From an uncultured Gammaproteobacteria bacterium (GTDB taxonomy: Bacteria > Patescibacteriota > Microgenomatia > Daviesbacterales > UBA10151), in NCBI GenBank assembly GCA_964405655.1, contig CAYOOO010000002.1, positions 2,022-66,021 of the forward strand: a stretch of 64,000 nucleotides of DNA, given 5' to 3'. Numbering within the stretch: position 1 is the first letter of the stretch; each line of letters opens with the position of its first letter. Shown here piece by piece: positions 1 through 64,000 of the stretch. The notes under the pieces were generated by a model. The model saw nothing but the letters and a program-made list of their open reading frames with translations, did not search any database and was not told the origin of the DNA. The translations under genes were made by a program, and so were the position numbers.

Positions 1-48
1 AAGTCGCAAATAGCAACAATTAATAGTTATAGATCAGAAATTAATAGT

Positions 49-1278
49 TTGATACAGATAACATCACCTCTTAAAGAGGTAGAGCCAGTAACTTTTAATC
101 TTAAAACCAGTTCAAAAATCTTTTTAAGTGATTATAAAAGAATAGCTGAGAATGCAAATGCTTTACAGGTAGAAATAGATAGAAGGGTAAGTTGCTTAAG
201 AGAGGGTAAGGCTTGCCAAAGACCTGCTTTTAGCTTCGTTAAGATTGATAAAATCTACCCAATTCCTGAAGATAAAGCACCAGAAAGACTACTTGATAAA
301 AAGACAGTACTAAATTATCCTCAGTTAAAAAGAGAAATTAAAGTCAGAGGTCCATATCAGGCTTATAGCCCCTGTACCGGACTAAATGAACAGGATCTCA
401 GTTGGCCTAATCTACCTTATTACATCTCTGATTTATCTACAACTAATATTGAGTTTCCTGATATTCCAGCTTATAGATTTGAACTTGCTTCAAATGTGTT
501 TTTCAGAAGAGTCAATAAAACCCCCATTTTACCTGGAGACGATCAAATAAATAAATTAGGCTTAGATTATATCTATCAGTCAGCAACAGCAATTTATATG
601 TGTCCTTATCAGGCTTATTTTAATGAAATTACCCAAAATGATCTTTTCTTAAAAGAGAACAAACCATTTTTAAATAACTTCAAATCTTTAAAGAACTTAC
701 CCCCAAGCTTTAGTAAAATTGTTAGTCAAGCTAAATCTTATGAAGAAACAATTTTTAGCAAAAGGTATCAGTCATTTGCTGATTTGGAGAATTTAGCCAA
801 TTTGTACGGTTACTTGTACCGTTTAGTAGCTGAAGGAAGAAACTTTAAAGAATCTGACCAGATAAACCCTCTTAAAGAAGAGCTATTAAGAAGAAGTTTA
901 ATTATCAAAAGAAAATTAGGGGGTTATAATTTAGTTTTAAATAGTGTTCTATTTCACCTTCGGACAAGTACCTATAGAGAGATCATCCGACCCAATCCAG
1001 ATCTAAATACTGTAGTAGCATATAACTATTTTATGAATACAGCTTATAGCCTAATGTACCTCCCCTTTACTAGATCAGTTTGGAGGTTGAGTGATAATTT
1101 ACAATATCATGACAAAGTCTTAGTGAAAGGTGTGATTGGTTTTGAAGGACCATACTTTGATTATTACCAAGCTTTGGAAAGATATTCTAAAGAGGGTATA
1201 AGTAAGTGGTTTGTTCATGAGGTAGAAATTCTAGCAGATTTAGCACAAGAAGAATTAAAAACTAATTATCCCCAATAA
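49..1278 (+). CDS. hypothetical protein (409 aa), TTG start
   Basis: Long ORF in the track. In-frame TAG at 46-48 bounds it upstream. No recognisable motif. Intrinsic terminator follows. Confidence 0.5.
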   Translation: MIQITSPLKEVEPVTFNLKTSSKIFLSDYKRIAENANALQVEIDRRVSCLREGKACQRPAFSFVKIDKIYPIPEDKAPERLLDKKTVLNYPQLKREIKVRGPYQAYSPCTGLNEQDLSWPNLPYYISDLSTTNIEFPDIPAYRFELASNVFFRRVNKTPILPGDDQINKLGLDYIYQSATAIYMCPYQAYFNEITQNDLFLKENKPFLNNFKSLKNLPPSFSKIVSQAKSYEETIFSKRYQSFADLENLANLYGYLYRLVAEGRNFKESDQINPLKEELLRRSLIIKRKLGGYNLVLNSVLFHLRTSTYREIIRPNPDLNTVVAYNYFMNTAYSLMYLPFTRSVWRLSDNLQYHDKVLVKGVIGFEGPYFDYYQALERYSKEGISKWFVHEVEILADLAQEELKTNYPQ

Positions 1279-1281
1279 AAA

Positions 1282-1316
1282 ACAGGAGCGTCCGTCTGCC
1301 TCGCTCCTGTTTTTGA
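1282..1316 (+). terminator. rho-independent terminator
   Basis: Stem acaggagcg ... cgctcctgt followed by TTTTT, directly after the stop at 1278. Confidence 0.7.
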
Positions 1317-1783
1317 AGATAATATTTAACTTCCCAAATTATATCCAAAGTAGTATAAAAGTCAATATATCAAAATACATAAAAAGAGATTAAGTCTATT
1401 ACCGCATAGCCTCAAATAATTACTTACAGACCTATAACTAAATTATAAAATATATCTTAATAATATCTAAATATATCTACTATAAATCAAATAAATACAA
1501 ATCTATTTTGTGAAAACTATGTGAAAAAAATATGTGTAATTAAACAAACATATCTTATAGTTATATATGTTCAGGAAAATTTTGATTAAAGGTAAGTAGT
1601 AGTAAGCTGCTATAATAATCCAAACATTTCAAATTTATATTTAGCACTTGAAATAATTAAGTGATTGTTAATCCTGTAATTCAGAAGTTTTACAAATATA
1701 GGATGTTTTAAATTTATTCCAGAGTAAGACTTGCACTTAACAATAGTTGTATTTAAAATTAGATGTAACTAAAGTTATAACAT

Positions 1784-4198
1784 ATGAAAAAATATCTACC
1801 AAAGGAGATAGAAAGTAAATGGCAAAGAAAATGGGCAAAGGATAAACTTTATTTTACTGACTTGTCAAACTGGAAAAATAAATACTACGTTTTAGTAGAA
1901 CTTCCTTATACCTCAGGTGACTTGCATATAGGTCATTGGTTTACCTTCAGCAAAGGTGATATTTTAGCCAGATTTAAAAGAATGCAAGGATTTAATGTTG
2001 TTTTTCCCAACGGTTATGACACCTTTGGCCTTCCAGCGGAGAATGCAGCTATAAAAAACAAGATGCATCCTAAGGACTGGACGTATGCAAATATCAAAAA
2101 GATGAGAATACAATTTGAGACTATGGGAACAGTTATTGACTGGACTAAAACTGCTATAACATGCGACCCTGACTACTATAAGTGGAACCAATGGGTTTTT
2201 CTAAAGATGTTTGAAAAAGGGATTGCCTATAAAGGTAAAAATATCTCAAACTGGTGCCCTTCATGTCAAACTGTATTAGCAGATGAAAACGTTGAAAATG
2301 GAAAATGTTGGAGGTGCGGGACTGAGGTTGACAAAAAAGAAATAGAACAATGGTTCTTTAAAATAACCCAGTATGCAGACGAGTTAATCTGGAAAGATCA
2401 AGACGATTACGATTGGCCAAAGTCATTAAAAGATGCTCAAAACCAGTGGATAGGTAGAAGCGAAGGTGCAGAGATAGAGTTCAGAGTAGAAAATTCAGAA
2501 TCCAGGATTAAAGTGTTTACTGTCTTTCCGGAAACAATTTATGGAGTTACCTATATGGTTTTAGCTCCAGAACATCCCCTGGTTAATGAGCTTACAACTA
2601 AGCAGCAGAAAGATTTAGTATCAAAATATAAAGAAATAGCTCAAAAGAAGACAGAACAAGAGAGAAAAGAAGGACAGAAAGACAAAACAGGTGTCTTTAC
2701 AGGTTCTCACTGTATAAACCCTGTTAATAATAATAAAATTCCTATCTGGATAGCTGATTATGTGATTTCATCTTATGGTACTGGTGCAGTGATGGGTGTA
2801 CCGGCTTCAGACCATAGGGATTTTGCTTTTGCAAAAAAATATGGCTTGGAAATAATTCGAGTAATTGGAAAAGATAAAAGCGATGATGGTCCGGTTAGGA
2901 CTGAAGAAGAAGTTTTAGAAGAAGGAGTCTTGGTAAATTCAGGACAGTTTAGCCTTTTACAAAGTCCTGAACCAGCTAAGGAAAGAATCATTAAGTATTT
3001 AGAGAAAGAAGGCTATGGTAAAAGAACCATTCAATATCATCTCCACGATTGGTCTGTATCTCGTCAAAGGTATTGGGGCACTCCAATACCGATAATTTAC
3101 TGCGATAGCTGTGGAGTAGTATCTGTACCCTATGAGGATTTACCTGTAGTTTTACCAGATAAAGTTGATTATGCTCCAAAAGGTAAAGCTCCACTGGCTA
3201 CAGCTGAAGAATGGGTCAGAGTCAAATGTCCTAGATGTGGCAAAGAAGCTAAAAGAGAAGTTGAAACAATGGATGGATTTGTAGATAACTCCTGGTATTT
3301 TTTTAGATATCTAGATCCCAATAATAAAAAAGAGATCTTTGATAAAAAAATTATTTCAAATTGGATGCCAATTCAGATTTATATAGGAGGAGGGGAGCAT
3401 ACTTATGGTCATGCTCTTTATTCAAGGTTTTTTAATAAGTTTTTTAAAGATATTGGGCTGGTTAGCTTTGATGAATATACCATAAAAAGGATCCATCATG
3501 GTGTTATTTTGGGACCTGACAGCCATAGAATGAGTAAATCAAGAGGAAATGTTGTCAATCCAGATGACCAAGCCTCAGACTATGGTTCAGATGCTGTTAG
3601 AATCTACCTTTCTTTTCTAGGTCCTTTCGATATTGTCACACCTTGGAACCCAAGTGGTATCAATGGGATTTATCATTTTATCCAGCGGGTTTGTGCTCTT
3701 TTTGATAAGGTTTCAGATATAGAGCCTAGTAATAAAGACCTAACATTTATGCATAAAACAATCAAAAGAGTAACTAAAGATTTAGAAGAACTAGCCAACA
3801 ATACTGCTATAGCAGCCTTAATGGAGTGGTTAAACTATTTGAGCAGAAAAGACAAGATCTCAAAAGAGGAATATAAAAATTATTTGAAATTACTTGCTCC
3901 CTTTGCTCCCCATATTACTGAGGAACTATGGGAAATGTTAGGAGAAAAATATTCCATTCATCAGACTGCTTGGCCAGAGGTAGATGAAAACTATCTTAAA
4001 GAAGTAACCTTTGTTATACCTGTTCAAGTCAATGGAAAGGTTAGAGATACCTTAAATATATCAGCCGAAGAAGCTTGGGATGAAGGAAAAGTAGAGAAAG
4101 CGGCTCTGGAACTTTCTAAAGTCAAGAAATTTGTTGATGGGAAAAAGGTGATCAAAAGAGTTTATATACCAGGTAAAATTTTAAATCTAGTAGTCTAA
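1784..4198 (+). CDS. leuS: leucyl-tRNA synthetase
   Basis: 804 aa. HIGH motif (DLHIGHWF) and KMSKS motif (RMSKSRGN). N-terminus and editing-domain spacing typical of LeuRS. Confidence 0.93.
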   Translation: MKKYLPKEIESKWQRKWAKDKLYFTDLSNWKNKYYVLVELPYTSGDLHIGHWFTFSKGDILARFKRMQGFNVVFPNGYDTFGLPAENAAIKNKMHPKDWTYANIKKMRIQFETMGTVIDWTKTAITCDPDYYKWNQWVFLKMFEKGIAYKGKNISNWCPSCQTVLADENVENGKCWRCGTEVDKKEIEQWFFKITQYADELIWKDQDDYDWPKSLKDAQNQWIGRSEGAEIEFRVENSESRIKVFTVFPETIYGVTYMVLAPEHPLVNELTTKQQKDLVSKYKEIAQKKTEQERKEGQKDKTGVFTGSHCINPVNNNKIPIWIADYVISSYGTGAVMGVPASDHRDFAFAKKYGLEIIRVIGKDKSDDGPVRTEEEVLEEGVLVNSGQFSLLQSPEPAKERIIKYLEKEGYGKRTIQYHLHDWSVSRQRYWGTPIPIIYCDSCGVVSVPYEDLPVVLPDKVDYAPKGKAPLATAEEWVRVKCPRCGKEAKREVETMDGFVDNSWYFFRYLDPNNKKEIFDKKIISNWMPIQIYIGGGEHTYGHALYSRFFNKFFKDIGLVSFDEYTIKRIHHGVILGPDSHRMSKSRGNVVNPDDQASDYGSDAVRIYLSFLGPFDIVTPWNPSGINGIYHFIQRVCALFDKVSDIEPSNKDLTFMHKTIKRVTKDLEELANNTAIAALMEWLNYLSRKDKISKEEYKNYLKLLAPFAPHITEELWEMLGEKYSIHQTAWPEVDENYLKEVTFVIPVQVNGKVRDTLNISAEEAWDEGKVEKAALELSKVKKFVDGKKVIKRVYIPGKILNLVV

Positions 4199-4215
4199 AC
4201 AAAGCTAATTATTGC

Positions 4216-4686
4216 TTGACTAATTTTTGGCTTCTGCCATACAATCCTTTTAAGATGCCCTTAACTAAGAGTTTAAGCCAGAGAATTTCTAAATCAAAAA
4301 GAACAGACCAGTGGTTACTATCCCGTCTCGATTTGCTATGGTCAAATTACTTTCAGGACGTTCAACAGTTGAATCCAGTCTTTATTAGATTTGGCCGTTT
4401 TTCAAAATATCGATTAGGCTCTATCAGATTGGAAAAGGCTAATAACCGCTCTTTTATAACCATTACAGGGATGTTTAAGGATGAAAAAATTCCAGTTGAA
4501 GTTATTGATCACACTATTGCTCATGAACTCTGTCACTATACTCACGGTTTTTCTTCACCTAAGCCTAGGCTTCACAGATATCCTCACCATGGTGGGGTAA
4601 TTAAAGAGGAGTTAGAAGGTAGGGGACTTCATCACTTGGTTAAATCTTATCAAAGGTGGCTAAAAGTATATCGAAAATCCCTCTAA
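4216..4686 (+). CDS. SprT/DUF45-like zinc metallopeptidase (HExxH)
   Basis: 156 aa. HELCHYTHGF matches the HExxH...H pattern of SprT/YgjP-like proteins. Identified by motif only. Confidence 0.4.
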   Translation: MTNFWLLPYNPFKMPLTKSLSQRISKSKRTDQWLLSRLDLLWSNYFQDVQQLNPVFIRFGRFSKYRLGSIRLEKANNRSFITITGMFKDEKIPVEVIDHTIAHELCHYTHGFSSPKPRLHRYPHHGGVIKEELEGRGLHHLVKSYQRWLKVYRKSL

Positions 4687-4699
4687 AAATCGTTTCTAG

Positions 4700-5317
4700 T
4701 TGCAAACATTAACTAAACGAGTATATTCTGAGTTTGTGGAATCTCTTAATGGAGTTGTGGAAAAATACAAATACCCAATAATCTTAAGTTTTATTGGGTT
4801 AGTTTTAATCATTGGGGGTATTTTTTCTTCAGGCATTATCAAGGGTAACAAAGCTTTCCCTAAAGAGAGTCTGGTAGATATCAAACCAGCTAGTCAAGTC
4901 AAAGTGGATCTTTCTGGGGCTGTCAAAAAACCAGCTGTTTATAGTCTAAATGTTAATTCACGGGTTGAGGATGTTGTTAATCTGGCTGGTGGATTTTCAG
5001 AAAACGTTAATAAAGAATATATCTCAAAATACTTAAATCTATCCGCTAAATTGGCGGATGGACAGAAGATCTATATTCCCTTTGAAGGAGAGAATTTTGG
5101 AGCGACTGGTGGCGTAGCTGGTGTCAAAATCAACAGTAAAGTTGGTATCAATAGCTCGAGCCAGTCTCAGTTAGAAGATTTACCTGGAGTAGGTCCAGCT
5201 ACAGCTGAAAAAATAATCTCCGGACGCCCATATAGTGATATCGCTGAACTGACTAGCAAAAAGATAATTTCCAAAGCTGTTTTTGAAAAGATAAAAGAGT
5301 TAATTGATATAAATTAA
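4700..5317 (+). CDS. comEA: competence protein ComEA (SLBB plus helix-hairpin-helix)
   Basis: C-terminal LPGVGPATAEKII helix-hairpin-helix motif, a central SLBB-like segment and an N-terminal TM helix. Confidence 0.8.
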   Translation: MQTLTKRVYSEFVESLNGVVEKYKYPIILSFIGLVLIIGGIFSSGIIKGNKAFPKESLVDIKPASQVKVDLSGAVKKPAVYSLNVNSRVEDVVNLAGGFSENVNKEYISKYLNLSAKLADGQKIYIPFEGENFGATGGVAGVKINSKVGINSSSQSQLEDLPGVGPATAEKIISGRPYSDIAELTSKKIISKAVFEKIKELIDIN

Positions 5318-5319
5318 TC

Positions 5320-6360
5320 TTGTTTACCAGATATTTTCTACTAATTCTACTTTTTCTGTTGATTTTTTTCTGGCGAATAGAACAGATTGGAGGTTTAGAA
5401 AAAGGTGTTAGTGACCCTGAAATCGAGAAGATATCTGCTCTCTTTCAGCCTGCCCAGATCTATTTAGCTCAACAGCCTCAGCTTATTCTTGATCAACCTC
5501 AAGCTGGATTGCTCTCGGGAATGGTTTTAGGGGTAAAGAGTTTAATCCCATCTGATTTAACCAAAGCTCTTCGTAGAACTTCAACAATTCATATTGTGGT
5601 AGTTTCAGGTCAAAACTTGACTATGCTAGCAGGATTAATTTTGAACTTAGCTCCCTTACTGGGTAGAAGAAAGGTAATAGTTATTGGCTTACTAGCAGTT
5701 TTAGTTTATGCACTAATTAGTGGTTTACAAGTCCCGGTTATTAGAGCAGCAATTATGGTTACTTTTGCCTCACTGGCTAAGCTTCTGGGCAGGGAAGAGG
5801 ATTCCATCTTAGTCTTGCTTTTGACAGCCTCTATTATGCTAATTTATAATCCTAATTGGCTCCTGTCTGTATCTTTTCAGCTTTCGTTCTTAGCAACAAT
5901 CGGGGTAGTAATCTTAGCCCCTGAGATTATAAATAGATTTGGCTTTATCCCTAATTTAATCAAACAAGATTTGGCAGTTTCTTTGGCTGCTCAAATCATG
6001 ACTCTGCCAGTCATAGCATTCCAATTCCATCAAATCAGCTTAGTTGGTATACTAACTAATAGTTTGATATTGTTTACTATACCAATTATTATGGTAAGTG
6101 GTAGCGTGGCAATTTTTGTTTCCCTGATTAATCTAACTTTAGGTCAACTATTGACAGTTATCCCAGCGATCTTCCTAACTTATTTTATTTATATCGTTGA
6201 ACTTTTCAATACTAAATGGGCAAGTATCTATATGGGAAAAATAAGCTGGCTAGTTTGGCTAGGTTATTATATCCTAATTCTGGCTACTTTTATCTTTTTA
6301 AAACAAATAAACGGTAGAAAAAAATTGGATCCAGGACAAAATTTTATGGGTAAATTTTGA
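5320..6360 (+). CDS. comEC: ComEC/Rec2-family membrane protein (competence domain only)
   Basis: Polytopic membrane protein. Segment GMVLGVKSLIPSDLTKALRRTSTIHIVVVSGQNLTMLAG is typical of the ComEC competence domain. No beta-lactamase domain. TTG start. Confidence 0.65.
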   Translation: MFTRYFLLILLFLLIFFWRIEQIGGLEKGVSDPEIEKISALFQPAQIYLAQQPQLILDQPQAGLLSGMVLGVKSLIPSDLTKALRRTSTIHIVVVSGQNLTMLAGLILNLAPLLGRRKVIVIGLLAVLVYALISGLQVPVIRAAIMVTFASLAKLLGREEDSILVLLLTASIMLIYNPNWLLSVSFQLSFLATIGVVILAPEIINRFGFIPNLIKQDLAVSLAAQIMTLPVIAFQFHQISLVGILTNSLILFTIPIIMVSGSVAIFVSLINLTLGQLLTVIPAIFLTYFIYIVELFNTKWASIYMGKISWLVWLGYYILILATFIFLKQINGRKKLDPGQNFMGKF

Positions 6361-6395
6361 TTTTTAGCTACGATATGATATAATTATCAAACAAC

Positions 6396-6584
6396 AAAAT
6401 ACTAAAAGCGTTCGTATTGGAGTCGCGATCCAAGAGCTGGAAGCCAAAATGCTTCCCGGAGACGAAACCGTCAAAGACAGTAACGTGTGTCGCGGAGTTT
6501 ATGCTGAGCGCAGTCGAAGCAGAGCACGTCAGGAATGAGGTCCGCCAGCTGGCGGATAAAGCAAGGTGGCACCGCCAATTTAAA
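6396..6584 (+). ncRNA. GC-rich structured element of unknown class
   Basis: ~190 nt of GC-rich sequence, much richer than the surroundings. Contains the perfect palindrome TCCGCCAGCTGGCGGA (6541-6556) and several other hairpins. Ends in an intrinsic terminator. The ORF 6417..6617 predicted here is probably spurious. Confidence 0.4.
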
Positions 6585-6636
6585 AGGCCCTTGTTTGTTC
6601 ATCTAAGTTATAGGTGAGCAAGCAAGGGCTTTTTTA
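6585..6636 (+). terminator. rho-independent terminator
   Basis: Stem ggcccttgtttg ... caagcaagggc(t) followed by TTTTTT. Confidence 0.6.
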
Positions 6637-6652
6637 AAGCTTAAAAAATATT

Positions 6653-8134
6653 ATGTTAGTCGAAACATATCAAAATAAAATATACGAGAGAGAAAAAGAC
6701 AGGTTTCTGGCTGGCTTTTCCAAACCCGGAGTTGATACGGGAAAAATTATTATAGGCTTTATAGGACAAAATCAGGATCAGGTTCATATTGTCGATTTGC
6801 CAACTCAAGAAGCTTTGCTTGTAATAGCTGATATTAGAGCTGGCCAAAAAGCAGTAGCTGCCTCCAGAACACTAGCCTTTTCCTATGCGCAGAAGTTCTT
6901 GTTTGATAAAGGGGTGTCTGTGCCAGATTTAAAGGCTAGAATGGCTGGTGCTGCCTTCCAGACAATGATGTTTAATATAGGAGTTAAACATCCATTTTTT
7001 TCAGAAGAAACAAAGAATGGCCAAACTAAAGAAGCTAAAAGGTTAACTCCAGAAGGAAGAATACTAGCTGAGGCTATGTTTACGAAGGCCCATCCGAAGG
7101 GGGTTGATAGATTATTGCCTAGTATACTAACTGAGGTAGCCAAACCAGCAAATAACAGTTTCTTTGGCATATTTGGTAAATACTTAGGTTCAACTACCTC
7201 ACCCCAGTTACAATCTGAACTAGAAGCTAGGTTTGGTTGGTATCAGGCAGCTCATTTACCACTAGAACTTGTTTTAGTTTTGAGTTTAGAGAAATTCCCT
7301 TGTCCTCTAAAATCCTTTGATGGCCTGCCTGATCTGGCAGAAGTTGGTCAACTGCTTAAGTTCAAAAAGCTGCAAGAGGAACTTAGGGATTTACATCCAG
7401 CTGGGATAAAACTAATAGTGGTTAATGAATCACCAGCCTTTTTAGGTTTCTCTTCGAATCCTGAGGTAAAAACCGCTGAAATAGAGGCATATAAGAACAA
7501 ATTTTTAGAGCTTGCACAAAAACTGGGTATAGGCGGAAGCGTCCAAGTTGAGGATATGGAAGCCCTGTTTAGAGGTTCTAAAAGGGAAGAGTTTGATACT
7601 ATTATATCCCAAGCCAAATTGACTGAAGAAGAATTAGATCTTCACAGAAGAATTGAGTTTACCAACGTAGATTTAACCAAGCTTTTCAGCCCTGAAATGA
7701 TAGCTTCATTGTCCATAGCTGATTTACTGGCAATCTATAGCGGTAGATACTCGATTGCAGGTTTTGATCAACCTCAAAGAGCTCTAAACCCGGCTCAATC
7801 GAGTCTAGTTTCAGCTATAGAATCACAGGCAACTTTTCAAGCAGAAGCTTTTAAAGCTTATTGCATAGCCAGGTCAGCTGTTCAAAACAAATATTTGGCA
7901 GAATTTGGAGTCACCAGAGGCCCATATATTAAAATAAACTGCATTGAAAAATCTGACCAGGCATATTTTCCCTTAAGTGATAGCAGGGTACTACCTCAGC
8001 ACGGAGTAGGGGTATTAACCACTAAGGGAAAAATTAAAGTCATCCCTCTAATTGTTCCAGTGTTTGAAGCTGAGAAGTATTTATTAGTTGAAGATCCAGA
8101 TTTAGAAATTAAATACTTAAAGGAGGTGGCATAA
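6653..8134 (+). CDS. hypothetical protein (493 aa); C-terminal half possibly PvcA/Dit1-like
   Basis: Long ORF. Its stop overlaps the next start (ATGA). The downstream half weakly resembles the next gene. Confidence 0.5.
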   Translation: MLVETYQNKIYEREKDRFLAGFSKPGVDTGKIIIGFIGQNQDQVHIVDLPTQEALLVIADIRAGQKAVAASRTLAFSYAQKFLFDKGVSVPDLKARMAGAAFQTMMFNIGVKHPFFSEETKNGQTKEAKRLTPEGRILAEAMFTKAHPKGVDRLLPSILTEVAKPANNSFFGIFGKYLGSTTSPQLQSELEARFGWYQAAHLPLELVLVLSLEKFPCPLKSFDGLPDLAEVGQLLKFKKLQEELRDLHPAGIKLIVVNESPAFLGFSSNPEVKTAEIEAYKNKFLELAQKLGIGGSVQVEDMEALFRGSKREEFDTIISQAKLTEEELDLHRRIEFTNVDLTKLFSPEMIASLSIADLLAIYSGRYSIAGFDQPQRALNPAQSSLVSAIESQATFQAEAFKAYCIARSAVQNKYLAEFGVTRGPYIKINCIEKSDQAYFPLSDSRVLPQHGVGVLTTKGKIKVIPLIVPVFEAEKYLLVEDPDLEIKYLKEVA

Positions 8135-9246
8135 TGAAATTAATTAATAAAGAGATAGCAGCTTATATCCCTTTTAAGCTTAGTCTTAAAAGCAAAGGTA
8201 AAATTAAACCATTCTTAAAGCCCAAACTTGTTTCTCAAGAAACTATTAAAAAGATCTTGCCTCAGCTTAAAGTTAGCTTGCCTAAAGAAGGTTCTATTTC
8301 AGAACAAGTATTTTCAATTTTAGTTAACCCTGAAATTAGATACGGGAATCTAGACTATCTGAATAAAAGTAAAAGCTATCTTTTATCTTTAATCAACAAA
8401 CTGCTTAAAGAAAAAAAACCTCTGATATTCCATATTGCGGGTTTTCCTCACAAAATGCCAAATCCTTTCTATACAACTCAAGTTGAGCCTGATTTAGGGG
8501 AATTAATGTTTCTTTGGAGGCTTGAGTCTATTGCCAGAATTTTGGAGCAAATCTACCCCTACGGGGTCAAAATAGTAATTTGTTTAGAGGGAACAGTGTT
8601 TCATTATCTGTCGATGATCTCTAGGCTTGAAGCTCAAAATTATCAGGAATTAGTTAAGAATTTAGCTTTAACTTATGATTTTGAGCACCTAAAGTTTTTA
8701 GATTTAGTTGAAACTCACTCTCAAACCAAGAATTGGGATGAGCAAGTTAGGATCAAAAGCCTAAAACTCTATCAACTCTATCAAAAAGGGGATAAGGAAG
8801 TAGTAGCCCAGCTAAAAAGGACTTGGCCTGTCATATTTACAACTCTAAATATGAGATCCTTACAGAGTAAGGAAATTATTTCTATGTTTAAAGCTGCCAA
8901 TAAAGGCTTTAAAGAGACAGTTAAAAGTAAATACCATCACCTAGCTTTATTTGCTTTTGAATCTAGCTTGACCTATCTTGCCTACAACGAGATCAAAAGA
9001 GAGTCAAAAGTAATTGAGAAAGCTATTTCGGCTGGTATAAAGATGTCAGTGGTTCCAAAGCTTAATGCATTTGGAATCTGGTGGGTTCAAAAAGATGAGT
9101 ACAAACTGCCTTATTATGGTTTGCCTTTAGTAAAAGATAACTCCTTTAAAGCTATAGAATACGCTTTTGATGCAAAAAGAATTTATAATCTTCAACCAGT
9201 TTTAATAAAAGGGTCTAGGCAGCCTTTCTTTTTCGAGGTAGTGTAA
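8134..9246 (+). CDS. hypothetical protein (370 aa); possible PvcA/Dit1-family (isonitrile-synthase-like)
   Basis: HIAGFPHKMPNPF ... PDLGE ... YGVKIVICLEGTVFHYL resembles my recollection of the GFP-K ... SDG-VF signature of the PvcA/DIT1 family. Not verified. Confidence 0.45.
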   Translation: MKLINKEIAAYIPFKLSLKSKGKIKPFLKPKLVSQETIKKILPQLKVSLPKEGSISEQVFSILVNPEIRYGNLDYLNKSKSYLLSLINKLLKEKKPLIFHIAGFPHKMPNPFYTTQVEPDLGELMFLWRLESIARILEQIYPYGVKIVICLEGTVFHYLSMISRLEAQNYQELVKNLALTYDFEHLKFLDLVETHSQTKNWDEQVRIKSLKLYQLYQKGDKEVVAQLKRTWPVIFTTLNMRSLQSKEIISMFKAANKGFKETVKSKYHHLALFAFESSLTYLAYNEIKRESKVIEKAISAGIKMSVVPKLNAFGIWWVQKDEYKLPYYGLPLVKDNSFKAIEYAFDAKRIYNLQPVLIKGSRQPFFFEVV

Positions 9247-9286
9247 ATTTAATTCAACAAGCTTATTTCTGTGATATGATTTATCT

Positions 9287-10996
9287 ATGTATAAACAAGC
9301 CTTAGAGCAAGAACTCAGAAGGGCTATTAGTAATCTAGGTTTTAACCCATTAACTGATATAGTTTTATCTATTTCTGAAAGCCCTAAATTTGGAGACTAT
9401 ACTTCGAATGTAGCGCTACAACTTGCTAAACAAAAATTAAAAAAAACCTATCACTCATCTTTAGAAATTGCTAACGATATCTTAGAAAATTTTAAACACC
9501 CACCATTTTTAAAAGAGATCCAAATAGCAGGACCAGGTTTTTTAAACTTTTTCCTCAAAGAGGAAAGTTTACTGGAAATTTTAAAAGCCGAATACCCAAA
9601 AAAAGAGGCAGTTCAAAAGAGATATATTGTTGAATATGCAGATCCCAATACTCATAAAGCCTTTCATATTGGTCACTTAAGAACATTAGCGATTGGTGAG
9701 TCGGTCTCCAGGCTTCTAGAGTTTGAAGGAAATGAGGTTTTCAGGGTTAATTATGGCTCAGACGTGGGTTTGTCAGTGGCAAAGGCCTTGTGGGGCATAG
9801 AAAAACTGAAAGATCACTACCAAAAAGCTAAGAAGTTGTCCTTAAGACAAAAAGCTGAGTTTTTAGGAGAGGCTTACGCCTATGGTCATGACAAATATGA
9901 AACTGATGAATCTGCCAAAAAGGAAATAGACGAAATTACCAAACAGCTCTATCAAAGAGATAAGGCTATTTTACCTCTATGGAAAGAAACAAAAGAGTGG
10001 AGCTTAGCTTATTTTGACAGTATTTACTCCAGGACAGGCACTGAGTTTGACCGCAGAGTCAACGAATCTGAGGTTGATCAACTTGGTAAGCAGATCGTTT
10101 TAGAAAATATTGGTAAGGTCTTTAAAAAAGATCAAGGTGCTATTATCTTCGAGGGTGAAAAATATGGGCTTCATAACAGAGTTTTTATAAACTCAGTCGG
10201 TAACCCAACCTATGAGGCCAAGGATATAGGCTTAATTGAGCTTTACGAACAGATTTTTCCCTTTGATAAAGCAATAATTCTTTCTGATGTGACTCAAGCC
10301 TCTTATCATCAAGTTGTAAAAAAAGCGATTGAACTTATTCATCCTCATCTAACTGATAGGAGACACCATCTTTCCTTTGGCTTTGTCTCTTTGGTGACAG
10401 GCAAGATGTCATCGAGGACGGGAAATATTATTACTGCTGACAGTTTAATAGATCAAGTCATAGAGGAGATAAAGGATAGCTATCCTAATAGTAAAAACCT
10501 GACAGAAGCTAGTTTAAACTTGATTGCAGTGGCTGCAATCAAGTTTTCTTACCTAAAGTACTCAATCTCTTCAGATATCAGCTTAGATATTAAACAGTCG
10601 ATTTCTTTACAAGGAGATAGCGGTCCTTATCTTCTTTATGCTTACGCTAGGATTAATTCTATTTTAAATCGCGCAAAAAAAATTAAAGCTAGAAAGGAAA
10701 AAGTTGATCTTGAAACAAAGCTAATCGCGCAAACCCTGGAAGACGAAGAAAGAGAAGTCTTACGTTCACTAGAATACTTTGAAATAGTGGTTGGGAAAGC
10801 AACCCAGAGATATCAACCCAACGAAGTTGCTAACTTTCTTTTAAATTTAGCTAAATCTTTTAATCTTTTTTATGAAAAGTACCCTGTCTTAGGTTCAGAT
10901 AAAGAGAAGTTTAGGCTGGATCTTTCCAAAAGAGTAGCTGAAACCATTAAAATAGGTCTGAATCTGCTTGGTATAGAGACAGTTGAGAAGATGTGA
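9287..10996 (+). CDS. argS: arginyl-tRNA synthetase
   Basis: 569 aa. Class I HIGH motif (AFHIGHLRT), N-terminal Arg_tRNA_synt_N-like region and a C-terminal DALR anticodon-binding domain. Confidence 0.9.
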   Translation: MYKQALEQELRRAISNLGFNPLTDIVLSISESPKFGDYTSNVALQLAKQKLKKTYHSSLEIANDILENFKHPPFLKEIQIAGPGFLNFFLKEESLLEILKAEYPKKEAVQKRYIVEYADPNTHKAFHIGHLRTLAIGESVSRLLEFEGNEVFRVNYGSDVGLSVAKALWGIEKLKDHYQKAKKLSLRQKAEFLGEAYAYGHDKYETDESAKKEIDEITKQLYQRDKAILPLWKETKEWSLAYFDSIYSRTGTEFDRRVNESEVDQLGKQIVLENIGKVFKKDQGAIIFEGEKYGLHNRVFINSVGNPTYEAKDIGLIELYEQIFPFDKAIILSDVTQASYHQVVKKAIELIHPHLTDRRHHLSFGFVSLVTGKMSSRTGNIITADSLIDQVIEEIKDSYPNSKNLTEASLNLIAVAAIKFSYLKYSISSDISLDIKQSISLQGDSGPYLLYAYARINSILNRAKKIKARKEKVDLETKLIAQTLEDEEREVLRSLEYFEIVVGKATQRYQPNEVANFLLNLAKSFNLFYEKYPVLGSDKEKFRLDLSKRVAETIKIGLNLLGIETVEKM

Positions 10997-11008
10997 TAGT
11001 TAAAATTT

Positions 11009-12055
11009 ATGTTTTTTAAAAAGCATTCAGAAAAAAGTAAAGGAAGAATCTTTAAGATCTTCAGAATATTCTTAAGCCTGGTTATGATGGGGGTTTTGGC
11101 CTTGGGATTGATACAAGCTTATCGGACTTTCTCTGGTTATGATCCCTTGACATTGAGCCCAAAATCGCTTGTCAATAACCTACTTAGCTCTGACTCCGCT
11201 TATGAGTTGTTAACAGGATTATTATCCTTTAATCCTTCAACCTCTCTTAGTACAGCTAAGAAGCTGCTTTCAGACAAACCCAAAAACAATTCCCAGTCAG
11301 TATCCAAAGATTCAATAAAAGCAAACTTGAAGTTCAGATTTGCATTAGTAGCAGATTCCCATAAAGACAATCAAGGTTTGAATAAAGCTTTATCTCAAGC
11401 TAAAGCTAGCGGAGCAAAGTTTGTTATTGGGTTAGGGGATTATTCTGAGGTTGGTACAGTTGATGAGTTAAGATTAGCTAAGCAGCAGTTTGATACAGCT
11501 GGACTAGCTTATTATCTAACTGCAGGTGATCATGATCTTTGGGACTCAAGAAACAAAAACTTATCACCTGAACAAAACTTCAAAGAAATCTTTGGCTCTC
11601 CTTTTCAATCATTTTCTTATGAAAATGCCAGATTTCTACTAATTTATAACAGTGATAACTATTTAGGGATAGACTCACTTCAGCTTAAATGGATCGAAGA
11701 TGAGCTATCTAGGATTTCTTCTGAAAATGGAGTTTCAGGAAGTAAAAAAGTTACATTTTCTATTACCCATATCCCGCTTTATCACCCATCCTCTGATCAT
11801 ATAATGGGTAAAGAGAACCCAAAGTTAAGAAATCAAACTGAACACCTAAGAAGTCTTTTTAAAAGACATAATATATCGGAAGTTTTTTATGGAGATACTC
11901 ACTTTTATTCGCATTACACTGACCCAGAAAATTCTTTGAGTATGACTTCAGTTGGTGCAGTCACCTCGGAAAGAAATCCTCAATCACCTCGATTTGCTCT
12001 GGTTGACGTTTTTGATGATGGCAGTTACAATATTACGGATGTTGAGATCAGGTAA
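11009..12055 (+). CDS. calcineurin-like metallophosphoesterase, membrane-anchored
   Basis: N-terminal TM helix. Metallophosphoesterase motifs ADSH, GLGDY, GDHD, THIPLYH and GDTH. Confidence 0.7.
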   Translation: MFFKKHSEKSKGRIFKIFRIFLSLVMMGVLALGLIQAYRTFSGYDPLTLSPKSLVNNLLSSDSAYELLTGLLSFNPSTSLSTAKKLLSDKPKNNSQSVSKDSIKANLKFRFALVADSHKDNQGLNKALSQAKASGAKFVIGLGDYSEVGTVDELRLAKQQFDTAGLAYYLTAGDHDLWDSRNKNLSPEQNFKEIFGSPFQSFSYENARFLLIYNSDNYLGIDSLQLKWIEDELSRISSENGVSGSKKVTFSITHIPLYHPSSDHIMGKENPKLRNQTEHLRSLFKRHNISEVFYGDTHFYSHYTDPENSLSMTSVGAVTSERNPQSPRFALVDVFDDGSYNITDVEIR

Positions 12056-12086
12056 CTCCTGATCTTTTTATATATTTTTATATATT

Positions 12087-12596
12087 ATGATACAAAGAAC
12101 ATTAATTTTATTAAAACCAGATGCAGTTGAGAAAAATTTAGTGGGTGAGGTAATAGGCAGATATGAAAAAGCTGGGTTAAAGGTCGTTGAACTTAAGATG
12201 CTTAATGCTTCTGACGAGATTATCAGTCAGCATTACCCCATGGAAGAGGATTATTTAAGAATAATTGGAGAAAAAAGCGCCAAAGCTGGAGAGAAAATAG
12301 CTGATCCTGTGGAGCAAGGAAGAATGGTGGTTTCTTGGCTTAGAAAATTTATCAGTTCAGGTCCAATCGTAGCTATGGTTTTAGAAGGTGAGGATGCAGT
12401 TATAAGAGCTAGAAAAATTACTGGATTTACAGATCCTTCTCAGGCTGAAAAAGGAACGATCAGAGCCGATTTAGGTGAGGATTCAATTTTAAAAGCAAAT
12501 AGAGAAAAAAGACCTGTTTATAACCTGATCCATGCCTCGGGAGATGAATTAGAAGCTCAGAAAGAAATCAGTCTGTGGTTTCCAAATGAAAACTAG
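12087..12596 (+). CDS. ndk: nucleoside diphosphate kinase
   Basis: N-terminus ERTLILLKPDAV and NLIHASGD (catalytic His) match NDK. Confidence 0.8.
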   Translation: MIQRTLILLKPDAVEKNLVGEVIGRYEKAGLKVVELKMLNASDEIISQHYPMEEDYLRIIGEKSAKAGEKIADPVEQGRMVVSWLRKFISSGPIVAMVLEGEDAVIRARKITGFTDPSQAEKGTIRADLGEDSILKANREKRPVYNLIHASGDELEAQKEISLWFPNEN

Positions 12597-12752
12597 CCTG
12601 TTGCTATGCAATTGAGCACTGGTTTGGCAAAGAGTAAATCTTCTTTAGTCGGAGACGGAGGATCACACGCCCGCTATTGGCGGGCTGAACCAATTAAGCT
12701 CGGAAAGGAGGGAATCGAACCTTATCCTCTCGGTCCAATCCGCCAAGATCTG

Positions 12753-12824
<72 letters not shown>

Positions 12825-13110
12825 ATTAAGGCGGACCTGCCGATGAACTACACCCCCCGGGTATTCAATTTTGTAATTATATAGCCTTCATTTCAAAACT
12901 ACCAGAAACTTTTCTTGACATCAATCTAGTGGAGGATAACAATGTAGGTATGATGCCACCATAATCTAGTATTGTGACATAGGTTTTTGGTAGAGCAGCA
13001 AAATTACCTGTTTATTCTTAGTTAGAGCAATCTATTAGAGTGTGATAATTTGGAAATTTAAATTTTCCTACTCTTGAAACTGTTTTAGTGCTAAAATATA
13101 GCAAAGATTT

Positions 13111-13183
13111 GGCCTCGTAGCTCAATGGACAGAGCAAGCCCGTCCTAAGGGCGAGATTGGAGGTTCGACTCCTCTCGGGGCCG
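13111..13183 (+). tRNA. tRNA-Arg (anticodon CCT), no encoded CCA
   Basis: Acceptor GGCCTCG/CGGGGCC, D arm GCTC..GAGC, anticodon loop GTCCTAA, T arm GGAGG-TTCGACT-CCTCT. Confidence 0.85.
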
Positions 13184-13200
13184 CTATCAATGTTAGAATA

Positions 13201-13902
13201 TTGATAATGCCTTCTTTTAACTTTAGCAAAACTTTGGTAATCAGATTTATCTCCTATGCGGCTATAATCGTAGGATTATTCTCCTTATTGTTTCAGTTTG
13301 GTCCGCTGATGATGGCTGAGTTTAATTATAGAAAGGATAAGTTATTCGATGTTAAACATGTTCTACCTCCAGTTGTAATTACCTCTGCAGGTACTCAAGA
13401 TAGTTCTAATGCTCCCACAACTTCTTTTTCAGATATAAAATCTTCTGATAAGCTGATTACGCCTGTCTCAACAGATTATGGTCTTGTAATTGAAAAAATT
13501 AATGCAAATGCCAGAGTAGTTGCAGATGTTGATCCAGCTAACGAAAAAGAGTATGTTAAAGCTCTTTCCAAAGGGGTAGCTGAAGCCAAAGGCTCGACTA
13601 AGCCTGGTCAAAATGGTAATTTATATATCTTTTCCCATTCTGCAGATGCTCCCTGGAACATTGTTAGGTTTAATGCCATCTTTTATCTGTTAAGAGAGCT
13701 TGAAAAAGGTGATCGGATAATTGTTTTTTACCAAGGTCGGAGATATGACTATATTGTTTTCGACAAGACAATTACTAAGCCCAGTGATGTTAGTTTCTTA
13801 AGTAACCGCTATGATAAGCCTGTTTTAACTCTTCAGACATGTGATCCTCCTGGAACACTCAATAATAGACTTGTCATTCGTGCTCAGTTAGAGGGTAGCT
13901 AG
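13201..13902 (+). CDS. sortase (class A/E-like transpeptidase)
   Basis: N-terminal TM helix. Catalytic TLQTC motif, with conserved His upstream in IFSHSADAPW. Confidence 0.75.
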   Translation: MIMPSFNFSKTLVIRFISYAAIIVGLFSLLFQFGPLMMAEFNYRKDKLFDVKHVLPPVVITSAGTQDSSNAPTTSFSDIKSSDKLITPVSTDYGLVIEKINANARVVADVDPANEKEYVKALSKGVAEAKGSTKPGQNGNLYIFSHSADAPWNIVRFNAIFYLLRELEKGDRIIVFYQGRRYDYIVFDKTITKPSDVSFLSNRYDKPVLTLQTCDPPGTLNNRLVIRAQLEGS

Positions 13903-13971
13903 TGTTTGTAATTTATAATTTATAATCGCTCTGCGATTAGATCTTCGCATCTTGTATCTTGTTAAGATATA

Positions 13972-15153
13972 ATGTGTTCGAGGATTACCTTGAAGATGCG
14001 CCGCAGATTTTTTTTGACCATATTAACCTTAGTAGTTATTGGCTTGGCAGCTAGCTTGGCTATTTTTTTAGCTAAAGGTTACAGACTATCTCCTAATCAA
14101 GGAGGAATCTTTGGTACAGGCATACTTTCGATTACCTCTGTACCAGATCAAGCATCAGTTTATATGGATGGTAATTTGACTACAGCTACTAATGCTAACA
14201 TCAACTCATTGCCCCCTAAAACTTATCAAGTCAAAATTATTAAAGAAGGTTTTATCCCTTGGGAGAAAAGAGTTGAGGTAAAAGAGGGCCTGGTGACCCA
14301 GATTAAGGCAACTCTTTTTAGAGCAATACCTTCTATTTATCCAATAACCTATACAGGTATGTCGAATCCTTCTCTTTCTCCTAATGGTCAGAAGCTGGTT
14401 TACGTAGTCCCACCGCCAACTGATGGGAATCAATTAATAGTCAAAAAAAGCGGTATCTGGATCTGGCAGCTATCAGACCGGGGAGTAACCTTTGCCAGGG
14501 GAGGTGAGCCCCAACAAATTGCTCTCTGGGATTCAACTGTGGACTATACCAAGGCTAAATTTAGATTCTCACCTGATAATACTCAGATTATGGTCAGTCT
14601 TGAGGATAGAATATTACTCTTAGACACTAATAAATTAAATGATCCTCCTAAAAATATTACAGTAACTGCTCAACCAACTATTAGAGTTTGGGATGAAGAA
14701 CAAAAAACTCGTGACAATACTAGATTACAGCTGATTAAAGACCTTAGCCTTAGGAATACAGCCTCAAAATCAGCTATTTTAAAATGGTCAGCTGATGAAT
14801 CTAAAATTCTTTACTGTGAGAAAGACTGTCAGGATGGGTTAAAAGTCTCAGATTTGGATGAGCAAAAGAGTTTTGATATTCCCAAAGCTAATTTTTATAG
14901 CTGGTTACCAGACTCTCTCCATATAATTTTGATTGATACAGAGGATAAAAAAGATAAGGCTGAAAATGGCATCCGACTGGCAAAAATTTCAATAGTGGAA
15001 TCTGATGGCACAAATAAATCCGAGATCTATGTTGGTAATCTAGACCCTGAGTCAGTTTTTGCCTGGCTAGATAGTTCAAGACTAATTGTAGTGTCATCTT
15101 TGCCTACGCCAACTGCATCCCAGCCCAATTTATATGGCATAAACCTTAAATAA
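13972..15153 (+). CDS. PEGA-domain membrane-anchored protein with a possible beta-propeller region
   Basis: N-terminal TM helix, then a PEGA-like segment (SVPDQASVYMDGNL ... KEGFIPWEKRVEV). The rest is unknown. Confidence 0.55.
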   Translation: MCSRITLKMRRRFFLTILTLVVIGLAASLAIFLAKGYRLSPNQGGIFGTGILSITSVPDQASVYMDGNLTTATNANINSLPPKTYQVKIIKEGFIPWEKRVEVKEGLVTQIKATLFRAIPSIYPITYTGMSNPSLSPNGQKLVYVVPPPTDGNQLIVKKSGIWIWQLSDRGVTFARGGEPQQIALWDSTVDYTKAKFRFSPDNTQIMVSLEDRILLLDTNKLNDPPKNITVTAQPTIRVWDEEQKTRDNTRLQLIKDLSLRNTASKSAILKWSADESKILYCEKDCQDGLKVSDLDEQKSFDIPKANFYSWLPDSLHIILIDTEDKKDKAENGIRLAKISIVESDGTNKSEIYVGNLDPESVFAWLDSSRLIVVSSLPTPTASQPNLYGINLK

Positions 15154-15308
15154 ATATCCTTTGATCTAGTTTGTATATCTTGTGACCGGTTTATAAGACT
15201 GGTAGAATCCTGTTATCGAAATTTTCCTTGTCTCCGCCAATGGCGGAGCAAGCGATCTCGCAAACTATTATGGTGCTTCGCACCTACAAGAAAGGAGGTT
15301 TGCTGCGA

Positions 15309-16325
15309 TTGTTTAATTTCTCCAAAAGAATCGGGATAGATTTAGGGACAGCAAATTCGCTAGTTTATGTTGTAGGTGAAGGGATTGTTATGAATGAGCC
15401 AAGCGTGGTGGCTGTCTCAACAATTGATAACCGGGTGTTAGCAGTTGGTAATGAAGCTAAAGAAATGCTTGGTAGGACTCCTGGAAATATTGTTGCCACC
15501 CGACCGTTAAGGGATGGTGTTATTGCCGATTATGTGACAACTGAAGCCATGCTTCGCTACTTTATAGACAGCATCTGCGGCTCCAGTAGAATCTTTAAGC
15601 CAGAAGTTATGGTTTGTGTTCCTGCAGGAGTGACTTCAGTTGAAAGAAGGGCAGTGATGGATGCAACTTTATCAGCTGGAGCAAAGATGTCTTATCTGAT
15701 TGATGAACCTTTGGCTGCTGCAATTGGTGCAAATATACCTATTGCTAACCCATCAGGCAATATGATTGTTGATATTGGTGGTGGTACTACTGAGGCAGCA
15801 GTGATCTGTTTAGGTGGAGTGGTGGTTCATAGTAGTGTCAGAGTAGGAGGAAATAAGATTGATGAATCTATTGTTCAGTATTTAAGGAAAAAGTATGGAC
15901 TAATTATTGGAGAGCACCAATCTGAACAAGTTAAAATTCAGATTGGTAATAGTCTTAAACCTGATTCAACAGAAGTTAAACAGATGGAAGTTAGGGGAAG
16001 AGATGGTGCAACAGGGCTACCAAGAACTGTAGTTTTAAATTCAGCTGAGATATGTGAGGCTATTCAAGATCCGCTGAATAAAATCGTTGGTGCAGTTAAA
16101 GGTGTTTTAGAACAAACACCACCTGAATTGGCCTCCGATATCATTGATAAAGGAATAGTTATGTCAGGTGGAACTTCAATGCTGACAAATTTAGATAAAC
16201 TGATGACTCAATCTACAGGCGTACCTTGTCATATCTCTGAAAACCCGCTACTATCAGTAGTTTTGGGTACAGGTTTAGCTTTAGAAAATTTAGATCTTTA
16301 CAAGAGAAGTGTTAGTAGAAAATAA
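15309..16325 (+). CDS. mreB: rod shape-determining protein MreB (paralog 1)
   Basis: IGIDLGTANS, DIGGGTTE and other actin-fold motifs. Start moved to TTG at 15309, 10 nt after the AAAGGAGG ribosome-binding site. The track ORF begins at 15228, inside a 5' UTR that contains a GC-rich palindrome. Confidence 0.85.
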   Translation: MFNFSKRIGIDLGTANSLVYVVGEGIVMNEPSVVAVSTIDNRVLAVGNEAKEMLGRTPGNIVATRPLRDGVIADYVTTEAMLRYFIDSICGSSRIFKPEVMVCVPAGVTSVERRAVMDATLSAGAKMSYLIDEPLAAAIGANIPIANPSGNMIVDIGGGTTEAAVICLGGVVVHSSVRVGGNKIDESIVQYLRKKYGLIIGEHQSEQVKIQIGNSLKPDSTEVKQMEVRGRDGATGLPRTVVLNSAEICEAIQDPLNKIVGAVKGVLEQTPPELASDIIDKGIVMSGGTSMLTNLDKLMTQSTGVPCHISENPLLSVVLGTGLALENLDLYKRSVSRK

Positions 16326-16328
16326 TCT

Positions 16329-16916
16329 TTAGCCTTGGTAGGGAAAAAGTGGGGTAGTGTTGTCTTGAGCCTCTCGTGTTCCCTGAATCATTCTTTTATA
16401 GAAGGCCTCTGATATAATCCTACCGCTTAATGTTGCCTGGGTGACTAGCTCATTACCTCTTAAGGCCCATGCCAACCAGCTAAACGATTTTCCCTTAGCT
16501 TCTGTTGCCATAGTGACTAAGTTTAGGGCAAAAGGAGGTTGATCAGGAGAGTTTGGTTGGACAGCAGGACTAGCAAATCTAGCACCATTAATTTCTATGA
16601 ATAATGGTCTTGATCCAGCTTCGATCTGCTCACCTGCAAAAACTCGATGTAAAAGATAAGCTTGAGCCAATGCTTCGACTCCATCAACCCCTCTTAATAC
16701 TCCAAAGTGATCTCTGCATCTTTTTTGAGTCACAAGTAGAATAGTTACACCCAAAGATCTATCAGGGCTTAAATAGTGGGCGTCTGCTAGCATTTTTGTA
16801 GGCCCATAGCCTATTGTTGCTAAAGCTTGAGTAGTTTGAGCATTATCAAAGTAAGTAAAATCTGCTCTTTGCGCCCCACTTAGATCTATTACCGGACAAC
16901 CTTCTGCCAATGCCAT
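16329..16916 (-). CDS. hypothetical protein (195 aa), Ala/Gly-rich, GC-elevated
   Basis: Long ORF. Composition differs from the surroundings. No secure family assignment. Confidence 0.5.
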   Translation of the reverse strand: MALAEGCPVIDLSGAQRADFTYFDNAQTTQALATIGYGPTKMLADAHYLSPDRSLGVTILLVTQKRCRDHFGVLRGVDGVEALAQAYLLHRVFAGEQIEAGSRPLFIEINGARFASPAVQPNSPDQPPFALNLVTMATEAKGKSFSWLAWALRGNELVTQATLSGRIISEAFYKRMIQGTREAQDNTTPLFPYQG

Positions 16917-17004
16917 AGAAATTTATTTATGTGCTGATTTTTAGCAGATTAAATAGCTGCTTGTCAAATAGCACTCTTTTTAGCTGATATGCTAAAGTTA
17001 TATT

Positions 17005-18132
17005 ATGTTAATAGGTTTTGATGGCTCCAGGGCATTCGCCAAAGGAAAAACTGGAACAGAGAATTATTCTTATTATCTATTGAAAGCTTTAGCTAAAATT
17101 GATACAGAAAATCAGTATAAAGTATATATTAGACCTGGTTGTAAGATTAATAAAAAGGATTGGCCGGATAACTTTGAGTTCTTTTTAATAAACTACTCTC
17201 GTTTTTGGACACAGATAGGGTTAGCTCTTCAAACCTTTGAAGACAAGCTTGATTTACTTTTTGTTCCTGCTCATACTTTACCATTGTTCAGAAAACCTGG
17301 ACTAAAAACTATTATGACAGTTCATGACCTCGGAGCAGAATATTTACCTTCGATGCATCAACTCAAGCAAAACTTATACCTTGGCTTTATTACTAATTTT
17401 CAGCTCAAGACTGCAACGAGATTAATTGCTGTTTCAGAGTCAACTAAGGCAGATTTAGTAGAAAAGGGGGGTGTAAAGGACAGAAAGATACAAGTCATTT
17501 ATGAAGGAGTAGACAGAGATTTTTTTAAGCTAGTTAAAAGTGATAGGTTAAGAAATAGTTTGAAGTCTTTTAGTATTGAAAATAAAAAGTACTTTTTATT
17601 TGTAGGGACGATTCAACCTAGAAAAAACCTTGAGAGGATAATAAAGGCTTTTTCAGCTTTCACTCAAATTTCTGATGATTACAAGCTAGTTCTAGTCGGT
17701 GCAAAGGGATGGAAAGCAGATCAGATTTATAAGTTGCCAAAAGAATTGGGGATAGAGGATAGGGTTAAATTTTTAGGAAGAGTTAGCAATAAATACTTGC
17801 CCTCTCTTTACAGCGGAGCATTAGCACTAGTCTATCTTTCGTTATATGAAGGGTTTGGTTTGCCTATTCTTGAGGCTATGAGCTCCAATTGTCCAGTTAT
17901 CACCTCAAATATCTCTTCTATGCCTGAGGTTGCCGGAGAAGCAGCAATTTTGGTAAACCCAGCGGATATTGAAGAAATAACAACCGCCATGTCTAAGATT
18001 GCTTCTGATGATAGATTAAGAGATAATTTGATACATAAAGGTCAAGTGCAAGCAAAAAAATTCTCTTGGGATATTTGCGCCAAAAAGACTTTACAATTGT
18101 TTAAATCAATTTACCATGATAGAAACTATTAA
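17005..18132 (+). CDS. glycosyltransferase family 4 (GT-B fold)
   Basis: C-terminal EGFGLPILEAM ... E motif of GT4 (E-x7-E). Confidence 0.8.
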   Translation: MLIGFDGSRAFAKGKTGTENYSYYLLKALAKIDTENQYKVYIRPGCKINKKDWPDNFEFFLINYSRFWTQIGLALQTFEDKLDLLFVPAHTLPLFRKPGLKTIMTVHDLGAEYLPSMHQLKQNLYLGFITNFQLKTATRLIAVSESTKADLVEKGGVKDRKIQVIYEGVDRDFFKLVKSDRLRNSLKSFSIENKKYFLFVGTIQPRKNLERIIKAFSAFTQISDDYKLVLVGAKGWKADQIYKLPKELGIEDRVKFLGRVSNKYLPSLYSGALALVYLSLYEGFGLPILEAMSSNCPVITSNISSMPEVAGEAAILVNPADIEEITTAMSKIASDDRLRDNLIHKGQVQAKKFSWDICAKKTLQLFKSIYHDRNY

Positions 18133-18907
18133 TATTTTAGGGGTTAAAGTAAATAATGCTTCTTTAACGGAAGCTTTAAATTTAATTAAAACTTGGCTTA
18201 ATCACCAATCAAAACCAAGATATGTTGTAACTCCCAATGTTGAATTTTTAATGCTTGCCCAAAAAGATAAAGAGTTTAAAGAAATACTTAATAAAGCGGA
18301 TTTATCAATTCCTGATAGTGCAAGATTTGGTTGGGCAGTTGATATAAAGAATGAAAAAAACCTACTTTTAAAGATATTAAAGTGGCCACTTTTTTTGGTG
18401 CCAAAAATTTTTCTAGTGAGACAGTTTGATGCAGTCACTGGAACAGACCTGACAGAACAACTAATAAAAAAATCTATAGATTGGGCCGCCACAATAGGCT
18501 TCATTGGAGGTAAAAAAAACTTAGCAATTAAACTAAAAGAGCGCTTAGAAAAAAAATATCCATCAGTAAAAATTAACTTTACAGCAGACGGTGGAGTAAT
18601 AAAAACCAATGGGGAGATGGAGAGCTCTGAGAGTCTTAAAGACTTTCCCAAAACTGATATTTTGTTTATTGGTTTTGGTCAGGTTAAACAGGAGAAGTGG
18701 ATTGCTAAATTTAAAGAACAATTGCCAGTTAAAGTTTTTGTTGGTGTTGGAGGTGCACTAGATTATCTATCTGGGGAGGTTTTAAGAGCACCTCAGCTTA
18801 TTAGATCTTTAGGATTTGAGTGGCTTTTTAGATTAATTTTGCAGCCTTGGAGGATAAAGAGGTTTTTAAATCTTATTAGATTTGTCTTTTTGGTGCCTTT
18901 TTCCTAA
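18116..18907 (+). CDS. WecB/TagA/CpsF-family glycosyltransferase (GT26)
   Basis: N-terminus INILGVKVNN ... and C-terminus GVGGALDYLSG ... WLFRL are typical of TagA/WecG. Confidence 0.75.
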   Translation: MIETINILGVKVNNASLTEALNLIKTWLNHQSKPRYVVTPNVEFLMLAQKDKEFKEILNKADLSIPDSARFGWAVDIKNEKNLLLKILKWPLFLVPKIFLVRQFDAVTGTDLTEQLIKKSIDWAATIGFIGGKKNLAIKLKERLEKKYPSVKINFTADGGVIKTNGEMESSESLKDFPKTDILFIGFGQVKQEKWIAKFKEQLPVKVFVGVGGALDYLSGEVLRAPQLIRSLGFEWLFRLILQPWRIKRFLNLIRFVFLVPFS

Positions 18908-18963
18908 CAAGCTGCAATTATGCCTCTTGACTAGTAAATCCAGTTATGTGCTAAGCTGAATTT

Positions 18964-19473
18964 ATGGTCACAACAATTACTTCTAGACAACTCAAAGATG
19001 TCTTAATGGATTCCAAGCAGCCTGGCATTAAAGAATCATACTTTTATATTGAATCTCCCAATAATGAAAGTAATTTAACGGTTTTATCTCCAGGTAAAAA
19101 TGGTAATGAATTTAATAAAACACTAGGCTTTTTCCACAGGTTTCCTGGTGTATTGATCTACCGCTGTCTTTATGGTCAAGGAATTATTGTTATACAAAAA
19201 AATGATTCAGATGGAGAAGCTAAGGAGTTTAGGGTGGTTGGACTAAGAAGTGGGGTTGAAGTAGAGGTGCCATCAGGATATGGTCACACCATTATTAATA
19301 TTGGAAAGAACTTTTTAGTAACAATAGATAATGCTCCTAAAGATAGCAAATACCGGGATTACGAAACAGTTAAAAATAAAAAGGGTTTGGTCTACTATAT
19401 TATTGATAAAAAGGGAGATGTAGGATTTGATTCAAACCCTAATTATTCATTTCATCCCCAGATAACAACCTAA
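18964..19473 (+). CDS. hypothetical protein, possibly cupin-fold
   Basis: 169 aa with a beta-rich segment (VEVEVPSGYGHTIIN). Weak call. Confidence 0.35.
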   Translation: MVTTITSRQLKDVLMDSKQPGIKESYFYIESPNNESNLTVLSPGKNGNEFNKTLGFFHRFPGVLIYRCLYGQGIIVIQKNDSDGEAKEFRVVGLRSGVEVEVPSGYGHTIINIGKNFLVTIDNAPKDSKYRDYETVKNKKGLVYYIIDKKGDVGFDSNPNYSFHPQITT

Positions 19474-19531
19474 TCTAGATAAGTTAGCAGAAGTATTGAC
19501 TTAATTGCTAAAAGTTCGCAAGAAAAATACC

Positions 19532-19738
19532 TTAAACAGTCTTTTGGGTTATACCCAAAAGCCATAAAACAGCTTCCTTCTTATAACGCCTATCTCCTCT
19601 AGAATTAATCCTAATTGCCGGGAGCTTGCCTCTTTTTCCCCATCTTTTGATTGTGAGGGGAGAAACTCTAAGTACTTCTGCAACTTCTTTAACTGTTAAT
19701 AGATCAGGGAGATTCTCTAAGGAGATTTTGTCAGCCAT
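19532..19738 (-). CDS. excisionase-family helix-turn-helix DNA-binding protein
   Basis: 68 aa. LTVKEVAEVLRVSPLTIKRW matches the Xis/MerR-like HTH_17 pattern. Confidence 0.6.
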   Translation of the reverse strand: MADKISLENLPDLLTVKEVAEVLRVSPLTIKRWGKRGKLPAIRINSRGDRRYKKEAVLWLLGITQKTV

Positions 19739-19785
19739 ACTTACTCTTTGTATATCATAAAGATTCAGAGAGTGTCAAGATATCA

Positions 19786-20011
19786 ATTAGGCTTTAATTA
19801 GTCTATAGATTAAGGCGTTAAGTGCCCAATTAGAGGCTGAATCAAGATCATCTTTCCAGATGTAATCAGATATTTCATCTTTACTGATGGCTTTACCTAG
19901 ATTCTTTTTAACGAGTCTAAGTAACTTAGCCTCTTTAGCTGGTATGTTTAACTTAATATATGATTTGATATATTCTTCGCTATCCTTAGGACAACAAATC
20001 GCTCCAGCGAC
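19786..20011 (-). pseudogene. remnant of an OmpR/PhoB-type winged-helix (trans_reg_C) domain; no start codon
   Basis: Minus-strand frame reads ... IPAKEAKLLRLVKKNLGKAISKDEISDYIWKDD ... ALNALIYRLIKA*. This is the classic LT-KE-LL ... G-vS ... I ... VWG motif. The frame is bounded upstream by TGA and has no ATG/GTG/TTG, so the ORF track did not report it. Confidence 0.45.
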
Positions 20012-20052
20012 TCATTGTACTAATATTAGAAAGGTATTATATTAAATCTAGG

Positions 20053-20607
20053 ATGGTTAAGGGTAAAGTTAAGACTAAAGATGTACTGAAAATTATTGGT
20101 GTTGGTGGATTAGTAGTGGCTTCAATTATTATGCCTAATTTACCTATGGCTTTGATGAAAGTTCAGAAAGCTTGGAAAAATATTAAAAAAGAGGATTTAG
20201 GCAGAATTCTAAAAAGATTAGAAAGACAACAAGTGATCTCTATCAGGGAAAAAGGAGATATGATAGCAGTAGAGATTACTGAAAAAGGCAAACGCAGGTT
20301 ACTGGAGTATGATTTCGAAGGTATCGAGATTAAAAACAAAAAAAGAGACGGAAGGTTTAGACTAGTTGTATTTGATATTCCTGAGAATAAGAAAAATGCC
20401 AGGGATATGTTTAGAAGGAAGCTTATTCAGCTTGGATTTATCAAATTACAAGAAAGTGTGTTTGCATCTGCATACCCTTGTAAAAAAGAGATAGATTTTC
20501 TCTGCCACTACCTGGAGATTTCAGATTATGTAACTATCGCTTCAGTAGATAAAATAGAACGAGGGGAGCAGCTAGTATTTAAAGAATATTTTTATCATGA
20601 CAATTAA
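20053..20607 (+). CDS. membrane-anchored winged-helix protein fused to a Cas2/VapD-like domain (orphan)
   Basis: N-terminal hydrophobic segment (IIGVGGLVVASIIMPNLPMALM), then a wHTH-like segment (ILKRLERQQVISIREKGDMIAVEITEKGKRRL). The C-terminal ~85 aa (RFRLVVFDIPENKKNARDMFRRKLIQLGFIKLQESVFAS ... DYVTIASVD) match the Cas2 core pattern (VLVxYDI ... RR ... G-R-Q-SVFEC). Confidence 0.5.
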   Translation: MVKGKVKTKDVLKIIGVGGLVVASIIMPNLPMALMKVQKAWKNIKKEDLGRILKRLERQQVISIREKGDMIAVEITEKGKRRLLEYDFEGIEIKNKKRDGRFRLVVFDIPENKKNARDMFRRKLIQLGFIKLQESVFASAYPCKKEIDFLCHYLEISDYVTIASVDKIERGEQLVFKEYFYHDN

Positions 20608-20752
20608 TCGCGGCCGCGACTGAATGTACTGAAAATTATTAGTGGAATTCATTTTATATAAGATTGCAGCTTTGGAGGATCCAACTCTTTTTTCTGTATC
20701 ACACCTGCAATTTGGGGCGGAGATAACTTTGACAGGACTCAAAAAGAAAAAA

Positions 20753-20787
20753 AGAGCTACTGAATAATACCCAATAGCTCTTTTTTA
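20753..20787. terminator. bidirectional intrinsic terminator between the convergent Cas2-like gene and rplL
   Basis: Hairpin agagcta ... tagctct flanked by an A-run (20741-20752) and a T-run (20781-20786). Confidence 0.6.
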
Positions 20788-20805
20788 ATTCAAAGGAATT
20801 GAAAT

Positions 20806-21429
20806 TTACTGTAACTCAACGGTAGCTCCAGCTGCAGTCAGCTTGGTTTTTGCTTCTTCTGCGGTTTGCTTGTTAACACCCTCCATAACTGGTTTAGGTG
20901 CTGATTCTACTAGGTCTTTTGCTTCTTTTAAGCCTAAAGTCGGAACTAATTCTCTAACTGCTTTAATAGCTCCAATCTTGTTTGCTCCTGCTGAAGCTAA
21001 AATTACATTAAAGGTAGTTTGTTCACTAGCAGCTTCTTCAGCTCCTCCAGCTTGCCCTGCACCGACTGGTGCGGCGGCGACTGGTGCTTGAGCTGTAACA
21101 CCAAACCTATCTTCAAGCGCATGGACTAAATCTGCTAGCTCTAAAACTGACAGTTTTTCAATCTGCTCTATGATTTTTTCTAATTCCTTTGAGATAGGTT
21201 TTACAGCTTTTTTCTGGGGAGCCGGCTCGTCGGTGGTCGAAGCACCGCTCGGCTGACTAGACTTTGGTTCTGGAGTAGTTTCCTTAGCCTCGCTACGGGT
21301 TTGTTGAGAGTCGGAGTCAGTTAAATTTCCTTCTTCTGGAACACTCTCAACTGCACCAGTTGCTTCTGACTCACTCGACTTCGCCGTCTCTTTTTGTTTT
21401 TGATCTTGATCGTCTGCCAATCTAAACAC
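20806..21429 (-). CDS. rplL: 50S ribosomal protein L7/L12 with an ~80-aa acidic N-terminal extension
   Basis: Canonical L7/L12 from [24 protein letters not shown] ... onward. The GTG start overlaps the rplJ stop (GTGTTTAG). The extension is S/T/E/P-rich. Confidence 0.85.
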
Positions 21430-21943
21430 CCCCTCTCATTACTCGAATTTGATCTAGCGCGTATACTAAATTTCTTAAATTAGCCTGTAATACTCCAACT
21501 ATGCCGTAAAGTGGTGCACCTAAGGATCCAACAATGTTAGCTCTTAACTCCTCTTTTGATGGTAGGGAAGCAAGTTTTTGGACTATCACATTATCGATTA
21601 ACTCACCATTAAAGATTCCTAACTTGACTGATCCAATTTGAGCATCTTTGATAGCTTTAGTTAATATTTTGATAGGGGTTATTTCATCTTCATAAGAAAA
21701 TAGGGTTGCAATGGGACCCTGGTAGTTTGTAGGGGGTAGTTTGTAGGGGGTAGAGGCTAGTTTAAGCAGACTGTTTTTGGTAATAGTAAACTCTGCTCCA
21801 ACTTCTCTCAGCTTGCTTCTGAGGTCTGATAATTGAGACATGGTTAAACCTTTATAGTCTACAAAAACCACTGACTTGGCCCTGTCAAGCTTATCAGTTA
21901 AACCTTTGACTATTTGTTCTTTTTGCGCTCTGGTTTTAGGCAT
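21422..21943 (-). CDS. rplJ: 50S ribosomal protein L10
   Basis: [19 protein letters not shown] ... matches L10. Start set at the ATG that follows the GAAGGAG ribosome-binding site. The track ORF extends 14 codons further upstream. Confidence 0.85.
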
Positions 21944-21975
21944 AAAAAAACTCCTTCTTCGAGGAGTTTGAGTAG
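21944..21975 (-). promoter_or_regulatory. rplJ leader hairpin that sequesters the ribosome-binding site, followed by a U-run (L10-leader-like)
   Basis: Minus-strand RNA reads AAACTCCTCGAAGAAGGAGTTTTTTTATG. The stem CTCCT/AGGAG contains the SD, and 7 U precede the start codon. Confidence 0.4.
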
Positions 21976-22128
21976 TATGTATCAAGTATTATGTATTAAG
22001 GGATTTTTGTTTTCCCATAATACTTACTACTTATCCCTTGATACTAATTTTCAACGCCTCGGTGGGATTTACCAATTCCTTGAACCCACTTTCTTAAGCT
22101 TTTAAAATTCTAATCTAGTTGATACAAT

Positions 22129-22467
22129 TTGTCAATGGCAACACTCATCATTACTAAAAAAGCAACTAAAGATCAGATTAAAAAGATGTCATATGAGTAT
22201 GGAAGTTATATTAAAGTAGTAGTAGATATTGAAAAGAGTATATTAGCAGGCGGAGCAGCCATGCATTATGATGAGGAGAGACTATTATTAGAATATGGTT
22301 CAAAACAGCAGAACCTTTGGGGTGGAGGAATAGATTTAGATACAGGTTCAATAGATTATAATTCCATGATTAATTTACGTCCTAATCAAAACAACCCTAG
22401 TAGAGAAATCGTCTCTTTAGAAATTAGAGAGAAGTTTGATAAAATTGTCAAGAGATTGCTAATATGA
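22129..22467 (+). CDS. hypothetical protein (112 aa)
   Basis: ORF whose stop overlaps the next start (ATGA). Conserved-looking core YIKVVVDIEKSILAGG ... NLWGGGIDL. Confidence 0.5.
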   Translation: MSMATLIITKKATKDQIKKMSYEYGSYIKVVVDIEKSILAGGAAMHYDEERLLLEYGSKQQNLWGGGIDLDTGSIDYNSMINLRPNQNNPSREIVSLEIREKFDKIVKRLLI

Positions 22468-22811
22468 AAAATATCCAGGTTACAACTAGTCGCTCCAGCG
22501 ACTCATTGTCCCCAGCTCAGCTTCAAATTTTAAATATCTCGGTTAATCTGGCGAGAATAGGTAACTGGGTGGCTGATTCTTATGAACAGAAAAAAGAATT
22601 GATAAATAAGTTTATTGAACAAACTGCTCAGATGATCTCTGATTTAGATAGTCAAAATAGCTCAAAAGAGTTCAAAACTATCTTAAGTAAGTTTAAGACT
22701 GAGTTTTATAAGCTCAAGGAAGAGCCTATCGATAAAACAAACAAACCTATTTGGGCAGAAAAAGCTTTAACGTGGGCTAATATCTTGCAACATAGAGCTA
22801 AACTAGCCTAA
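22464..22811 (+). CDS. hypothetical protein (115 aa)
   Basis: ORF coupled to the previous one. Its 5' end carries a copy of the locus-specific inverted-repeat motif, so the true start could be internal. Confidence 0.45.
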   Translation: MKNIQVTTSRSSDSLSPAQLQILNISVNLARIGNWVADSYEQKKELINKFIEQTAQMISDLDSQNSSKEFKTILSKFKTEFYKLKEEPIDKTNKPIWAEKALTWANILQHRAKLA

Positions 22812-23665
22812 AACTTAGGTACCCAGATCCAATAACCACTGCCGCCTGAGGCAGGTGGATCGCCTTCAGATCCGGTATTGGCAGGAACCTTGAGCTCAGC
22901 AGATTTGCTGGCAGGTGGAGTGGGTGAATACCAAGTACCAGAAGTTCCTGTTTTGCCCAGATTTTTGATTATAAAGCCAATATCAAAGCTGTTGATGGAG
23001 TTATCTAAGTTAAAATCAATTAATGGGTTCCATTTTTTTGAGGTTGGATTTGCTCCTAAAGCGCTTAGAGTAATATTGTAATCTAGGGTATTAATAGTAT
23101 TGTCCTCATTTAAGTCACCAGTTAGCAAATTAAGAGTATTTAAATCATTCACAGAGGGCTTAACAGTAAAGGCTGAGGCTGTGGCTATCTGCACACTACC
23201 TTTAAGGTAAGCTGTATAGGTTTGACTTTGAGTTAAACCTGCTAGAGACAGATTGGAGTACTCTCCTGAATCAGGTACATTAACAGTAAAAGAGAGAAGG
23301 TATTGAGGATTAGTAATGGGTTGTCCTTGGGCAATTCCTACGAATAACTTAGTAGCCTGTTTGTTTTTGGGTCTTCCTTCGAGGTTAATCTTAAACTTTA
23401 AGGTAGGTCCAAAGCTAATTTCAGCTGAGGAGCTAGCCAGAGAGGAAGATCCATCGCTACCGCCAGACTCTTTAAGTAAACTTTTTTTTAACTCATCAAT
23501 TGGGTTGGTTTTAGGAACTTCTTTAGGGGAGGTTTGAGGGAAGATACTTGTTGTTTTAGCTGCATTTTTTTGATTGATTCTTTTAGAGAGGATAAATGAG
23601 CCTGATGGGATCAGGATGATTAAAACTGCGATGACTATTAAGATTATCTTCTCTTTACCGCGCAT
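22808..23665 (-). CDS. secreted protein with dockerin-like calcium-binding repeats
   Basis: N-terminal signal/TM segment. C-terminus GDLNEDNTINTLDYN ... DFNLDNSINSFDIG fits the dockerin type I repeat pattern. Confidence 0.6.
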   Translation of the reverse strand: MRGKEKIILIVIAVLIILIPSGSFILSKRINQKNAAKTTSIFPQTSPKEVPKTNPIDELKKSLLKESGGSDGSSSLASSSAEISFGPTLKFKINLEGRPKNKQATKLFVGIAQGQPITNPQYLLSFTVNVPDSGEYSNLSLAGLTQSQTYTAYLKGSVQIATASAFTVKPSVNDLNTLNLLTGDLNEDNTINTLDYNITLSALGANPTSKKWNPLIDFNLDNSINSFDIGFIIKNLGKTGTSGTWYSPTPPASKSAELKVPANTGSEGDPPASGGSGYWIWVPKF

Positions 23666-23732
23666 TTTCCCTAACTTTACTATACTATGGAAAAGTTAAA
23701 AGTAAAAAGTGTAAAGTAAATTAAGTAGCAAA

Positions 23733-24788
23733 ATGAACTCTCTCCCCGCTCTAAAGAACGTGGTTTTGAGTTCTTGTCTAACAATGAGAGTACTTTCTTT
23801 AAAGAATCTAGTTAGGATTTTAATAAACAGCCTGATTGGTTTAATTTTAATCCTGATATGGTTGAAGCTGGTTAACCTTCAAGAAGTTTTAGACAAGATT
23901 TCACAAGTAAATCTCCTCTTTACCATACCTTTTATTATTCTATTTGCACTATCTTTTAATCTAAGGGCAATCAGGCTTAAGATACTGCTTTCTTCAGAAC
24001 AAAGTATCCCTTTATCTAACATAGTCTATCTGACTTCTCTTTCCCAGCTTTTAAGCTTTTTGATACCCTTAAGACTAGGGGAGTTAGCTAAAGCAGTTTA
24101 TCTGGGGGCTGAATATAAAATTAAGTTTTCCAAAGCCTTAATTTGGATTCTTTTAGACAGGTTTATAGATTTTTGGACAGTCTTAATAATATCTTTAGTT
24201 TTACTTATCTTTCTGCCTACCAACCTGCCCGAAAACTTAAAGCTTAGTTTATCTTTCCTTATTGTTCTGTCCAGCTTAGGGGGGATCTTTTTAATATTCT
24301 TCCCTAAATATTCCAAAAAACTTGCTGAAATCTTTGCGTTACTCTTAGTATTTAAGCCTGTTAAAAGTCTATTTTTAAAAGTTAGCTTCCATATTATTGA
24401 TACAGCCAGTTTTTTAAATAGGGGGTTAGTAGGCAGTATAAAATTAATTCTGATTACAATCTTAGTACTTATTTCAGATGCGCTGGCTTGGTGGGTACTA
24501 TTTGTAATTGTGTTTAAGACCCAAGCTGGCCTTTTGCCAGTGCTTTTAGGTTCACTTCTAAATACTTTAACTTACCTAATTCCTGCTGCTCCTGGGTATA
24601 TAGGAAGCGCTGAGGCAGCAGGACTAGCTGTTTTCCATTTTGGTTTGGGTTTTGATAAAACTTTGGTTTCAGCCATAACTGTTTTAAACCATGCCTTAAC
24701 TGTTTTTTGTGTTCTTTTTTATGGGCTAATCTCCCTTTACCTTCTTAAATTTGATTTGAGCTTAGTTTGGAAGAAACTAAAAAGATAA
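23733..24788 (+). CDS. UPF0104/flippase-like (MprF-type) polytopic membrane protein
   Basis: Multiple TM helices. N-terminal region typical of lysylphosphatidylglycerol-synthase TM-domain family proteins. Confidence 0.55.
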   Translation: MNSLPALKNVVLSSCLTMRVLSLKNLVRILINSLIGLILILIWLKLVNLQEVLDKISQVNLLFTIPFIILFALSFNLRAIRLKILLSSEQSIPLSNIVYLTSLSQLLSFLIPLRLGELAKAVYLGAEYKIKFSKALIWILLDRFIDFWTVLIISLVLLIFLPTNLPENLKLSLSFLIVLSSLGGIFLIFFPKYSKKLAEIFALLLVFKPVKSLFLKVSFHIIDTASFLNRGLVGSIKLILITILVLISDALAWWVLFVIVFKTQAGLLPVLLGSLLNTLTYLIPAAPGYIGSAEAAGLAVFHFGLGFDKTLVSAITVLNHALTVFCVLFYGLISLYLLKFDLSLVWKKLKR

Positions 24789-25984
24789 AAAGTATTATGA
24801 ATCAGGAATCAGAGAATAACTCCAAAGCCAGTCATACAGCAAAAAAAGCTGATGAGTTTGATGAACCCAGATTACCAGGCGAGGAAGCAGCTGCTTTTTT
24901 AAGGCAGGAAGGTTTCAAGAAGTATCAGCAGGAGCTTCAAGCCCGAGGAGCCCGCCATAAAAAACATGGCGAGGTTGCTAGAGGAATTACCGAGGCGCTA
25001 CAGACTCAAGAAATTGAAGATTACGAACCTTGTCATTTATCTGATGAAGCTAGAGAGAGAATATTGGAAAGAATCAATCAGGCAGCCAGAAAAGAACCTA
25101 CTCTAGAAGCCCAGCAACTTTGGGCAGAGCTCTACCTTTTTCTAAGGGACCACTCTGCTTTTTTTACAGAGTTATCTCATGGGACAACTGCTGAACTTTT
25201 TGATCAGATACTGGTTGAAGGTATCAAACCATATGCAGTTTTAAAGGATCAGGGTAAACTAAGATTTGGTGAGGGAGCCAGAGCAAGCCGTAGAACAAAG
25301 GAAAGAGGGTTAAACCAGATTCCTGCAGGGGTCGGATTGGGCGGTTTAGGCACAGCTATTGCCTATGCGGAATTCACTGCAGATGCAAGACAAAACGAGA
25401 GGTTACAAAATATCCTATCTTTACACAACAGGGCGCTTAGAGATTCCAAGGATCCTGATCTTACTGAAGAATCCAGAAGATTTTACCAGGAACAGTTAGA
25501 GTTTTATAAAGAGGAGCTAAGAACCCCTCCTTCAAAAGGAAAATGGGAATTTCCGGTTGTGCTTGGTTTTGATCATTCTCAAGAAGTTAGCTCGTTTGAT
25601 AATCCTAAGATTGGTTGGGTTGTTGCCTGGCCAGAAGTATATAAAGGTGGGGAATTTAAAGTCCTTTCTTCTTTAAAAAAGGAGCGGGATTTTAAGTCTG
25701 AGGCTAGGCTTGATAGTGAGGTTTATTTACCTCCTGGGGATGAAGTACCATCTGAGGCAATAACTTTAATTGCTTGCCCAAAAGATAAAATGGAAATGGT
25801 AAGAAGAGTAGCAAGGGAGTTTAGAGGAGAAGATATATCTTTTATCTCACTTGAGGCTTTAGAACTTTTACCTAAAATAGGTGTTGATCGGGTTGACTCA
25901 GGCTACAAAACTGCCCGATCCACTACATCAGGAGTAGTAATCAGTGAAAGCCTCAGAAGAACTCGAGAAGACTTACTATATTGA
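24767..25984 (+). CDS. hypothetical protein (405 aa), Arg/Glu-rich
   Basis: Long ORF. Its end overlaps the rplA 3' end (convergent). Composition resembles other R-rich hypothetical proteins in the window. Confidence 0.5.
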   Translation: MEETKKIKSIMNQESENNSKASHTAKKADEFDEPRLPGEEAAAFLRQEGFKKYQQELQARGARHKKHGEVARGITEALQTQEIEDYEPCHLSDEARERILERINQAARKEPTLEAQQLWAELYLFLRDHSAFFTELSHGTTAELFDQILVEGIKPYAVLKDQGKLRFGEGARASRRTKERGLNQIPAGVGLGGLGTAIAYAEFTADARQNERLQNILSLHNRALRDSKDPDLTEESRRFYQEQLEFYKEELRTPPSKGKWEFPVVLGFDHSQEVSSFDNPKIGWVVAWPEVYKGGEFKVLSSLKKERDFKSEARLDSEVYLPPGDEVPSEAITLIACPKDKMEMVRRVAREFRGEDISFISLEALELLPKIGVDRVDSGYKTARSTTSGVVISESLRRTREDLLY

Positions 25985-26902
25985 GGATAGGTCGACTTTA
26001 ACTCCTGGACCCAAGGTAGGTGAGAGGGTGACTTTTTTTATTCTGGATTTTCCCAAGGTTATTAGTAAGGTTTTAACATTGGCAGTAAGTTCCTCAGAAG
26101 GCTGGTTAAGTTTTCCCAAAGCTAGATGAATAATTGGAGCTTTTGGCTCACTTTTATATTCTGTTTTACCACCTTGGAAATTTTCAACAGCTTTTTTCAA
26201 TCCGTCAGCTGACGGACTGGTAATAGTTCCATTCTTGGGATTTGGCATCAAACCTTTAGGTCCTAAGACTTTGGCAACTTTAGCCAGTTTACTCATCCAC
26301 AAAGGTGTAGTAATAACCATATCAAAGTCTATTTTACCCTTACTTATCTCCTCTAATGTTTCATCTGTACCAACAATATCTGCTCCAGACTCTTGGGCAT
26401 CTTTGCCAAAAGCCAGAATCCTTAACTTCTTTCCTTCTGAGTAAGGTAGAGAAACTAAACCTCTAAGACCAGTTGTTTGAGTATTGATATGAATTTCTAA
26501 AGAACCTGTGAACTTTGAGTAGGAAAGTTTTTTTGAGAGTTCAACAGCTTCAGGAATAGAGTAGTGCTTACCTCTTTCAAATTCCTCTACAGTTTTTTGG
26601 TATTTTTTAGAACGCTTTCTAGGCTGTCCTTGCTTTTTTTGTTTGGGCTTCTCGGAAGCAGTTTTAGTTGCTGATGGAGCTTGAGTAACCGAGCCGCCCA
26701 CTTTCTGCTGGGTATCTTCTATTTGAACTTCTTGATCCTTAGTAAGCTCAACTGCGCCAACTGCTTTATCTGATTCAGACTTTGCTTTCTTTAAAGCTTG
26801 ATCTCGCTCAATATTTGTTGCCAGAACTTTTTTAGGAGCTTTCTTTTTTGGTTCCTCAGCTGCTACTGAGTCATCAATTGTTTTAATCTTAGTTTTTCCC
26901 AT
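25976..26902 (-). CDS. rplA: 50S ribosomal protein L1 with an ~95-aa Lys/Glu-rich N-terminal extension
   Basis: Core from KKYQKTVEEFERGKHYSIPEAVELSKK ... to the end matches L1. The upstream in-frame extension is lysine-rich. Confidence 0.85.
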   Translation of the reverse strand: MGKTKIKTIDDSVAAEEPKKKAPKKVLATNIERDQALKKAKSESDKAVGAVELTKDQEVQIEDTQQKVGGSVTQAPSATKTASEKPKQKKQGQPRKRSKKYQKTVEEFERGKHYSIPEAVELSKKLSYSKFTGSLEIHINTQTTGLRGLVSLPYSEGKKLRILAFGKDAQESGADIVGTDETLEEISKGKIDFDMVITTPLWMSKLAKVAKVLGPKGLMPNPKNGTITSPSADGLKKAVENFQGGKTEYKSEPKAPIIHLALGKLNQPSEELTANVKTLLITLGKSRIKKVTLSPTLGPGVKVDLSSI

Positions 26903-26907
26903 GGTTT

Positions 26908-27336
26908 TTAACTTGAAACTTTAACCCCCATTGATCTGGCAGTGCCTTCTACTATTTTCATGGCAGCCTCCAAATCACTAGCGTTTAGATCCGGCATTTT
27001 AGCTTTGGCAATATCTTCTACCTGACTTTTGGATAAAGTTCCGGCACTTTCATGGCCGCTTTTTCCGGCTCCTTTTTCTACTCCTAAAGCCTTTTTAATC
27101 ATTTCAGCCACAGGTGGTTCTTTGGTAATAAAGCTAAATGTTCTATCTTCAAAAACTGTGATTACAACTGGTAGGATATTGCCTTGTTTTTCTTTAGTCT
27201 TCTCATTAAAGGCCTTAACAAAGTCCATTATAGGCAAGCCATGTTGACCCAAAGCTGGGCCAACAGGAGGAGCGGCAGTTGCTGTACCTGCAGGAATATT
27301 TAGTTTTATAAATGTTTTTACCTTTTTGTTTGCCAT
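26908..27336 (-). CDS. rplK: 50S ribosomal protein L11
   Basis: [33 protein letters not shown] is the L11 N-terminal signature. Confidence 0.92.
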
Positions 27337-27438
27337 ATAAATAATTTAAAACATTTACTCAGGCCTTTAGGCCGCTGTATGTTTTAATCTTTTTTGCTGC
27401 CATAAGTTTTGCAATTATATGTAAATTTGAATTCTATC

Positions 27439-27762
27439 TCAAGCATCTTGTTGTTCCAAGAAAACCTGGTGCGCTTGAAAGCGTACTTCCATAAACCTAA
27501 CACCACTTCTTCTTATAGAAGCCATGAACTCTTGATTTGTTTGGCCATTAAGTCTTGCATTGCAATTCAGACAAATACTTGGCAGGTCAGATCTATAAGC
27601 CTTTAAACCTATTGCAGCCTTGTCTATCTCTTTTGCTGAAACTACTCTTATTAGGTCGTCTGCTTCTGTAGAAAATAAAGTATAGACATGGCCTGCTAAA
27701 TTTCTAGCTTTCTCGTTCCCTGGACAGGGATATGCTACAAATTCGTATTCCGACAAACTCAT
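27439..27762 (-). CDS. hypothetical protein (107 aa) inserted between nusG and rplK
   Basis: Its start lies 3 nt after the nusG stop. CPG ... CLNC cysteines. No family recognised. Confidence 0.5.
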   Translation of the reverse strand: MSLSEYEFVAYPCPGNEKARNLAGHVYTLFSTEADDLIRVVSAKEIDKAAIGLKAYRSDLPSICLNCNARLNGQTNQEFMASIRRSGVRFMEVRFQAHQVFLEQQDA

Positions 27763-27764
27763 TT

Positions 27765-28580
27765 TTAAAGTTTAGTTATCTGCAAAAAGTCTAGCTCCAC
27801 AGGTGTTTCTCTACCAAAGATGGAAACTAAGACTCTGACCTTGCCTTTTTCCTTATCAACTGTATCAACTTTGCCTATAAATTCTGAAAAAGGACCATCA
27901 ATAATTTTGACTGTGTCATTTGGTAAGAAAACATCTTTAAAAGTAGCAGGAGCACCCTGGCTCATGAAGGTCACAATAGACTTAACCTCTGATTCAGGGA
28001 TAGAGGTAGGTTTGTTACCAATTCCTACAAAGGAGGTAACACCTGGGGTGGTTCTTACAGCCAGCCAGGAGGTATCATCTAAGATCATCTTAACCAAGAT
28101 ATAGCCTGGGAAGATTTTTTCTTTAATCTGCTCCTTTTTACCTGCTCTAATCTCAATTTTGTCTTGAGTTGGGACTAAGATATCTAAAATTTTATGCTCC
28201 AAGTGTTCAGATTCAATTTTCTGTTTTAGATTAGCTAAAACTTTGTTCTCATGACCAGAGTAAGTATGAACCACATACCACTTAGCTTTATCAGACTCGC
28301 TTGATGGAGAAGAAGGTGCTGATCGGGTTGGGGTGGTAGGCTCATCTGTTTCTTGCTCATCGTTGTCCATGGAAGCTCCTGCTTCAGCGGGTTCTTGGTC
28401 TGTGGCCGATTCGTCGATTTGTTCCTCTTTACTATCAATCTGCTCTTCAGCTTTTGTTCCTTGTTCAGGAACTTCTGGCTGCTCAGCTTCGCTAATTGTT
28501 TTGCCTGATTCAGACTCAGCATCTTTTAGAGCTTCATCTGTTTGTGTATTTTGTTTTTGATCGTTGCTATTATCTGCCAT
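27765..28580 (-). CDS. nusG: transcription antiterminator NusG with an ~95-aa acidic N-terminal extension
   Basis: NGN and KOW core (KWYVVHTYSGHENKV ... GKVRVLVSIFGRETPVELDF). The extension is D/E/Q/S-rich. Confidence 0.88.
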   Translation of the reverse strand: MADNSNDQKQNTQTDEALKDAESESGKTISEAEQPEVPEQGTKAEEQIDSKEEQIDESATDQEPAEAGASMDNDEQETDEPTTPTRSAPSSPSSESDKAKWYVVHTYSGHENKVLANLKQKIESEHLEHKILDILVPTQDKIEIRAGKKEQIKEKIFPGYILVKMILDDTSWLAVRTTPGVTSFVGIGNKPTSIPESEVKSIVTFMSQGAPATFKDVFLPNDTVKIIDGPFSEFIGKVDTVDKEKGKVRVLVSIFGRETPVELDFLQITKL

Positions 28581-28667
28581 ATTTACCTTTTTTCTCCAAT
28601 CAGTCTCCGCCAGCTGGCGGATCCTGTTGGCGGAATCGATTTTTCTTCAAATACGATTAAGTTTTAA

Positions 28668-28853
28668 TTACCTGTTGATTATCAAGTCAGTAAGTTGAGT
28701 CAACAAGTAGTCGATTCCACCAATAAAAAAGCCTACAGTAATGGTAACAATAACAACCATTATTGTAAGCTTAATTGTCTGTTGCCTAGAAGGCCAGACA
28801 ACTTTTGATAATTCTACCCTAACTTCTTTTAAAAAATCAAGTGCTTTCTTCAT
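28668..28853 (-). CDS. secE: preprotein translocase subunit SecE
   Basis: 61 aa with a single TM helix. N-terminus ... VRVELSKVVWPSRQQ ... is typical of SecE. Confidence 0.8.
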   Translation of the reverse strand: MKKALDFLKEVRVELSKVVWPSRQQTIKLTIMVVIVTITVGFFIGGIDYLLTQLTDLIINR

Positions 28854-28926
28854 AGTTTAATGATTGTAAATCATATCATATTGAACCTCAAGTTCCTAAG
28901 ATGTATATTGCAGGTGTTTAAAGTTT

Positions 28927-29334
28927 ATGCACAAACATTTAGCGATATTCTCAAAAGATGCTATAAAGCAGATATTTTCCGGTAAAAAAAGCTGGGAAAG
29001 CAGGTTTTCGCAAAAGAAGATTGCCCCGTTTGCTACTGTCTCAGTGGGAGACATAGTCTTTATCAAGCCTCCAGGAGAGGATATTCTAGGTCAATTTAGG
29101 GTTAAGAAGGTGATTTACTTTGAAGGACTTGATGATAAAGATTGGGAGGTGATTAAAGCCTATTTTACTAATAGTCTTTCCTTTGGTACTAAAAGAAAAG
29201 ATAAAGATTACTTCACTAGTAAAAAAAGTGCTAAATTTGGAACACTGCTTGCCATAGATAGAGTAGAGCAGTTTATTACATCTCCAGTTAAAATTCCCAA
29301 AAAGGATCTTAGAGGCTGGGTAGTGTTAGATTAG
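28927..29334 (+). CDS. ASCH-domain (PUA-like) protein
   Basis: FSGKKSWESRF ... ATVSVGDIVFIK matches the ASCH domain pattern. Confidence 0.55.
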   Translation: MHKHLAIFSKDAIKQIFSGKKSWESRFSQKKIAPFATVSVGDIVFIKPPGEDILGQFRVKKVIYFEGLDDKDWEVIKAYFTNSLSFGTKRKDKDYFTSKKSAKFGTLLAIDRVEQFITSPVKIPKKDLRGWVVLD

Positions 29335-29813
29335 AATGGATTAAAATTAGTCAGCTTGTGAAGGATTCTGTAGCGGACAATTCTGGCTTTAAAGCTATCT
29401 AAACTTGTTTTCCCATCTTGATCTGTTGTTTCAATATTTATGGTATATCTACCTTCTTGTAGTGAGCTAGGTACTAAATAGCTCCAGTTGCCAGCTGAGT
29501 CAGCTGAGGTTTGAGCTTTGATATTACCTGGATTAAAAGTTAAGCTAACTTGGGAGTTTGAAGCTGTGCTACCAGCAATTGTGTCTCCTAACCTGATAAT
29601 TCTAACCTTCTTCTTATTAATAACCGAAACTTGATGAGTAGCAGGATGAAAGTCATAATAGATTGCATCTTTGTAGATAAAAATCAGTATTAATAACTCT
29701 AAAAGGATTGCTACTAAAAGACTGGTGATGATTTGTTTTCTACTGAATTTGATAGATTTATACCTGTCTCCTAGTCTTAAAGCTTGAGGTAAAGTAATTT
29801 CCATTAAATTCAC
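29331..29813 (-). CDS. hypothetical membrane-anchored protein
   Basis: 160 aa with an N-terminal TM helix and a beta-rich remainder. Confidence 0.45.
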   Translation of the reverse strand: MNLMEITLPQALRLGDRYKSIKFSRKQIITSLLVAILLELLILIFIYKDAIYYDFHPATHQVSVINKKKVRIIRLGDTIAGSTASNSQVSLTFNPGNIKAQTSADSAGNWSYLVPSSLQEGRYTINIETTDQDGKTSLDSFKARIVRYRILHKLTNFNPF

Positions 29814-29852
29814 TATACCCAGAGACTAAAAATATTGTCAACTTTATTACTC

Positions 29853-32183
29853 TTAAGGATTTGGAGGTATTACTGGTGGTGGTTGGTCAGTAGTAAAGGT
29901 TGAAAATGGATCAGTAAATGTGATTGATTCCTTGGAGTCTGATTCTTTATCTTTTTTCCTGGCAAAACCGACTATGCTTTTGCTTGGGTTGCCTGAGATA
30001 ACTAAATCTTTTTTACCATCAACCATTGCCTCTGTTACATCATCAGGTTTTTGAAAAGCTAAGTTATCTCTTCCTTGTAGAAGGTTGGTCATGATTCTGT
30101 TCCAGATAGGCGAAGCACCGGTGATACCCGAGGAAAGTTGGGGGTTCATAGGTGAATTATCATTATTACCAACCCAAACTCCCACCACAATCTCAGGTGT
30201 AAAGCCAAAATTCGAGTGTTTTTTTTTTTCATTACTTTTGCCTGTTTTGACCGCTACAGTATGTCCAGAGATATTTAACAGGGAATTGGGACCAAAGGCT
30301 GGGGTCCGGGCTTTATTGTCTGTTAGGATATTTGTGATCATATAAGCTATACCTTGGGGTAATACTCTCTTGCCAGCAATATTAGAGTTATCCTCCAAAA
30401 TTACACCCTTAGAATCAGTAATCTTTAAAATAGGCTGAGCATCGAATCTGACACCCAATTGTGAGAAAGTCCCATACATGGTCATCATATCTATCAGTTT
30501 TACTTCACCAGCACCAAGGGTTAGAGAGAGCCCATAACGGTCAGTATGGGTGAAGGTAGTAATCCCTAGATCCTGGGCAGTTTTGATCATATTTGGAATT
30601 CCAATTATAGCCAGCATCTTGACTGCTGGAACATTGTAGGAGGAGCCTAAGGCTGTTCTAATAGAAACAGGTCCATGGAACTTACCATCATAGTTGACTG
30701 GAGTATAAACTTCCCAATCATTTTTAAAGACAACTGGTGTATCAAGTAAGGTATTTCCAGGACTATAACCTTGTTTAAAGGCTGTTGCATATGTCGCGGG
30801 TTTAATTGACGAGCCTGGTTGACGCAGGGCTAAAGCGACATTAAAGTTACCATCTTTTGGATCAAAGTAGTCCTTGCTACCAACCATGGCCAGTATCTGG
30901 CCTGTTTTGGCATCTGTCACCATAGCAGCTCCATTTGTGACGTTTAAGTTAGCCAATCTTTCAACCTCTTCTTTGACTACCTGCTCAGCCATTTCTTGAG
31001 TTTTTAGATCCAAAGTAGTGATAACTTTTAGCCCCCCTTGTGAGACCATTTTTGCTCCATACCTTTGAGTCAAGAAGTCTCTTATGTACATCACAAAGTG
31101 AGGGGCTAAAATTGGTTGGTTGGGGGAGTTAATAACCAACTCCTGCTTATAAGCTTCATCAGCCTCTTTCTTGCTGATATAGCCATCCTCAACCATCCGC
31201 TCAAGGACCTGCCACTGTCTTTTCTTACCAGCTTGAGGATTTGTTCCATAAGGAGAAAGATTAGTTGGCGAGGCTGGCAGCCCTGCCAGATAAGCACTCT
31301 CTGCTAAGTTTAGATCCCCAGCATTTTTGCCAAAGTAGGTCTGGGCTGCAGCAGCAATCCCGACTGATGTACCTCCATAAGGAATTTCGTTAAAGTACAT
31401 CTGCAAAATTTGATCTTTAGTAAAAATCCTTTCAGCCCAAAAAGAAAGAATAATCTCTTTAAGTTTTCTTTTGACTGTCCGATCAGGAGTAAGTAAAGTA
31501 TTTTTGATTAGCTGCTGGGTAATTGTTGACCCTCCCTGGATCTCTTTATCTTTGATATAGGCCATAATTGCTCTGGAGATACCAAAAAAATCTACTCCAG
31601 AATGAGCATAAAAGTTCTTATCTTCAATTGAGATGGTAGCTTGGACCAGATGAGAAGGCAGATCTTCTAGTTTAACTAAGCTACGGTTTTTCCCCTCATA
31701 GAATCGATAAAGTAAGATATTATTCCGATCATAAACCTCAGTTGTAACTGGTTGATTTAGATCTTTGATTTTGGCAGGTGATGGCAACTCACTGGCAATT
31801 TCAATTAGGAAAAAAGAATAGAAGAAAAATCCTAGCAGGATAACTGTCAAAACTATAGCAATCCGAATAGGTGAAGGGATAAACTTTTTAAAGACCTTGC
31901 TACTTTTTTTGAACAAGACTCCTAATGGACTCCTTTTTTTAACTTTCTTCTTTTTCTGCTTAAACTTAAAAAACTTAAATGCAGGAAGATTAATTTTTAT
32001 GCCGGTCTTTAAACTATTGAAAACTAATTTATGTAAAAAAAGGAAAATGGATATTAGTATTTTTAGAAAAGTTTTAAATAGTAGGGAAGTTTTCTTACCT
32101 AAATTATTGAGTATCCAAAGTGATAGGAGTATAGGGAGCAGTACATGTTTATTCGCAGAAAAGCTCTGCTTATTCTTGGTCAT
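29853..32183 (-). CDS. mrcA: penicillin-binding protein 1A (bifunctional transglycosylase/transpeptidase)
   Basis: GT51 motifs (EDKNFYAHSGVD, GGSTITQQL). Transpeptidase motifs SSIKP, SYN and KTGKS. Confidence 0.88.
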   Translation of the reverse strand: MTKNKQSFSANKHVLLPILLSLWILNNLGKKTSLLFKTFLKILISIFLFLHKLVFNSLKTGIKINLPAFKFFKFKQKKKKVKKRSPLGVLFKKSSKVFKKFIPSPIRIAIVLTVILLGFFFYSFFLIEIASELPSPAKIKDLNQPVTTEVYDRNNILLYRFYEGKNRSLVKLEDLPSHLVQATISIEDKNFYAHSGVDFFGISRAIMAYIKDKEIQGGSTITQQLIKNTLLTPDRTVKRKLKEIILSFWAERIFTKDQILQMYFNEIPYGGTSVGIAAAAQTYFGKNAGDLNLAESAYLAGLPASPTNLSPYGTNPQAGKKRQWQVLERMVEDGYISKKEADEAYKQELVINSPNQPILAPHFVMYIRDFLTQRYGAKMVSQGGLKVITTLDLKTQEMAEQVVKEEVERLANLNVTNGAAMVTDAKTGQILAMVGSKDYFDPKDGNFNVALALRQPGSSIKPATYATAFKQGYSPGNTLLDTPVVFKNDWEVYTPVNYDGKFHGPVSIRTALGSSYNVPAVKMLAIIGIPNMIKTAQDLGITTFTHTDRYGLSLTLGAGEVKLIDMMTMYGTFSQLGVRFDAQPILKITDSKGVILEDNSNIAGKRVLPQGIAYMITNILTDNKARTPAFGPNSLLNISGHTVAVKTGKSNEKKKHSNFGFTPEIVVGVWVGNNDNSPMNPQLSSGITGASPIWNRIMTNLLQGRDNLAFQKPDDVTEAMVDGKKDLVISGNPSKSIVGFARKKDKESDSKESITFTDPFSTFTTDQPPPVIPPNP

Positions 32184-32469
32184 GTCCTATAATCGCAGAT
32201 TACATCTGCTCTTGTATCTTATAGCAAGATATAATCTCAAGTGGAACATTTTTCAACCTCTCTTCTTTTTAAAGCTAAAAAAGGACACTTTGTTTAAACC
32301 TGGCAACATTTTAGTCCACAATTTAGCTAAAGAAAAGTATTATTAAATATATCAAAATCTATCAATTTAATTTTTTTCATAAAAATTTGTAAAATAGACA
32401 ATCAATTAATTGTAGCTTATTAACACTATATTTTTTATCTATAGGATTTTAATAGCCAAAAGGAGAGTT

Positions 32470-33834
32470 TTAAGTGATTTCGATTTCTTCTTTGATTAAA
32501 GGTTTCCGGCCATCGTGAGAAACTTCTGGATAAAGCACTTCATCAGCCTTAACTGTATGACCTAAAAATCTGAGTAAGTAGTGATAGATACCATTATTTT
32601 TAATAATCTCTTTATAGACATAAGCAGATGGTCTGACAGTTCTTTTTTGAGTTTTAAAATCTACCTCTACTAAACCAAACCTAGCCTCAAATCCTTCCAC
32701 CCACTCATAGTTATCTATAAGACTCCAATGAAAGTACCCTCTGACATCTGCACCAGATTGGATAGCATGGTAAACCTCCTTAAGGTAAGCAATTAGGAAG
32801 CGGCAACGTCTGTCATCATTAGTTGAAGCTAATCCATTTTCAGTTATATAAATAGGTAAATGGTAATCAGAAAAATCCATTAAAATATCAAATATCCCTT
32901 CAGGATAAATCTCCCACCCCATGTCTGAAAGATCTTTCTGGGTTTCCGAAACGTTTATAAGCGAGGGTAATTTGGCGTGTTCGCCGTTAAAACTAATGTA
33001 ATTATTGAAATAGTAATTTATACCCAAAAAATCATGGGTCTTCTTACCCGTTAAAAAGTAAAAGGAGTGATTGTATAAAATATCCAAAATCCACTCAGCA
33101 ATACTTTCCCTGATTGAGTGGTGGTGAAAAGCATCAAAAGAATTGATATTTTGAGCTATGCCAACTTTAGCGCTAGGAATAATTTCATGGATTAATTGAT
33201 AAGATTTCTTATGTGCTTGAGCTAGGTTCCAGTAAGCCTTAAGAAGTTTTGACTTGCTTTTTACATTAGGAGGAAACTTACCTTTATAGAAAGCATCAAC
33301 CGCATAACCTCCTGGTTCATTTAGTGTTATCCATAAATCCACATAGTCTTTTATCTCCGGAACTACTTTTTTTAAAAACCTCTCAAAATAAGAAACAGTC
33401 TTGCCGTTTGCCCAACCTCCAGTTTTGGCAACCCAAAGAGGCAAAGTAAAGTGCCAAAGAGTCAACATAACTATCAGATCCCGCTCCTTTAAAGCCTTTA
33501 GAACTTTTTTATAGTGGTCAATTGCTTCTTGATTAAACTGTCCCTCAGTTGGCTCAATTCTTGACCACTCAAGACTAAGCCTATGGGAGTTGTGGCCTAA
33601 TTTTTTGATCAGCTCAAAATCACTAGCAAACCTGTTATACTGATCACAAGCTTCAAGGGAACGTTTATCCTCTGGTTGGGTTCTTTGCTCCCATTCCCAC
33701 CAGTCATTATTTATATTATTCCCCTCTACTTGATGGGCAGAAGCAGCTGCTCCCCAGAGAAAATTTTTGGGGAAAAACAGGGTAGCATGATCATGTTTTT
33801 CTTTAGGTGGATCGTCAGTCATGGCGAAATACAA
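32470..33834 (-). CDS. glycoside hydrolase family 1 beta-glucosidase
   Basis: LNEP acid/base motif and the ITENG nucleophile motif. Confidence 0.85.
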   Translation of the reverse strand: MYFAMTDDPPKEKHDHATLFFPKNFLWGAAASAHQVEGNNINNDWWEWEQRTQPEDKRSLEACDQYNRFASDFELIKKLGHNSHRLSLEWSRIEPTEGQFNQEAIDHYKKVLKALKERDLIVMLTLWHFTLPLWVAKTGGWANGKTVSYFERFLKKVVPEIKDYVDLWITLNEPGGYAVDAFYKGKFPPNVKSKSKLLKAYWNLAQAHKKSYQLIHEIIPSAKVGIAQNINSFDAFHHHSIRESIAEWILDILYNHSFYFLTGKKTHDFLGINYYFNNYISFNGEHAKLPSLINVSETQKDLSDMGWEIYPEGIFDILMDFSDYHLPIYITENGLASTNDDRRCRFLIAYLKEVYHAIQSGADVRGYFHWSLIDNYEWVEGFEARFGLVEVDFKTQKRTVRPSAYVYKEIIKNNGIYHYLLRFLGHTVKADEVLYPEVSHDGRKPLIKEEIEIT

Positions 33835-34346
33835 TAATTATAGCCATAATTTGGTATACCTGTTAGCTGGGTGGCATCACAAGCAGAGGTGTTTTGCCCG
33901 CTATTTTCAATTTTAGCGTATAGGGTATATTTTGATTCGTCAGTTCCTTTTCTATAGTAGTAACAAACATTAGTTGAAGAGGCCGGAGCACCTGAGTTAA
34001 AAAGAGGATCTTCTGGAACTGAATTGATATAGTTTGGAGGTAGTCCGCTTAAAATAGTAGAAACACAATTTGCTGATCCTGTACTATAACTACTAGCATC
34101 TGGTGGATGGGTTTTTTTAATCTGATAATAAATTTCCAAAGCATTAGCCAAAGAGGCTAGATCCTGTTTTCTACGGCTGTCTCGGCCAGTTGATTGTGCT
34201 TGGGAATAAGAGACAAATCCAATTGAGGCAATGATAGCAATAATGGTAATTGAGATTAAAAGCTCAATTAAAGTGAAACCGTAGTTTCCTTTAAGAGCCT
34301 TGCTCATTAAAGTGAAACCATTCTTTCTTTGGACAGTTTTGGACAT
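33819..34346 (-). CDS. type IV pilin/pseudopilin (prepilin N-terminal methylation domain)
   Basis: GFTLIELLISITIIAIIA is the class III signal and cleavage site. Confidence 0.75.
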   Translation of the reverse strand: MSKTVQRKNGFTLMSKALKGNYGFTLIELLISITIIAIIASIGFVSYSQAQSTGRDSRRKQDLASLANALEIYYQIKKTHPPDASSYSTGSANCVSTILSGLPPNYINSVPEDPLFNSGAPASSTNVCYYYRKGTDESKYTLYAKIENSGQNTSACDATQLTGIPNYGYNYCISP

Positions 34347-34407
34347 AACTAAATCTATTCTAAAACTTATCTAGCCGAATCGTCCAGTAGAAGCTTCTTT
34401 CTTTCAA

Positions 34408-36336
34408 CTAAGTTTGAATATTTTGTAGAAGTGGTGAAAAGAGGCTTTTGACAACTTTAGATAATCTTTCAGTTGGTATAGAAGCTTTTTTCTCAGAGCC
34501 GTAAACTTCTGCTTGTTTAAGATTCAAGGCTGAATTAATTAGCCCAAGATGAGTAAAGGCTTGGGGAAAGTTACCTAAATGAATTTTTTTAACAGGATCA
34601 AACTCCTCAGCATATAAGCCTAGTGGTGAGGCGTCATGAATAATTTTGTCCATCCAGACATTAGCCTCATCAACTCTCCCTAGTAGACTTAAAACATCAA
34701 TTAACCAAAAAGTTGAGAGGAAAAATGGACTTTCACCTTGTTTAGTCCAATCTTTTTGGTCAGCAGTTCTTAAAACAAACCAGTCAACTACCAAGTTTCT
34801 CATAATATTATCAATAGTTGAGATGATTCTTTGATCACTGGCTTCTAACATACCTGTTAAAGCGATATTTAAAGTGCTGGTGTCAATTACATCTGAGCGG
34901 TAATAAGCCACAAAAGATTTAACTCTTCTGTTATAACCCTTTTTTAGTATGTCCTGTTTAATTTGGTTTCTAGAATACTGCCAAAAACTTAAGTCAACGT
35001 CTTTAATGTTTAAAGTTTTTGCCAAATTAATACCCCGGTCAACTCCTGCCCAGCACATTAATTTTGAGTAAGTATGATGTTTCTGACCCGATCTTCCTTC
35101 CCAAACACCATCATCTTTTTCCCGCCAGTGAATGCAGCAGTAATCAACCAATTTTTTGATAAAGATTTTGATCTGGTCACTTACATGGCCTCCGGACTCT
35201 ACATAGAGGTTGATTGCGGTCAATACTTCTCCAAAAATATCAAACTGTTTTTGGTTTTCAGCTCCATTACCAACTCTGACAGGTTTTGAACTCATATATC
35301 CGTCCAAGTGACTTAGTTCGATCTCTGTTAACTCTTCCTCGCCTCTGATACCATACATAATCTTTAAGACTGAACCTTCTCTTAAGCAGACAGATTCAAG
35401 CCATTGAATAAATTGCTGGGCTTCTTTAAGATAACCTAATCCCAAGAAGGCATAAACAGTAAATGAGGCATCCCTTAGCCAAGTGTAACGGTAATCCCAG
35501 TTAAACTGCCCACCTACCTTTTCCGGTAAAGAGGTAGTCGGAGAGGCAACAATTGCTCCAGTTGGATTAAAAGTTAAAAGTTTTAAAGCTAAGGCAGATC
35601 TTAAAACCTCTTGCTGGTACTTACCTTGGTATTTACAAATTGATGCCCAGTTTCTCCAAAAGTTAGTAGTCTGAAAGTAGAGCTTAGCCAAAAGGGCATT
35701 AATTCTCTCTTTACTAATTCTTTTGTAAGTATAGTCACTGGGATAAAAATCCAGGGAGAAAAACTCTTGCTCACCTTCTCTGAGTTTAAATTTAACAGTC
35801 ACCAAATCATCTTCAATCTTGACTAAATGATGTTTTTTATGGAGGACAAACTTGAAATTGGAATCTTCTATTACTACCGATCCATTAATCTTAGTAATTT
35901 TTACTTTTCTTCTTGCAAAATCTGGAGTAATTTTAAGTTTTAGCTCAAAGCCGTGATCACCTTTTAAAGCTTTAACCAGTCTAACTATTTTCGGTCCAAA
36001 TTCAGGGATTTGCTGAAGACTTTCGTGTTCTTGGGTCAAAGGCATAAAATCTGTTAAAGAAACGCTACCTTTGGGGTTAAAAAAGAATGTTTTTAAAATA
36101 TTGGTGTTTTGTTTATATTTTTGGTTGGATTGGTAAAATCCAACTGGGGCGATTTTGAAAAAGCCACCTTTCTTACTGTCTAAGAGTTTTAAAAAGTAGG
36201 CTGGGCAATCAAAATCAGGTAAACAACACCAATCAATTGAGCCTTCTGTTGAGATTAAAGCGCAACTTCTACAATCACCAATAATTCCATAATCAGTCAG
36301 TGGGAGGTAAGCTGGGTTGGTAGCAGGCTTATTCAT
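34408..36336 (-). CDS. glycoside hydrolase family 15 (glucoamylase/trehalase-like)
   Basis: N-terminus DYGIIGDCRSCALISTEGSIDWCCLPDFDCPAYF is the GH15-related signature. Confidence 0.75.
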   Translation of the reverse strand: MNKPATNPAYLPLTDYGIIGDCRSCALISTEGSIDWCCLPDFDCPAYFLKLLDSKKGGFFKIAPVGFYQSNQKYKQNTNILKTFFFNPKGSVSLTDFMPLTQEHESLQQIPEFGPKIVRLVKALKGDHGFELKLKITPDFARRKVKITKINGSVVIEDSNFKFVLHKKHHLVKIEDDLVTVKFKLREGEQEFFSLDFYPSDYTYKRISKERINALLAKLYFQTTNFWRNWASICKYQGKYQQEVLRSALALKLLTFNPTGAIVASPTTSLPEKVGGQFNWDYRYTWLRDASFTVYAFLGLGYLKEAQQFIQWLESVCLREGSVLKIMYGIRGEEELTEIELSHLDGYMSSKPVRVGNGAENQKQFDIFGEVLTAINLYVESGGHVSDQIKIFIKKLVDYCCIHWREKDDGVWEGRSGQKHHTYSKLMCWAGVDRGINLAKTLNIKDVDLSFWQYSRNQIKQDILKKGYNRRVKSFVAYYRSDVIDTSTLNIALTGMLEASDQRIISTIDNIMRNLVVDWFVLRTADQKDWTKQGESPFFLSTFWLIDVLSLLGRVDEANVWMDKIIHDASPLGLYAEEFDPVKKIHLGNFPQAFTHLGLINSALNLKQAEVYGSEKKASIPTERLSKVVKSLFSPLLQNIQT

Positions 36337-36462
36337 AGGGGTTATACTACTTTTAGGTTAGCCCAAGCTTGAAGAGTTTGTAAAGACCTAAAGTTGATTA
36401 CCTCAGTGATGTGGCAATCCTACTCCTGAGATTATAGTAGATTGTAAATTCTGAGCCTATAG

Positions 36463-36491
36463 TTGAAAAATTGATCATAAGAGGTTAAAAT
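36463..36491 (+). promoter_or_regulatory. sigma70-like promoter (TTGAAA, 17 nt spacer, TAAAAT) giving a near-leaderless mRNA
   Basis: The -10 element ends 8 nt before the ATG at 36500. No SD is present. Confidence 0.4.
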
Positions 36492-36499
36492 CTAAACTC

Positions 36500-37414
36500 A
36501 TGTCGCAAACAGAAAATCAAGAAGTAGTTCCAAAGGTTGGTTATCATGCATTTTATAATACACCAGGCGCTCTCTACAGAGTTGAGTTGAATCCCCGTAA
36601 ATGTGGGATTGTGTTGAGGCTAGCAGGTTTGACTGAGCAGCAAATAAGACAAAGTAGTATCTTAATCTCTCCTGAAACAAATCCAAGAGAGCAAGGTTTT
36701 CAATTTAGCGGTTATGACGATGAAGAAAAAGAATTTTATTTATACCCAACTACTCTCTGGCAGGCGCTAGATTATTATCGCTCAATTGCTGAATTACTGA
36801 TTACAGGCCAAACAATCTTCTCAAAGATTGATGCTACCGGAACATTTTCTGTGATAAGCAGAATTCAAGTAAGAGCAGATGAACAAAATAGAGCAGAATT
36901 TGACAAAATATTACCAAAAGCTACTGGAGTTCTTATTAGAAAAGATGCCCAAGCTGACTTCTTGACAGCTGTTAGGTCAGAAAAAGATTTAGATAGAGTT
37001 GAATTGATGCTAAAAGCTGGGGTTGAAAGAGTGCTCCTAAGAGAACTGGCAAGGGAAGCCAAGTTGTCTTTGGAGAGCCCACCAACTTTACTTGAAAGAA
37101 GAGCCAGAGAGGCAGTAGCCCGCTTAACCCCTTTTGCAGCAGCGTTCTTGGGAGTATCCATTTTTACAGTGAGTCATCCTTCTCAAGATGCACCAATATG
37201 GGCCCATTTAGCTGATAAAGCAGTTATTACCTACATGTGTTTGTATTTTTATTTGATGAGTAAGAGAATTTCTCCAAAGCTTGCCCAAATCTATAATCCA
37301 AGAGCTAGAAGGGCTGGTAAGTTTGCACAAGAAGTTGAGGTTGATCATCCTGATCTTTATGATCTGGCAAAAATACACCTCCAACCCAAATTAGAGCTTG
37401 ACGACCAGCAGTAG
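36500..37414 (+). CDS. hypothetical protein (304 aa), Arg-rich
   Basis: ORF with ATG start. No family recognised. Confidence 0.5.
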   Translation: MSQTENQEVVPKVGYHAFYNTPGALYRVELNPRKCGIVLRLAGLTEQQIRQSSILISPETNPREQGFQFSGYDDEEKEFYLYPTTLWQALDYYRSIAELLITGQTIFSKIDATGTFSVISRIQVRADEQNRAEFDKILPKATGVLIRKDAQADFLTAVRSEKDLDRVELMLKAGVERVLLRELAREAKLSLESPPTLLERRAREAVARLTPFAAAFLGVSIFTVSHPSQDAPIWAHLADKAVITYMCLYFYLMSKRISPKLAQIYNPRARRAGKFAQEVEVDHPDLYDLAKIHLQPKLELDDQQ

Positions 37415-37425
37415 CTTTCTATTGA

Positions 37426-37929
37426 TTACTCTGTTATTCCAAGTAGAGTTGCACATTCTTTATGAAAATGTAATTCTGCAAGAGTTTTACCGTCATCCAT
37501 TTTCCACCAAACATGATATCCTTTGCGTAGTCCATCGTTATTATCTATATCTAATTCTTTATCACATTGATCACAGGTAAATGCTTTTAATTCTGGTTTT
37601 TTATTCGTAGGCCAAGTGTTTATAATCTCTCTAAACCGTTTAGTTGCTTCGGGTGAGTATATGTATGAGCGTCCAAACATTTCGCGGTTAACAACTTGTC
37701 TTTTCCTTTCGTCAATTTGTATAGAATTATTTTGAAATGCTGGTTCACAAGTATCATTGCACATATGAATTGGAAGTTTATAACCACCAGTATTAACCCA
37801 GTGATACCAGGCTTCATTTTTATATTGTTGGCAATTGGCACAGCGGAAACCCCGGTATTCAGGTTTTTCACTTAAACGCCAGGTTTCAACAATTTTAAGG
37901 AGAACTTTTTGTTCTTCTTCTAAAGTCAT
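37426..37929 (-). CDS. tandem-repeat Cys/His-rich (zinc-ribbon-like) protein
   Basis: Two ~75-aa repeats, each with TW ... KPE ... F-C-x2-C ... H-W ... H-C-x3-C/H. Confidence 0.5.
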   Translation of the reverse strand: MTLEEEQKVLLKIVETWRLSEKPEYRGFRCANCQQYKNEAWYHWVNTGGYKLPIHMCNDTCEPAFQNNSIQIDERKRQVVNREMFGRSYIYSPEATKRFREIINTWPTNKKPELKAFTCDQCDKELDIDNNDGLRKGYHVWWKMDDGKTLAELHFHKECATLLGITE

Positions 37930-38022
37930 ATCAGAAGCAGTATATCAAATAATGCTTTGAGCAAGAATTGGATGAGAGTTCAGGTAGAATTGGCTGACCC
38001 TAGTAAACTATGTTAGAAATTA

Positions 38023-38847
38023 TTATTTTCCCAAACAAGCATGACAGATTGAGAACATCCCTTCTGTATTATTCAGTCTTCGTCTTTCTCTAAATTCCCA
38101 AAATTCTCTTTGATTCCAAATATCCATAATATTTTCTTGCCCAATGTTGCCCCATACTTCTTCAGCACTATGATCTTGGATGCAAGTTACCACATCACCT
38201 TTAGGGTTGATTACTAGAGTACTTTGACTCCATGAATAATTAGGACACCTCTGTGGAAACCAAATCCTTTCTAAAGGTATATTAGACGCTCTATTATATA
38301 GTTTATTTACTCTCATATCTTTAATTTCTAAACAAGCAATTCTTCTTTGAGCCTCACCTGACTCAATAAATTCTAAAACTTTGGGATTGACTGGATCATG
38401 TATACCCAAAACCACAGCCAATTGAAGATCAGTAACTCTATCAAGATGTTGTAGCAATAAATCTCCATTGGTATAAAGCATCAATCTGCAATCAGGAAGA
38501 GCCTTTCTAGCTTGTTCTAATCTAGGAAAAAGGACAGTCTCTGCTCTTAAAAGAGGTTCATTAAAATGAACTGGTTTTAAAGACCCAGAGAACTTAATAG
38601 CTTGTAGTCCTTCCAGCAAGCGTTCCCAAGATGCTTGAGGTAAAATATCTCCATTGGGACCATGTCTATCAGGATTTGAGAATACTGGACAATATGTGCA
38701 TCTACGATTACACCAGTCGTCAAACCCCACATCAATAGTTGTGAACATATCAGGAGATCTAACTCCCAGAGTAAGATTGCAAATTTTAGTGGCTTGGTAT
38801 CTAATCAAGGCAGGGATGCATTGATAAACCTCTTTAAAAGTGGACAT
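38023..38847 (-). CDS. radical SAM enzyme with a C-terminal SPASM/twitch-like cysteine cluster
   Basis: CNRRCTYC is the CxxxCxxC motif. C-terminal C-x20-C (G-x4-C) ... C-x2-C pattern. Confidence 0.7.
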   Translation of the reverse strand: MSTFKEVYQCIPALIRYQATKICNLTLGVRSPDMFTTIDVGFDDWCNRRCTYCPVFSNPDRHGPNGDILPQASWERLLEGLQAIKFSGSLKPVHFNEPLLRAETVLFPRLEQARKALPDCRLMLYTNGDLLLQHLDRVTDLQLAVVLGIHDPVNPKVLEFIESGEAQRRIACLEIKDMRVNKLYNRASNIPLERIWFPQRCPNYSWSQSTLVINPKGDVVTCIQDHSAEEVWGNIGQENIMDIWNQREFWEFRERRRLNNTEGMFSICHACLGK

Positions 38848-38997
38848 ACAATTTATTCTGCCATATCTTTCTGCTAGATAATAGCAAAGTTAAGATCAGG
38901 AATCAATTCTATAGGATAACTTGCAGGCCTACCAGGATCTTTGCTTCGCAAAGCATAGTCGCTGACGCTTACCTATGAACGAACTGGAAAAGCAGTG

Positions 38998-39068
38998 CAG
39001 GCCCGGAAGGAGTCGAACCCTCATTATCAGTTTTGGAGACTGAAGTCCTGCCGTTGAACGACGGGCCT
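38998..39068 (-). tRNA. tRNA-Trp (anticodon CCA), no encoded CCA
   Basis: Reverse complement has acceptor AGGCCCG/CGGGCCT, anticodon stem TCAGT/ACTGA with loop CTCCAAA, T arm GAGGG-TTCGACT-CCTTC. Confidence 0.8.
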
Positions 39069-39126
39069 AAGCTATATATGCGTAAGTATAATCTAAAAAT
39101 AACTAAGATTCTAGGGAAAAAGTGAA

Positions 39127-39705
39127 TTAAGCAGCCTCTATATCTCTAAGCCAATCTAATTTAGTGAGATCTGTTGTTTCATCAAATTCTGCAAAGACAG
39201 CTTCTTGTCTGGATCTTTGTTCAGCTGAAAGCTTAGATAGATCTATTGGGTTATAGGAGCCTACCAGAGTCACAGTTAACTTTATTTGGGCTTCACCTTT
39301 AAGTCCAGTGTGGAGTTTACCACCTCTTGCATCTGCAAAATCAGCTGCATCTTTGGTTGGAGCAGGAATATAAGCATCATAAGTTGTGGCAGCGCCACTC
39401 CTTCTTTTCGGTACAACTGAGATTAAGCTTATATCTGGTCCTAAACCTAAACTTTTTTTGACGTCATATTCTAAAAGAAGTCTTTCCCTTCCCTCGCGTC
39501 CCAACCTGAATTGGTCTTTAAAAGAGACTACTGCGCTGTTAGGTAAAAGAAATGTAGGAGTAGTTGGTTCAGGATAGCCTGTTGATTGAAAATAGCTATC
39601 AAAAGCTAATTGAGGAGGACGATAACCATCAGTTCTTTGTAACTCAGCAACTGCCATAGACAGCCTGTAATTTGCCTCTAATATAATTATGCTACTTGCT
39701 GTCAA
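39127..39705 (-). CDS. hypothetical protein (192 aa)
   Basis: ORF only. Confidence 0.45.
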   Translation of the reverse strand: MTASSIIILEANYRLSMAVAELQRTDGYRPPQLAFDSYFQSTGYPEPTTPTFLLPNSAVVSFKDQFRLGREGRERLLLEYDVKKSLGLGPDISLISVVPKRRSGAATTYDAYIPAPTKDAADFADARGGKLHTGLKGEAQIKLTVTLVGSYNPIDLSKLSAEQRSRQEAVFAEFDETTDLTKLDWLRDIEAA

Positions 39706-39794
39706 TAGCTACAACTTTAGAAGAAAGAATTACTTGAGTTTGAATTCAGTATGCTCGCGGACCTGCCTGCACTTTTTACAGTACTTTTTTAAGG

Positions 39795-40760
39795 TTATTT
39801 TTTCTTTTGTCTCAGTAGTATTTTTTTGGGTAATGTAATTACGACTTTTGCAGACCGAACATTCCAACCCAATAGCCATTCTGGCATTCTTTTTAGCCAT
39901 GGATGAGATTTTATCTTATAATAGAGTAAGTTTGCAAGGGTATAGAAGAAGAGAGCATAAATAGCTCCAATAATAACATCTATGACGTAATGTTCCCCTA
40001 GGTAAATAAGTGAGAGCCATACCCCTAGCACGTAAGGAGTAAAAATTAGCCCCTTTAGCTTGAAAAAACGCAAACAATAAAGAAGGACTAGTAAGGGGTA
40101 GGCTGCATGCATAGAAGGGATAGCAGCCACAGGATTGGGGTTAAACTTATGATAGATAGTAGGTAACTCAAACTTTGCTGGAAAAACCTTTAATGTTTCA
40201 TCTAGTATTTTATGAACGCCTGGTAAATAACCCTGCTCCTTAGCCAGCCAAGGTGGAGCAGCAGGATAAACTAAGTAACTTATCCAACCCGCATAAGATA
40301 AAAGCAGGATTGATAGAACAAAAACTCTGAAATAATTTTTGCTTATGATCCAAAGTAAAAAACCAAATCCTAAGGGTAGGGCAAAGTGCAGAAAATAAAA
40401 AATTGTGGCTAAGTAGTCATACCATCTAAGATTTCCTGCCTGGTAAAAGAAGTCTTGTAAGGCTACAGTTGGGACAAAAGTAAACAAAAACTTGTCTGCA
40501 TTAATCAGTTCTATGTAATGGACCCTTGAGGACAAATTGTCTGCAAAACCACGCAAAAAGTCATAAGAGATAAGTATAAACAAGAAGGGTATCCAATCTA
40601 AAACAAAACTCCGAGTTCTTCTTACCAGTAAACTTCCCAAAAGCAAAATAAAAGCATATCTGTCAGGAGCTATACCAATGCCTTGCCAGATCATTAAAGC
40701 AGTCATAACAATGATATAGACAAGAAAAAGCAGGATTAGCAGAAGATGATGTTTACTCAC
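39795..40760 (-). CDS. PAP2-superfamily integral membrane protein
   Basis: PSMH and GEHYVIDV motifs in a polytopic membrane protein. Confidence 0.55.
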   Translation of the reverse strand: MSKHHLLLILLFLVYIIVMTALMIWQGIGIAPDRYAFILLLGSLLVRRTRSFVLDWIPFLFILISYDFLRGFADNLSSRVHYIELINADKFLFTFVPTVALQDFFYQAGNLRWYDYLATIFYFLHFALPLGFGFLLWIISKNYFRVFVLSILLLSYAGWISYLVYPAAPPWLAKEQGYLPGVHKILDETLKVFPAKFELPTIYHKFNPNPVAAIPSMHAAYPLLVLLYCLRFFKLKGLIFTPYVLGVWLSLIYLGEHYVIDVIIGAIYALFFYTLANLLYYKIKSHPWLKRMPEWLLGWNVRSAKVVITLPKKILLRQKKK

Positions 40761-40767
40761 TAAAAAT

Positions 40768-41106
40768 TTAAACTAGAACTTCTATAGGTATAGGAGAGAC
40801 CTCTTTAGTGTTAGGTGATGGATGCTGTTTAAACTTGGCTCTAATTGCTTGTTGCATACTCTCTGACACATCAACGTAACAAATACCATTTGGCACTTGA
40901 TCGGGATAAAATGTTCCAAGAAATCTTGCTAATCTTCCTACCCCTTTTATTCTTGCACCGTGATCTACCCACGGTCTTCCTGCATAAAAAATATTCTCTT
41001 GTTGGCCAGGTACCCTGCCTACAAATACATCTTTTTCAGATATCTTATGTTCAGCCATCCTGATGATTAATTTATATGCTAATGGAATTTGAAAGTCAAT
41101 AGTCAC
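40768..41106 (-). CDS. hypothetical protein (112 aa)
   Basis: ORF only. Confidence 0.4.
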   Translation of the reverse strand: MTIDFQIPLAYKLIIRMAEHKISEKDVFVGRVPGQQENIFYAGRPWVDHGARIKGVGRLARFLGTFYPDQVPNGICYVDVSESMQQAIRAKFKQHPSPNTKEVSPIPIEVLV

Positions 41107-41177
41107 CTATCTCACAAATAAGCCAATCTAAATAAGATATACCAGGTAAATCCTATATTTGGTACAATTCCAAGAAA

Positions 41178-41252
41178 GCCGATGTGGCTCAGTGGTAGAG
41201 CACGTTCTTGGTAAGAACGGGGTCACGGGTTCAATTCCCGTCATCGGCTCCA
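41178..41252 (+). tRNA. tRNA-Thr (anticodon GGT), CCA encoded
   Basis: Acceptor GCCGATG/CATCGGC, anticodon loop TTGGTAA, T arm ACGGG-TTCAATT-CCCGT, 3' CCA. A TGgTACAAT extended -10 lies ~10 nt upstream. Confidence 0.85.
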
Positions 41253-41301
41253 ACTAAAACTTCTTATCTGAAAGACATTAAGAAAAATAAGATTAAATTT
41301 A

Positions 41302-42555
41302 ATGCCCGCTAAATTAAATATAGGATATCTCTCGTTTAGAATTGCTGGTACTGATGGGGTTTCTTTAGAAGCGCAGAGGTGGCGAACAATCCTGCAAAGA
41401 ATGGGCCACAAAGTGACCTTTATTGCAGGAGAGTTAGATCAATCAGGGTTGCTTATCCCGGAGCTTCACTTTACTCACCCTAAAGTCTACAAAATCCATG
41501 AGATGGTAATCTCAAATAATGTTAGTTACTTAAAGGTAGAAAAAGAGATCTTTTCACTGGCTGGTCAAATTGAGGGGCTTTTAAGGGAGTCCTTTAGGCG
41601 CTTTAAGTTTGACAGTTTAGTAGTCTCCAATATCTTTTCGTTACCTATCCATTTTCCTTTGGCAGTGGCTTTAGACAGAGTTATTGATGAGTTTAAAATT
41701 CCAACCATCTCCAGAAATCATGACTTTTGGTGGGAAAGGGAAAGATATTTGAAGTCTCATTGCTTTGAGTTTTTTATCAGATTTTTTCCTCCCAGAAGCC
41801 CATATATAAAACATGTCGCAATTAACTCTATTGCCCAGAGAGAACTTAAAAAAAGAACAGGAATAGGATCAACAGTTATACCAGATTGTTTTGATTTTAA
41901 AAGTAAATTAAACAAACTAGATTCTTTCTCAAAGCATTTTAAAAAGGACTTCAATATTAAAAGCAGTGATTTGATCTTCCTTCAGGCAACCAGAATAGTA
42001 GAGAGGAAAAATATCGAAGCCTCAATCGAGCTTATCAAAAGATTAAAAAATACTGGAATTGTTTTGGTTTTGGCAGGTTATGACGGGGATGAGTCAGGTG
42101 ATTATTTAAAAATGATTAAGAACCTTGCCAAGAAAGCTCAAATAGCAACGAAATTTATTGGATCAAGGATTAAATCAGAAAGGGGAATGAGTGAGGATGG
42201 AGCCCGCTTTTATACACTTTGGGATGCATTTATAAATTGTGATTTTGTCACCTACCCTTCAATCTTTGAAGGGTTTGGCAACCAGTTCATAGAAGCAGTT
42301 TATTTTAAAAAACCAATTCTGATAAATCGCTATAGTGTCTTTAAACAAGACTTGGAACCGTTGGGGTTTGATGTGGTTAAAATCAATAATGGACAAATAA
42401 CTGATCAGTCTGTAGAGGAGGTGAGAAAGTTATTACACAATCCCCAAAGGATAGAGGAGATGGTTAATAAGAATTTTAAAATTGGCAGCAAGTATTTCTC
42501 CTATAAAAGTATTACTAAAAAAATCGAGGATTTACAGAATAAGCTTTCAATATAA
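41302..42555 (+). CDS. GT4-like glycosyltransferase (GT-B fold)
   Basis: C-terminal FEGFGNQFIEAV motif of the GT4 E-x7-E type. Confidence 0.6.
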   Translation: MPAKLNIGYLSFRIAGTDGVSLEAQRWRTILQRMGHKVTFIAGELDQSGLLIPELHFTHPKVYKIHEMVISNNVSYLKVEKEIFSLAGQIEGLLRESFRRFKFDSLVVSNIFSLPIHFPLAVALDRVIDEFKIPTISRNHDFWWERERYLKSHCFEFFIRFFPPRSPYIKHVAINSIAQRELKKRTGIGSTVIPDCFDFKSKLNKLDSFSKHFKKDFNIKSSDLIFLQATRIVERKNIEASIELIKRLKNTGIVLVLAGYDGDESGDYLKMIKNLAKKAQIATKFIGSRIKSERGMSEDGARFYTLWDAFINCDFVTYPSIFEGFGNQFIEAVYFKKPILINRYSVFKQDLEPLGFDVVKINNGQITDQSVEEVRKLLHNPQRIEEMVNKNFKIGSKYFSYKSITKKIEDLQNKLSI

Positions 42556-42561
42556 TAAATA

Positions 42562-43173
42562 TTGACGCAATTTTTTAAAAGGTTTACAAATATTCCTGCA
42601 CCTATGCAAAATTTTCAGGTTGAAAAAGGTTTGGAACTAGCGATTAAACTTGGTTACCCCAGAGATATTTTAGACAAGATTCCAGTTGAGGCAATAGCCT
42701 CATTTTCTGGCGTTGGTTTTTACTTTGATCTACTAGACTTAAAGAAAGGGGAAAAAGTTCTCAGTTTAGGCGCTAATCCAGCTTTGGATTTGGCTGTTGC
42801 AAAACTCACGGTAGGAGAAAAGGGTAAGGTAGCAGAAACTGATTTAAGCAGTGGTAGTTTCTCCTTTGGGGCTGATAACTTCGATGCTGTAATTTCTAAT
42901 GGAGTGATTCACCTAAGCACAAACAAAAGAGTCCTCTTTAAGGAAGTATTTAGGGTTTTGAAGCCTGGTGGCAGGTTAGCTATTTCAGACCTAGTTACAG
43001 AATCTGATTTGTCTATTGTTATTCCAGACTTTGGTCAAATCACCAAAGAAGATGATCTTACAATCGCCATCGAGGAAGCAGGTTCTAAAATAGTTACAGT
43101 TCGAGAGAACCTTCAGTATTCAGCCCCATCCCCAGGAGTCAAAAGTGTCTCTTTACTTGCAAGTAAAACCTAA
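42562..43173 (+). CDS. class I SAM-dependent methyltransferase
   Basis: VLSLGANPALD (motif I) and LKPGGRLAISD (post I/II). Confidence 0.65.
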   Translation: MTQFFKRFTNIPAPMQNFQVEKGLELAIKLGYPRDILDKIPVEAIASFSGVGFYFDLLDLKKGEKVLSLGANPALDLAVAKLTVGEKGKVAETDLSSGSFSFGADNFDAVISNGVIHLSTNKRVLFKEVFRVLKPGGRLAISDLVTESDLSIVIPDFGQITKEDDLTIAIEEAGSKIVTVRENLQYSAPSPGVKSVSLLASKT

Positions 43174-43200
43174 TTAAAATTAGCCACAATATTTTTCTCT

Positions 43201-45366
43201 ATGGCTATACCTGAGAATAATCAAGATTTGGCAGTCCGAAGAGCAATTGAAGAGATTGATTTAGATACTGGTTTTTTAAGACCAGGTCAAGTTGGAAGGA
43301 ATAATGATCTTTTGGGCTCTTTTAGAGATTTGCCAACTGTAGCAGAGCTTGCAAGGGATGTAAGAAGTGCCAGGTTAGCTGCAGCAAGATTAGTTAGGGT
43401 TCAACCAAAGAGCAGTGGTCAAAATCCTGACTCAGAATTTTCTCCGGCTGCTCCTGCAGCTTTTAAACCAATTGAAGATGCCACTAATGATGCATTAGAT
43501 GTTATCTCAGCAATCTATTTAAGGTTAAGTGATAGTAAGAGGAACAGATTTCAAGCCTTATGTTATCGTGAAAGAGATTTAAAGAACTTATCTAAGGCAG
43601 TTGCGGTCAGGATAAATAAAGACAGAGATATCCAGGATTCAGATAGCAGAAAAGAAGTTGACAGGCAGCGACTATTAATGGCTGGCACAATGTTTTTATT
43701 GATTGATACTATTGATCAACTGGCTGCCTTCAGTAAGGATCCTGCTGATTTAGAGGCTGTCAGGCAGGCAGCGACTACTGTCAAGATGGCTAATGCTAAC
43801 TGGCTATATGTTGCTCATCAAGGTTTAAGTCTAAGAGATTTTATTAATGAAAGCGTTGATTTTAGAGGAAGCCCTGCTAGGCAGCTGGGCTTTTTAGTTG
43901 ATCTTTTGACATTTTATGAAACGGGTTTAGAGACCCAGCTAATAGCGGAAAATCAGCATTATCCATTTACACTTTATCCTCCCTCAATAGAACTTAATGT
44001 AAATTTTGCCCATAATCTTGTTGGGGCAATGTTAAGATTTGCCTCTGATGAGCGGGGTTTCCCAACAGCTGGACTAAAAGGTTTAGAGCGAGAAGCAGGT
44101 GAGCGTGCCCGCAAATTAGTAGATAAGGTGATTAGATTCAGAAAAAGATTTGAAGCAGTGATATTTAATACCCGCCATCCTGATTATCCGAGCCTAAGGG
44201 CTAAGATGTTAGGCTACCTAAGTATGTCTGGAATGACTGCTTTTGCAGCACTTTTTACAGCTGGAGTATCTGAGGCTGGAACAGTTCTAGCTTTTTACAG
44301 AAGATCGAATACTCAGATTGAGGCGGGTTATGATCCAGAGTTTTACAGTAAGTTTGCAGAGAAGTTAGAGAGTTATGGTAGGGAGGTGGTTCCTGACTCA
44401 GAGGTCTTGACAGATGATAAGCTGGTTTTAATTTATCAAGATGACCCCTCTAGAGTGGAACCACCAAATGATATCTTATTACCTCAAATTGTCTTAGGAC
44501 TTAGGCGGGCCACCAGGGATAGGGAATTTATCATTACTGGGGAGGAGATAGACAGAATTACTCACCCAAACCTGGCAAGACCTACCAGGATTAGGTTTAA
44601 CCTAGATCCAACTAAATCAGAAGTCTTTGCTGTAGAGTTTATCTATCAAAGGGAAGGGAGTGGTGAAATTATCAAGCTTTACTGCAAATACGATATGAAT
44701 CAAGGAGTAATGAGATGGAATGTTCTAGGAGGAGTAGTAAGAGAACTTGGGGACTATAGAAGAAGATTTGCTTACTTTGCCACTGATGCTGTCATCTCTA
44801 TTGTTAATTACTTACAAGATAAATATGTTCCAGGCAAGCCTGAGACAGAGGTTGTTAGACAAGTAGAAACAGCTGCTCTATCTTTGGGAAAGAGACAAGT
44901 AGCTGCATTTAGATTGTCTGAAGACGCCAGGTCAAAAGAAAAAAAGCCAGGAGCAGCCAGATCTCAAGTCTTGACTCCTGTTCAACAGGTTTTAAATAAG
45001 GGTAGAAAAGCTGAATCTGAACAACCTGAAGGTCCAAGAAGGTTTCTGATAGATAGAAAAGGTTTCAAAAGAGATTTACAGGGTTATCCCCAACCAATTC
45101 AGGTGAGGATTAAGGAAACACTGAGAAGATATTTGGAAGAAGGGGTGGGAGAGGTTAGCTCTCTCAATACCAGAGACAACGGAAGAACGATTTTAAGTCT
45201 ACATATTAATGTCATAAATAGAAGGGGTTTGAGAGTAGCTTTGGAAGTTTTAACCAGACCGGGAGAGGTAGGTTTTAGATATATTTTGATGGCTCCTAGA
45301 GATGAGGTTTATAGAAGATTAGCAGCCTTGGGCCTGGCTATAAACTCATCCAAAATGTCCAGATAA
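43201..45366 (+). CDS. large hypothetical protein (721 aa) with a RelE/ParE-like C-terminus
   Basis: C-terminus ... RVALEVLTRPGEVGFRYILMAPRDEVYRRL resembles the RelE/ParE core (... R-I-Y ... V ... I-R-I-G-H-R-K-D-V-Y). Arg-rich. Confidence 0.5.
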   Translation: MAIPENNQDLAVRRAIEEIDLDTGFLRPGQVGRNNDLLGSFRDLPTVAELARDVRSARLAAARLVRVQPKSSGQNPDSEFSPAAPAAFKPIEDATNDALDVISAIYLRLSDSKRNRFQALCYRERDLKNLSKAVAVRINKDRDIQDSDSRKEVDRQRLLMAGTMFLLIDTIDQLAAFSKDPADLEAVRQAATTVKMANANWLYVAHQGLSLRDFINESVDFRGSPARQLGFLVDLLTFYETGLETQLIAENQHYPFTLYPPSIELNVNFAHNLVGAMLRFASDERGFPTAGLKGLEREAGERARKLVDKVIRFRKRFEAVIFNTRHPDYPSLRAKMLGYLSMSGMTAFAALFTAGVSEAGTVLAFYRRSNTQIEAGYDPEFYSKFAEKLESYGREVVPDSEVLTDDKLVLIYQDDPSRVEPPNDILLPQIVLGLRRATRDREFIITGEEIDRITHPNLARPTRIRFNLDPTKSEVFAVEFIYQREGSGEIIKLYCKYDMNQGVMRWNVLGGVVRELGDYRRRFAYFATDAVISIVNYLQDKYVPGKPETEVVRQVETAALSLGKRQVAAFRLSEDARSKEKKPGAARSQVLTPVQQVLNKGRKAESEQPEGPRRFLIDRKGFKRDLQGYPQPIQVRIKETLRRYLEEGVGEVSSLNTRDNGRTILSLHINVINRRGLRVALEVLTRPGEVGFRYILMAPRDEVYRRLAALGLAINSSKMSR

Positions 45367-45395
45367 TTTGTTTTGAGCCTCCTAACAGAAAATAC

Positions 45396-45420
45396 GCCCC
45401 TCCGGCTTTGCCGGAGGCCG
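45396..45420. terminator. GC-rich hairpin, probable terminator for the minus-strand tRNA-Thr and possibly the plus-strand gene
   Basis: cctccggc ttt gccggagg. The minus-strand RNA continues with a U-rich tract. Confidence 0.45.
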
Positions 45421-45430
45421 AACTGTTGTG

Positions 45431-45502
45431 AGCCGGGACGGGGATTTGAACCCCGGACCCACGCTTTACAAAAGCGTTGCTCTACCACTGAGCTATCCCG
45501 GC
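45431..45502 (-). tRNA. tRNA-Thr (anticodon TGT), no encoded CCA
   Basis: Reverse complement GCCGGGATAGCTCAGTGGTAGAGCAACGCTTTTGTAAAGCGTGGGTCCGGGGTTCAAATCCCCGTCCCGGCT folds as a cloverleaf. Anticodon loop TTTGTAA. Confidence 0.85.
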
Positions 45503-45857
45503 ACTTATCCCAGTAATTTTAAGTTAAAAAGCATAAAAAATCCACCTTTGGCAAGGTGGATAATTGGACAGATAATTTCTGCCTACTTGGTCGTTTTTTG
45601 AGGTATTTCCCCCTAAATTATAGGTGGGGATTCAGTTTAGCAAACCTCAGTTTAACCAAAACTTAAATAATCCCCATATTAGGTGAAATCTCAGTGGAGG
45701 AAAATTCCCCCTCAAATTGTCAAACGTACCCAGTAGGCAAAGGTCGCCTTTTGGCGACTGGCTTTTGGCCATCTACTTTGTCCTTTTACAGGACTAATAA
45801 ATTATAGCATCTTATAAGGCTTGCCTGTCAAGTTAGAAATAGGTAAGAACACAGTTT

Positions 45858-46505
45858 TTAGAATCCCAACAGGGACTTTAATATAGAAGTTCCATTTAAT
45901 AGAATAAATCCCAACAAAGAAGAATTACCAATTGGAATAAACCAAAGCAAAAGAAGCAAAATAAAACCATATTGCTCAAGTTTCTGATATTCCCTGGCTA
46001 AGTTATAGGGAAGTTGAGATAGTAAAATCTTTGATCCATCAAGGGGTGGGATTGGTATTAGGTTAAAGACTGCTAAAAGTAAGTTGATATTGATCATAAA
46101 ATCTAAAAGTTCTAAAACAATAAATGGTAAGGAAAGACCTCTGAGAAGATGAAAAAGGAGTGCTGCAATGATAGCCAGTCCCAAATTTGATAAGATTCCA
46201 GCAGCAGAAACCAGCAGCTCACCTTTTCTTAAACTGGAAAAGTTAAGAGGATTAACAGGAACAGGTTTTGCCCAACCAAACAAGATTGGCGAGCCAGATA
46301 TAAAAAGCAGTGCTGGTAAAAGAATGGTACCGACAGGATCTATGTGGGGAATAGGATTTAGTGTTAGTCTGCCAGCTCTTTGAGCAGTATGGTCGCCAAA
46401 TTTTAGGGCTGCCAGGCCATGCATAACTTCGTGAACAATCACTGAAAAGAGTAGGACAACAATCGATAAAGCTATTAGCGAGGGACCAAAGATCTCTAGG
46501 TTCAT
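45858..46505 (-). CDS. M50 (site-2 protease) family zinc metalloprotease
   Basis: HEVMH (HExxH) in a TM helix and the downstream PPLDGS (LDG) motif. Confidence 0.75.
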   Translation of the reverse strand: MNLEIFGPSLIALSIVVLLFSVIVHEVMHGLAALKFGDHTAQRAGRLTLNPIPHIDPVGTILLPALLFISGSPILFGWAKPVPVNPLNFSSLRKGELLVSAAGILSNLGLAIIAALLFHLLRGLSLPFIVLELLDFMININLLLAVFNLIPIPPLDGSKILLSQLPYNLAREYQKLEQYGFILLLLLWFIPIGNSSLLGFILLNGTSILKSLLGF

Positions 46506-46614
46506 TCTTCAGATTATATTTCAAAGTGGCAGTAGTTGACAATTGTCACATTAAATCATTGCTAATTATTTTGAGCTTGAATTAAGTTTTATTCCCTGTT
46601 AAAATCTACCAGTT

Positions 46615-46851
46615 ATGTTGATATGTTCTCGTTGTGGTAAAAAACCTAATAAGATTGCCTTTTCTAGACACCAGAAAGGAAGTTCAGGCGCTTCTGAATG
46701 GCCTTTGCGGGCTCAAATTACCAAACACATCCAAAGACCAAACCTACACATTTTTAAAGGTCAAAAATATTGCACCAAGTGTTTAAGGATTGTTAAAAAA
46801 GACTTTAATATTGCCATGAGCAAAGCTCCTGCTTCTTTACCTGTAACTTAA
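46615..46851 (+). CDS. rpmB: 50S ribosomal protein L28
   Basis: CSRCGKKP ... RPNLH ... CTKCLR pattern of bL28. 78 aa. Confidence 0.6.
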   Translation: MLICSRCGKKPNKIAFSRHQKGSSGASEWPLRAQITKHIQRPNLHIFKGQKYCTKCLRIVKKDFNIAMSKAPASLPVT

Positions 46852-46872
46852 ATACTCTAAGGTTTCAAATTA

Positions 46873-48810
46873 TTGCTGCTTGGTAGTCTAATTGCAAAGC
46901 AATTACATCGCATTGCCTCTTGTAACGCGTTGCATTATAATCATGGGCTTAAGATGAGCTCATTAGCAGAACGAGCCAGAAGTTTAGGTCGCTATATACA
47001 AAGTAGTCTGCCTTTTACTCGCTCCGAAGCTCGAACAATTAAAGTTATAGAGCCTCCAACTATTGTCATTGAGACTGAAGATGGTAGCAGAACTGGTAGA
47101 AGAAAGGCTTTAAAAGCTCTAAAGCAGCAACCAGTTGGAGTCCTCCACAGATCAATTATTGAAATCCATAACCAACTAGGAAGAAGTAAAAAAAGGGTTA
47201 ATAAACTAATAGGAGACAACTTAAGCTGGGGAGAGATAATCTATTCAGCAGACCCTGCTCTACTGGGATATTTGTCAGTTAGACGCAGGTTAGCAGAAAC
47301 AATGGATTACTTGCAGATGGCAAATTTAAGCATCCCTTTAGCCTCCCCAGAATATCTGAATGTTTTAGAGCGTGAGAATTTATTCGATTACAAAGTTGGA
47401 GGAGTGAGCTTTTTAGAGATTGAAAAGATGCCGATGCAGCCAGAGTTAAGTCTGGAGGATATCTCCAGAATTGACCGCCTGACTATGGATGGAAAGAAAC
47501 TCTTTTTCGGCAGGGAAGTTGGTTACCTGAGATTTGCCCTGCTTTATCTAGCGGCTTTTAACTATGCCCGGCCAGACTCAAAAGTAAGTCTGCCGGAAAA
47601 CTTACGTGAGCTGCGAAGACGGGCTGTTGGCTATTTTGATTATTATACTGACTTAATGACCCAGTTTAACTTATCAGATGAGGTGGATTTACATCTAATC
47701 TGGGATCTTATGGGAGGCAGATCTTTTCTTCCACATGCTTTAGCAACCTACATCCCAGCCCGAAGAGGCATTACTCCATCTTCTGCAGTTAAACTGTTTG
47801 AAACAAAGTTTCAATCGATGGAACCTATCTTTGGGTTTTCCAGTAGAATCTGGGCAAGGAGGATGACGAGAGCAATGATAGCTTCAACTAAACAGGCTTA
47901 TTCTCAAAACTGCTTACCTGAAGACTTAGAGAAGTTCCAGCACTATGATCCTGAAGCAGATAGTAGAGCTTCAGAGAGAGTTTTACAACACTTTGATCAA
48001 TATTCAGCTGATCCTGAGGTTTACGAGAATGCTTCGGCAGTTTTAAAAAGGTTTCAGCAGCAGTATCGTAAAAAATTAAGAAGAGAGATTTTAGGTTCAA
48101 AAAATGGCAGGGTAAGAATAGATATGGGACAAGCTGGAATAGCCAGTTCCTTAACAGCTGCCCGCCATTATCAAGATACTTTAATGTTTGTTTTGCATTT
48201 TGATCCGCAAACTCATCTGACCATTGAGCTTGATAGAGCAGGCAAGATCTATGGAATCCCTGCCAATCTTTTTAGAAATGATCCTAATATAGCTTTAGCT
48301 ATGACAGACAGGTTGTTAGATCCGGTTATGAAGTGGTTAGATTTACGCTATCCAACTACAACTCAAGCTGCTATTTCTGCTCCCTGGCGAATACCCCAAT
48401 TAGTTGAGCTGGTTACCAAAGATGAAGAAATAGCTACTACACCAAAAAGAAAAACTTTAAGGTTACCAAGACCAAGTGAAATTATGCATACTACTCCAAA
48501 AACCAGTGTGGCTGGTGAGTCTGAAAGAAGAAAATGTGTTGTCATACACTCTAGAAAGAAGGTTAAAGAAATGTTGCCAAAAAATACTCCTGAGGAAGCA
48601 GTAGATAGGATCATGGCAGCAATTAAGGACTATGAATTTGGCAGGGATGCATCTGCCAAGACTTTGCAGTTATCTGGTGGATTAGTCCAAATTAGAACAG
48701 GAGATTTTAGGGTAGAATTAGAGCATCAAAGAGGCAGGATTTTTAGATTAGTTGATGCTGGAGATAAGAAGGATATCAGGAGAAGAGTTCAGCCTAAGGT
48801 ATTAACTTAA
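46873..48810 (+). CDS. large hypothetical protein (645 aa) with a RelE/ParE-like C-terminus
   Basis: C-terminus LSGGLVQIRTGDFRVELEHQRGRIFRLVDAGDKKDI resembles the RelE/ParE core. Arg-rich. Confidence 0.5.
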   Translation: MLLGSLIAKQLHRIASCNALHYNHGLKMSSLAERARSLGRYIQSSLPFTRSEARTIKVIEPPTIVIETEDGSRTGRRKALKALKQQPVGVLHRSIIEIHNQLGRSKKRVNKLIGDNLSWGEIIYSADPALLGYLSVRRRLAETMDYLQMANLSIPLASPEYLNVLERENLFDYKVGGVSFLEIEKMPMQPELSLEDISRIDRLTMDGKKLFFGREVGYLRFALLYLAAFNYARPDSKVSLPENLRELRRRAVGYFDYYTDLMTQFNLSDEVDLHLIWDLMGGRSFLPHALATYIPARRGITPSSAVKLFETKFQSMEPIFGFSSRIWARRMTRAMIASTKQAYSQNCLPEDLEKFQHYDPEADSRASERVLQHFDQYSADPEVYENASAVLKRFQQQYRKKLRREILGSKNGRVRIDMGQAGIASSLTAARHYQDTLMFVLHFDPQTHLTIELDRAGKIYGIPANLFRNDPNIALAMTDRLLDPVMKWLDLRYPTTTQAAISAPWRIPQLVELVTKDEEIATTPKRKTLRLPRPSEIMHTTPKTSVAGESERRKCVVIHSRKKVKEMLPKNTPEEAVDRIMAAIKDYEFGRDASAKTLQLSGGLVQIRTGDFRVELEHQRGRIFRLVDAGDKKDIRRRVQPKVLT

Positions 48811-48820
48811 GTTTTTAATC

Positions 48821-49813
48821 ATGGCAGCAGAAATTGATTTACCAAATCCAGTTCTTTCGTCACATTTAGTACGCTCAAGGCAGTTAGGTTATCAGAGCTT
48901 GGCAGCCATGCCTGCAAGATTATCTCTACCTTTGTCTTTAGAAATCTTTGAGGATTTGAGCGACAGACGGAAAAAGGTGGGTCAACTCGAACGGGAAGTC
49001 ATAGTTCCAAATGAAGAGGTTTCAGAAAGAGTTGCCTTTTTAGGTCAATATGGACAATTACAACCTACCTTAAGGCAGGTACTTGATTTTTTAGTCAGAG
49101 AAACTATCCTTCTTCAACCTTTAACTCAACTTGGATTTGATAGCGTTGTTAAATACTTTTTTAATATTGATCAAGTAGCAGGCATACCAATTGCTTGGAA
49201 CCGTATGGATTTAAGATCAGATGGAGCATATAACCACGATGAGGGTATATTGATGAAATTCGGACCTCCCTTACCTGAGAGTTTACTGATTAGTCTGGCA
49301 AGGACAGGTTTAGTTGATAATAGCTCATTGATTCTGACTCATGAATTAGTTCATTCCAAGCAGGCAGCCAGAAAGAAGAAAAGAGGAGAGTGGTATAAAA
49401 AACATCGGGAGTTTATGGAAGTCCATGCTTATATCAGCGAAGGTAGAGCTCAATATTCTGATCGCGGCAGATTAAAAAAACACATTTTAACTGCAGTTGG
49501 GTATGACAAAAAGCTAGTCTATCCTGGGGCAGATCCTTTTAAGATAATGTTTGCTATTTGGGCAGTTGATAGATTGCTAGCTTTGGGTTTTACCCATAAT
49601 CAAATTTGCGATAGAGAAGCAAATCTTGGTAACTGGAATCAAAGAAGATCTGTTTATGGAAGATTCTCTAAAACAATAGCATCAAGCTCTAGGAGGTTTC
49701 AGTTATCCTCTACGAACTTAGATGGTTTAGTTGAAGGGAATGATTTGATTCTGCGTGAACATAGAAGCATAGTCAGGTTGATAGCTCAAGAAGAACTTAA
49801 AAAAGCTGCTTAA
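48821..49813 (+). CDS. hypothetical protein (330 aa) with an HExxH motif
   Basis: LILTHELVHS zincin-like motif. Otherwise unknown. Confidence 0.45.
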   Translation: MAAEIDLPNPVLSSHLVRSRQLGYQSLAAMPARLSLPLSLEIFEDLSDRRKKVGQLEREVIVPNEEVSERVAFLGQYGQLQPTLRQVLDFLVRETILLQPLTQLGFDSVVKYFFNIDQVAGIPIAWNRMDLRSDGAYNHDEGILMKFGPPLPESLLISLARTGLVDNSSLILTHELVHSKQAARKKKRGEWYKKHREFMEVHAYISEGRAQYSDRGRLKKHILTAVGYDKKLVYPGADPFKIMFAIWAVDRLLALGFTHNQICDREANLGNWNQRRSVYGRFSKTIASSSRRFQLSSTNLDGLVEGNDLILREHRSIVRLIAQEELKKAA

Positions 49814-50654
49814 TAGGGAAATTCTGGTAGCCGTTTAGGAACTCTTTTAAACTAACAGGAGCTTTTCCTTCTATTTGAACTTTTCCTTCTGGTAAAAGTT
49901 TAACTATTTTCCCATTCCATTTAGTCCAGGCAGTTGGCCAAGGGTAATAGGCTCTAATCATCCTATCTAACTTCTCAAGAAATTCCTGGAGGGCCTGCTT
50001 GCCGGTAGGCAAGTTATTAATCTCAAAATACCCATCCTCTTTAGTCACCTTATCACAAAAAGTTGCTATCGCATGATTTTGTGCAGTTGATTTGAGTTTT
50101 CCCAAGATATAATCTTTAATAATTTGAGTTATATCCTGACTTGCTTGTTGAAAAATTTTGTTACCCAAAGTTTGGTAATTATCACCGCTATCTATATCTA
50201 AACTCTTTTGATAAAGAATTGGTCCATGATCCATATTCTCATCTAGAAGCATATAACTCATCCCAGTTTCTTTTTCTCCTTCTAAAATTGCAGTTTGCAA
50301 AGGAGAAGGACCCCGAAACTTTGGAAGAAGTGATGGGTGAAGATTAATAGTTCCAAGTTTGGGAAGATCTAAAACTACTTGTGGAATGATCTTGCCATAA
50401 GCTGCTACTACAAACAGATCTGGCTCAAGTGATTTAATGCTGTCAGCAAAATCTTGATCTAATCTTTCAGGGCTGAAAATGGGTATATTTTGGTCTAAAA
50501 ACGCTTGTTTGACTGGTGTAGGAGCAAGCTTTAGATGACGTCCAGAAGGCTTATCAGGGACTGTAACTATTGCTTGCAAATTAAAGTTTTTTTGGAGTGC
50601 TTGAGCAACCGGAACAACAAAAGATCTTGAGCCAAAGAAAATAATTCTTGTCAT
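49797..50654 (-). CDS. fmt: methionyl-tRNA formyltransferase
   Basis: N-terminal formyltransferase domain (IIFFGS ... ; LHPSLLPKFRGPSP) and a C-terminal domain. Forms a def-fmt operon. Confidence 0.85.
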   Translation of the reverse strand: MTRIIFFGSRSFVVPVAQALQKNFNLQAIVTVPDKPSGRHLKLAPTPVKQAFLDQNIPIFSPERLDQDFADSIKSLEPDLFVVAAYGKIIPQVVLDLPKLGTINLHPSLLPKFRGPSPLQTAILEGEKETGMSYMLLDENMDHGPILYQKSLDIDSGDNYQTLGNKIFQQASQDITQIIKDYILGKLKSTAQNHAIATFCDKVTKEDGYFEINNLPTGKQALQEFLEKLDRMIRAYYPWPTAWTKWNGKIVKLLPEGKVQIEGKAPVSLKEFLNGYQNFPIKQLF

Positions 50655-51169
50655 ATTGTGACTTCTTCAAAAACATCTGCTCCAGTTCTGTCTTTGCCAA
50701 CTACTTTAAAAACCCTAGATTTTTGTTCTAAAGCTAAATCCATAAATAATTTACCCTGTAAATGGTCATACTCATGTTGAAAAATCCAAGCCGGAATACC
50801 TGTTAACCTCTCTTTAACTTCATTACCTTTTTCATCCAAATATGAGACTGTAACGGTTAAAAACCTAGTAATCTCAGCATAGTAATTAGGGATAGAAAGA
50901 CAACCCTCAAGATACAGCTTAGTCTTTTTTGAAAACTTAAATATCTTAGGATTAAAAACTGCTTTGAAAGTATTATCTGTAGTTTTCATGATAAAAAATT
51001 GTTCATTATTTCCAATTTGGGTTGATGCTAAGCCCACTCCCTCTGGATCAACAAAACTTTTGGTGGTTTTGATCATCTCTTTGATGGTATTTAACAAACC
51101 TTGATTAATTTTCTTGACTGGTTTAGTTTTAAATCTTAAACGTGGATCAGGCGCTTGAACTACGTACAT
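50651..51169 (-). CDS. def: peptide deformylase
   Basis: EGCLSIP and QHEYDHLQG motifs. Confidence 0.88.
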   Translation of the reverse strand: MYVVQAPDPRLRFKTKPVKKINQGLLNTIKEMIKTTKSFVDPEGVGLASTQIGNNEQFFIMKTTDNTFKAVFNPKIFKFSKKTKLYLEGCLSIPNYYAEITRFLTVTVSYLDEKGNEVKERLTGIPAWIFQHEYDHLQGKLFMDLALEQKSRVFKVVGKDRTGADVFEEVTI

Positions 51170-51269
51170 ACCTAAAAGTTTACCATTTTAACACTAAATT
51201 TTAAATAAAGTCTCATAGTTTTAAAATTTTCTATCCTATATAATAGAACCTTAGTGTTATAATAAGACA

Positions 51270-51617
51270 ATGTCAGTTGTTGAAAACTTAAGTAATTTAG
51301 GAAAAGAGCTAGTTGATTGGTGTAGGGATGCAAGAGTTTACCACGAAGTCCTCAGAGATGGCCGGCAAGATTATGCACTGAACGTCTGGGCGATAAAGAC
51401 CTTAGACCCAACCTTAATACCTGTGGCAGATTTATTGGCAAGGGAACAAGTATTACTGGATAACCCGGATCTGACCGCTAAAATGGACAGCATCAGACGA
51501 CCAGTAGTACTATTGCCCAAAGCTATCAGATTAGTCTTGGCTTTGGCGGACTATACAGTTATTGATTGGACAAGATTTATTTTTTCTGACGATCAATACA
51601 GTCGGATAGAGTTCTAA
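51270..51617 (+). CDS. hypothetical protein (115 aa)
   Basis: ORF only. Confidence 0.4.
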   Translation: MSVVENLSNLGKELVDWCRDARVYHEVLRDGRQDYALNVWAIKTLDPTLIPVADLLAREQVLLDNPDLTAKMDSIRRPVVLLPKAIRLVLALADYTVIDWTRFIFSDDQYSRIEF

Positions 51618-51892
51618 CTCTTCTTCTCAGAAAAGGTATTTTTTAGCTGTTTTAATCTCCACATAAATACCCGAGCTTTGTTTTTGGCTGTTAAATACCC
51701 CTTGGTGAAACTCAAAGCTTCCTCAAGCAGGTTTCTTGGTAGTTGTTTGGCAAGCTTAATATAAAGAGAGTAATGTTTTGGATCTCCTAAAGTATCTGCC
51801 AGGTATACTCCATATTCTTGGAACTCTTTACTTAAGTTTTTGGGTCTTTTTAAGCCTTTTGTTTCTTCTAAAACCTTAGCAATACTTTTCAT
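51614..51892 (-). CDS. hypothetical protein (92 aa)
   Basis: ORF only. Lys-rich. Confidence 0.4.
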   Translation of the reverse strand: MKSIAKVLEETKGLKRPKNLSKEFQEYGVYLADTLGDPKHYSLYIKLAKQLPRNLLEEALSFTKGYLTAKNKARVFMWRLKQLKNTFSEKKS

Positions 51893-51895
51893 TTT

Positions 51896-53275
51896 CTACT
51901 GTGAACAAGTAAAGGGAGCTAGTGGGTCAGTTTTAACTAGTCCTCCCCATTCTACCATTGTAAAGCTGAAGCCCTCTCTTTTTGGAGTGATTAAGATTGG
52001 CTGAGTCACCTGGGTTGGTTTATCTAAAGCCTGGAAATATAAGTGGACTCTAATAGTCTGATCAGGTTTAGGTGTTAGATAAAGAGGCTCAATTTGATCA
52101 ATTTGCTTTTGATCAACTATTCCAACAAAATAATAAGAAGAATTAGGCAGTGCATTTAGCCAGTAATCTTTAAACTGCTGAGTTTCTTTAGAATTTAGTC
52201 CTAGTTTAGGCAAGATATCATCAAACAAAACAGGTAACTTATCAAAAGTTACAACAAATCCCTGATCAGGCTTGTTTAAATCTTTGTCTTCTATTTTAGC
52301 CTCATAATAGAGATAAGGATACTCTTTATTATCAACTATTAACTTTCCATCAGGATAAGCAGTTGCATTCCAGCCAGAAAGTGGATAAAGGGGATCAGTG
52401 TAGGTCAGATCAACTTTAGGATCAATCTTGACATTAATTACAGTTGCTTGTTTAGGGTAAAGATAAACTGCTGGTTTGCAGTGAACATACCAGGCACCTG
52501 CTATAGCAAGCTTGTCTTGTTGGAGCAGAAAGTATTGAAGCTGTAACTCTTCTTTGTCTTGGCTGACATCTTGGTTTGGGAAAATAAGCTTTGGCGCCTC
52601 AGCGCCTGGAGAGGGAAGGCTAACCCCTTTTTTATTTAAACCCTGGCATTCCTTGATTGCTTCCGGCGGGACTGGAGAGCCAAGTTTATCTACAGCCTGA
52701 TAGACATCAGTTACCATGAAAGTTCGCTTATAGCCAATTGATCCGCCGTCAAAGGTTTTAGGACTGTTGTCCGAATTGAGGTGAGCTAGGAATATTAAAC
52801 CAATAGTACTGGGTTGAAATTTAAAAGCTCCTCCGTTGCTTAGGTGTACCTCCCCATGTTTTTTAGGGTACATAATAAGAAACTTTCCTCTGCCTGGGAT
52901 ATCAATAAAGTTTTGGGGGCCAAAATCAACTGCAATTCCCTGATTATCGACTCCTGGTTCTTTTAAATTCTCATTCAAATAATTGGTTGCGACATAGACA
53001 TTTGATAGGACGAGCTGGTACTTAATTTTAGTAGAAGTATCCAGATCAACTGATCCTTGGAAGATTTTAGTGTACTGGTTATTTCCACCTCGTGAATAAC
53101 GGTAAGCATCTACTTGAGTTGACCCTGATTCAACCTTGCAACCCTCAGTAATAATTGGAGAACTACTCACTGGGGCTGTTGGTATCTCAACTGGCCAGAT
53201 AATTAAAATTGCTAAAAACAAAAGCATTAGCAAAATAAGCTGGATATAGCCTTTCTGTTTTGGTAAATTTGCCAT
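51896..53275 (-). CDS. hypothetical secreted/membrane-anchored protein (459 aa)
   Basis: N-terminal TM/signal segment. Beta-rich. Confidence 0.5.
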   Translation of the reverse strand: MANLPKQKGYIQLILLMLLFLAILIIWPVEIPTAPVSSSPIITEGCKVESGSTQVDAYRYSRGGNNQYTKIFQGSVDLDTSTKIKYQLVLSNVYVATNYLNENLKEPGVDNQGIAVDFGPQNFIDIPGRGKFLIMYPKKHGEVHLSNGGAFKFQPSTIGLIFLAHLNSDNSPKTFDGGSIGYKRTFMVTDVYQAVDKLGSPVPPEAIKECQGLNKKGVSLPSPGAEAPKLIFPNQDVSQDKEELQLQYFLLQQDKLAIAGAWYVHCKPAVYLYPKQATVINVKIDPKVDLTYTDPLYPLSGWNATAYPDGKLIVDNKEYPYLYYEAKIEDKDLNKPDQGFVVTFDKLPVLFDDILPKLGLNSKETQQFKDYWLNALPNSSYYFVGIVDQKQIDQIEPLYLTPKPDQTIRVHLYFQALDKPTQVTQPILITPKREGFSFTMVEWGGLVKTDPLAPFTCSQ

Positions 53276-53308
53276 TATAAAAATATTTTAACAGCTTTTA
53301 GGAATCAA

Positions 53309-55453
53309 TTAAGGAGTATTTGCAGATAAAGTGGCTATTTCTTCTTGTTTTTTTAAAGCGTCTGGATCATTGGGGGTAATCTTTAAAACTTCTTTAATCT
53401 CTTGTTCTGCATTCTCTTTTTGCTGCAAATTTGTATAGAGCTCAGCCAGTAAGAAGTGGGCTTCCTTATAATTAGGTTTTAGCTCAACTGCTTTTTGAGC
53501 TGGTTCAGCTGCCTCTTCTAGCTTGTTAAATTGTTGAAGTACCACTCCTTTTTGGTAATAAAGCTTAGCATCAGTTGGGGCTAGCTTAATCGCTTGATCT
53601 AAAGTTTTTAGAGTTGTTTGTTCAAGATCTTTATCAATTAAAGCTAGTTGGAAGTAAGTTCTAAAAGCGCTTCGATAAAGTGAAACATTTTTTGGACTCA
53701 AGTCTAAAGATTGTTCTGTTTGATCTAAGGCAATTTTTTTATACCTTGCTGACCTGGTCGCATCTTCCTCTGAGAGGGCAATAGCAATCGACGAGGCAGC
53801 ATAACCCAAATCGCTTTTAAAAATTGGTTCACCTCTATTTAAAGCAGCAGCCATGACTAAATTTTCATAAGCCTTTCCTGGCTTACCAGCTTCATTATAA
53901 TTTGAACCTTTGCGGTAGTAGAAATCAGCTAACCACCAGGTCCCAACTGTAAAAACTAAAAAAGCGGCAGAAAGAATGACTAAAATTTGGACTAAATTTG
54001 TAGTGAGCGGTTTTCTATAGATAAATGAAACGATACTTAAAAGCAGTGGATTAATCTTTTTAGGCGATAATGGTTTTAGGCTATTGGTATCAAAAAAGAC
54101 TACTACTGGGAAGAGAAAGAAGAATAATGCCACAATTACAACTGAAAAAAGAAAAAAGTTTTGGATTAAATAGAATAGATAGGAAGCAAATATTGCAGCT
54201 ATTAAAAGTTTACAAGAATAATTTTCATCACTTTTAACTTTAGAAAGGATTTTTTTAAGACAGAAAAAGATAAATGAAAAAATTATTGACATGTAGCTTA
54301 TAAATCCAAAAGCACCAGTGGTAGCAAGATAATTTAAGTATTCATTATGAGCTTTGTTATATAAAAAGTCCCATTCAGAGACGTAGTTGTGCGAGATGGG
54401 CCTGAAGTTATAGTAAGAGTAGGCAAAGGTCTCTACTCCTGATCCAAACAGAGGGTAAGCTTTAAATATATCAATTGTTCCTTTCCAGACAATCAATCTA
54501 ATTCTTCCTGATTCAGTCCCCCCATTTTCAAGTTGTGTTCCAGTAGTTTGGGAGACAGAAATTCCAGGCCTTGGTGGAGGAGCCCCTTTTTTAATTAACC
54601 TAAAATCACCAGTTAAAGCTGAGCCATATAATAGGTTGATAAATACAAACAAGGCCAAAACTAGTCCAAGCGGCAAGAGACCAGATAATTTGTTTTTAAT
54701 CTTGCTTGAGATATTGGTATAGAGGCAGTAGCCAGAGAATATAAAAAGTCCTGCCAAAAGTCCCAAGCTTGCTCCTCTGGAATAAGTAAAGGTAAAAGCT
54801 AAATAGAAAGCTGTGGTAGAAAACAAATAAAAATTCCTGCTCAGGCTAGATTTTGCTGCTAAGAAAAAATAAAGAGAAGGAAAAATTAACATCCCAAGAT
54901 ATGCTGCCAGCCAGTTAGGTTGACCCAGTGTGGCAAAAACTCTGGCTTGAACATCTTGAACCCAACAATCTGCACTAAATGTTCGATTCAGAAGGTAACA
55001 AGAAGGGGACAGACCAAAATGTTCAGGAATTGCATAAAGTGCGACAACTAACCCACCAAAGATAGCCCCCTTTAGAAACTTTTGTATCGAGTCAAAACTA
55101 AAGTTAGAGACTAACGCATAAAAAAGTAAGATATAAGAAAGTGTAGAAAAAAGCCCACCATTCAATCTTGAGTAGTAACCAAAAACTGAAGTGTGTCTGT
55201 CTATTGAAAAAATGGTCGATAAGATTTGGCTTATCAAAAAAAGAGCTAGGGGAATATCTAAAGGAGTTAGAGTCAAGATAATCTTTTTTTGATTGATCAT
55301 CTTCAGAATCCAGGTTGTGGAAATAACAATAGTCAAAAGATAAACAAGTAACATCTTATTAAACTCAAATAACTCTGAGTTAACAGAGCTGAAGACAAGA
55401 GGGGTTAGAAAAAAGAGCAAGTAGAAGCTATAAAACAAAATTTTTTGAAGCAT
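53309..55453 (-). CDS. O-antigen ligase/polymerase-like (Wzy_C) membrane protein with C-terminal TPR repeats
   Basis: ~12 TM helices, a Wzy_C-like loop (FTFTYSRGASLG) and C-terminal TPR units (LKPNYKEAHFLLAELY ...). Confidence 0.6.
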   Translation of the reverse strand: MLQKILFYSFYLLFFLTPLVFSSVNSELFEFNKMLLVYLLTIVISTTWILKMINQKKIILTLTPLDIPLALFLISQILSTIFSIDRHTSVFGYYSRLNGGLFSTLSYILLFYALVSNFSFDSIQKFLKGAIFGGLVVALYAIPEHFGLSPSCYLLNRTFSADCWVQDVQARVFATLGQPNWLAAYLGMLIFPSLYFFLAAKSSLSRNFYLFSTTAFYLAFTFTYSRGASLGLLAGLFIFSGYCLYTNISSKIKNKLSGLLPLGLVLALFVFINLLYGSALTGDFRLIKKGAPPPRPGISVSQTTGTQLENGGTESGRIRLIVWKGTIDIFKAYPLFGSGVETFAYSYYNFRPISHNYVSEWDFLYNKAHNEYLNYLATTGAFGFISYMSIIFSFIFFCLKKILSKVKSDENYSCKLLIAAIFASYLFYLIQNFFLFSVVIVALFFFLFPVVVFFDTNSLKPLSPKKINPLLLSIVSFIYRKPLTTNLVQILVILSAAFLVFTVGTWWLADFYYRKGSNYNEAGKPGKAYENLVMAAALNRGEPIFKSDLGYAASSIAIALSEEDATRSARYKKIALDQTEQSLDLSPKNVSLYRSAFRTYFQLALIDKDLEQTTLKTLDQAIKLAPTDAKLYYQKGVVLQQFNKLEEAAEPAQKAVELKPNYKEAHFLLAELYTNLQQKENAEQEIKEVLKITPNDPDALKKQEEIATLSANTP

Positions 55454-55555
55454 CTTAGATTAAGAGCATCATAAATAAGTTTTTAATAATACGCAACATT
55501 TTGGATCGATATTGTTGTCTGATTTAAACTTAGTGTGTTAAACTGCTGATCAGTC

Positions 55556-56614
55556 ATGTTTGGCAGATTCTGGCAACTCTTTTCCCATGATATTGGTATA
55601 GATTTAGGGACTGTGAATACCCTGGTGGCAGTCAGGGGTAAGGGAATAGTTATTCGTGAGCCATCAGTAGTAGCAATTCACAAAAAATCACGTCAGGTTT
55701 TGGCAATTGGTGTTGAAGCCAAAAGAATGCTAGGTAGAACTCCAGCAGTCATTGAAGCTGTCAGACCCTTAAGAGATGGAGTTATCTCAGACTTTGATAC
55801 AACTGAGGCTATGCTACGTCACTTTATTCAGAAAGTTCACCAAGCCCCGGCATCCGCCGGCTGGCGGATTCCTAAAATCCCCAGGCCTAGGGTAGTAATA
55901 GGTATCCCCTCAGGTGTAACAGAGGTGGAAAGAAGAGCTGTCCAGGACGCAGCTATGTCAGCCGGCGCTAGGGAAGCTTATTTAATAGAGGAACCAATGG
56001 CAGATGCTATTGGGGCAGATCTCAAGATAGAGGAGCCCGAGGGAAATTTAGTGGTGGATATTGGTGGAGGCACAACTGAGATAGCAGTAATCTCCCTGGG
56101 GGGAATAGTTTTGAACAGATCCTTGAGGATTGCTGGGGATGAGATGGATCAAGATATTCTCTCCTATATGAGGATGCGCTATGGAATGCTAATTGGTGAG
56201 CGGACAGCAGAGGATGTCAAGATTGAGCTAGGTAGTGCCACCCAGTTAAATAAAGAAAAGGAGTTTGTTATTAGGGGCAGGGAACTGGCAACTGGCTTAC
56301 CAAAATCTATCAAGGTCACCTCAACTGAGATCAGGGAGGCAATCTCCTCTACAATTACTCAAATCATTAATACTATTCATGAAGTTTTAGAAGAAACTCC
56401 ACCTGAGCTTTTGTCAGATATACTAGAGCGGGGAATTTTCATTACCGGTGGTGGGGCACTGATTAAGGGCCTTGATAAAAGGATCTCAGACGAAACAAAA
56501 ATGCCTGTTTGGATAGCAGAAGATCCTTTAACTACAGTTGTCAGAGGTTGCACTAAAGTTTTAGATGATTTGGATCTACTATCAAAGGTTAAAGTCACCG
56601 GTGGGTTAAGGTAA
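55556..56614 (+). CDS. mreB: rod shape-determining protein MreB (paralog 2) with an in-frame GC-rich palindromic insert
   Basis: IGIDLGTVNTLVAV, DIGGGTTE and other actin-fold motifs. The extra segment APASAGW relative to paralog 1 coincides with TCCGCCGGCTGGCGGA. Confidence 0.88.
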   Translation: MFGRFWQLFSHDIGIDLGTVNTLVAVRGKGIVIREPSVVAIHKKSRQVLAIGVEAKRMLGRTPAVIEAVRPLRDGVISDFDTTEAMLRHFIQKVHQAPASAGWRIPKIPRPRVVIGIPSGVTEVERRAVQDAAMSAGAREAYLIEEPMADAIGADLKIEEPEGNLVVDIGGGTTEIAVISLGGIVLNRSLRIAGDEMDQDILSYMRMRYGMLIGERTAEDVKIELGSATQLNKEKEFVIRGRELATGLPKSIKVTSTEIREAISSTITQIINTIHEVLEETPPELLSDILERGIFITGGGALIKGLDKRISDETKMPVWIAEDPLTTVVRGCTKVLDDLDLLSKVKVTGGLR

Positions 56615-56616
56615 CT

Positions 56617-57816
56617 TTAGGCTGCTCTGGATACTACTTCCCGTGCTTCTACCCCTACTGCTTGGCTGATGTGGGTTAGGCCGTCTTGTTCCATCAGTTT
56701 TATTAAACCTCTTAGAATTCTTCCAGCAATTGTTGGTCCAACAGCTCTATTGCCTGAGATAACTTCTAAAATAGAAGCACCAGCTTTAATCCGCTGATAA
56801 GCTGTCTCTGCGTCATTGACTGCTCCTGCTCCCCAGACCATCAGTTTGTTACCGAAGTTGAGATAAATATAAGCAGTCTTTTCCAACAGCATTTGTCTAA
56901 AGTCAGGATCATCGCCAGCAATTCCACCTGTAGTTAAAAATCTTTCACCGTATTTTCTTTGGACTTTTTGGTCGTAGTATTTTCTTTTAATCTCCGAATC
57001 AGTAGTGGTGTTGCCCATAATTACTCCAGTGGTACCAACATCAATTGCAACTACTAGAGCCTCATCTATCTCCTGATAGCTCATATCAGGCGAGAGTTTG
57101 ATTAAAAATGGTAAGAACACTCCTTTCTCGCTCATGACAGATATAATAGCCTGGGCGCTGTCCATCAAATATTCTTTTCCCAGGAGCCTTCTTAAAGGAG
57201 TATCCTGATCCAGTAAAACAGTATTAGGCGAGGAGTGGTTTAAGACTAAGAATTTAACTCGGGTATAATCAGAACTTGGTATCAAAATTCTGGTTAACTT
57301 AGCTAAGGCCTCAGGTGCATCTTTGGCTTTAACGTCTTTGTTAATTCCGACATTTCCGCCAACAACTAAATCGCTATATTGATTAAGTCTTTGGCCAATT
57401 GTTTCAGCTGTTTCTTTTTGATTAAACCCTAGCCAATTCCAAGTTACTACCCGGCCATTTATAATAATTACTTCCTGTCTGGGTAAAGGTTGGTTACCTA
57501 TTTGGGGATTTAAGACGACTGTTCCTACCTCAACACCACTATAGCCTAAAGCAATTAATCCTCTGACACCTTCACCATTTTTTGTCCAACCTGGCCCAAC
57601 AAATAGTGGACTTTCTGCCCTGATTCCATCAATATCTACCCTTAGTCTCTCATCAGAAAATCTTTGTCTGCCAAAATTGAGTTGTTGAATTAAATTTAAT
57701 CCGTAAGGGGTATGCTCTAATAAATCCAAAAGATTTTTGGTCCGGTTGTGCCAAGTCTCAGAATCAAGTCTTGCTAGGGCTGGGTTAACCAAGCCTTTAT
57801 AAAACTCAACGCCCAT
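56617..57816 (-). CDS. pyrD: dihydroorotate dehydrogenase (class 2-like)
   Basis: GPGWTKNGE ... LGYSGVEVGTVVLNPQIGNQPLPR matches the DHODH core. Operon with pyrE and pyrB. Confidence 0.7.
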   Translation of the reverse strand: MGVEFYKGLVNPALARLDSETWHNRTKNLLDLLEHTPYGLNLIQQLNFGRQRFSDERLRVDIDGIRAESPLFVGPGWTKNGEGVRGLIALGYSGVEVGTVVLNPQIGNQPLPRQEVIIINGRVVTWNWLGFNQKETAETIGQRLNQYSDLVVGGNVGINKDVKAKDAPEALAKLTRILIPSSDYTRVKFLVLNHSSPNTVLLDQDTPLRRLLGKEYLMDSAQAIISVMSEKGVFLPFLIKLSPDMSYQEIDEALVVAIDVGTTGVIMGNTTTDSEIKRKYYDQKVQRKYGERFLTTGGIAGDDPDFRQMLLEKTAYIYLNFGNKLMVWGAGAVNDAETAYQRIKAGASILEVISGNRAVGPTIAGRILRGLIKLMEQDGLTHISQAVGVEAREVVSRAA

Positions 57817-58432
57817 TTGCTCTTTTTTCTAAATCTTCCAAATGCTTCTCAAGAAAGGATAAATTTTTAGGATCAAAGTTAGGATCTGCCAGACAGCATT
57901 CAAGAACTCGTCTGGTAGTGGTGACAAAATCGCACCTGATTCCAAACTGTGAAGATAAGTCACTAATACCGTTATTCTCACGGTCTAGTAGCACTAAAGC
58001 ATCAGTAACCACTAAGCCATTGTCCCTCAAGACTGTTACCCCTTCACTGATACTTTTACCGGTCGTCAGCGCATCATCAATTACTAAAGCAGTTTGACCA
58101 GGAGAGTAGACTCCATCAATTTTATGATTTTCTCCATGATCTTTTTGATGTAACCTGGGAGTAATTTGGGGAACTTTTAAATAATCTGATAGGGAAGAAA
58201 CTAAAGGTGTTGAACCTGTGGGGACATCTGCCAAAATATCAAATTTTAAACCATGAGCTTTTGCTGCTAAAACTTGTACACAAACAGCTTTTAAGTCTGG
58301 GAAAGATCTTAAATTTCTAAGATCATAATAAACTGTAGTAATCCCCCCAGCTTTTAATCTAAACTCCCCAAACCTGACGCACTGTGAATATAGTATTGCC
58401 TGTTCAACAGTATAACCTTCAACCAAAGCCAT
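57806..58432 (-). CDS. pyrE: orotate phosphoribosyltransferase
   Basis: PRPP-binding motif ALVIDDALTTGKSI. Operon context. Confidence 0.7.
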   Translation of the reverse strand: MALVEGYTVEQAILYSQCVRFGEFRLKAGGITTVYYDLRNLRSFPDLKAVCVQVLAAKAHGLKFDILADVPTGSTPLVSSLSDYLKVPQITPRLHQKDHGENHKIDGVYSPGQTALVIDDALTTGKSISEGVTVLRDNGLVVTDALVLLDRENNGISDLSSQFGIRCDFVTTTRRVLECCLADPNFDPKNLSFLEKHLEDLEKRANGR

Positions 58433-58435
58433 AAT

Positions 58436-59551
58436 TTATGCTACTTGTGGCAGCGATACTTCTTCATGCATGGGTGTTAAATGTCTGATTTTTGGTATAT
58501 AACCATCAAGAAATAGGGTAAATGGTCGTGATTTGGTTCCAGCGCCCAGGATCATATCCAAAAGTGCCATTCTGACATAGAGTCCATTTTGGGCCTGCCT
58601 AAATGCAGCCATTCTAGGATCACTATCACAGTCTGTTGGTAATTCTTCATTTCTTGGTAGGGGGTGCATAACAATTGCATGAGACTGCATTAGTCCCATT
58701 GCCTCCAAATCTATACCGCACTCTCTATAAGCTGATTCGTCAATATATATAGCTTCTCCATTTCGGCCAGCTTTTGGTCTTTCTTTTTGAGGTCTAGTTA
58801 AGTAAACAACGTCGACTTTATGAAGTATTGGCCTTAAACTAGTATGTTCCCTATATGGAACACCTTTTTCGTCGAGGTATTCTTTAATGTCATCTCCCAT
58901 TCGCAGTTGCCAGGGAGAAACAAAGTCCAGGCTGACACCTGGGAATTTTGCCAGTAAATAGGCTAGTGATCTGTCAGTCCTGCCTCTTTCCAAATCTCCA
59001 GACATTGCTACTCTTAAACCGCTGATATGACCTAACTCCTTTCTGATTGTATAAACGTCCAAAAGTGATTGAGTTGGGTGTTGGCCTTTGCCATCACCCG
59101 CATTAATGATTGGTATACCTGACACTCTGGCAGCTCTGGCAGCACCACCAGTTTCATGATATCTAAGGACAATATAGTCATACCCGTAGCCATTAATAAT
59201 TCTGATTGTATCTTCTAAAGTTTCGCCTTTAATAGCTGATGAAAATTCTTTAGCATTTTCGGTACTAGAAAAAATTCCGCCCAGATTTAAAATAGCAGCT
59301 TCAAAAGAAGTTCTGGTTCTGGTTGAGGGTTCGTAGAATAAGTTATAACCCATTTTCCCTTTTAATATTTTGCTTCTTTTTTTACCTTCCGAGTGAACTT
59401 GTTCCATCCACGCAGCCAGCGGGAATAGATCCTGCTCTAGCCACTCCCTAGAAAACTGTTGGGCTTCAAGAATATGATAGGGAATATGACCAGGATAAAT
59501 TATTGGAGCCAAGTCTTCATGTCTTCCGCCCGATACTTCAGCAAATGCCAT
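58436..59551 (-). CDS. pyrB: aspartate carbamoyltransferase catalytic subunit
   Basis: STRTR, HPTQ and HPLP motifs. Adjacent to pyrE and pyrD. Confidence 0.8.
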   Translation of the reverse strand: MAFAEVSGGRHEDLAPIIYPGHIPYHILEAQQFSREWLEQDLFPLAAWMEQVHSEGKKRSKILKGKMGYNLFYEPSTRTRTSFEAAILNLGGIFSSTENAKEFSSAIKGETLEDTIRIINGYGYDYIVLRYHETGGAARAARVSGIPIINAGDGKGQHPTQSLLDVYTIRKELGHISGLRVAMSGDLERGRTDRSLAYLLAKFPGVSLDFVSPWQLRMGDDIKEYLDEKGVPYREHTSLRPILHKVDVVYLTRPQKERPKAGRNGEAIYIDESAYRECGIDLEAMGLMQSHAIVMHPLPRNEELPTDCDSDPRMAAFRQAQNGLYVRMALLDMILGAGTKSRPFTLFLDGYIPKIRHLTPMHEEVSLPQVA

Positions 59552-59582
59552 ATTTTCTTCAAAAAAAGATGTTTTTTCTGCA

Positions 59583-59605
59583 AAAAAATGGAGCCTTGCG
59601 GCTCC
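59583..59605 (-). promoter_or_regulatory. intrinsic terminator-like hairpin plus U-tracts in the pyrB leader (candidate UTP-sensing attenuator)
   Basis: Minus-strand RNA reads GGAGCCGCAAGGCUCC, then UUUUUUU, then GCAGAAAAAACAUCUUUUUUUGAAGAAA, then AUG. Confidence 0.45.
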
Positions 59606-59852
59606 TTCTACTCGACCTTTCTTAAACCAGACAGGTAGTTTTTAAATTTATGCATTTCAATATTTGTAATATAAACGTCAAACTTAATTCAATATCTGTC
59701 TTTACAATTTGTGTTATGATAGTTTGGGTTTGTAGTTTCTTTTGGACTTTTCTACCAAAACTCGATCTTTTTTAACGGTACTTACTACCGAAAAGTATAT
59801 TACATGGCTTCCTATTACTAAACATGTCAAGAAAAGCTGACATAAAAAACTT

Positions 59853-60194
59853 ATGACAGCAGAGCTAAAAACTCTTGAACTATCTTCAAAACCTGTTCAA
59901 AGAATAGTTTTATCTATTAAGGCTCCAACTATCGAAGAAGTGATTGATACCTTGGGCAATCGGCGTTTTTTTGGGCTAATGCAAAATTTTAACAGCAGAG
60001 GGAAAGAGTGGAGAGCTGTTACTAGTAGACATCTAGGTTTTCGCTCATATCAAGGAGGTAGTCAATTAGAAGCTGTCCAAAGACTTTATCTGGCAGTTCC
60101 AAATCTTGAGGTAAGATACAATTGTGCTCAATATCATGATGTGTTAGTACCCAGTTCAGAGTGGGTAGAGTTATTTACTCGGGTCTCTCTCTAA
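59853..60194 (+). CDS. hypothetical protein (113 aa)
   Basis: ORF only. Confidence 0.4.
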   Translation: MTAELKTLELSSKPVQRIVLSIKAPTIEEVIDTLGNRRFFGLMQNFNSRGKEWRAVTSRHLGFRSYQGGSQLEAVQRLYLAVPNLEVRYNCAQYHDVLVPSSEWVELFTRVSL

Positions 60195-61042
60195 AATTTC
60201 AGAGTCCCAATAAGTTTTCTGATCCAGTTTTAATATGGTATATTTGCCCTATGCTTTCAAACCTTCTTTATGATGCTAGAATCTTACTCTCGCTAGTATT
60301 TGTTTCAATTTTAATAATTATTGTAGATAGCTTAGGGTTTTTTAATTACCCTAAGTCTCTTCTTCAGCAAGTGACTATTCCAATTCAATATGGTTTGTAT
60401 AAGACTTATCTTTCTGTTTCAAGACAGTTTGAATTTATTATTTTAGCCCGTCGTGCCTCCCAGGAGAACAAAGCCTTAACAGAACAGCTAGCCCAAGTTC
60501 TCTCAGAAAATGCTCAACTGCGCAAAAAGCTGGCTGAAACAGAAAGTTTTTTACAACAGCAGAAAACCTTAGATCCTCAAACCTTTAATCTAATAGCAAC
60601 CAGACCAATTGGTATAAACAGATACATGCTTTTAGACAAAGGTTCAGAGGATGGAATTAAACTCAACCAGACAGTGATTTATAAAGATAACTATTTGGGA
60701 GAAATAAAAGAAGTTAGCCCTAAAAAATCTAAGGTTCAACTGCCTTCTGACCCAGATTCAAAAGTTGCTGTTTTTGTGGCTGATGCCAATGGAAAGGCAA
60801 AAGGGATACTGGTAGGTTTATTTGGTTCTGATATGTTGATAGATAAGGTGTTGCACCAGGAACCTTTAAGTAAAAATGACTTGGTTTATACAGAGGGGAC
60901 TGAAGGGAAAATGCCCAGAGGTTTAATTGTTGGACAAATTTCTGAAGTATTGCAAAAGGAGAACGAAGTTTTTAAGCAAGCCAAAGTAAGACCTGTTTTT
61001 GATATCACTAATCTGGATATTGTCTTTGTGATCACCAACTAG
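60161..61042 (+). CDS. mreC: rod shape-determining protein MreC
   Basis: N-terminal TM helix, a coiled coil (ENKALTEQLAQVLSENAQLRKKL) and two beta-barrel regions (LIATRPIG ... , LVYTEGTEGKMPRGLIVGQI). Confidence 0.8.
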   Translation: MGRVIYSGLSLKFQSPNKFSDPVLIWYICPMLSNLLYDARILLSLVFVSILIIIVDSLGFFNYPKSLLQQVTIPIQYGLYKTYLSVSRQFEFIILARRASQENKALTEQLAQVLSENAQLRKKLAETESFLQQQKTLDPQTFNLIATRPIGINRYMLLDKGSEDGIKLNQTVIYKDNYLGEIKEVSPKKSKVQLPSDPDSKVAVFVADANGKAKGILVGLFGSDMLIDKVLHQEPLSKNDLVYTEGTEGKMPRGLIVGQISEVLQKENEVFKQAKVRPVFDITNLDIVFVITN

Positions 61043-61049
61043 ACTAGAT

Positions 61050-61499
61050 ATGAAACTTTATGTATTTTTACTGATCCTGGCAGCATTTCTGCAAACTTCA
61101 ATTATCCCCATCAATCTGGTACTAATTTTGCTGATTATTAGAAGTTTTTTAATAGAAGATAAAGCCAACTATTTAGCCTCATTCTTTTTGGGGATATTGT
61201 TGGGGATCCTTTCATCTTCTAATGTTGGCTACTGGAGTTTGATCTTTTTATTGGTTGTTAAAATTGTTTATTTGACTAAAAAACTGCCTTTCTTTGAAAA
61301 TGCCAGCACATTTTTACTGTTATCTTTTATATTAGTTTTGTTTGTCAATGTTAGCTCAGGGTTGATTTTAAAACAGACTATTGATTACCGTTTAGTTTTA
61401 ATTGAAGCATTGGTTTCGCTACCAATTTTTTGGTTGATTCGTCTTTGGGAAGAAAGATTTGTTGTCAAATCAGATATCAGGTTAAAAATAAAAAAATAA
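61050..61499 (+). CDS. mreD: MreD-like small polytopic membrane protein
   Basis: 149 aa with 4-5 TM helices. Lies between mreC and PBP2. Confidence 0.55.
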   Translation: MKLYVFLLILAAFLQTSIIPINLVLILLIIRSFLIEDKANYLASFFLGILLGILSSSNVGYWSLIFLLVVKIVYLTKKLPFFENASTFLLLSFILVLFVNVSSGLILKQTIDYRLVLIEALVSLPIFWLIRLWEERFVVKSDIRLKIKK

Positions 61500-61511
61500 G
61501 GAGTCCAAACC

Positions 61512-63368
61512 TTGGCTAAGAATCGTTTTGGAAAAGCTTTCCCGGATGAGTTAAATAAGGTAACTGGTAAGTTTAGAGGTCACCTTAACAAAAATACTAA
61601 AGACAGCAGTGATTGGCAGGATTATCTCTTCTTAGGTGGAGAAGGAGAGCAACTATCAACCCATTTGACTGATTCCTGGAGAAAATTGTTTTTTGTTATC
61701 TCTGTATTAATTTTATTTTCAGTAATTTTGATTAGATTAGTCCATCTCCAAGTTGTTGAAGGAGAAAGAAGCAGAGATTTAGCTGATTCTAACCGTGTTC
61801 AAGTTAAGATAATCCATGCCCCAAGGGGAGTAATTTATGACCGGAATGGTAAAATTTTAGCCCAAAACGAGCCTGGATTTAGGCTGGTGGAAGGGGATAA
61901 AAATCCTCCCAATGTAACCGTAATTAGCCGGGATGAAGCTTTACAGATGGAAGTAAACAGTAACCCCCGTTTTAAGTATCTGGAGATTGATACTATCCGT
62001 TCTTATCCACAGGGTGAGATAACCTCTCATATTATTGGTTACGTTTCAGAGATCACAGCTGATGAATTGAGGGATAGTCAGTATTTAGGTTATAAATTAG
62101 GGGACAGAATTGGCCGTGGAGGGGTTGAGGAGGTTTATGAAAAAATCCTAAAAGGAATTGATGGCGGAGAAGTTATTGAAGTTGATAGTAAAGGTAAGAA
62201 AATTAGGACATTAAATAAGAAAGAGGCAGTTCCAGGACAAAACCTTTATCTAACAATTGATAGCGATCTACAAAAAGTAGTTTTTGAAAAATTATCTGAG
62301 GGTATTAAAAAAGTTGGTAGTTGTTGCGGTGCAGCCGTGGCAATAGATCCCCATTCAGGGCAGATTTACGCACTTGTCTCTATCCCCGCATTCGATCCAA
62401 GCAGCCTAACTCAAAGCTTAGAAGCACCGGATTCACCATTTTTAAACAGGGTAATTGCTGGTAGCTACCCTCCTGGCTCAACCTTTAAAATTGCCTCAGC
62501 TTTGGCTGGTTTAAATTCTGGAAAGATTACGTCCAGTACCCAGTTTGAGGATACCGGTGTCATGACTTTGGGTACGTCTACCTTCTCTAACTGGTACTTT
62601 TCCCAGTATGGTAGGAAAGAAGGTATGGTAGATATTGTCAAGGCCCTTAAGCGCTCAAATGATATCTATTTTTACAATCTTGGTAGATTGGTGGGCGAAA
62701 AAACTCTAGCAGATGTGGCTAAAAATTTAGGACTTGGCAAAAGACTGGGAATAGATATTCCCGGAGAAGCAGAGGGAGTGATACCTGATAATGATTGGAA
62801 AGTTAAAAATTTGGGCGAAATCTGGTTTCCAGGTGATACGCTACATATGTCTATTGGCCAGGGGTTTGTTTTAACCACACCTTTGCAAATCTCTTATTTA
62901 ACATCAACAGTGGCTGCAGAGGGAAAGCAATTTCCTCCTCATCTTGCTTTAAAAATTACTGATCCTTTTAGTAAAAATTTAAAGGATTTTAAATATGACT
63001 CTTTAACCAGCAAAGAGTTTAAAAAGGATAATTTAGCTATTATTAAGCAAGGATTATCCCAGGTCACCAAAGAAGGGGGAACTGCCTGGCCGTTTTTCAC
63101 CTTTCCTATAAAAACAGCAGGAAAAACTGGTACAGCTGAGTTTGGTGATCCTAAAGGAAGGACTCATGCTTGGTATACTTCTTTCGCACCTGAAGATAAT
63201 CCCAGAATAACCTTAACTGTTTTAGTTGAAGCCGGAGGAGAGGGATCAACAATAGCAGGTTCAATCTCTAAAGAGATTTACAGATGGTATTTTTCAGACA
63301 ATAAAGCTAACTTGATTAAAGATATCTATATAGTAGCAACAGAATCTGCTAGAACTTTGGGTGAATAA
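61512..63368 (+). CDS. mrdA: penicillin-binding protein 2 (elongasome transpeptidase)
   Basis: STFK, SNW/SND and KTGTAE motifs. N-terminal TM helix. mreBCD context. Confidence 0.85.
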   Translation: MAKNRFGKAFPDELNKVTGKFRGHLNKNTKDSSDWQDYLFLGGEGEQLSTHLTDSWRKLFFVISVLILFSVILIRLVHLQVVEGERSRDLADSNRVQVKIIHAPRGVIYDRNGKILAQNEPGFRLVEGDKNPPNVTVISRDEALQMEVNSNPRFKYLEIDTIRSYPQGEITSHIIGYVSEITADELRDSQYLGYKLGDRIGRGGVEEVYEKILKGIDGGEVIEVDSKGKKIRTLNKKEAVPGQNLYLTIDSDLQKVVFEKLSEGIKKVGSCCGAAVAIDPHSGQIYALVSIPAFDPSSLTQSLEAPDSPFLNRVIAGSYPPGSTFKIASALAGLNSGKITSSTQFEDTGVMTLGTSTFSNWYFSQYGRKEGMVDIVKALKRSNDIYFYNLGRLVGEKTLADVAKNLGLGKRLGIDIPGEAEGVIPDNDWKVKNLGEIWFPGDTLHMSIGQGFVLTTPLQISYLTSTVAAEGKQFPPHLALKITDPFSKNLKDFKYDSLTSKEFKKDNLAIIKQGLSQVTKEGGTAWPFFTFPIKTAGKTGTAEFGDPKGRTHAWYTSFAPEDNPRITLTVLVEAGGEGSTIAGSISKEIYRWYFSDNKANLIKDIYIVATESARTLGE

Positions 63369-63975
63369 CCCCTAACCTATAACCCACAGCAACTAACCCT
63401 CTCCTAAAATCTGGCATTTGGGCCAGTTTCATAGCTTCTGCCAACAAGATTTGGAATCTGGATAAGTCTTGAGAAATATCTACACCTCGGATTTCTGACC
63501 AAGTTTTGATCTTTTCTATACGTGCTTTTAAGTCTTGAATATTCTGTACTCCTTCTGGATAGCGCGGATCCAAATAATCAGGGTGTGCCAAACAAGAACT
63601 GATATCTTTTCTTAGCTCGTGTAAAAAGCTAGGTGCGACCCTATCAATATATGGAAAGGCAAATTCCAGATCCTCTCCCAAGAATCTGGCAGCAGTAATT
63701 GCTTGATTTACCTCGTTCATTACCTGGAGTATTGGCTGTCCTGCCTCCAAAAAAGTTTGGGCCCTATCTAAAGCCGTTTTTTTGAGATAACGGTTATAAA
63801 TCCGATCAATTTGGACAAGTCCTGCTCTTCCTTCTTCTGAATCAGTTGAGATTAGCCTAGTGAGATTACCAGCCTTAAGCGCAAACTTCCTGGCTTTGTC
63901 AAAATCTTCAACATCAGCTGCCTGGAAGGCATCTTTCATTAAGGTAGCAATAACTTGACGATGGTTTTCTACCAA
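63349..63975 (-). CDS. hypothetical protein; may extend beyond the window edge
   Basis: The ORF remains open upstream to position 64000 (8 more codons without a stop), so the N-terminus may be missing. Confidence 0.4.
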   Translation of the reverse strand: MVENHRQVIATLMKDAFQAADVEDFDKARKFALKAGNLTRLISTDSEEGRAGLVQIDRIYNRYLKKTALDRAQTFLEAGQPILQVMNEVNQAITAARFLGEDLEFAFPYIDRVAPSFLHELRKDISSCLAHPDYLDPRYPEGVQNIQDLKARIEKIKTWSEIRGVDISQDLSRFQILLAEAMKLAQMPDFRRGLVAVGYRLGVIHPKF

Positions 63976-64000
63976 TTGCCCTGGTAGTTGAGTCAGATCT

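Follow-up and report, generated by a model that had tools for sequence, protein, structure and literature searches.

The window analysed here, 64,000 nucleotides from a Candidatus Daviesbacteria (CPR) genome whose NCBI record is a MAG, encodes a protein, B, which belongs to an undescribed, vertically inherited family of the Microgenomates (Daviesbacteria and relatives). In the modelled architecture of this family, a novel all-alpha body (~340 aa) is followed by a small beta/alpha domain, from which a disordered basic linker leads to a RelE-type BECR ribonuclease domain at the C-terminus. We hypothesize, with moderate confidence, that B, whose gene has a fixed chromosomal site, is a RelE-type RNase, probably under control in cis, with a novel N-terminal body, its RNase activity being predicted. 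The original prediction had paired B (46873-48810, plus strand, 645 aa from a TTG) with a second ORF, A (43201-45366, plus strand, 721 aa), as large Arg-rich proteins ending in RelE/ParE-like toxin cores. Both ORFs are present, and both are labelled hypothetical by NCBI (HYS93_00785 for A, HYS93_00805 for B). Their Arg-richness is real (10.5 % in A, 9.9 % in B and 8.5 % in protein C, encoded next to B, with more Arg than Lys in all three) against a Lys-rich proteome in which Arg makes up 1-8 % of most proteins of the window. The C-terminal strings quoted for them, however, are not the protein ends, since A continues for 14 aa beyond EVYRRL and B for 11 aa beyond KKDI. Nor are A and B a pair, the counterpart of A being missing from every related locus. 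The genes around B are as follows.

45858-46505, minus strand: M50-family peptidase, a small membrane metallopeptidase
46615-46851, plus strand: L28-like gene, 78 aa with a four-Cys zinc ribbon, conserved directly upstream of B-family genes
46954-48810, plus strand: protein B, 618 aa, HYS93_00805, member of a conserved ~600-aa Microgenomates family
48821-49813, plus strand: protein C, 330 aa, Arg-rich, with an HELVH motif, 11 nt after B

The reading frame of B does extend upstream to the TTG at 46873, but its likeliest start is the ATG at 46954, which is also used in the NCBI annotation and in the two closest orthologs and gives 618 aa. Relatives of B fall into about 140 cluster representatives at 50 % identity, 99 of them at E<=1e-30; almost all are 560-640 aa long, matches run end to end, and divergence is deep, with identity down to 20 %. 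An AlphaFold2 model built on 110 sequences (pLDDT 88, pTM 0.85) divides B into the following regions.

46954-47088, plus strand: B aa 1-45, low-confidence N-terminal tail (pLDDT 45-52)
47089-48096, plus strand: B aa 46-381, all-alpha body of the AlphaFold2 model
48109-48348, plus strand: B aa 386-465, four beta strands and two helices, with a conserved HLTLE...YGxP
48349-48537, plus strand: B aa 466-528, disordered basic linker (pLDDT 50-60) with a conserved PKRK motif
48538-48807, plus strand: B aa 529-618, RelE-fold (BECR, RelE-like) domain

The domain census proposed for the N-terminal regions, run on B, returned no known domain: the N-terminal 470 aa have no match in Pfam or the PDB, and for aa 46-381 no relative was found in Pfam, among PDB sequences or by Foldseek against the PDB. 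The most conserved motifs of the family lie in this body, namely GxSLxDIExM (149-159), YFDYY (227-231) and PARLGITPSSAxKL (268-281). A conserved acidic set (D155, E157, D229, D336 and E425) is found in the N-terminal region, and a basic motif, SRxGRR (R46, R49, R50), is conserved at the end of the N-terminal tail.

The RelE/ParE ending ascribed to B is borne out by the modelled topology, by Foldseek and by the Pfam and profile matches of the family. The predicted order of elements is pre-beta, pre-alpha, alpha, beta1-4 and C-terminal helix (E529-531, H534-540, H547-561, E569-571, E577-582, E585-593, E596-604, H605-617), which is RelE-like topology (10.64898/2026.08.28.747851). In the recommended fold check, the best PDB matches of the domain by Foldseek were HigB and RelE toxins (HigB 6af4_C and 6af3_E, M. 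jannaschii RelE 3bpq_B, HigB2 and a ParE-like toxin), with probabilities of up to 0.97; in BFVD, the only confident matches were phage proteins of ~100 aa. Searched with its own sequence, B has no match in Pfam or the PDB, whereas 22 of 58 C-terminal domains of the family match PF05016 (ParE_toxin; best E 4.2e-6). The only consistent PDB matches of the family profiles are RelE toxins (RelE3, RelE, Rv2866, 2khe and aRelE), and between the family HMM and E. coli RelE the score is 11.9 bits. Across the 58 domains, RelE R61 aligns with the invariant R62, RelE R81 with R81 (Arg in 52, Lys in 6) and RelE Y87 with Y85 (Tyr in 38, Phe in 7); the equivalents of RelE K52 and K54 are not conserved. B itself has R586 at the R61 position, and shares with its two closest relatives a Lys and an Arg at the other two (K605 and R609). 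By its name alone, the best Pfam match (ParE) would allow a gyrase-poison activity, but this Pfam family is a mixture of RelE-type mRNases and ParE (Gerdes, 2025; PMC11980606).

The last 90 aa of B have the topology of the RelE/HigB ribosome-dependent mRNA endonucleases (PF05016 and relatives), which they further resemble in structural match, family profile, retention of the R61/R81/Y87 equivalents in the family and a basic pI. They differ in being tethered to a 600-aa protein, RelE and HigB being free 90-aa toxins, in the lack of an antitoxin gene, in an FExG motif specific to the B family, in a non-mobile, fixed place in the core chromosome and, in the clade of B, in the Lys and Arg at the R81 and Y87 positions.

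In the core chromosome the B gene occupies a fixed site, typically directly behind the L28-like gene and near the M50, fmt and def genes. The order M50 (minus), L28-like (plus), B (plus), ..., fmt (minus), def (minus) is shared by 11 loci (the window and L001, L003-L005, L008-L010 and L012-L014), and in every locus of the Daviesbacteria type the M50 gene is the divergent neighbour of the L28-like and B genes. In other lineages the B-family gene lies among thyA-folA-glyA, rpsB and RseP, or with tig, an aaRS gene, RseP, frr, tsf and rpsB. This neighbourhood of translation genes, in a small CPR genome, is weak evidence. The M50 peptidase and tRNA-Thr reported between A and B were both found, as was the HExxH protein after B (HELVH in C). 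C matched no family or solved structure, and its ortholog follows B in L001 only; elsewhere B is followed by a PIN gene or by a sigma-like gene, or no gene follows. The gene reported as rpmB is present and its identification as a divergent L28 is plausible: the single 78-aa sequence, labelled hypothetical by NCBI, matches nothing in Pfam, NCBIfam or the PDB, while a profile of eight orthologs reaches only Deinococcus L28 (E=1). That this gene is instead an antitoxin-like partner forming a two-gene module with B is highly improbable, since, although it lies directly upstream in the same orientation at 11 loci and is not called L28 by Pfam, NCBIfam or PGAP, its ortholog profile is in register with Deinococcus L28 (KRVQxxNLH in common), its product is basic where typical antitoxins are not, it is missing beside B-family genes of other lineages (L006, L011) and a promoter-like site separates it from B.

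Our current working hypothesis is that the C-terminal domain of B would act as RelE does, as a basic module entering the A site of the ribosome and cleaving mRNA by means of a conserved Arg/Arg/Tyr set, and that the N-terminal body would control or target it in cis, because the RelE-type domain is carried permanently without a separate antidote. The body may be a built-in antitoxin on which the RNase docks until a signal, or cleavage of the linker, releases it; or it may be an adaptor that limits the RNase to particular ribosomes. A pTM of 0.85 is unattainable by the 420-aa body alone (68 % of the chain), so the RelE domain is predicted to be docked in a fixed position, and it is from this pTM value that we infer docking and cis-control. 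With Arg81 replaced by Lys and Tyr87 by Arg in the small clade of B, RNase activity there may be altered or reduced. SmrB, Cue2 and NONU-1 are housekeeping-encoded ribosome-collision endonucleases in which a small domain that cuts mRNA on ribosomes is tethered to a targeting region. Their architecture is conceptually like that of B, but the analogy is one of function only, the nuclease folds (SMR, and BECR in B) being unrelated.

It is also conceivable that B is an antitoxin and toxin fused in a single gene, a type II TA system comparable to the fused BECR modules of Gerdes (2025) and serving in phage defence or in the response to stress. Fused antitoxin-toxin RelE/ParE genes provide precedent, 195 being listed (PMC11980606), the RelE domain is modelled as docked on the remaining chain, and a separate antitoxin gene is absent. 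We consider this unlikely, as RHH, HTH, Phd/YefM and other antitoxin domains were sought without result, the 520-aa partner region exceeds any antitoxin by far and is better conserved than the toxin part, no PADLOC defence model was matched (the only hit, of B to PDC-M41A, E 0.028, is insignificant), and the core-genome site has been kept over deep divergence (to 20 % identity), unlike mobile TA loci. Like the fused TA mono-genes, ToxM and PtuXYZ, B has a RelE/ParE fold inside a larger polypeptide, yet it lacks RHH, HTH, YefM, MqsA and TM domains and a PtuA-like ATPase, its body is novel and its gene is syntenic with housekeeping genes; many such multidomain proteins were set aside in that study for want of an identifiable antitoxin (PMC11980606). 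A classical TA module is not supported either: a search of the B loci revealed no recognisable antitoxin gene and no conserved downstream immunity gene, and the gene keeps its position among housekeeping genes.

Alternatively, the RelE-fold domain might be a non-catalytic binder of RNA or the ribosome, or a ParE-like gyrase binder, B being a structural or regulatory protein whose real activity resides in the N-terminal body. Consistent with this are the Lys and Arg in B and its two closest relatives, the unconserved K52 and K54, the concentration of the most conserved polar motifs, including the acidic residues, in the N-terminal body, and the Pfam name ParE_toxin. We regard it as improbable, given that R62 is invariant, position 81 is Arg or Lys in 58/58 and position 85 aromatic in 45/58, so that purifying selection coincides with the RelE catalytic positions, residues that ParE gyrase poisons lack (PMC11980606).

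B might, finally, be a polymorphic toxin or secreted effector, as had originally been suggested, with the N-terminal region serving for delivery and the RelE-like end as an exchangeable warhead against competitors or the host of an episymbiont. CPR bacteria live attached to hosts, which suits such a role. The toxin-type domain is C-terminal, behind a flexible linker; a second type of C-terminal domain is present in 11 of 110 full-length family members; and the RelE-type domain also occurs free-standing, in the 81-aa P0133, and, in P0137, behind another N-terminus of 200 aa. This reading is nonetheless very doubtful. Signal peptides and TM segments are absent from both A and B (maximum KD19 1.5 and 1.1, respectively), Pfam shows no RHS, LXG, PT-HINT, MuF or other trafficking domain, no downstream immunity gene is conserved, and the alternative C-terminus is probably RelE/ParE-like as well, leaving no diverse cassette repertoire. 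No family copies were found in a search of viral contigs, and the gene is single-copy at a fixed syntenic site in divergent genomes. The reading fails on the lack of an antitoxin or immunity partner, secretion signal and viral copies together with the fixed position, and B does not resemble a mobile toxin. Polymorphic toxins with BECR warheads (Zhang et al., 2012; PMC3482391) likewise have a long N-terminal region before a C-terminal BECR-fold nuclease and, as to some degree in the B family, a variable C-terminus, but B differs from them in having no trafficking domain, immunity gene, cassette array or secretion signal and in its conserved synteny.

Protein A belongs to a different setting.

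41178-41252, plus strand: tRNA-Thr(ggt), left border of the GT4-methyltransferase-A segment
43201-45366, plus strand: protein A, 721 aa, HYS93_00785, an orphan
44800-45036, plus strand: A aa 534-612, end of the beta/alpha-domain helix and basic linker, colinear with the B-family linker
45037-45366, plus strand: A aa 613-721, candidate RelE-like domain, pI 11
45430-45502, minus strand: tRNA-Thr(tgt), right border of the genome-specific segment with A

Searches of 5.8 billion proteins and of JGI metagenomes found no homolog of A, and a single-sequence structure model was unusable. The RelE ending proposed for A is weakly supported. The family HMM aligns colinearly with aa 534-708 and scores 8.7 bits, which 0/1000 shuffles reach (their highest score is 4.0), and in the alignment GLRV, PRDEVY and the Tyr of the latter correspond to RelE R61, R81 and Y87; taken singly, however, the RelE part, like each aligned piece, is marginal (p ~0.05), hhalign gives E 0.013 and a probability of 3 % for the ending, and an HMM of the C-terminal domain only does not find A. 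On this alignment A probably carries the same linker and RelE-like end module as the B family, and would be a protein of its own, specific to this genome and strongly diverged. The segment bearing A is absent from all relatives and interrupts a tRNA-Thr pair that is adjacent in them; here tRNA-Thr(ggt) is inverted and lies 4.2 kb from tRNA-Thr(tgt), and A thus appears to lie within a 4.2-kb inserted and inverted segment flanked by the two tRNA-Thr genes.

In the predicted structure, the C-terminal domain of protein B, the second of two large arginine-rich proteins in the window, has a RelE fold (BECR, RelE-like group). The original prediction had been that both proteins end in RelE/ParE-like cores, possibly as polymorphic toxins, with a tRNA-Thr, an M50 protease and rpmB between them and an HExxH protein behind. 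The two ORFs are present with only small corrections, and the tRNA-Thr, the M50 gene and the HExxH protein were all located, so that the region reads:

43201–45366 (+), protein A, 721 aa, annotated as hypothetical HYS93_00785 (exact match, Candidatus Daviesbacteria MAG)
45430–45502 (-), tRNA-Thr(tgt)
between tRNA-Thr(tgt) and the M50 gene, an ORF-free gap of ~350 nt
45858–46505 (-), small M50 peptidase
46615–46851 (+), 78-aa four-Cys zinc-ribbon ORF, earlier read as rpmB
46873–48810 (+), protein B ORF, 645 aa from TTG, annotated as hypothetical HYS93_00805
48821–49813 (+), protein C, 330 aa, HELVH motif, directly after B

Arginine makes up 10.5% of A, 9.9% of B and 8.5% of C and outnumbers lysine in all three, most remaining proteins of the window being lysine-rich with 1–8% arginine; A and B are basic (pI 9.3 and 9.7, respectively). 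The size first given for B, 645 aa, holds for the ORF opened from the TTG at 46873 but probably not for the product. The annotated start is the ATG at 46954, and since the two closest orthologs share this start position, the likely product is 618 aa.

As single sequences, A, B and C gave no significant match in Pfam, NCBIfam, PADLOC, PHROGs or PDB sequences, nor did their C-terminal 110–190 aa used alone as queries; the sub-threshold matches of B (DUF5345, E 0.26; PADLOC PDC-M41A, E 0.028) are both insignificant. A word-indexed search with A found only A itself and with B found two relatives (68% and 51% identity), a 110-sequence profile returning the same three B proteins again. When a profile of these three was searched against 1.84 billion cluster representatives, 140 proteins were found at E<=0.001, 99 of them at E<=1e-30, nearly all of 560–640 aa and aligned from about residue 45 through the C-terminus; A was absent from the matches. 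With 140 near-full-length matches, B therefore belongs to a real, diverse family conserved over its full length. Ten representatives looked up in clusters were metagenome-only and without names, and a literature search found no description of the family, its N-terminal body or its synteny. Multidomain RelE/ParE proteins in general are already known: Gerdes (2025; PMC11980606) describes ToxM, PtuXYZ and fused toxin–antitoxin (TA) mono-genes, and left aside a large number of multidomain BECR proteins as having no findable antitoxin.

Evidence for the fold comes from the family rather than from B alone. Fifty-eight B-family C-terminal domains of ~95 aa each were aligned (alignment A3) and, scanned one by one, 22 of the 58 matched Pfam PF05016 ParE_toxin (best E 4.2e-6) and two matched ParE_like. 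Against PDB, five of the seven matches of the A3 profile were RelE-family toxins (M. jannaschii RelE3, 2khe, Rv2866, RelE 9g12 and P. horikoshii aRelE; E 0.02–0.06), and the top three of the whole-family profile were likewise RelE toxins, its other match, 4nad_B on the N-terminal region, being insignificant (E 2.5); RelE toxins are the sole consistent PDB matches of B-family profiles. The AlphaFold2 model of B built on a 110-sequence alignment has a mean pLDDT of 88 and a pTM of 0.85. Residues 529–617 of this model form a beta, alpha, alpha, four-strand, C-terminal helix succession that agrees exactly with the RelE-like topology defined in a 2026 BECR classification preprint, with pLDDT mostly ~93–97 across the domain, ~85 at its start and 70 at its last residues. 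The top-ranked Foldseek matches in PDB were S. pneumoniae HigB, M. jannaschii RelE, HigB2 and a ParE-like toxin (probability up to 0.97), and the only confident matches in BFVD were phage proteins of ~100 aa. Fold and family profile thus agree that B ends in a RelE/ParE core, and similarity to the RelE/ParE/YoeB fold, on which the original prediction depended, was found for B by profile and by structure. As a whole, the RelE-fold inference holds for B, and for A it is plausible.

The motifs of this domain are also conserved. All 58 domains carry R62. Position 57 is occupied by R or K in 57 of them and G59 is kept in 55; position 81 has R in 52 and K in the other six, and position 85 has Y in 38 and F in seven. 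The family HMM was aligned (11.9 bits) to the E. coli RelE sequence, its K52, K54, R61, R81 and Y87 indices checking; R62, R81 and Y85 fall on RelE R61, R81 and Y87, and the equivalents of K52 and K54 are not conserved in the family. B itself carries R586 at the R61 position but K605 and R609 at the R81 and Y87 positions, as do its two closest relatives. A main rival reading, that the RelE-fold domain is a non-catalytic binding module, draws on these substitutions and on the missing lysines, and is opposed by an R62 retained in every domain and by the R or K found at position 81 in all 58. The domain is modular: there is a stand-alone 81-aa copy with no co-oriented upstream partner (P0133, L015 323–568), and it also ends a 303-aa protein with an unrelated N-terminus (P0137, L016 344–1255). 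A second C-terminal flavour of ~125 aa, found in 11 of 110 full-length members, shows a RelE/ParE-like pattern and gave one weak ParE_toxin match (E 0.29); both flavours are probably RelE/ParE-like.

In the AlphaFold2 model residues 1–45 of B are of low confidence, 46–381 are all helical, 386–465 form four strands and two helices, and 466–528 are a disordered basic linker. The strongest family motifs outside the RelE domain are SRxGRR (R46, R49, R50), GxSLxDIExM (149–159), YFDYY (227–231), PARLGITPSSAxKL (268–281) and HLTLE...YGxP (421–436). The N-terminal body (~470 aa) is modelled with high confidence, and its fold has no relatives in Pfam or PDB. Since the 420-residue body is 68% of the chain and a pTM of 0.85 is above its reach alone, we infer that in the prediction the RelE domain is docked on the body.

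The comparison of loci carrying the family drew on GTDB genomes, JGI metagenomes and assemblies from Logan and ENA. Among Daviesbacteria-type loci, the window and ten others (L001, L003, L004, L005, L008, L009, L010, L012, L013 and L014) share one gene order, M50(-), zinc-ribbon ORF(+), B(+), ..., fmt(-), def(-), including the locus of a member, P0080, which matches B at only E 1.7e-42. In other lineages the gene lies between thyA-folA-glyA and rpsB, RseP (L006) or between tig and an aaRS gene, RseP, frr, tsf and rpsB (L011). What lies 3' of B varies by locus: C occupies this place in the window and L001 alone, and the other loci have a PIN gene there, a sigma-like gene, unrelated ORFs or no gene at all. 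No antitoxin-type domain (RHH, HTH, Phd/YefM etc.) was found in A, B or their neighbours, and there were no copies of B on IMG/VR viral contigs. Fixed synteny, housekeeping contexts, the lack of a partner and the lack of viral copies together indicate that B behaves as a vertically inherited core gene, which sets its locus apart from TA modules, defence islands and polymorphic toxin loci. Nor does B have the mobile, patchy spread expected of type II TA. The second main rival, that B is a fused single-gene TA module, draws on the precedent of TA mono-genes and on the predicted docking of the RelE domain, and is opposed by the chromosomal fixation of the family and by a body in which no antitoxin-type domain is recognized.

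The search for a cognate antitoxin-like small gene gave no recognizable one, the small upstream gene being L28-like. As a single sequence, this 78-aa ORF was not recognized as L28 by Pfam (PF00830), NCBIfam, PGAP or PDB; a profile of eight orthologs did align in register with D. radiodurans L28 (6–46 versus 7–47, E=1), and KRVQxxNLH is common to the orthologs and D. radiodurans L28. From its sequence it is probably a divergent long-loop L28 missed by current models in this lineage. A minor rival, that the ORF has an antitoxin-like role, would suit its conserved place directly upstream of B in the Daviesbacteria-type loci and is countered by this L28 likeness.

BECR warheads are common in polymorphic toxins (PMC3482391), and the third main rival, that B is a secreted effector, is not supported: neither A nor B has a secretion or trafficking domain in Pfam or a hydrophobic or TM-like segment. 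The polymorphic-toxin framing is likewise unsupported, the synteny being fixed, no conserved immunity gene lying directly 3' of B, where the downstream genes differ among loci, and C-terminal variation in the family being limited to two flavours in place of a variety of cassettes.

To our knowledge, nearly all known RelE-type nucleases are small mobile toxins checked by a separate antitoxin. The B family differs from these in being a module on a large conserved body, with a fold without known relatives and no antidote gene, and in occupying the same chromosomal site throughout a deep lineage of CPR bacteria, whose genomes are tiny. We hypothesize that the C-terminal domain works in a RelE-like manner, cutting mRNA in the A site on the ribosome, and that the large body acts on it in cis, by control or by targeting, because there is no antidote gene and the domain appears docked; control could lie in release via the flexible basic linker or in restriction to certain ribosomes. 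In its fullest form, a speculation that we consider rather unlikely, the hypothesis would make the family a lineage-wide Microgenomates housekeeping factor, a domesticated RelE-type A-site mRNA endonuclease permanently joined to a novel body that serves as sensor or adaptor, encoded beside an L28-like gene and acting in routine translation control or ribosome rescue. Such a factor would be analogous in role to SmrB/Cue2, the module being built on a toxin fold instead, and would be the first case of a RelE-fold nuclease drawn from conflict systems into the core physiology of translation. Should the domain be active, it would be an example of a toxin tamed in cis and retained as a permanent cell component, and would open a new way to study how uncultured CPR bacteria control translation. 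What stands out is that a RelE-type module without a partner is conserved in the core genome of a CPR lineage, joined to a novel body.

Protein A is a different matter. No homologs were found in a 5.8-billion-protein index, in JGI metagenomes or in any related locus, Pfam, PHROG and PDB searches gave no match, BLASTP detected no similarity between A and B, a three-sequence hhalign comparison gave nothing usable, and an AlphaFold2 model of A from its single sequence was unusable (pLDDT 40). The local 110-member family HMM aligns A 534–708 to HMM positions 421–572, that is, linker and RelE domain, at 8.7 bits, a score that none of 1000 window-shuffles of A reached (maximum 4.0, mean -2.4, sd 1.2), and the alignment sets the GLRV, PRDEVY and Tyr of A on three conserved catalytic positions. 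The colinear match thus favours the RelE/ParE ending proposed for A, but the pieces alone are weak (linker, RelE and beta each p ~0.05–0.06), hhalign for A gave E 0.013–0.017 at a probability of 3%, and a C-terminal-only family HMM does not detect A. On balance A quite probably ends in a RelE-like domain, judging from sequence comparison.

The setting of A also differs from that of B. In relatives, tRNA-Thr(ggt) and tRNA-Thr(tgt) are direct neighbours on the minus strand and lie upstream of M50, with a spacing of 6–26 nt in L003, L004 and L005 and ~670 nt in L009 and L010. In the window 4.2 kb separate them (span 41178–45502) and Thr(ggt) has the opposite orientation; a search for repeats flanking the A-bearing segment gave none that would explain the inversion. 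The 4.2 kb hold a GT4 glycosyltransferase, a methyltransferase and A. None of these has counterparts in the relatives, which argues that A is genome-specific cargo at a tRNA locus and not the partner of B.

Several minor features of these loci may be recorded. In L003 (2038–3603) and L009 (3208–4749), genes for large serine recombinases adjoin a tRNA-Trp and tRNA-Thr cluster, a few kb from the M50/L28-like/B block on its upstream side, suggesting that in this lineage the cluster is a hot spot for integration. L009 also carries a 730-aa orphan (12838–15030, +) inserted between an NYN-domain gene and def and missing from the sister contig L010; it was considered as a relative of A and rejected as not similar, and with the B-family beta/alpha domain it has only a short 'DRxG...P..L...P.I...M.RL' motif in common. 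Protein C, conserved (68% identity) only in the closest relative (L001 3531–4523), has no family or PDB match in Pfam, NCBIfam, PHROGs or PDB searches and is possibly a minimal metallopeptidase. A 115-aa hypothetical protein without family match, HYS93_00825, is encoded at 51270–51617 (+), and in L001 the equivalent slot behind def is taken by a 368-aa protein whose dockerin match is faint. A promoter and terminator scan gave counts not above shuffles. In the ORF-free gap between tRNA-Thr(tgt) and M50 there is a candidate 6S (SsrS) RNA at 45576–45742 (-), with a terminator-like hairpin just downstream (45561–45540, -); its match to Rfam RF00013 is full-length but sub-threshold (24.1 bits against a gathering score of 46.4, E 0.019), and the same syntenic slot in L003 (4037–4195, -) scores 42.8 bits (E 2.5e-5).

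Follow-up and report, generated by a model that had tools for sequence, protein, structure and literature searches.

The segment TCCGCCGGCTGGCGGA, which lies in frame within an mreB gene of the window (the whole 64,000-nucleotide stretch of DNA analyzed here), is probably a copy of a 16–18 nt GC-rich hairpin repeat. In low-GC Patescibacteria, as well as in certain viral contigs, this repeat would act as a non-autonomous, selfish insertion element. It is very small, seems not to have been described before, and has apparently inserted into essential genes again and again. A preliminary description of the window, made from the sequence by eye, had read the segment as an insertion into a surface loop of MreB paralog 2; that interpretation is supported, with the corrections given below, by ortholog DNA, by a filled/empty pair of alleles, by mapping onto solved structures, and by other in-frame copies.

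The host of the mreB-bearing contig is Candidatus Daviesbacteria. Both the sequence and the 352-aa MreB ORF confirm that a 16-nt GC-rich palindrome sits in frame in mreB paralog 2, as the preliminary description had it. The relevant features are as follows:

55556–56614, + strand: mreB 'paralog 2', a 352-aa ORF with a Pfam MreB_Mbl match, linked to mreC, a candidate mreD and PBP2
55838–55885, + strand: codons of the MreB loop H95–R110 (HQAPASAGWRIPKIPR), the membrane-insertion loop between helix 83–95 and strand 112–117
55853–55868, + strand: palindrome TCCGCCGGCTGGCGGA inside mreB, differing by a single base (A7→G) from the family consensus and encoding S100-A-G-W-R-(I)
60161–61042: mreC, linked to mreB paralog 2
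61050–61499: candidate mreD, without a Pfam match and named from its position alone
61512–63368: PBP2, linked to mreB paralog 2

The codons read GCA TCC GCC GGC TGG CGG ATT (A99 S100 A101 G102 W103 R104 I105). Together with its flanks, the palindrome forms an 18-nt hairpin, ATCCGCC-GGCT-GGCGGAT, with an RNA MFE of –15.3 kcal/mol. A single central base distinguishes it from two identical copies elsewhere in the window (TCCGCCAGCTGGCGGA), and the same A7→G variant is also present in loci L172 and L257.

We mapped the insert-bearing loop onto MreB proteins of known structure. By phmmer, it aligns to the AKGGMNLFK loop of T. maritima MreB (1jce), in which L93 and F94 bind the membrane (PMC3163269), and so the insert falls in the membrane-insertion loop. 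Judged by this alignment, the loop has the expected placement in domain IA, the equivalence to L93/F94, and the hydrophobic residues. An AlphaFold model of moderate quality (mean pLDDT 70), which served only to confirm that the insert lies in coil between the helix and the strand, has coil at residues 96–111, with pLDDT below 50 for residues 97–104. The loop was also said to be longer here than elsewhere, and this holds: paralog 1 reads FIDSICGSSRIFKPEV, and solved MreBs (T. maritima 1jce, Geobacillus 7zpt, and Caulobacter 4czf) are 6–8 residues shorter at this position by phmmer. The preliminary description ascribed all of the approximately seven extra residues to the insert. The excess is indeed about seven residues, but the palindrome gives only four of them (a net gain of +12 nt or +4 aa over empty orthologs, with 16 nt in place of 4), and the other three are ancestral to the clade, whose 12-aa loop form already exceeds typical MreBs by 3 residues.

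Among the 119 closest orthologs, the loop is 11–13 aa long in 67 (HxxPGR[FL]PKIPR) and 14–19 aa long, mostly 15–16, in the remaining 52; the insert is far from universal in this MreB clade, where universality would, by the preliminary description, have refuted an insertion. Some palindrome-less orthologs do keep the extra residues, a pattern that the preliminary description had formally set against an insertion. The DNA of these long-loop orthologs, however, contains a remnant, GGC TGG CGG AT, with the rare Arg codon CGG, hence the extra residues reflect decay of the palindrome rather than an independent origin. Nor is the insertion event private to the source genome, since related Daviesbacteria carry the same insert in states from perfect (L086) to strongly decayed (L084), and part of the palindrome is deleted in the closest relative, L267, with the loss of two codons. 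Across mreB orthologs the right arm, TGG CGG AT, is kept; it encodes Trp-Arg-Ile, which puts two hydrophobic residues at the tip of the loop. The left arm drifts by 0–5 changes in 8 nt or has deletions. We considered whether selection on DNA conserves the palindrome in mreB and rejected this: the left-arm changes over seven orthologs (0, 1, 1, 2, 3, 4, and 5) fit neutral decay or differing ages, and selection is not needed to explain them. A Phi-x-Phi motif precedes the PKIPR tail in nearly all long loops, and a Trp is found in 22 of the 52 long loops vs. 2 of the 67 short ones. From this pattern of conservation, the W-R-I tripeptide may have been co-opted for membrane binding.

Filled and empty alleles of mreB could be compared directly. 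Over 1047 nt, the filled gene of L264 and the empty gene of L266 share 95.3% identity and are one indel apart, reading CCAGG-G-TCCACCAGCTGGCGGA-TTCCC and CCAGG-T-AGGT-TTCCC, respectively. The 99-nt flanks on each side of the L264 insert are 96.5% identical to the empty L266 allele; no other allele in the sample, whether filled or empty, exceeds 82% identity to them. Flank sequence does not group the filled alleles together, and in a tree built with the loop removed, filled 'SxSWRIP' loops are interspersed among empty 'GR[FL]P' loops. L086 has a perfect consensus palindrome in the same mreB codons, and only about half of the conserved-residue codons are identical between these orthologs. A scan of genome contigs for MreB returned mostly Chloroflexota and only five Daviesbacteria loci.

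The preliminary description proposed a search for further in-frame copies in coding genes, and such copies are present in L1, PBP2, SecA, TsaD, TopA, and others. SecA alleles are either filled (LN-PPAGG-ED) or empty (LN-I-ED), and the filled alleles are polyphyletic: leaving the insert aside, identity is 99.1%, 91.7%, and 90.9% within filled/empty pairs, but 71.5% between two of the filled alleles. In L1, a phmmer alignment of the window protein to that of B. subtilis places a 4-residue gap exactly at a variant copy of the palindrome, and a census of L1 orthologs found the segment to be 5 aa long in 54, 9 aa in 10, and 8 aa in 7. The L1 gene of L268 has an exact new copy adjoining an older variant copy. 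PBP2 of L023 is 4 aa longer than six orthologs, with the palindrome in the P-P-A-G-G frame; TsaD has gained 4 aa, and TrpRS and PheRS about 3 aa. Wherever the gain was measurable (at the protein level in PBP2, L1, TsaD, and SecA), it was about +4 residues, and in SecA and L1 the same codon appears to have been struck repeatedly.

The family to which these copies belong has the consensus [C/G]TCCGCCAGCTGGCGGAT and forms a 16–18 nt GC-rich hairpin (MFE range –12.7 to –16.6 kcal/mol). The exact 16-mer is present in 55 viral and at least 120 metagenome stretches. Among the matches listed there are 171 unique instances, 113 of them in loci with less than 50% GC and 45 in loci with at least 55% GC; the 16-mer is 75% GC yet commoner in low-GC contigs, the opposite of what composition would predict. 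None of its six frames, junctions included, can contain a stop codon, and it can be read as S-A-S-W-R, P-P-A-G-G, or R-Q-L-A-D/E. ORFs of at least 150 codons are overlapped by 62 of the 113 low-GC copies; 34 copies lie safely within long ORFs, in a frame split of 22:7:5. Nineteen of 20 tested host ORFs are recognizable genes by Pfam, mostly housekeeping (SecA, TopA, TsaD, PBP2, L1, several aminoacyl-tRNA synthetases, and others), and copies have survived chiefly in non-coding DNA and in protein loops that tolerate them. Flanking inverted repeats extend the stem in 13 copies (1.7 expected), and two of four two-mismatch variants are symmetric palindromes. No consistent target-site duplication was found: direct repeats of at least 5 nt (lengths 5–11 nt) flank 4 of 113 copies, vs. 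1.0 expected and a permutation maximum of 5. Beyond the copies through which the loci were ascertained, copy number is low, about 1 per 50–100 kb (~15 extra copies at ≤1 mismatch in ~1 Mb of loci), which is unusual for a proliferating element; the 64-kb window has 3–5 copies. A search for perfect hairpins with loops of up to 8 nt in ~1 Mb of low-GC loci found no other recurrent GC-rich palindrome family. Literature searches with the core sequence CCGCCAGCTGGCGG matched no paper, and keyword searches on palindromes in CPR/Patescibacteria gave nothing relevant.

Two further observations concern the surroundings of individual copies. One viral contig holds the palindrome within a larger repeated module. 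Several metagenome copies sit within tRNA-like sequence; a role as tRNA introns was rejected, since ARAGORN recognized no tRNA after any in silico removal of 8–30 nt spanning the palindrome, and these sequences are instead degenerate tRNA remnants.

Three copies at ≤1 mismatch occur in the window, where chance matches at ≤2 mismatches number 0.00 (100 shuffles), and the flanks of the window copies share nothing beyond the 16–18 nt. The remaining copies and their neighbors are:

5041–5059, + strand: possible degenerate relative, ATCCGC-TAAATTG-GCGGAT, inside comEA (weak assignment)
6541–6556, + strand: exact consensus copy TCCGCCAGCTGGCGGA, non-coding, a hairpin (MFE –12.7 kcal/mol) at the Stem III position, immediately 5' of the T-box sequence in a weak T-box leader match
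15228–16325: MreB paralog 1
15232–15248, + strand: CTCCGCCA-A-TGGCGGAG, a related hairpin with A in place of the central GC, in the mreB paralog 1 leader, MFE with flanks –16.6 kcal/mol
26201–26216, – strand: TCCGTCAGCTGACGGA, a variant with two symmetric base changes, in frame in rplA (L1), where it encodes (S)-P-S-A-D-G, +4 aa vs. most orthologs
27765–28580, – strand: nusG, flanking the spacer copy
28606–28621, – strand: exact consensus copy TCCGCCAGCTGGCGGA in the 87-nt secE–nusG spacer, 25 nt upstream of the nusG ATG
28668–28853, – strand: secE, flanking the spacer copy

The hairpin in the mreB paralog 1 leader probably belongs to the same family, to judge from the shared 7-nt arms. At Rfam gathering thresholds the window contains tRNAs only. 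A permissive Rfam search yielded nothing credible for the copy at 28606 and a weak T-box leader match for that at 6541 (RF00230, 6402–6595; E = 3.7e-5, with 30.3 bits falling short of the gathering score). Close to the secE–nusG copy there is a third GGCGGA half-site, at 28629–28634. In L268, another Microgenomates genome, secE and nusG overlap, and there is no exact or near (≤3 mismatches) copy between them. The half-site TCCGCC occurs 21 times in the window vs. 6.1 expected. The window also encodes competence genes, and a Pfam scan of ~58 of its ~60 non-nested ORFs of at least 80 aa found no transposase, Y1/HUH, HNH, RT, or recombinase domain.

Other explanations were weighed against a selfish insertion. 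The palindrome might be a functional nucleic-acid signal under selection (an operator, a centromere-like parS/NBS-type 16-bp binding site, a sequence for DNA uptake, or a hairpin that acts in RNA processing, stability, or attenuation), with the mreB copy kept for that role. Perfect 16-bp dyad symmetry is typical of sites for dimeric proteins, and the symmetric double variants preserve pairing; against this, the left arm decays freely in mreB orthologs while the protein retains W-R-I, and the palindrome is partly deleted in L267. Exact copies do stand at the regulatory-looking T-box Stem III position and secE–nusG spacer, with the related hairpin in the mreB paralog 1 leader, and both a low copy number and the larger repeated module of the viral contig would suit a signal. 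Sites nevertheless appear and vanish between near-identical genes (mreB and SecA), and they form insertions of about +4 aa, in three reading frames, in unrelated housekeeping genes. Known parS and operator sites fit into existing codons and are not known to be inserted. Such a site would be expected at conserved syntenic positions, together with a cognate binding protein; the tested coding copies here vary in presence and absence, and the spacer copy is absent in L268. One copy adjoins comEA and comEC. Uptake sequences occur at a genomic density of about 1 per kb, far above the 1 per 15–100 kb found here. We regard a selected signal as unlikely.

Slightly less probable again is a single old insertion, in which the long palindrome loop was ancestral in the MreB clade and the 12-aa loops arose by repeated deletion, or the filled allele spread by homologous recombination. 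Deep Daviesbacteria branches do have diverged loops of 14–19 aa, mostly 15–16, and palindromes are deletion-prone, as the two codons lost in L267 illustrate. Three short loops read G/S-R-I-P, as expected of a clean 12-nt deletion, but short loops mostly have R-F or R-L instead of R-I, and L266 differs from L264 by an indel plus three substitutions within 5–6 nt in genes that are 95% identical, which a replacement of 4 nt by 16 fits better than a deletion. Although competence genes are encoded by these bacteria, filled mreB alleles have no common flanking sequence, and the filled SecA alleles, each with a 91–99% identical empty sister that retains the consensus N-I/T-E, look too divergent at 71.5% identity for homologous exchange. 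L268, moreover, has a second insertion at the same L1 site. It is improbable that the palindrome marks where a larger transposon with ends TCCGCCAG and CTGGCGGA has excised, as its footprint or as its two terminal inverted repeats joined together. Half-sites occur almost only as inverted pairs, one of which brackets a tRNA-Pro at a spacing of 85 nt, and hairpins with the same arms and different centers exist; still, no full-length element with these ends was found in ~1 Mb of low-GC loci, in a search confined to perfect hairpins whose loops were at most 8 nt, the window has no transposase by Pfam, and no target-site duplication was found. Excision of bacterial IS elements usually leaves no footprint. 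Lastly, the extended form GGATCC-GCCAGCTGGC-GGATCC is linker-like, with BamHI and PvuII sites, but chance resemblance or an assembly or library artifact is effectively refuted: zero copies are expected by chance, and the same insert is found in independent NCBI, ENA, JGI, and Logan assemblies with graded decay, a preserved frame, and a conserved W-R-I.

Under the preferred reading of a selfish insertion, a new copy replaces a few target nucleotides (16 nt for 4 in mreB), and because the net gain is +4 aa, the reading frame survives; in this mreB lineage, the element landed in the membrane-insertion loop. The comparisons above point to insertion rather than loss as the direction of change, and suggest that the same nucleotide position was struck independently in several lineages, which would imply a target preference. 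Two young-looking filled alleles, L264 (TCCACC...) and SecA P0244 (PPADG; 99.1% identical to its empty sister), have a mutated palindrome, hence the direction and timing of events are not airtight. Repeated use of one site could also mean selection for a useful peptide (Trp in MreB) rather than targeting. Further points against a selfish element are the lack of a mobilizing enzyme among the window ORFs scanned by Pfam, the lack of a consistent target-site duplication, the low copy number, and the perfect non-coding copies at the T-box Stem III position and the secE–nusG spacer, which, like the symmetric variants, are also consistent with a hairpin kept by selection for its function. As to mechanism, we weakly favor hairpin-dependent copying at the DNA level, for example by template switching or by break repair using another copy, and regard it as no better than possible. 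Still tentative is a bolder proposal, by which no mobile DNA element so far seen is smaller than TCCGCCAGCTGGCGGA. This 16-nt hairpin would pass among distant Patescibacteria (Microgenomates/Daviesbacteria and Berkelbacteria-like) and their viruses by a site-preferring, homing-like swap of ~4 target bases, would strike the same codon of the essential genes mreB, secA, and rplA independently in many lineages, and would supply 4-residue insertions in loops time and again; the MreB Trp-Arg-Ile would be among those since co-opted.

The preliminary description likened the segment to Rickettsia palindromic elements (RPEs). The likeness in behavior stands, but the segment is not a member of an RPE family. 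RPEs are palindromic repeats of ~150 bp found in frame in Rickettsia genes, and their ten families are confined to Rickettsia (PMC10969869). Both are palindromic repeats present in many copies in a reduced AT-rich genome, and both lie in frame in unrelated housekeeping genes (here MreB, L1, PBP2, SecA, TsaD, TopA, and others), at fold-compatible positions where they add a peptide. The 16–18 nt unit is, however, about ten times smaller, far below the 100–150 bp with a conserved peptide that define an RPE; it adds ~4 residues instead of the tens that follow from RPE size, and it re-strikes the same codon across lineages. Its hosts are Candidatus Daviesbacteria and other Patescibacteria, another phylum, along with viral contigs; size and host thus set it apart, and sequence kinship is unexpected.

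REP/REPIN elements, which RAYT (Y1) transposases mobilize, are likewise short hairpin repeats of high GC content, many of which lie in leaders or between cistrons. REPs are 20–40 bp long and extragenic, with a GTAG or CGTC tag at one end (PMC3733652). By contrast, at least 30% of the 16-mer copies are inside ORFs, each tag occurs within 8 nt of the hairpin foot in 3 of 114 copies vs. 2–3 in control windows, and no RAYT (Y1 transposase) was seen in the 64-kb window. MITEs have terminal inverted repeats and a target-site duplication of constant size; here the whole unit is one palindrome, and in mreB target bases were replaced, not duplicated. Yeast mitochondrial GC clusters are GC-rich palindromes scattered over an AT-rich organelle genome, including in-frame insertions in var1, and their transposition mechanism is unknown; they differ in being longer (~30–50 nt) and organellar, and TAG-flanked duplications of the target occur in some classes. 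Neisseria DUS, Pasteurellaceae USS, and cyanobacterial HIP1 are over-represented short motifs that also occur in coding sequence in permissive frames, DUS often as inverted pairs. They arise within existing sequence, mainly by point mutation and drive, without discrete +12-nt insertions, and DUS and USS reach ~1 per kb, whereas the 16-mer is 15–100 times sparser and its copies appear as discrete insertions.

Selfish palindromes in protein genes are known mainly from Rickettsia, as units of ~150 bp, and our results suggest that a 16-nt unit behaves alike, across a very large radiation of uncultivated bacteria and with identical sites in essential genes struck again. If true, this would imply a hairpin-dependent insertion mechanism so far unknown, and a natural source of small in-frame loop insertions that would contribute to protein length variation in Patescibacteria. 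It would also offer a simple marker with which to follow recent changes in the genomes of organisms that resist cultivation. For MreB, the loop concerned is the one by which the T. maritima protein is anchored to the membrane, and the insert puts a conserved Trp at its tip, which makes domestication of a selfish insertion directly testable.

The open reading frame 55556–56614 encodes MreB (its top database matches are rod shape-determining proteins of Candidatus Daviesbacteria), and the preliminary description of a GC-rich palindrome within its codons was borne out in both sequence and frame. The codons at this site, GCA TCC GCC GGC TGG CGG ATT, encode A99-S-A-G-W-R-I105, and the dyad is 75% GC compared to a window mean of ~37%. 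The copies and related hairpins in the window are:

55853–55868, + strand: palindrome TCCGCCGGCTGGCGGA, in frame within the 352-aa mreB paralog 2
6541: TCCGCCAGCTGGCGGA, a hairpin directly 5' of a T-box sequence, within a full-length, sub-threshold T-box match
28606: TCCGCCAGCTGGCGGA, in the secE-nusG spacer
26201: symmetric two-base variant TCCGTCAGCTGACGGA, in rplA (L1)
15232: variant hairpin with identical 7-nt arms, in the mreB paralog 1 leader

The copies at 6541 and 28606 are identical and are one base off the mreB copy; shuffling the window sequence gave 0.00 expected matches to the palindrome. Flank comparison found no similarity between the window copies beyond 16–18 nt. The half-site TCCGCC occurs 21 times in the window compared to 6.1 expected, a surplus due to inverted pairs, and folding of five window copies as RNA gave hairpins with a minimum free energy of -12.7 to -16.6 kcal/mol.

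The T-box leader match (6402–6595, + strand; 30.3 bits, E 3.7e-5) is followed by a terminator-like hairpin, and downstream lie two DIT1/PvcA-like genes and an arginyl-tRNA synthetase gene (6653–8134, 8134–9246 and 9287–10996) that may form one operon. PvcA-like genes under T-box control would be unusual. We also noted that the half-sites TCCGCC...GGCGGA at 12739–12744 and 12830–12835 lie on either side of the tRNA-Pro gene (12752–12824, - strand), at distances of 7 and 5 nt, an arrangement resembling a stem closed around the tRNA; it may be coincidental (p of about 0.07) or may belong to the palindrome phenomenon.

Solved MreB proteins are 6–8 residues shorter than the window MreB at the palindrome site, and mreB paralog 1 (15228–16325), which reads FIDSICGSSRIFKPEV, likewise does not have the extra residues, as had been described. 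The loop after FIQKVH was parsed in 119 of the closest orthologs and is 11 aa long in 5 orthologs, 12 aa in 54, 13 aa in 8, 14 aa in 2, 15 aa in 17, 16 aa in 31, and 17 and 19 aa in one each. The usual short loop is HxxPGR[FL]PKIPR and the window form is HxxPxSxxWRIPKIPR; the palindrome thus contributes 4 of the ~7 residues first attributed to the insertion, the other roughly 3 being common to the whole clade.

Alignment of orthologs placed the same element at the same codons in their DNA. One ortholog (L086) carries the perfect consensus, GGT TCC GCC AGC TGG CGG ATT, another (L087) retains 15 of 16 palindrome bases, and four more (L088, L081, L084 and L083) retain 13 to 10 of 16. The stretch G/AGC TGG CGG AT, with its Arg codon CGG, is kept in all of these except L083, compared to only 32–52% identical codons at conserved degenerate residues between the same orthologs. 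We consider one pair of mreB alleles, L264 (filled) and L266 (empty), decisive for the insertion reading: they are 95.3% identical over 1047 nt with a single indel, where L264 reads CCAGG-G-TCCACCAGCTGGCGGA-TTCCC and L266 reads CCAGG-T-AGGT-TTCCC. Sixteen (or 17) bases thus stand in place of four (or five), which lengthens the gene by 12 nt net. The 99-nt flanks to either side of the L264 insert match the empty L266 at 96.5% identity, and no other sampled allele exceeds 82%. Filled alleles generally have no common flanks, and in a tree built with the loop removed they are scattered among empty ones. Parsimony, which is not proof, favors insertion of the palindrome into mreB, probably in at least two events at one nucleotide. 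In the closest sampled relative of the window gene (L267, 1674–2753, 89% amino acid identity), the loop is HNPTSSWRIPKIHR, encoded by ACT TCC AGC TGG CGG ATC; two codons are gone and the 16-nt dyad is broken with W-R-I kept, which shows that the insert decays by deletion.

The insert falls in a loop, as judged from a phmmer alignment with the AKGGMNLFK loop of T. maritima MreB and from AlphaFold, in which residues 96–111 form a coil between helix 83–95 and strand 112–117 (mean pLDDT 70, with low confidence at residues 97–104). The membrane-insertion loop of T. maritima MreB comprises L93/F94, equivalent to F103/M104 of E. coli, and membrane binding is lost in the L93A/F94A mutant (Salje et al., PMC3163269). 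A hydrophobic-x-hydrophobic triplet (for example W-R-I, F-K-L or L-R-L) precedes PKIPR in nearly all long loops, and Trp is found in 22 of 52 long loops versus 2 of 67 short ones. This is precisely the part encoded by the palindrome's right arm, which is also the conserved one; the left arm shows 0–5 changes across seven orthologs. We infer that the Trp of the insert serves membrane binding. AlphaFold also predicts an N-terminal helix at residues 2–9 (MFGRFWQLF; residues 1–10, 55556–55585), and the window MreB may combine an E. coli-type amphipathic-helix anchor with an enlarged insertion loop.

Further in-frame copies, which the preliminary description had proposed looking for, were found in many genes. 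No reading frame of the 16-mer contains a stop codon, and its junction codons (xxT, xTC, GAx and Axx) cannot be stops. Among the matches listed, 34 low-GC copies lie safely within long open reading frames, 22 of them read as P-P-A-G-G, 7 as R-Q-L-A-D/E and 5 as S-A-S-W-R; this Pro/Gly-rich bias is what a protein-level filter would give. Pfam-identified hosts include SecA, SMC, RecG, two topoisomerase I genes, DNA polymerase I, Mur ligase, CysRS, TsaD, TrpRS, the CCA-adding enzyme, MiaA, DnaJ, PheRS and MurB. Homolog comparison gave a gain of 4 aa in the window L1, in TsaD and in one PBP2 (L023, against six orthologs), and of about 3 aa in TrpRS and PheRS; RecG homologs were uninformative for such counting. 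One locus (L219) has two exact copies (2184–2199 and 2226–2241, 42 nt start to start) in one long open reading frame, both encoding ...EANPPAGGEE... in an acidic repeat region, so that the element has been duplicated along with its own flanks.

Other sites were also hit repeatedly. In SecA, LN-PPAGG-ED (filled) alternates with LN-I-ED (empty), and the filled proteins P0241, P0244 (PPADG), P0245 and P0251 form no clade: outside the insert, filled P0244 and empty P0246 are 99.1% identical, P0241 and empty P0242 91.7%, and P0251 and empty P0250 90.9%, compared to 71.5% between the filled P0241 and P0251. Most L1 orthologs read GTIT-[ED]DLKK and a subset carries the symmetric variant, xPSADGLKK. 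In the L1 gene of one Microgenomates genome (L268), an exact consensus copy lies directly 5' of TCAGCTGACGGA, the last 12 nt (3' side) of the older variant; here the element has inserted a second time at one site. Such repeated hits reflect either a target preference or a small number of permissive and useful sites.

Several window proteins have long N-terminal extensions:

25976–26902: rplA, L1 of 308 aa, homology from near residue 96
27765–28580: nusG, NusG of 271 aa, acidic extension of ~100 aa
20806–21429: rplL, L7/L12 of 207 aa, domains from near residue 84

A stand-alone PaaX_M/Cas2-like protein is encoded at 20053–20607, and the window has neither a CRISPR array nor further cas genes near it; a similar gene adjoins mreB in L084.

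Exact matches to the 16-mer occur in 55 viral-contig and at least 120 metagenome-contig stretches. Among the matches listed, 171 instances are unique, 113 of them from loci with less than 50% GC and 45 from loci with 55% GC or more. Base composition alone makes a chance occurrence per base about 60-fold likelier at 65% than at 38% GC, and the low-GC excess is therefore real. Where named, hosts are Daviesbacteria and Microgenomates, and a SecA-bearing contig belongs to the Patescibacteria group or Berkelbacteria. In viral contigs of ~50% GC (L098, L101, L102, L106, L108, L116, L136 and L142), the 16-mer sits within a larger repeated module, paired with a second small hairpin, CCCCCTAC-TTTA-GTAG, ~5 nt from it and just 3' of stop codons; IMGVR_UViG_3300042540_000531 has three such copies in 34 kb. 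In a metagenome contig (L225, about 1040–1140), a degenerate second tRNA-Asn copy adjoins an intact one, and by eye TCCGCCGGTCGGCGGA takes the place of its D-arm region and the exact 16-mer that of its 3' anticodon-stem/variable region, both times with 16 nt where 8 nt would stand. Copies likewise lie within tRNA fragments in L191, L189, L160, L166 and L257.

Orientation of 76 copies by the common T at their 3' side gave C or G at position -1 in 65 and T or C at position +2 in 58. The element has no characteristic GTAG or CGTC tag. In 13 copies, compared to 1.7 expected, the stem continues for 5 nt or more into inverted repeats of the flanks; flanking direct repeats are marginal. Two of four two-mismatch variants are themselves perfect palindromes, which points to hairpin-templated correction or selection for pairing. 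In our working model, the element would be copied at the DNA level in a hairpin-dependent manner, a few target bases would be lost at insertion, and reading frame and protein fold would act as filters. No transposase-like gene was found within the 64-kb window. That the motif is a functional signal and not selfish DNA seems improbable to us; its main support is the placement at the T-box, in the secE-nusG spacer and in the mreB1 leader, and hairpins that are tolerated or co-opted are typically found at such places. In L268, secE and nusG overlap and the palindrome is absent there.

Among known systems, the likeness to Rickettsia palindromic elements drawn earlier holds for behavior, in-frame insertion into many housekeeping genes (PMC10969869), but not for size, host or sequence. 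The element has no REP tags and is not confined to extragenic sites, and it differs from MITEs in target duplication and from uptake sequences in density. The core sequence had no match in the literature searched. Collectively, the insertion finding in mreB is correct, and it points to a wider phenomenon that is, as far as we could determine, undescribed.
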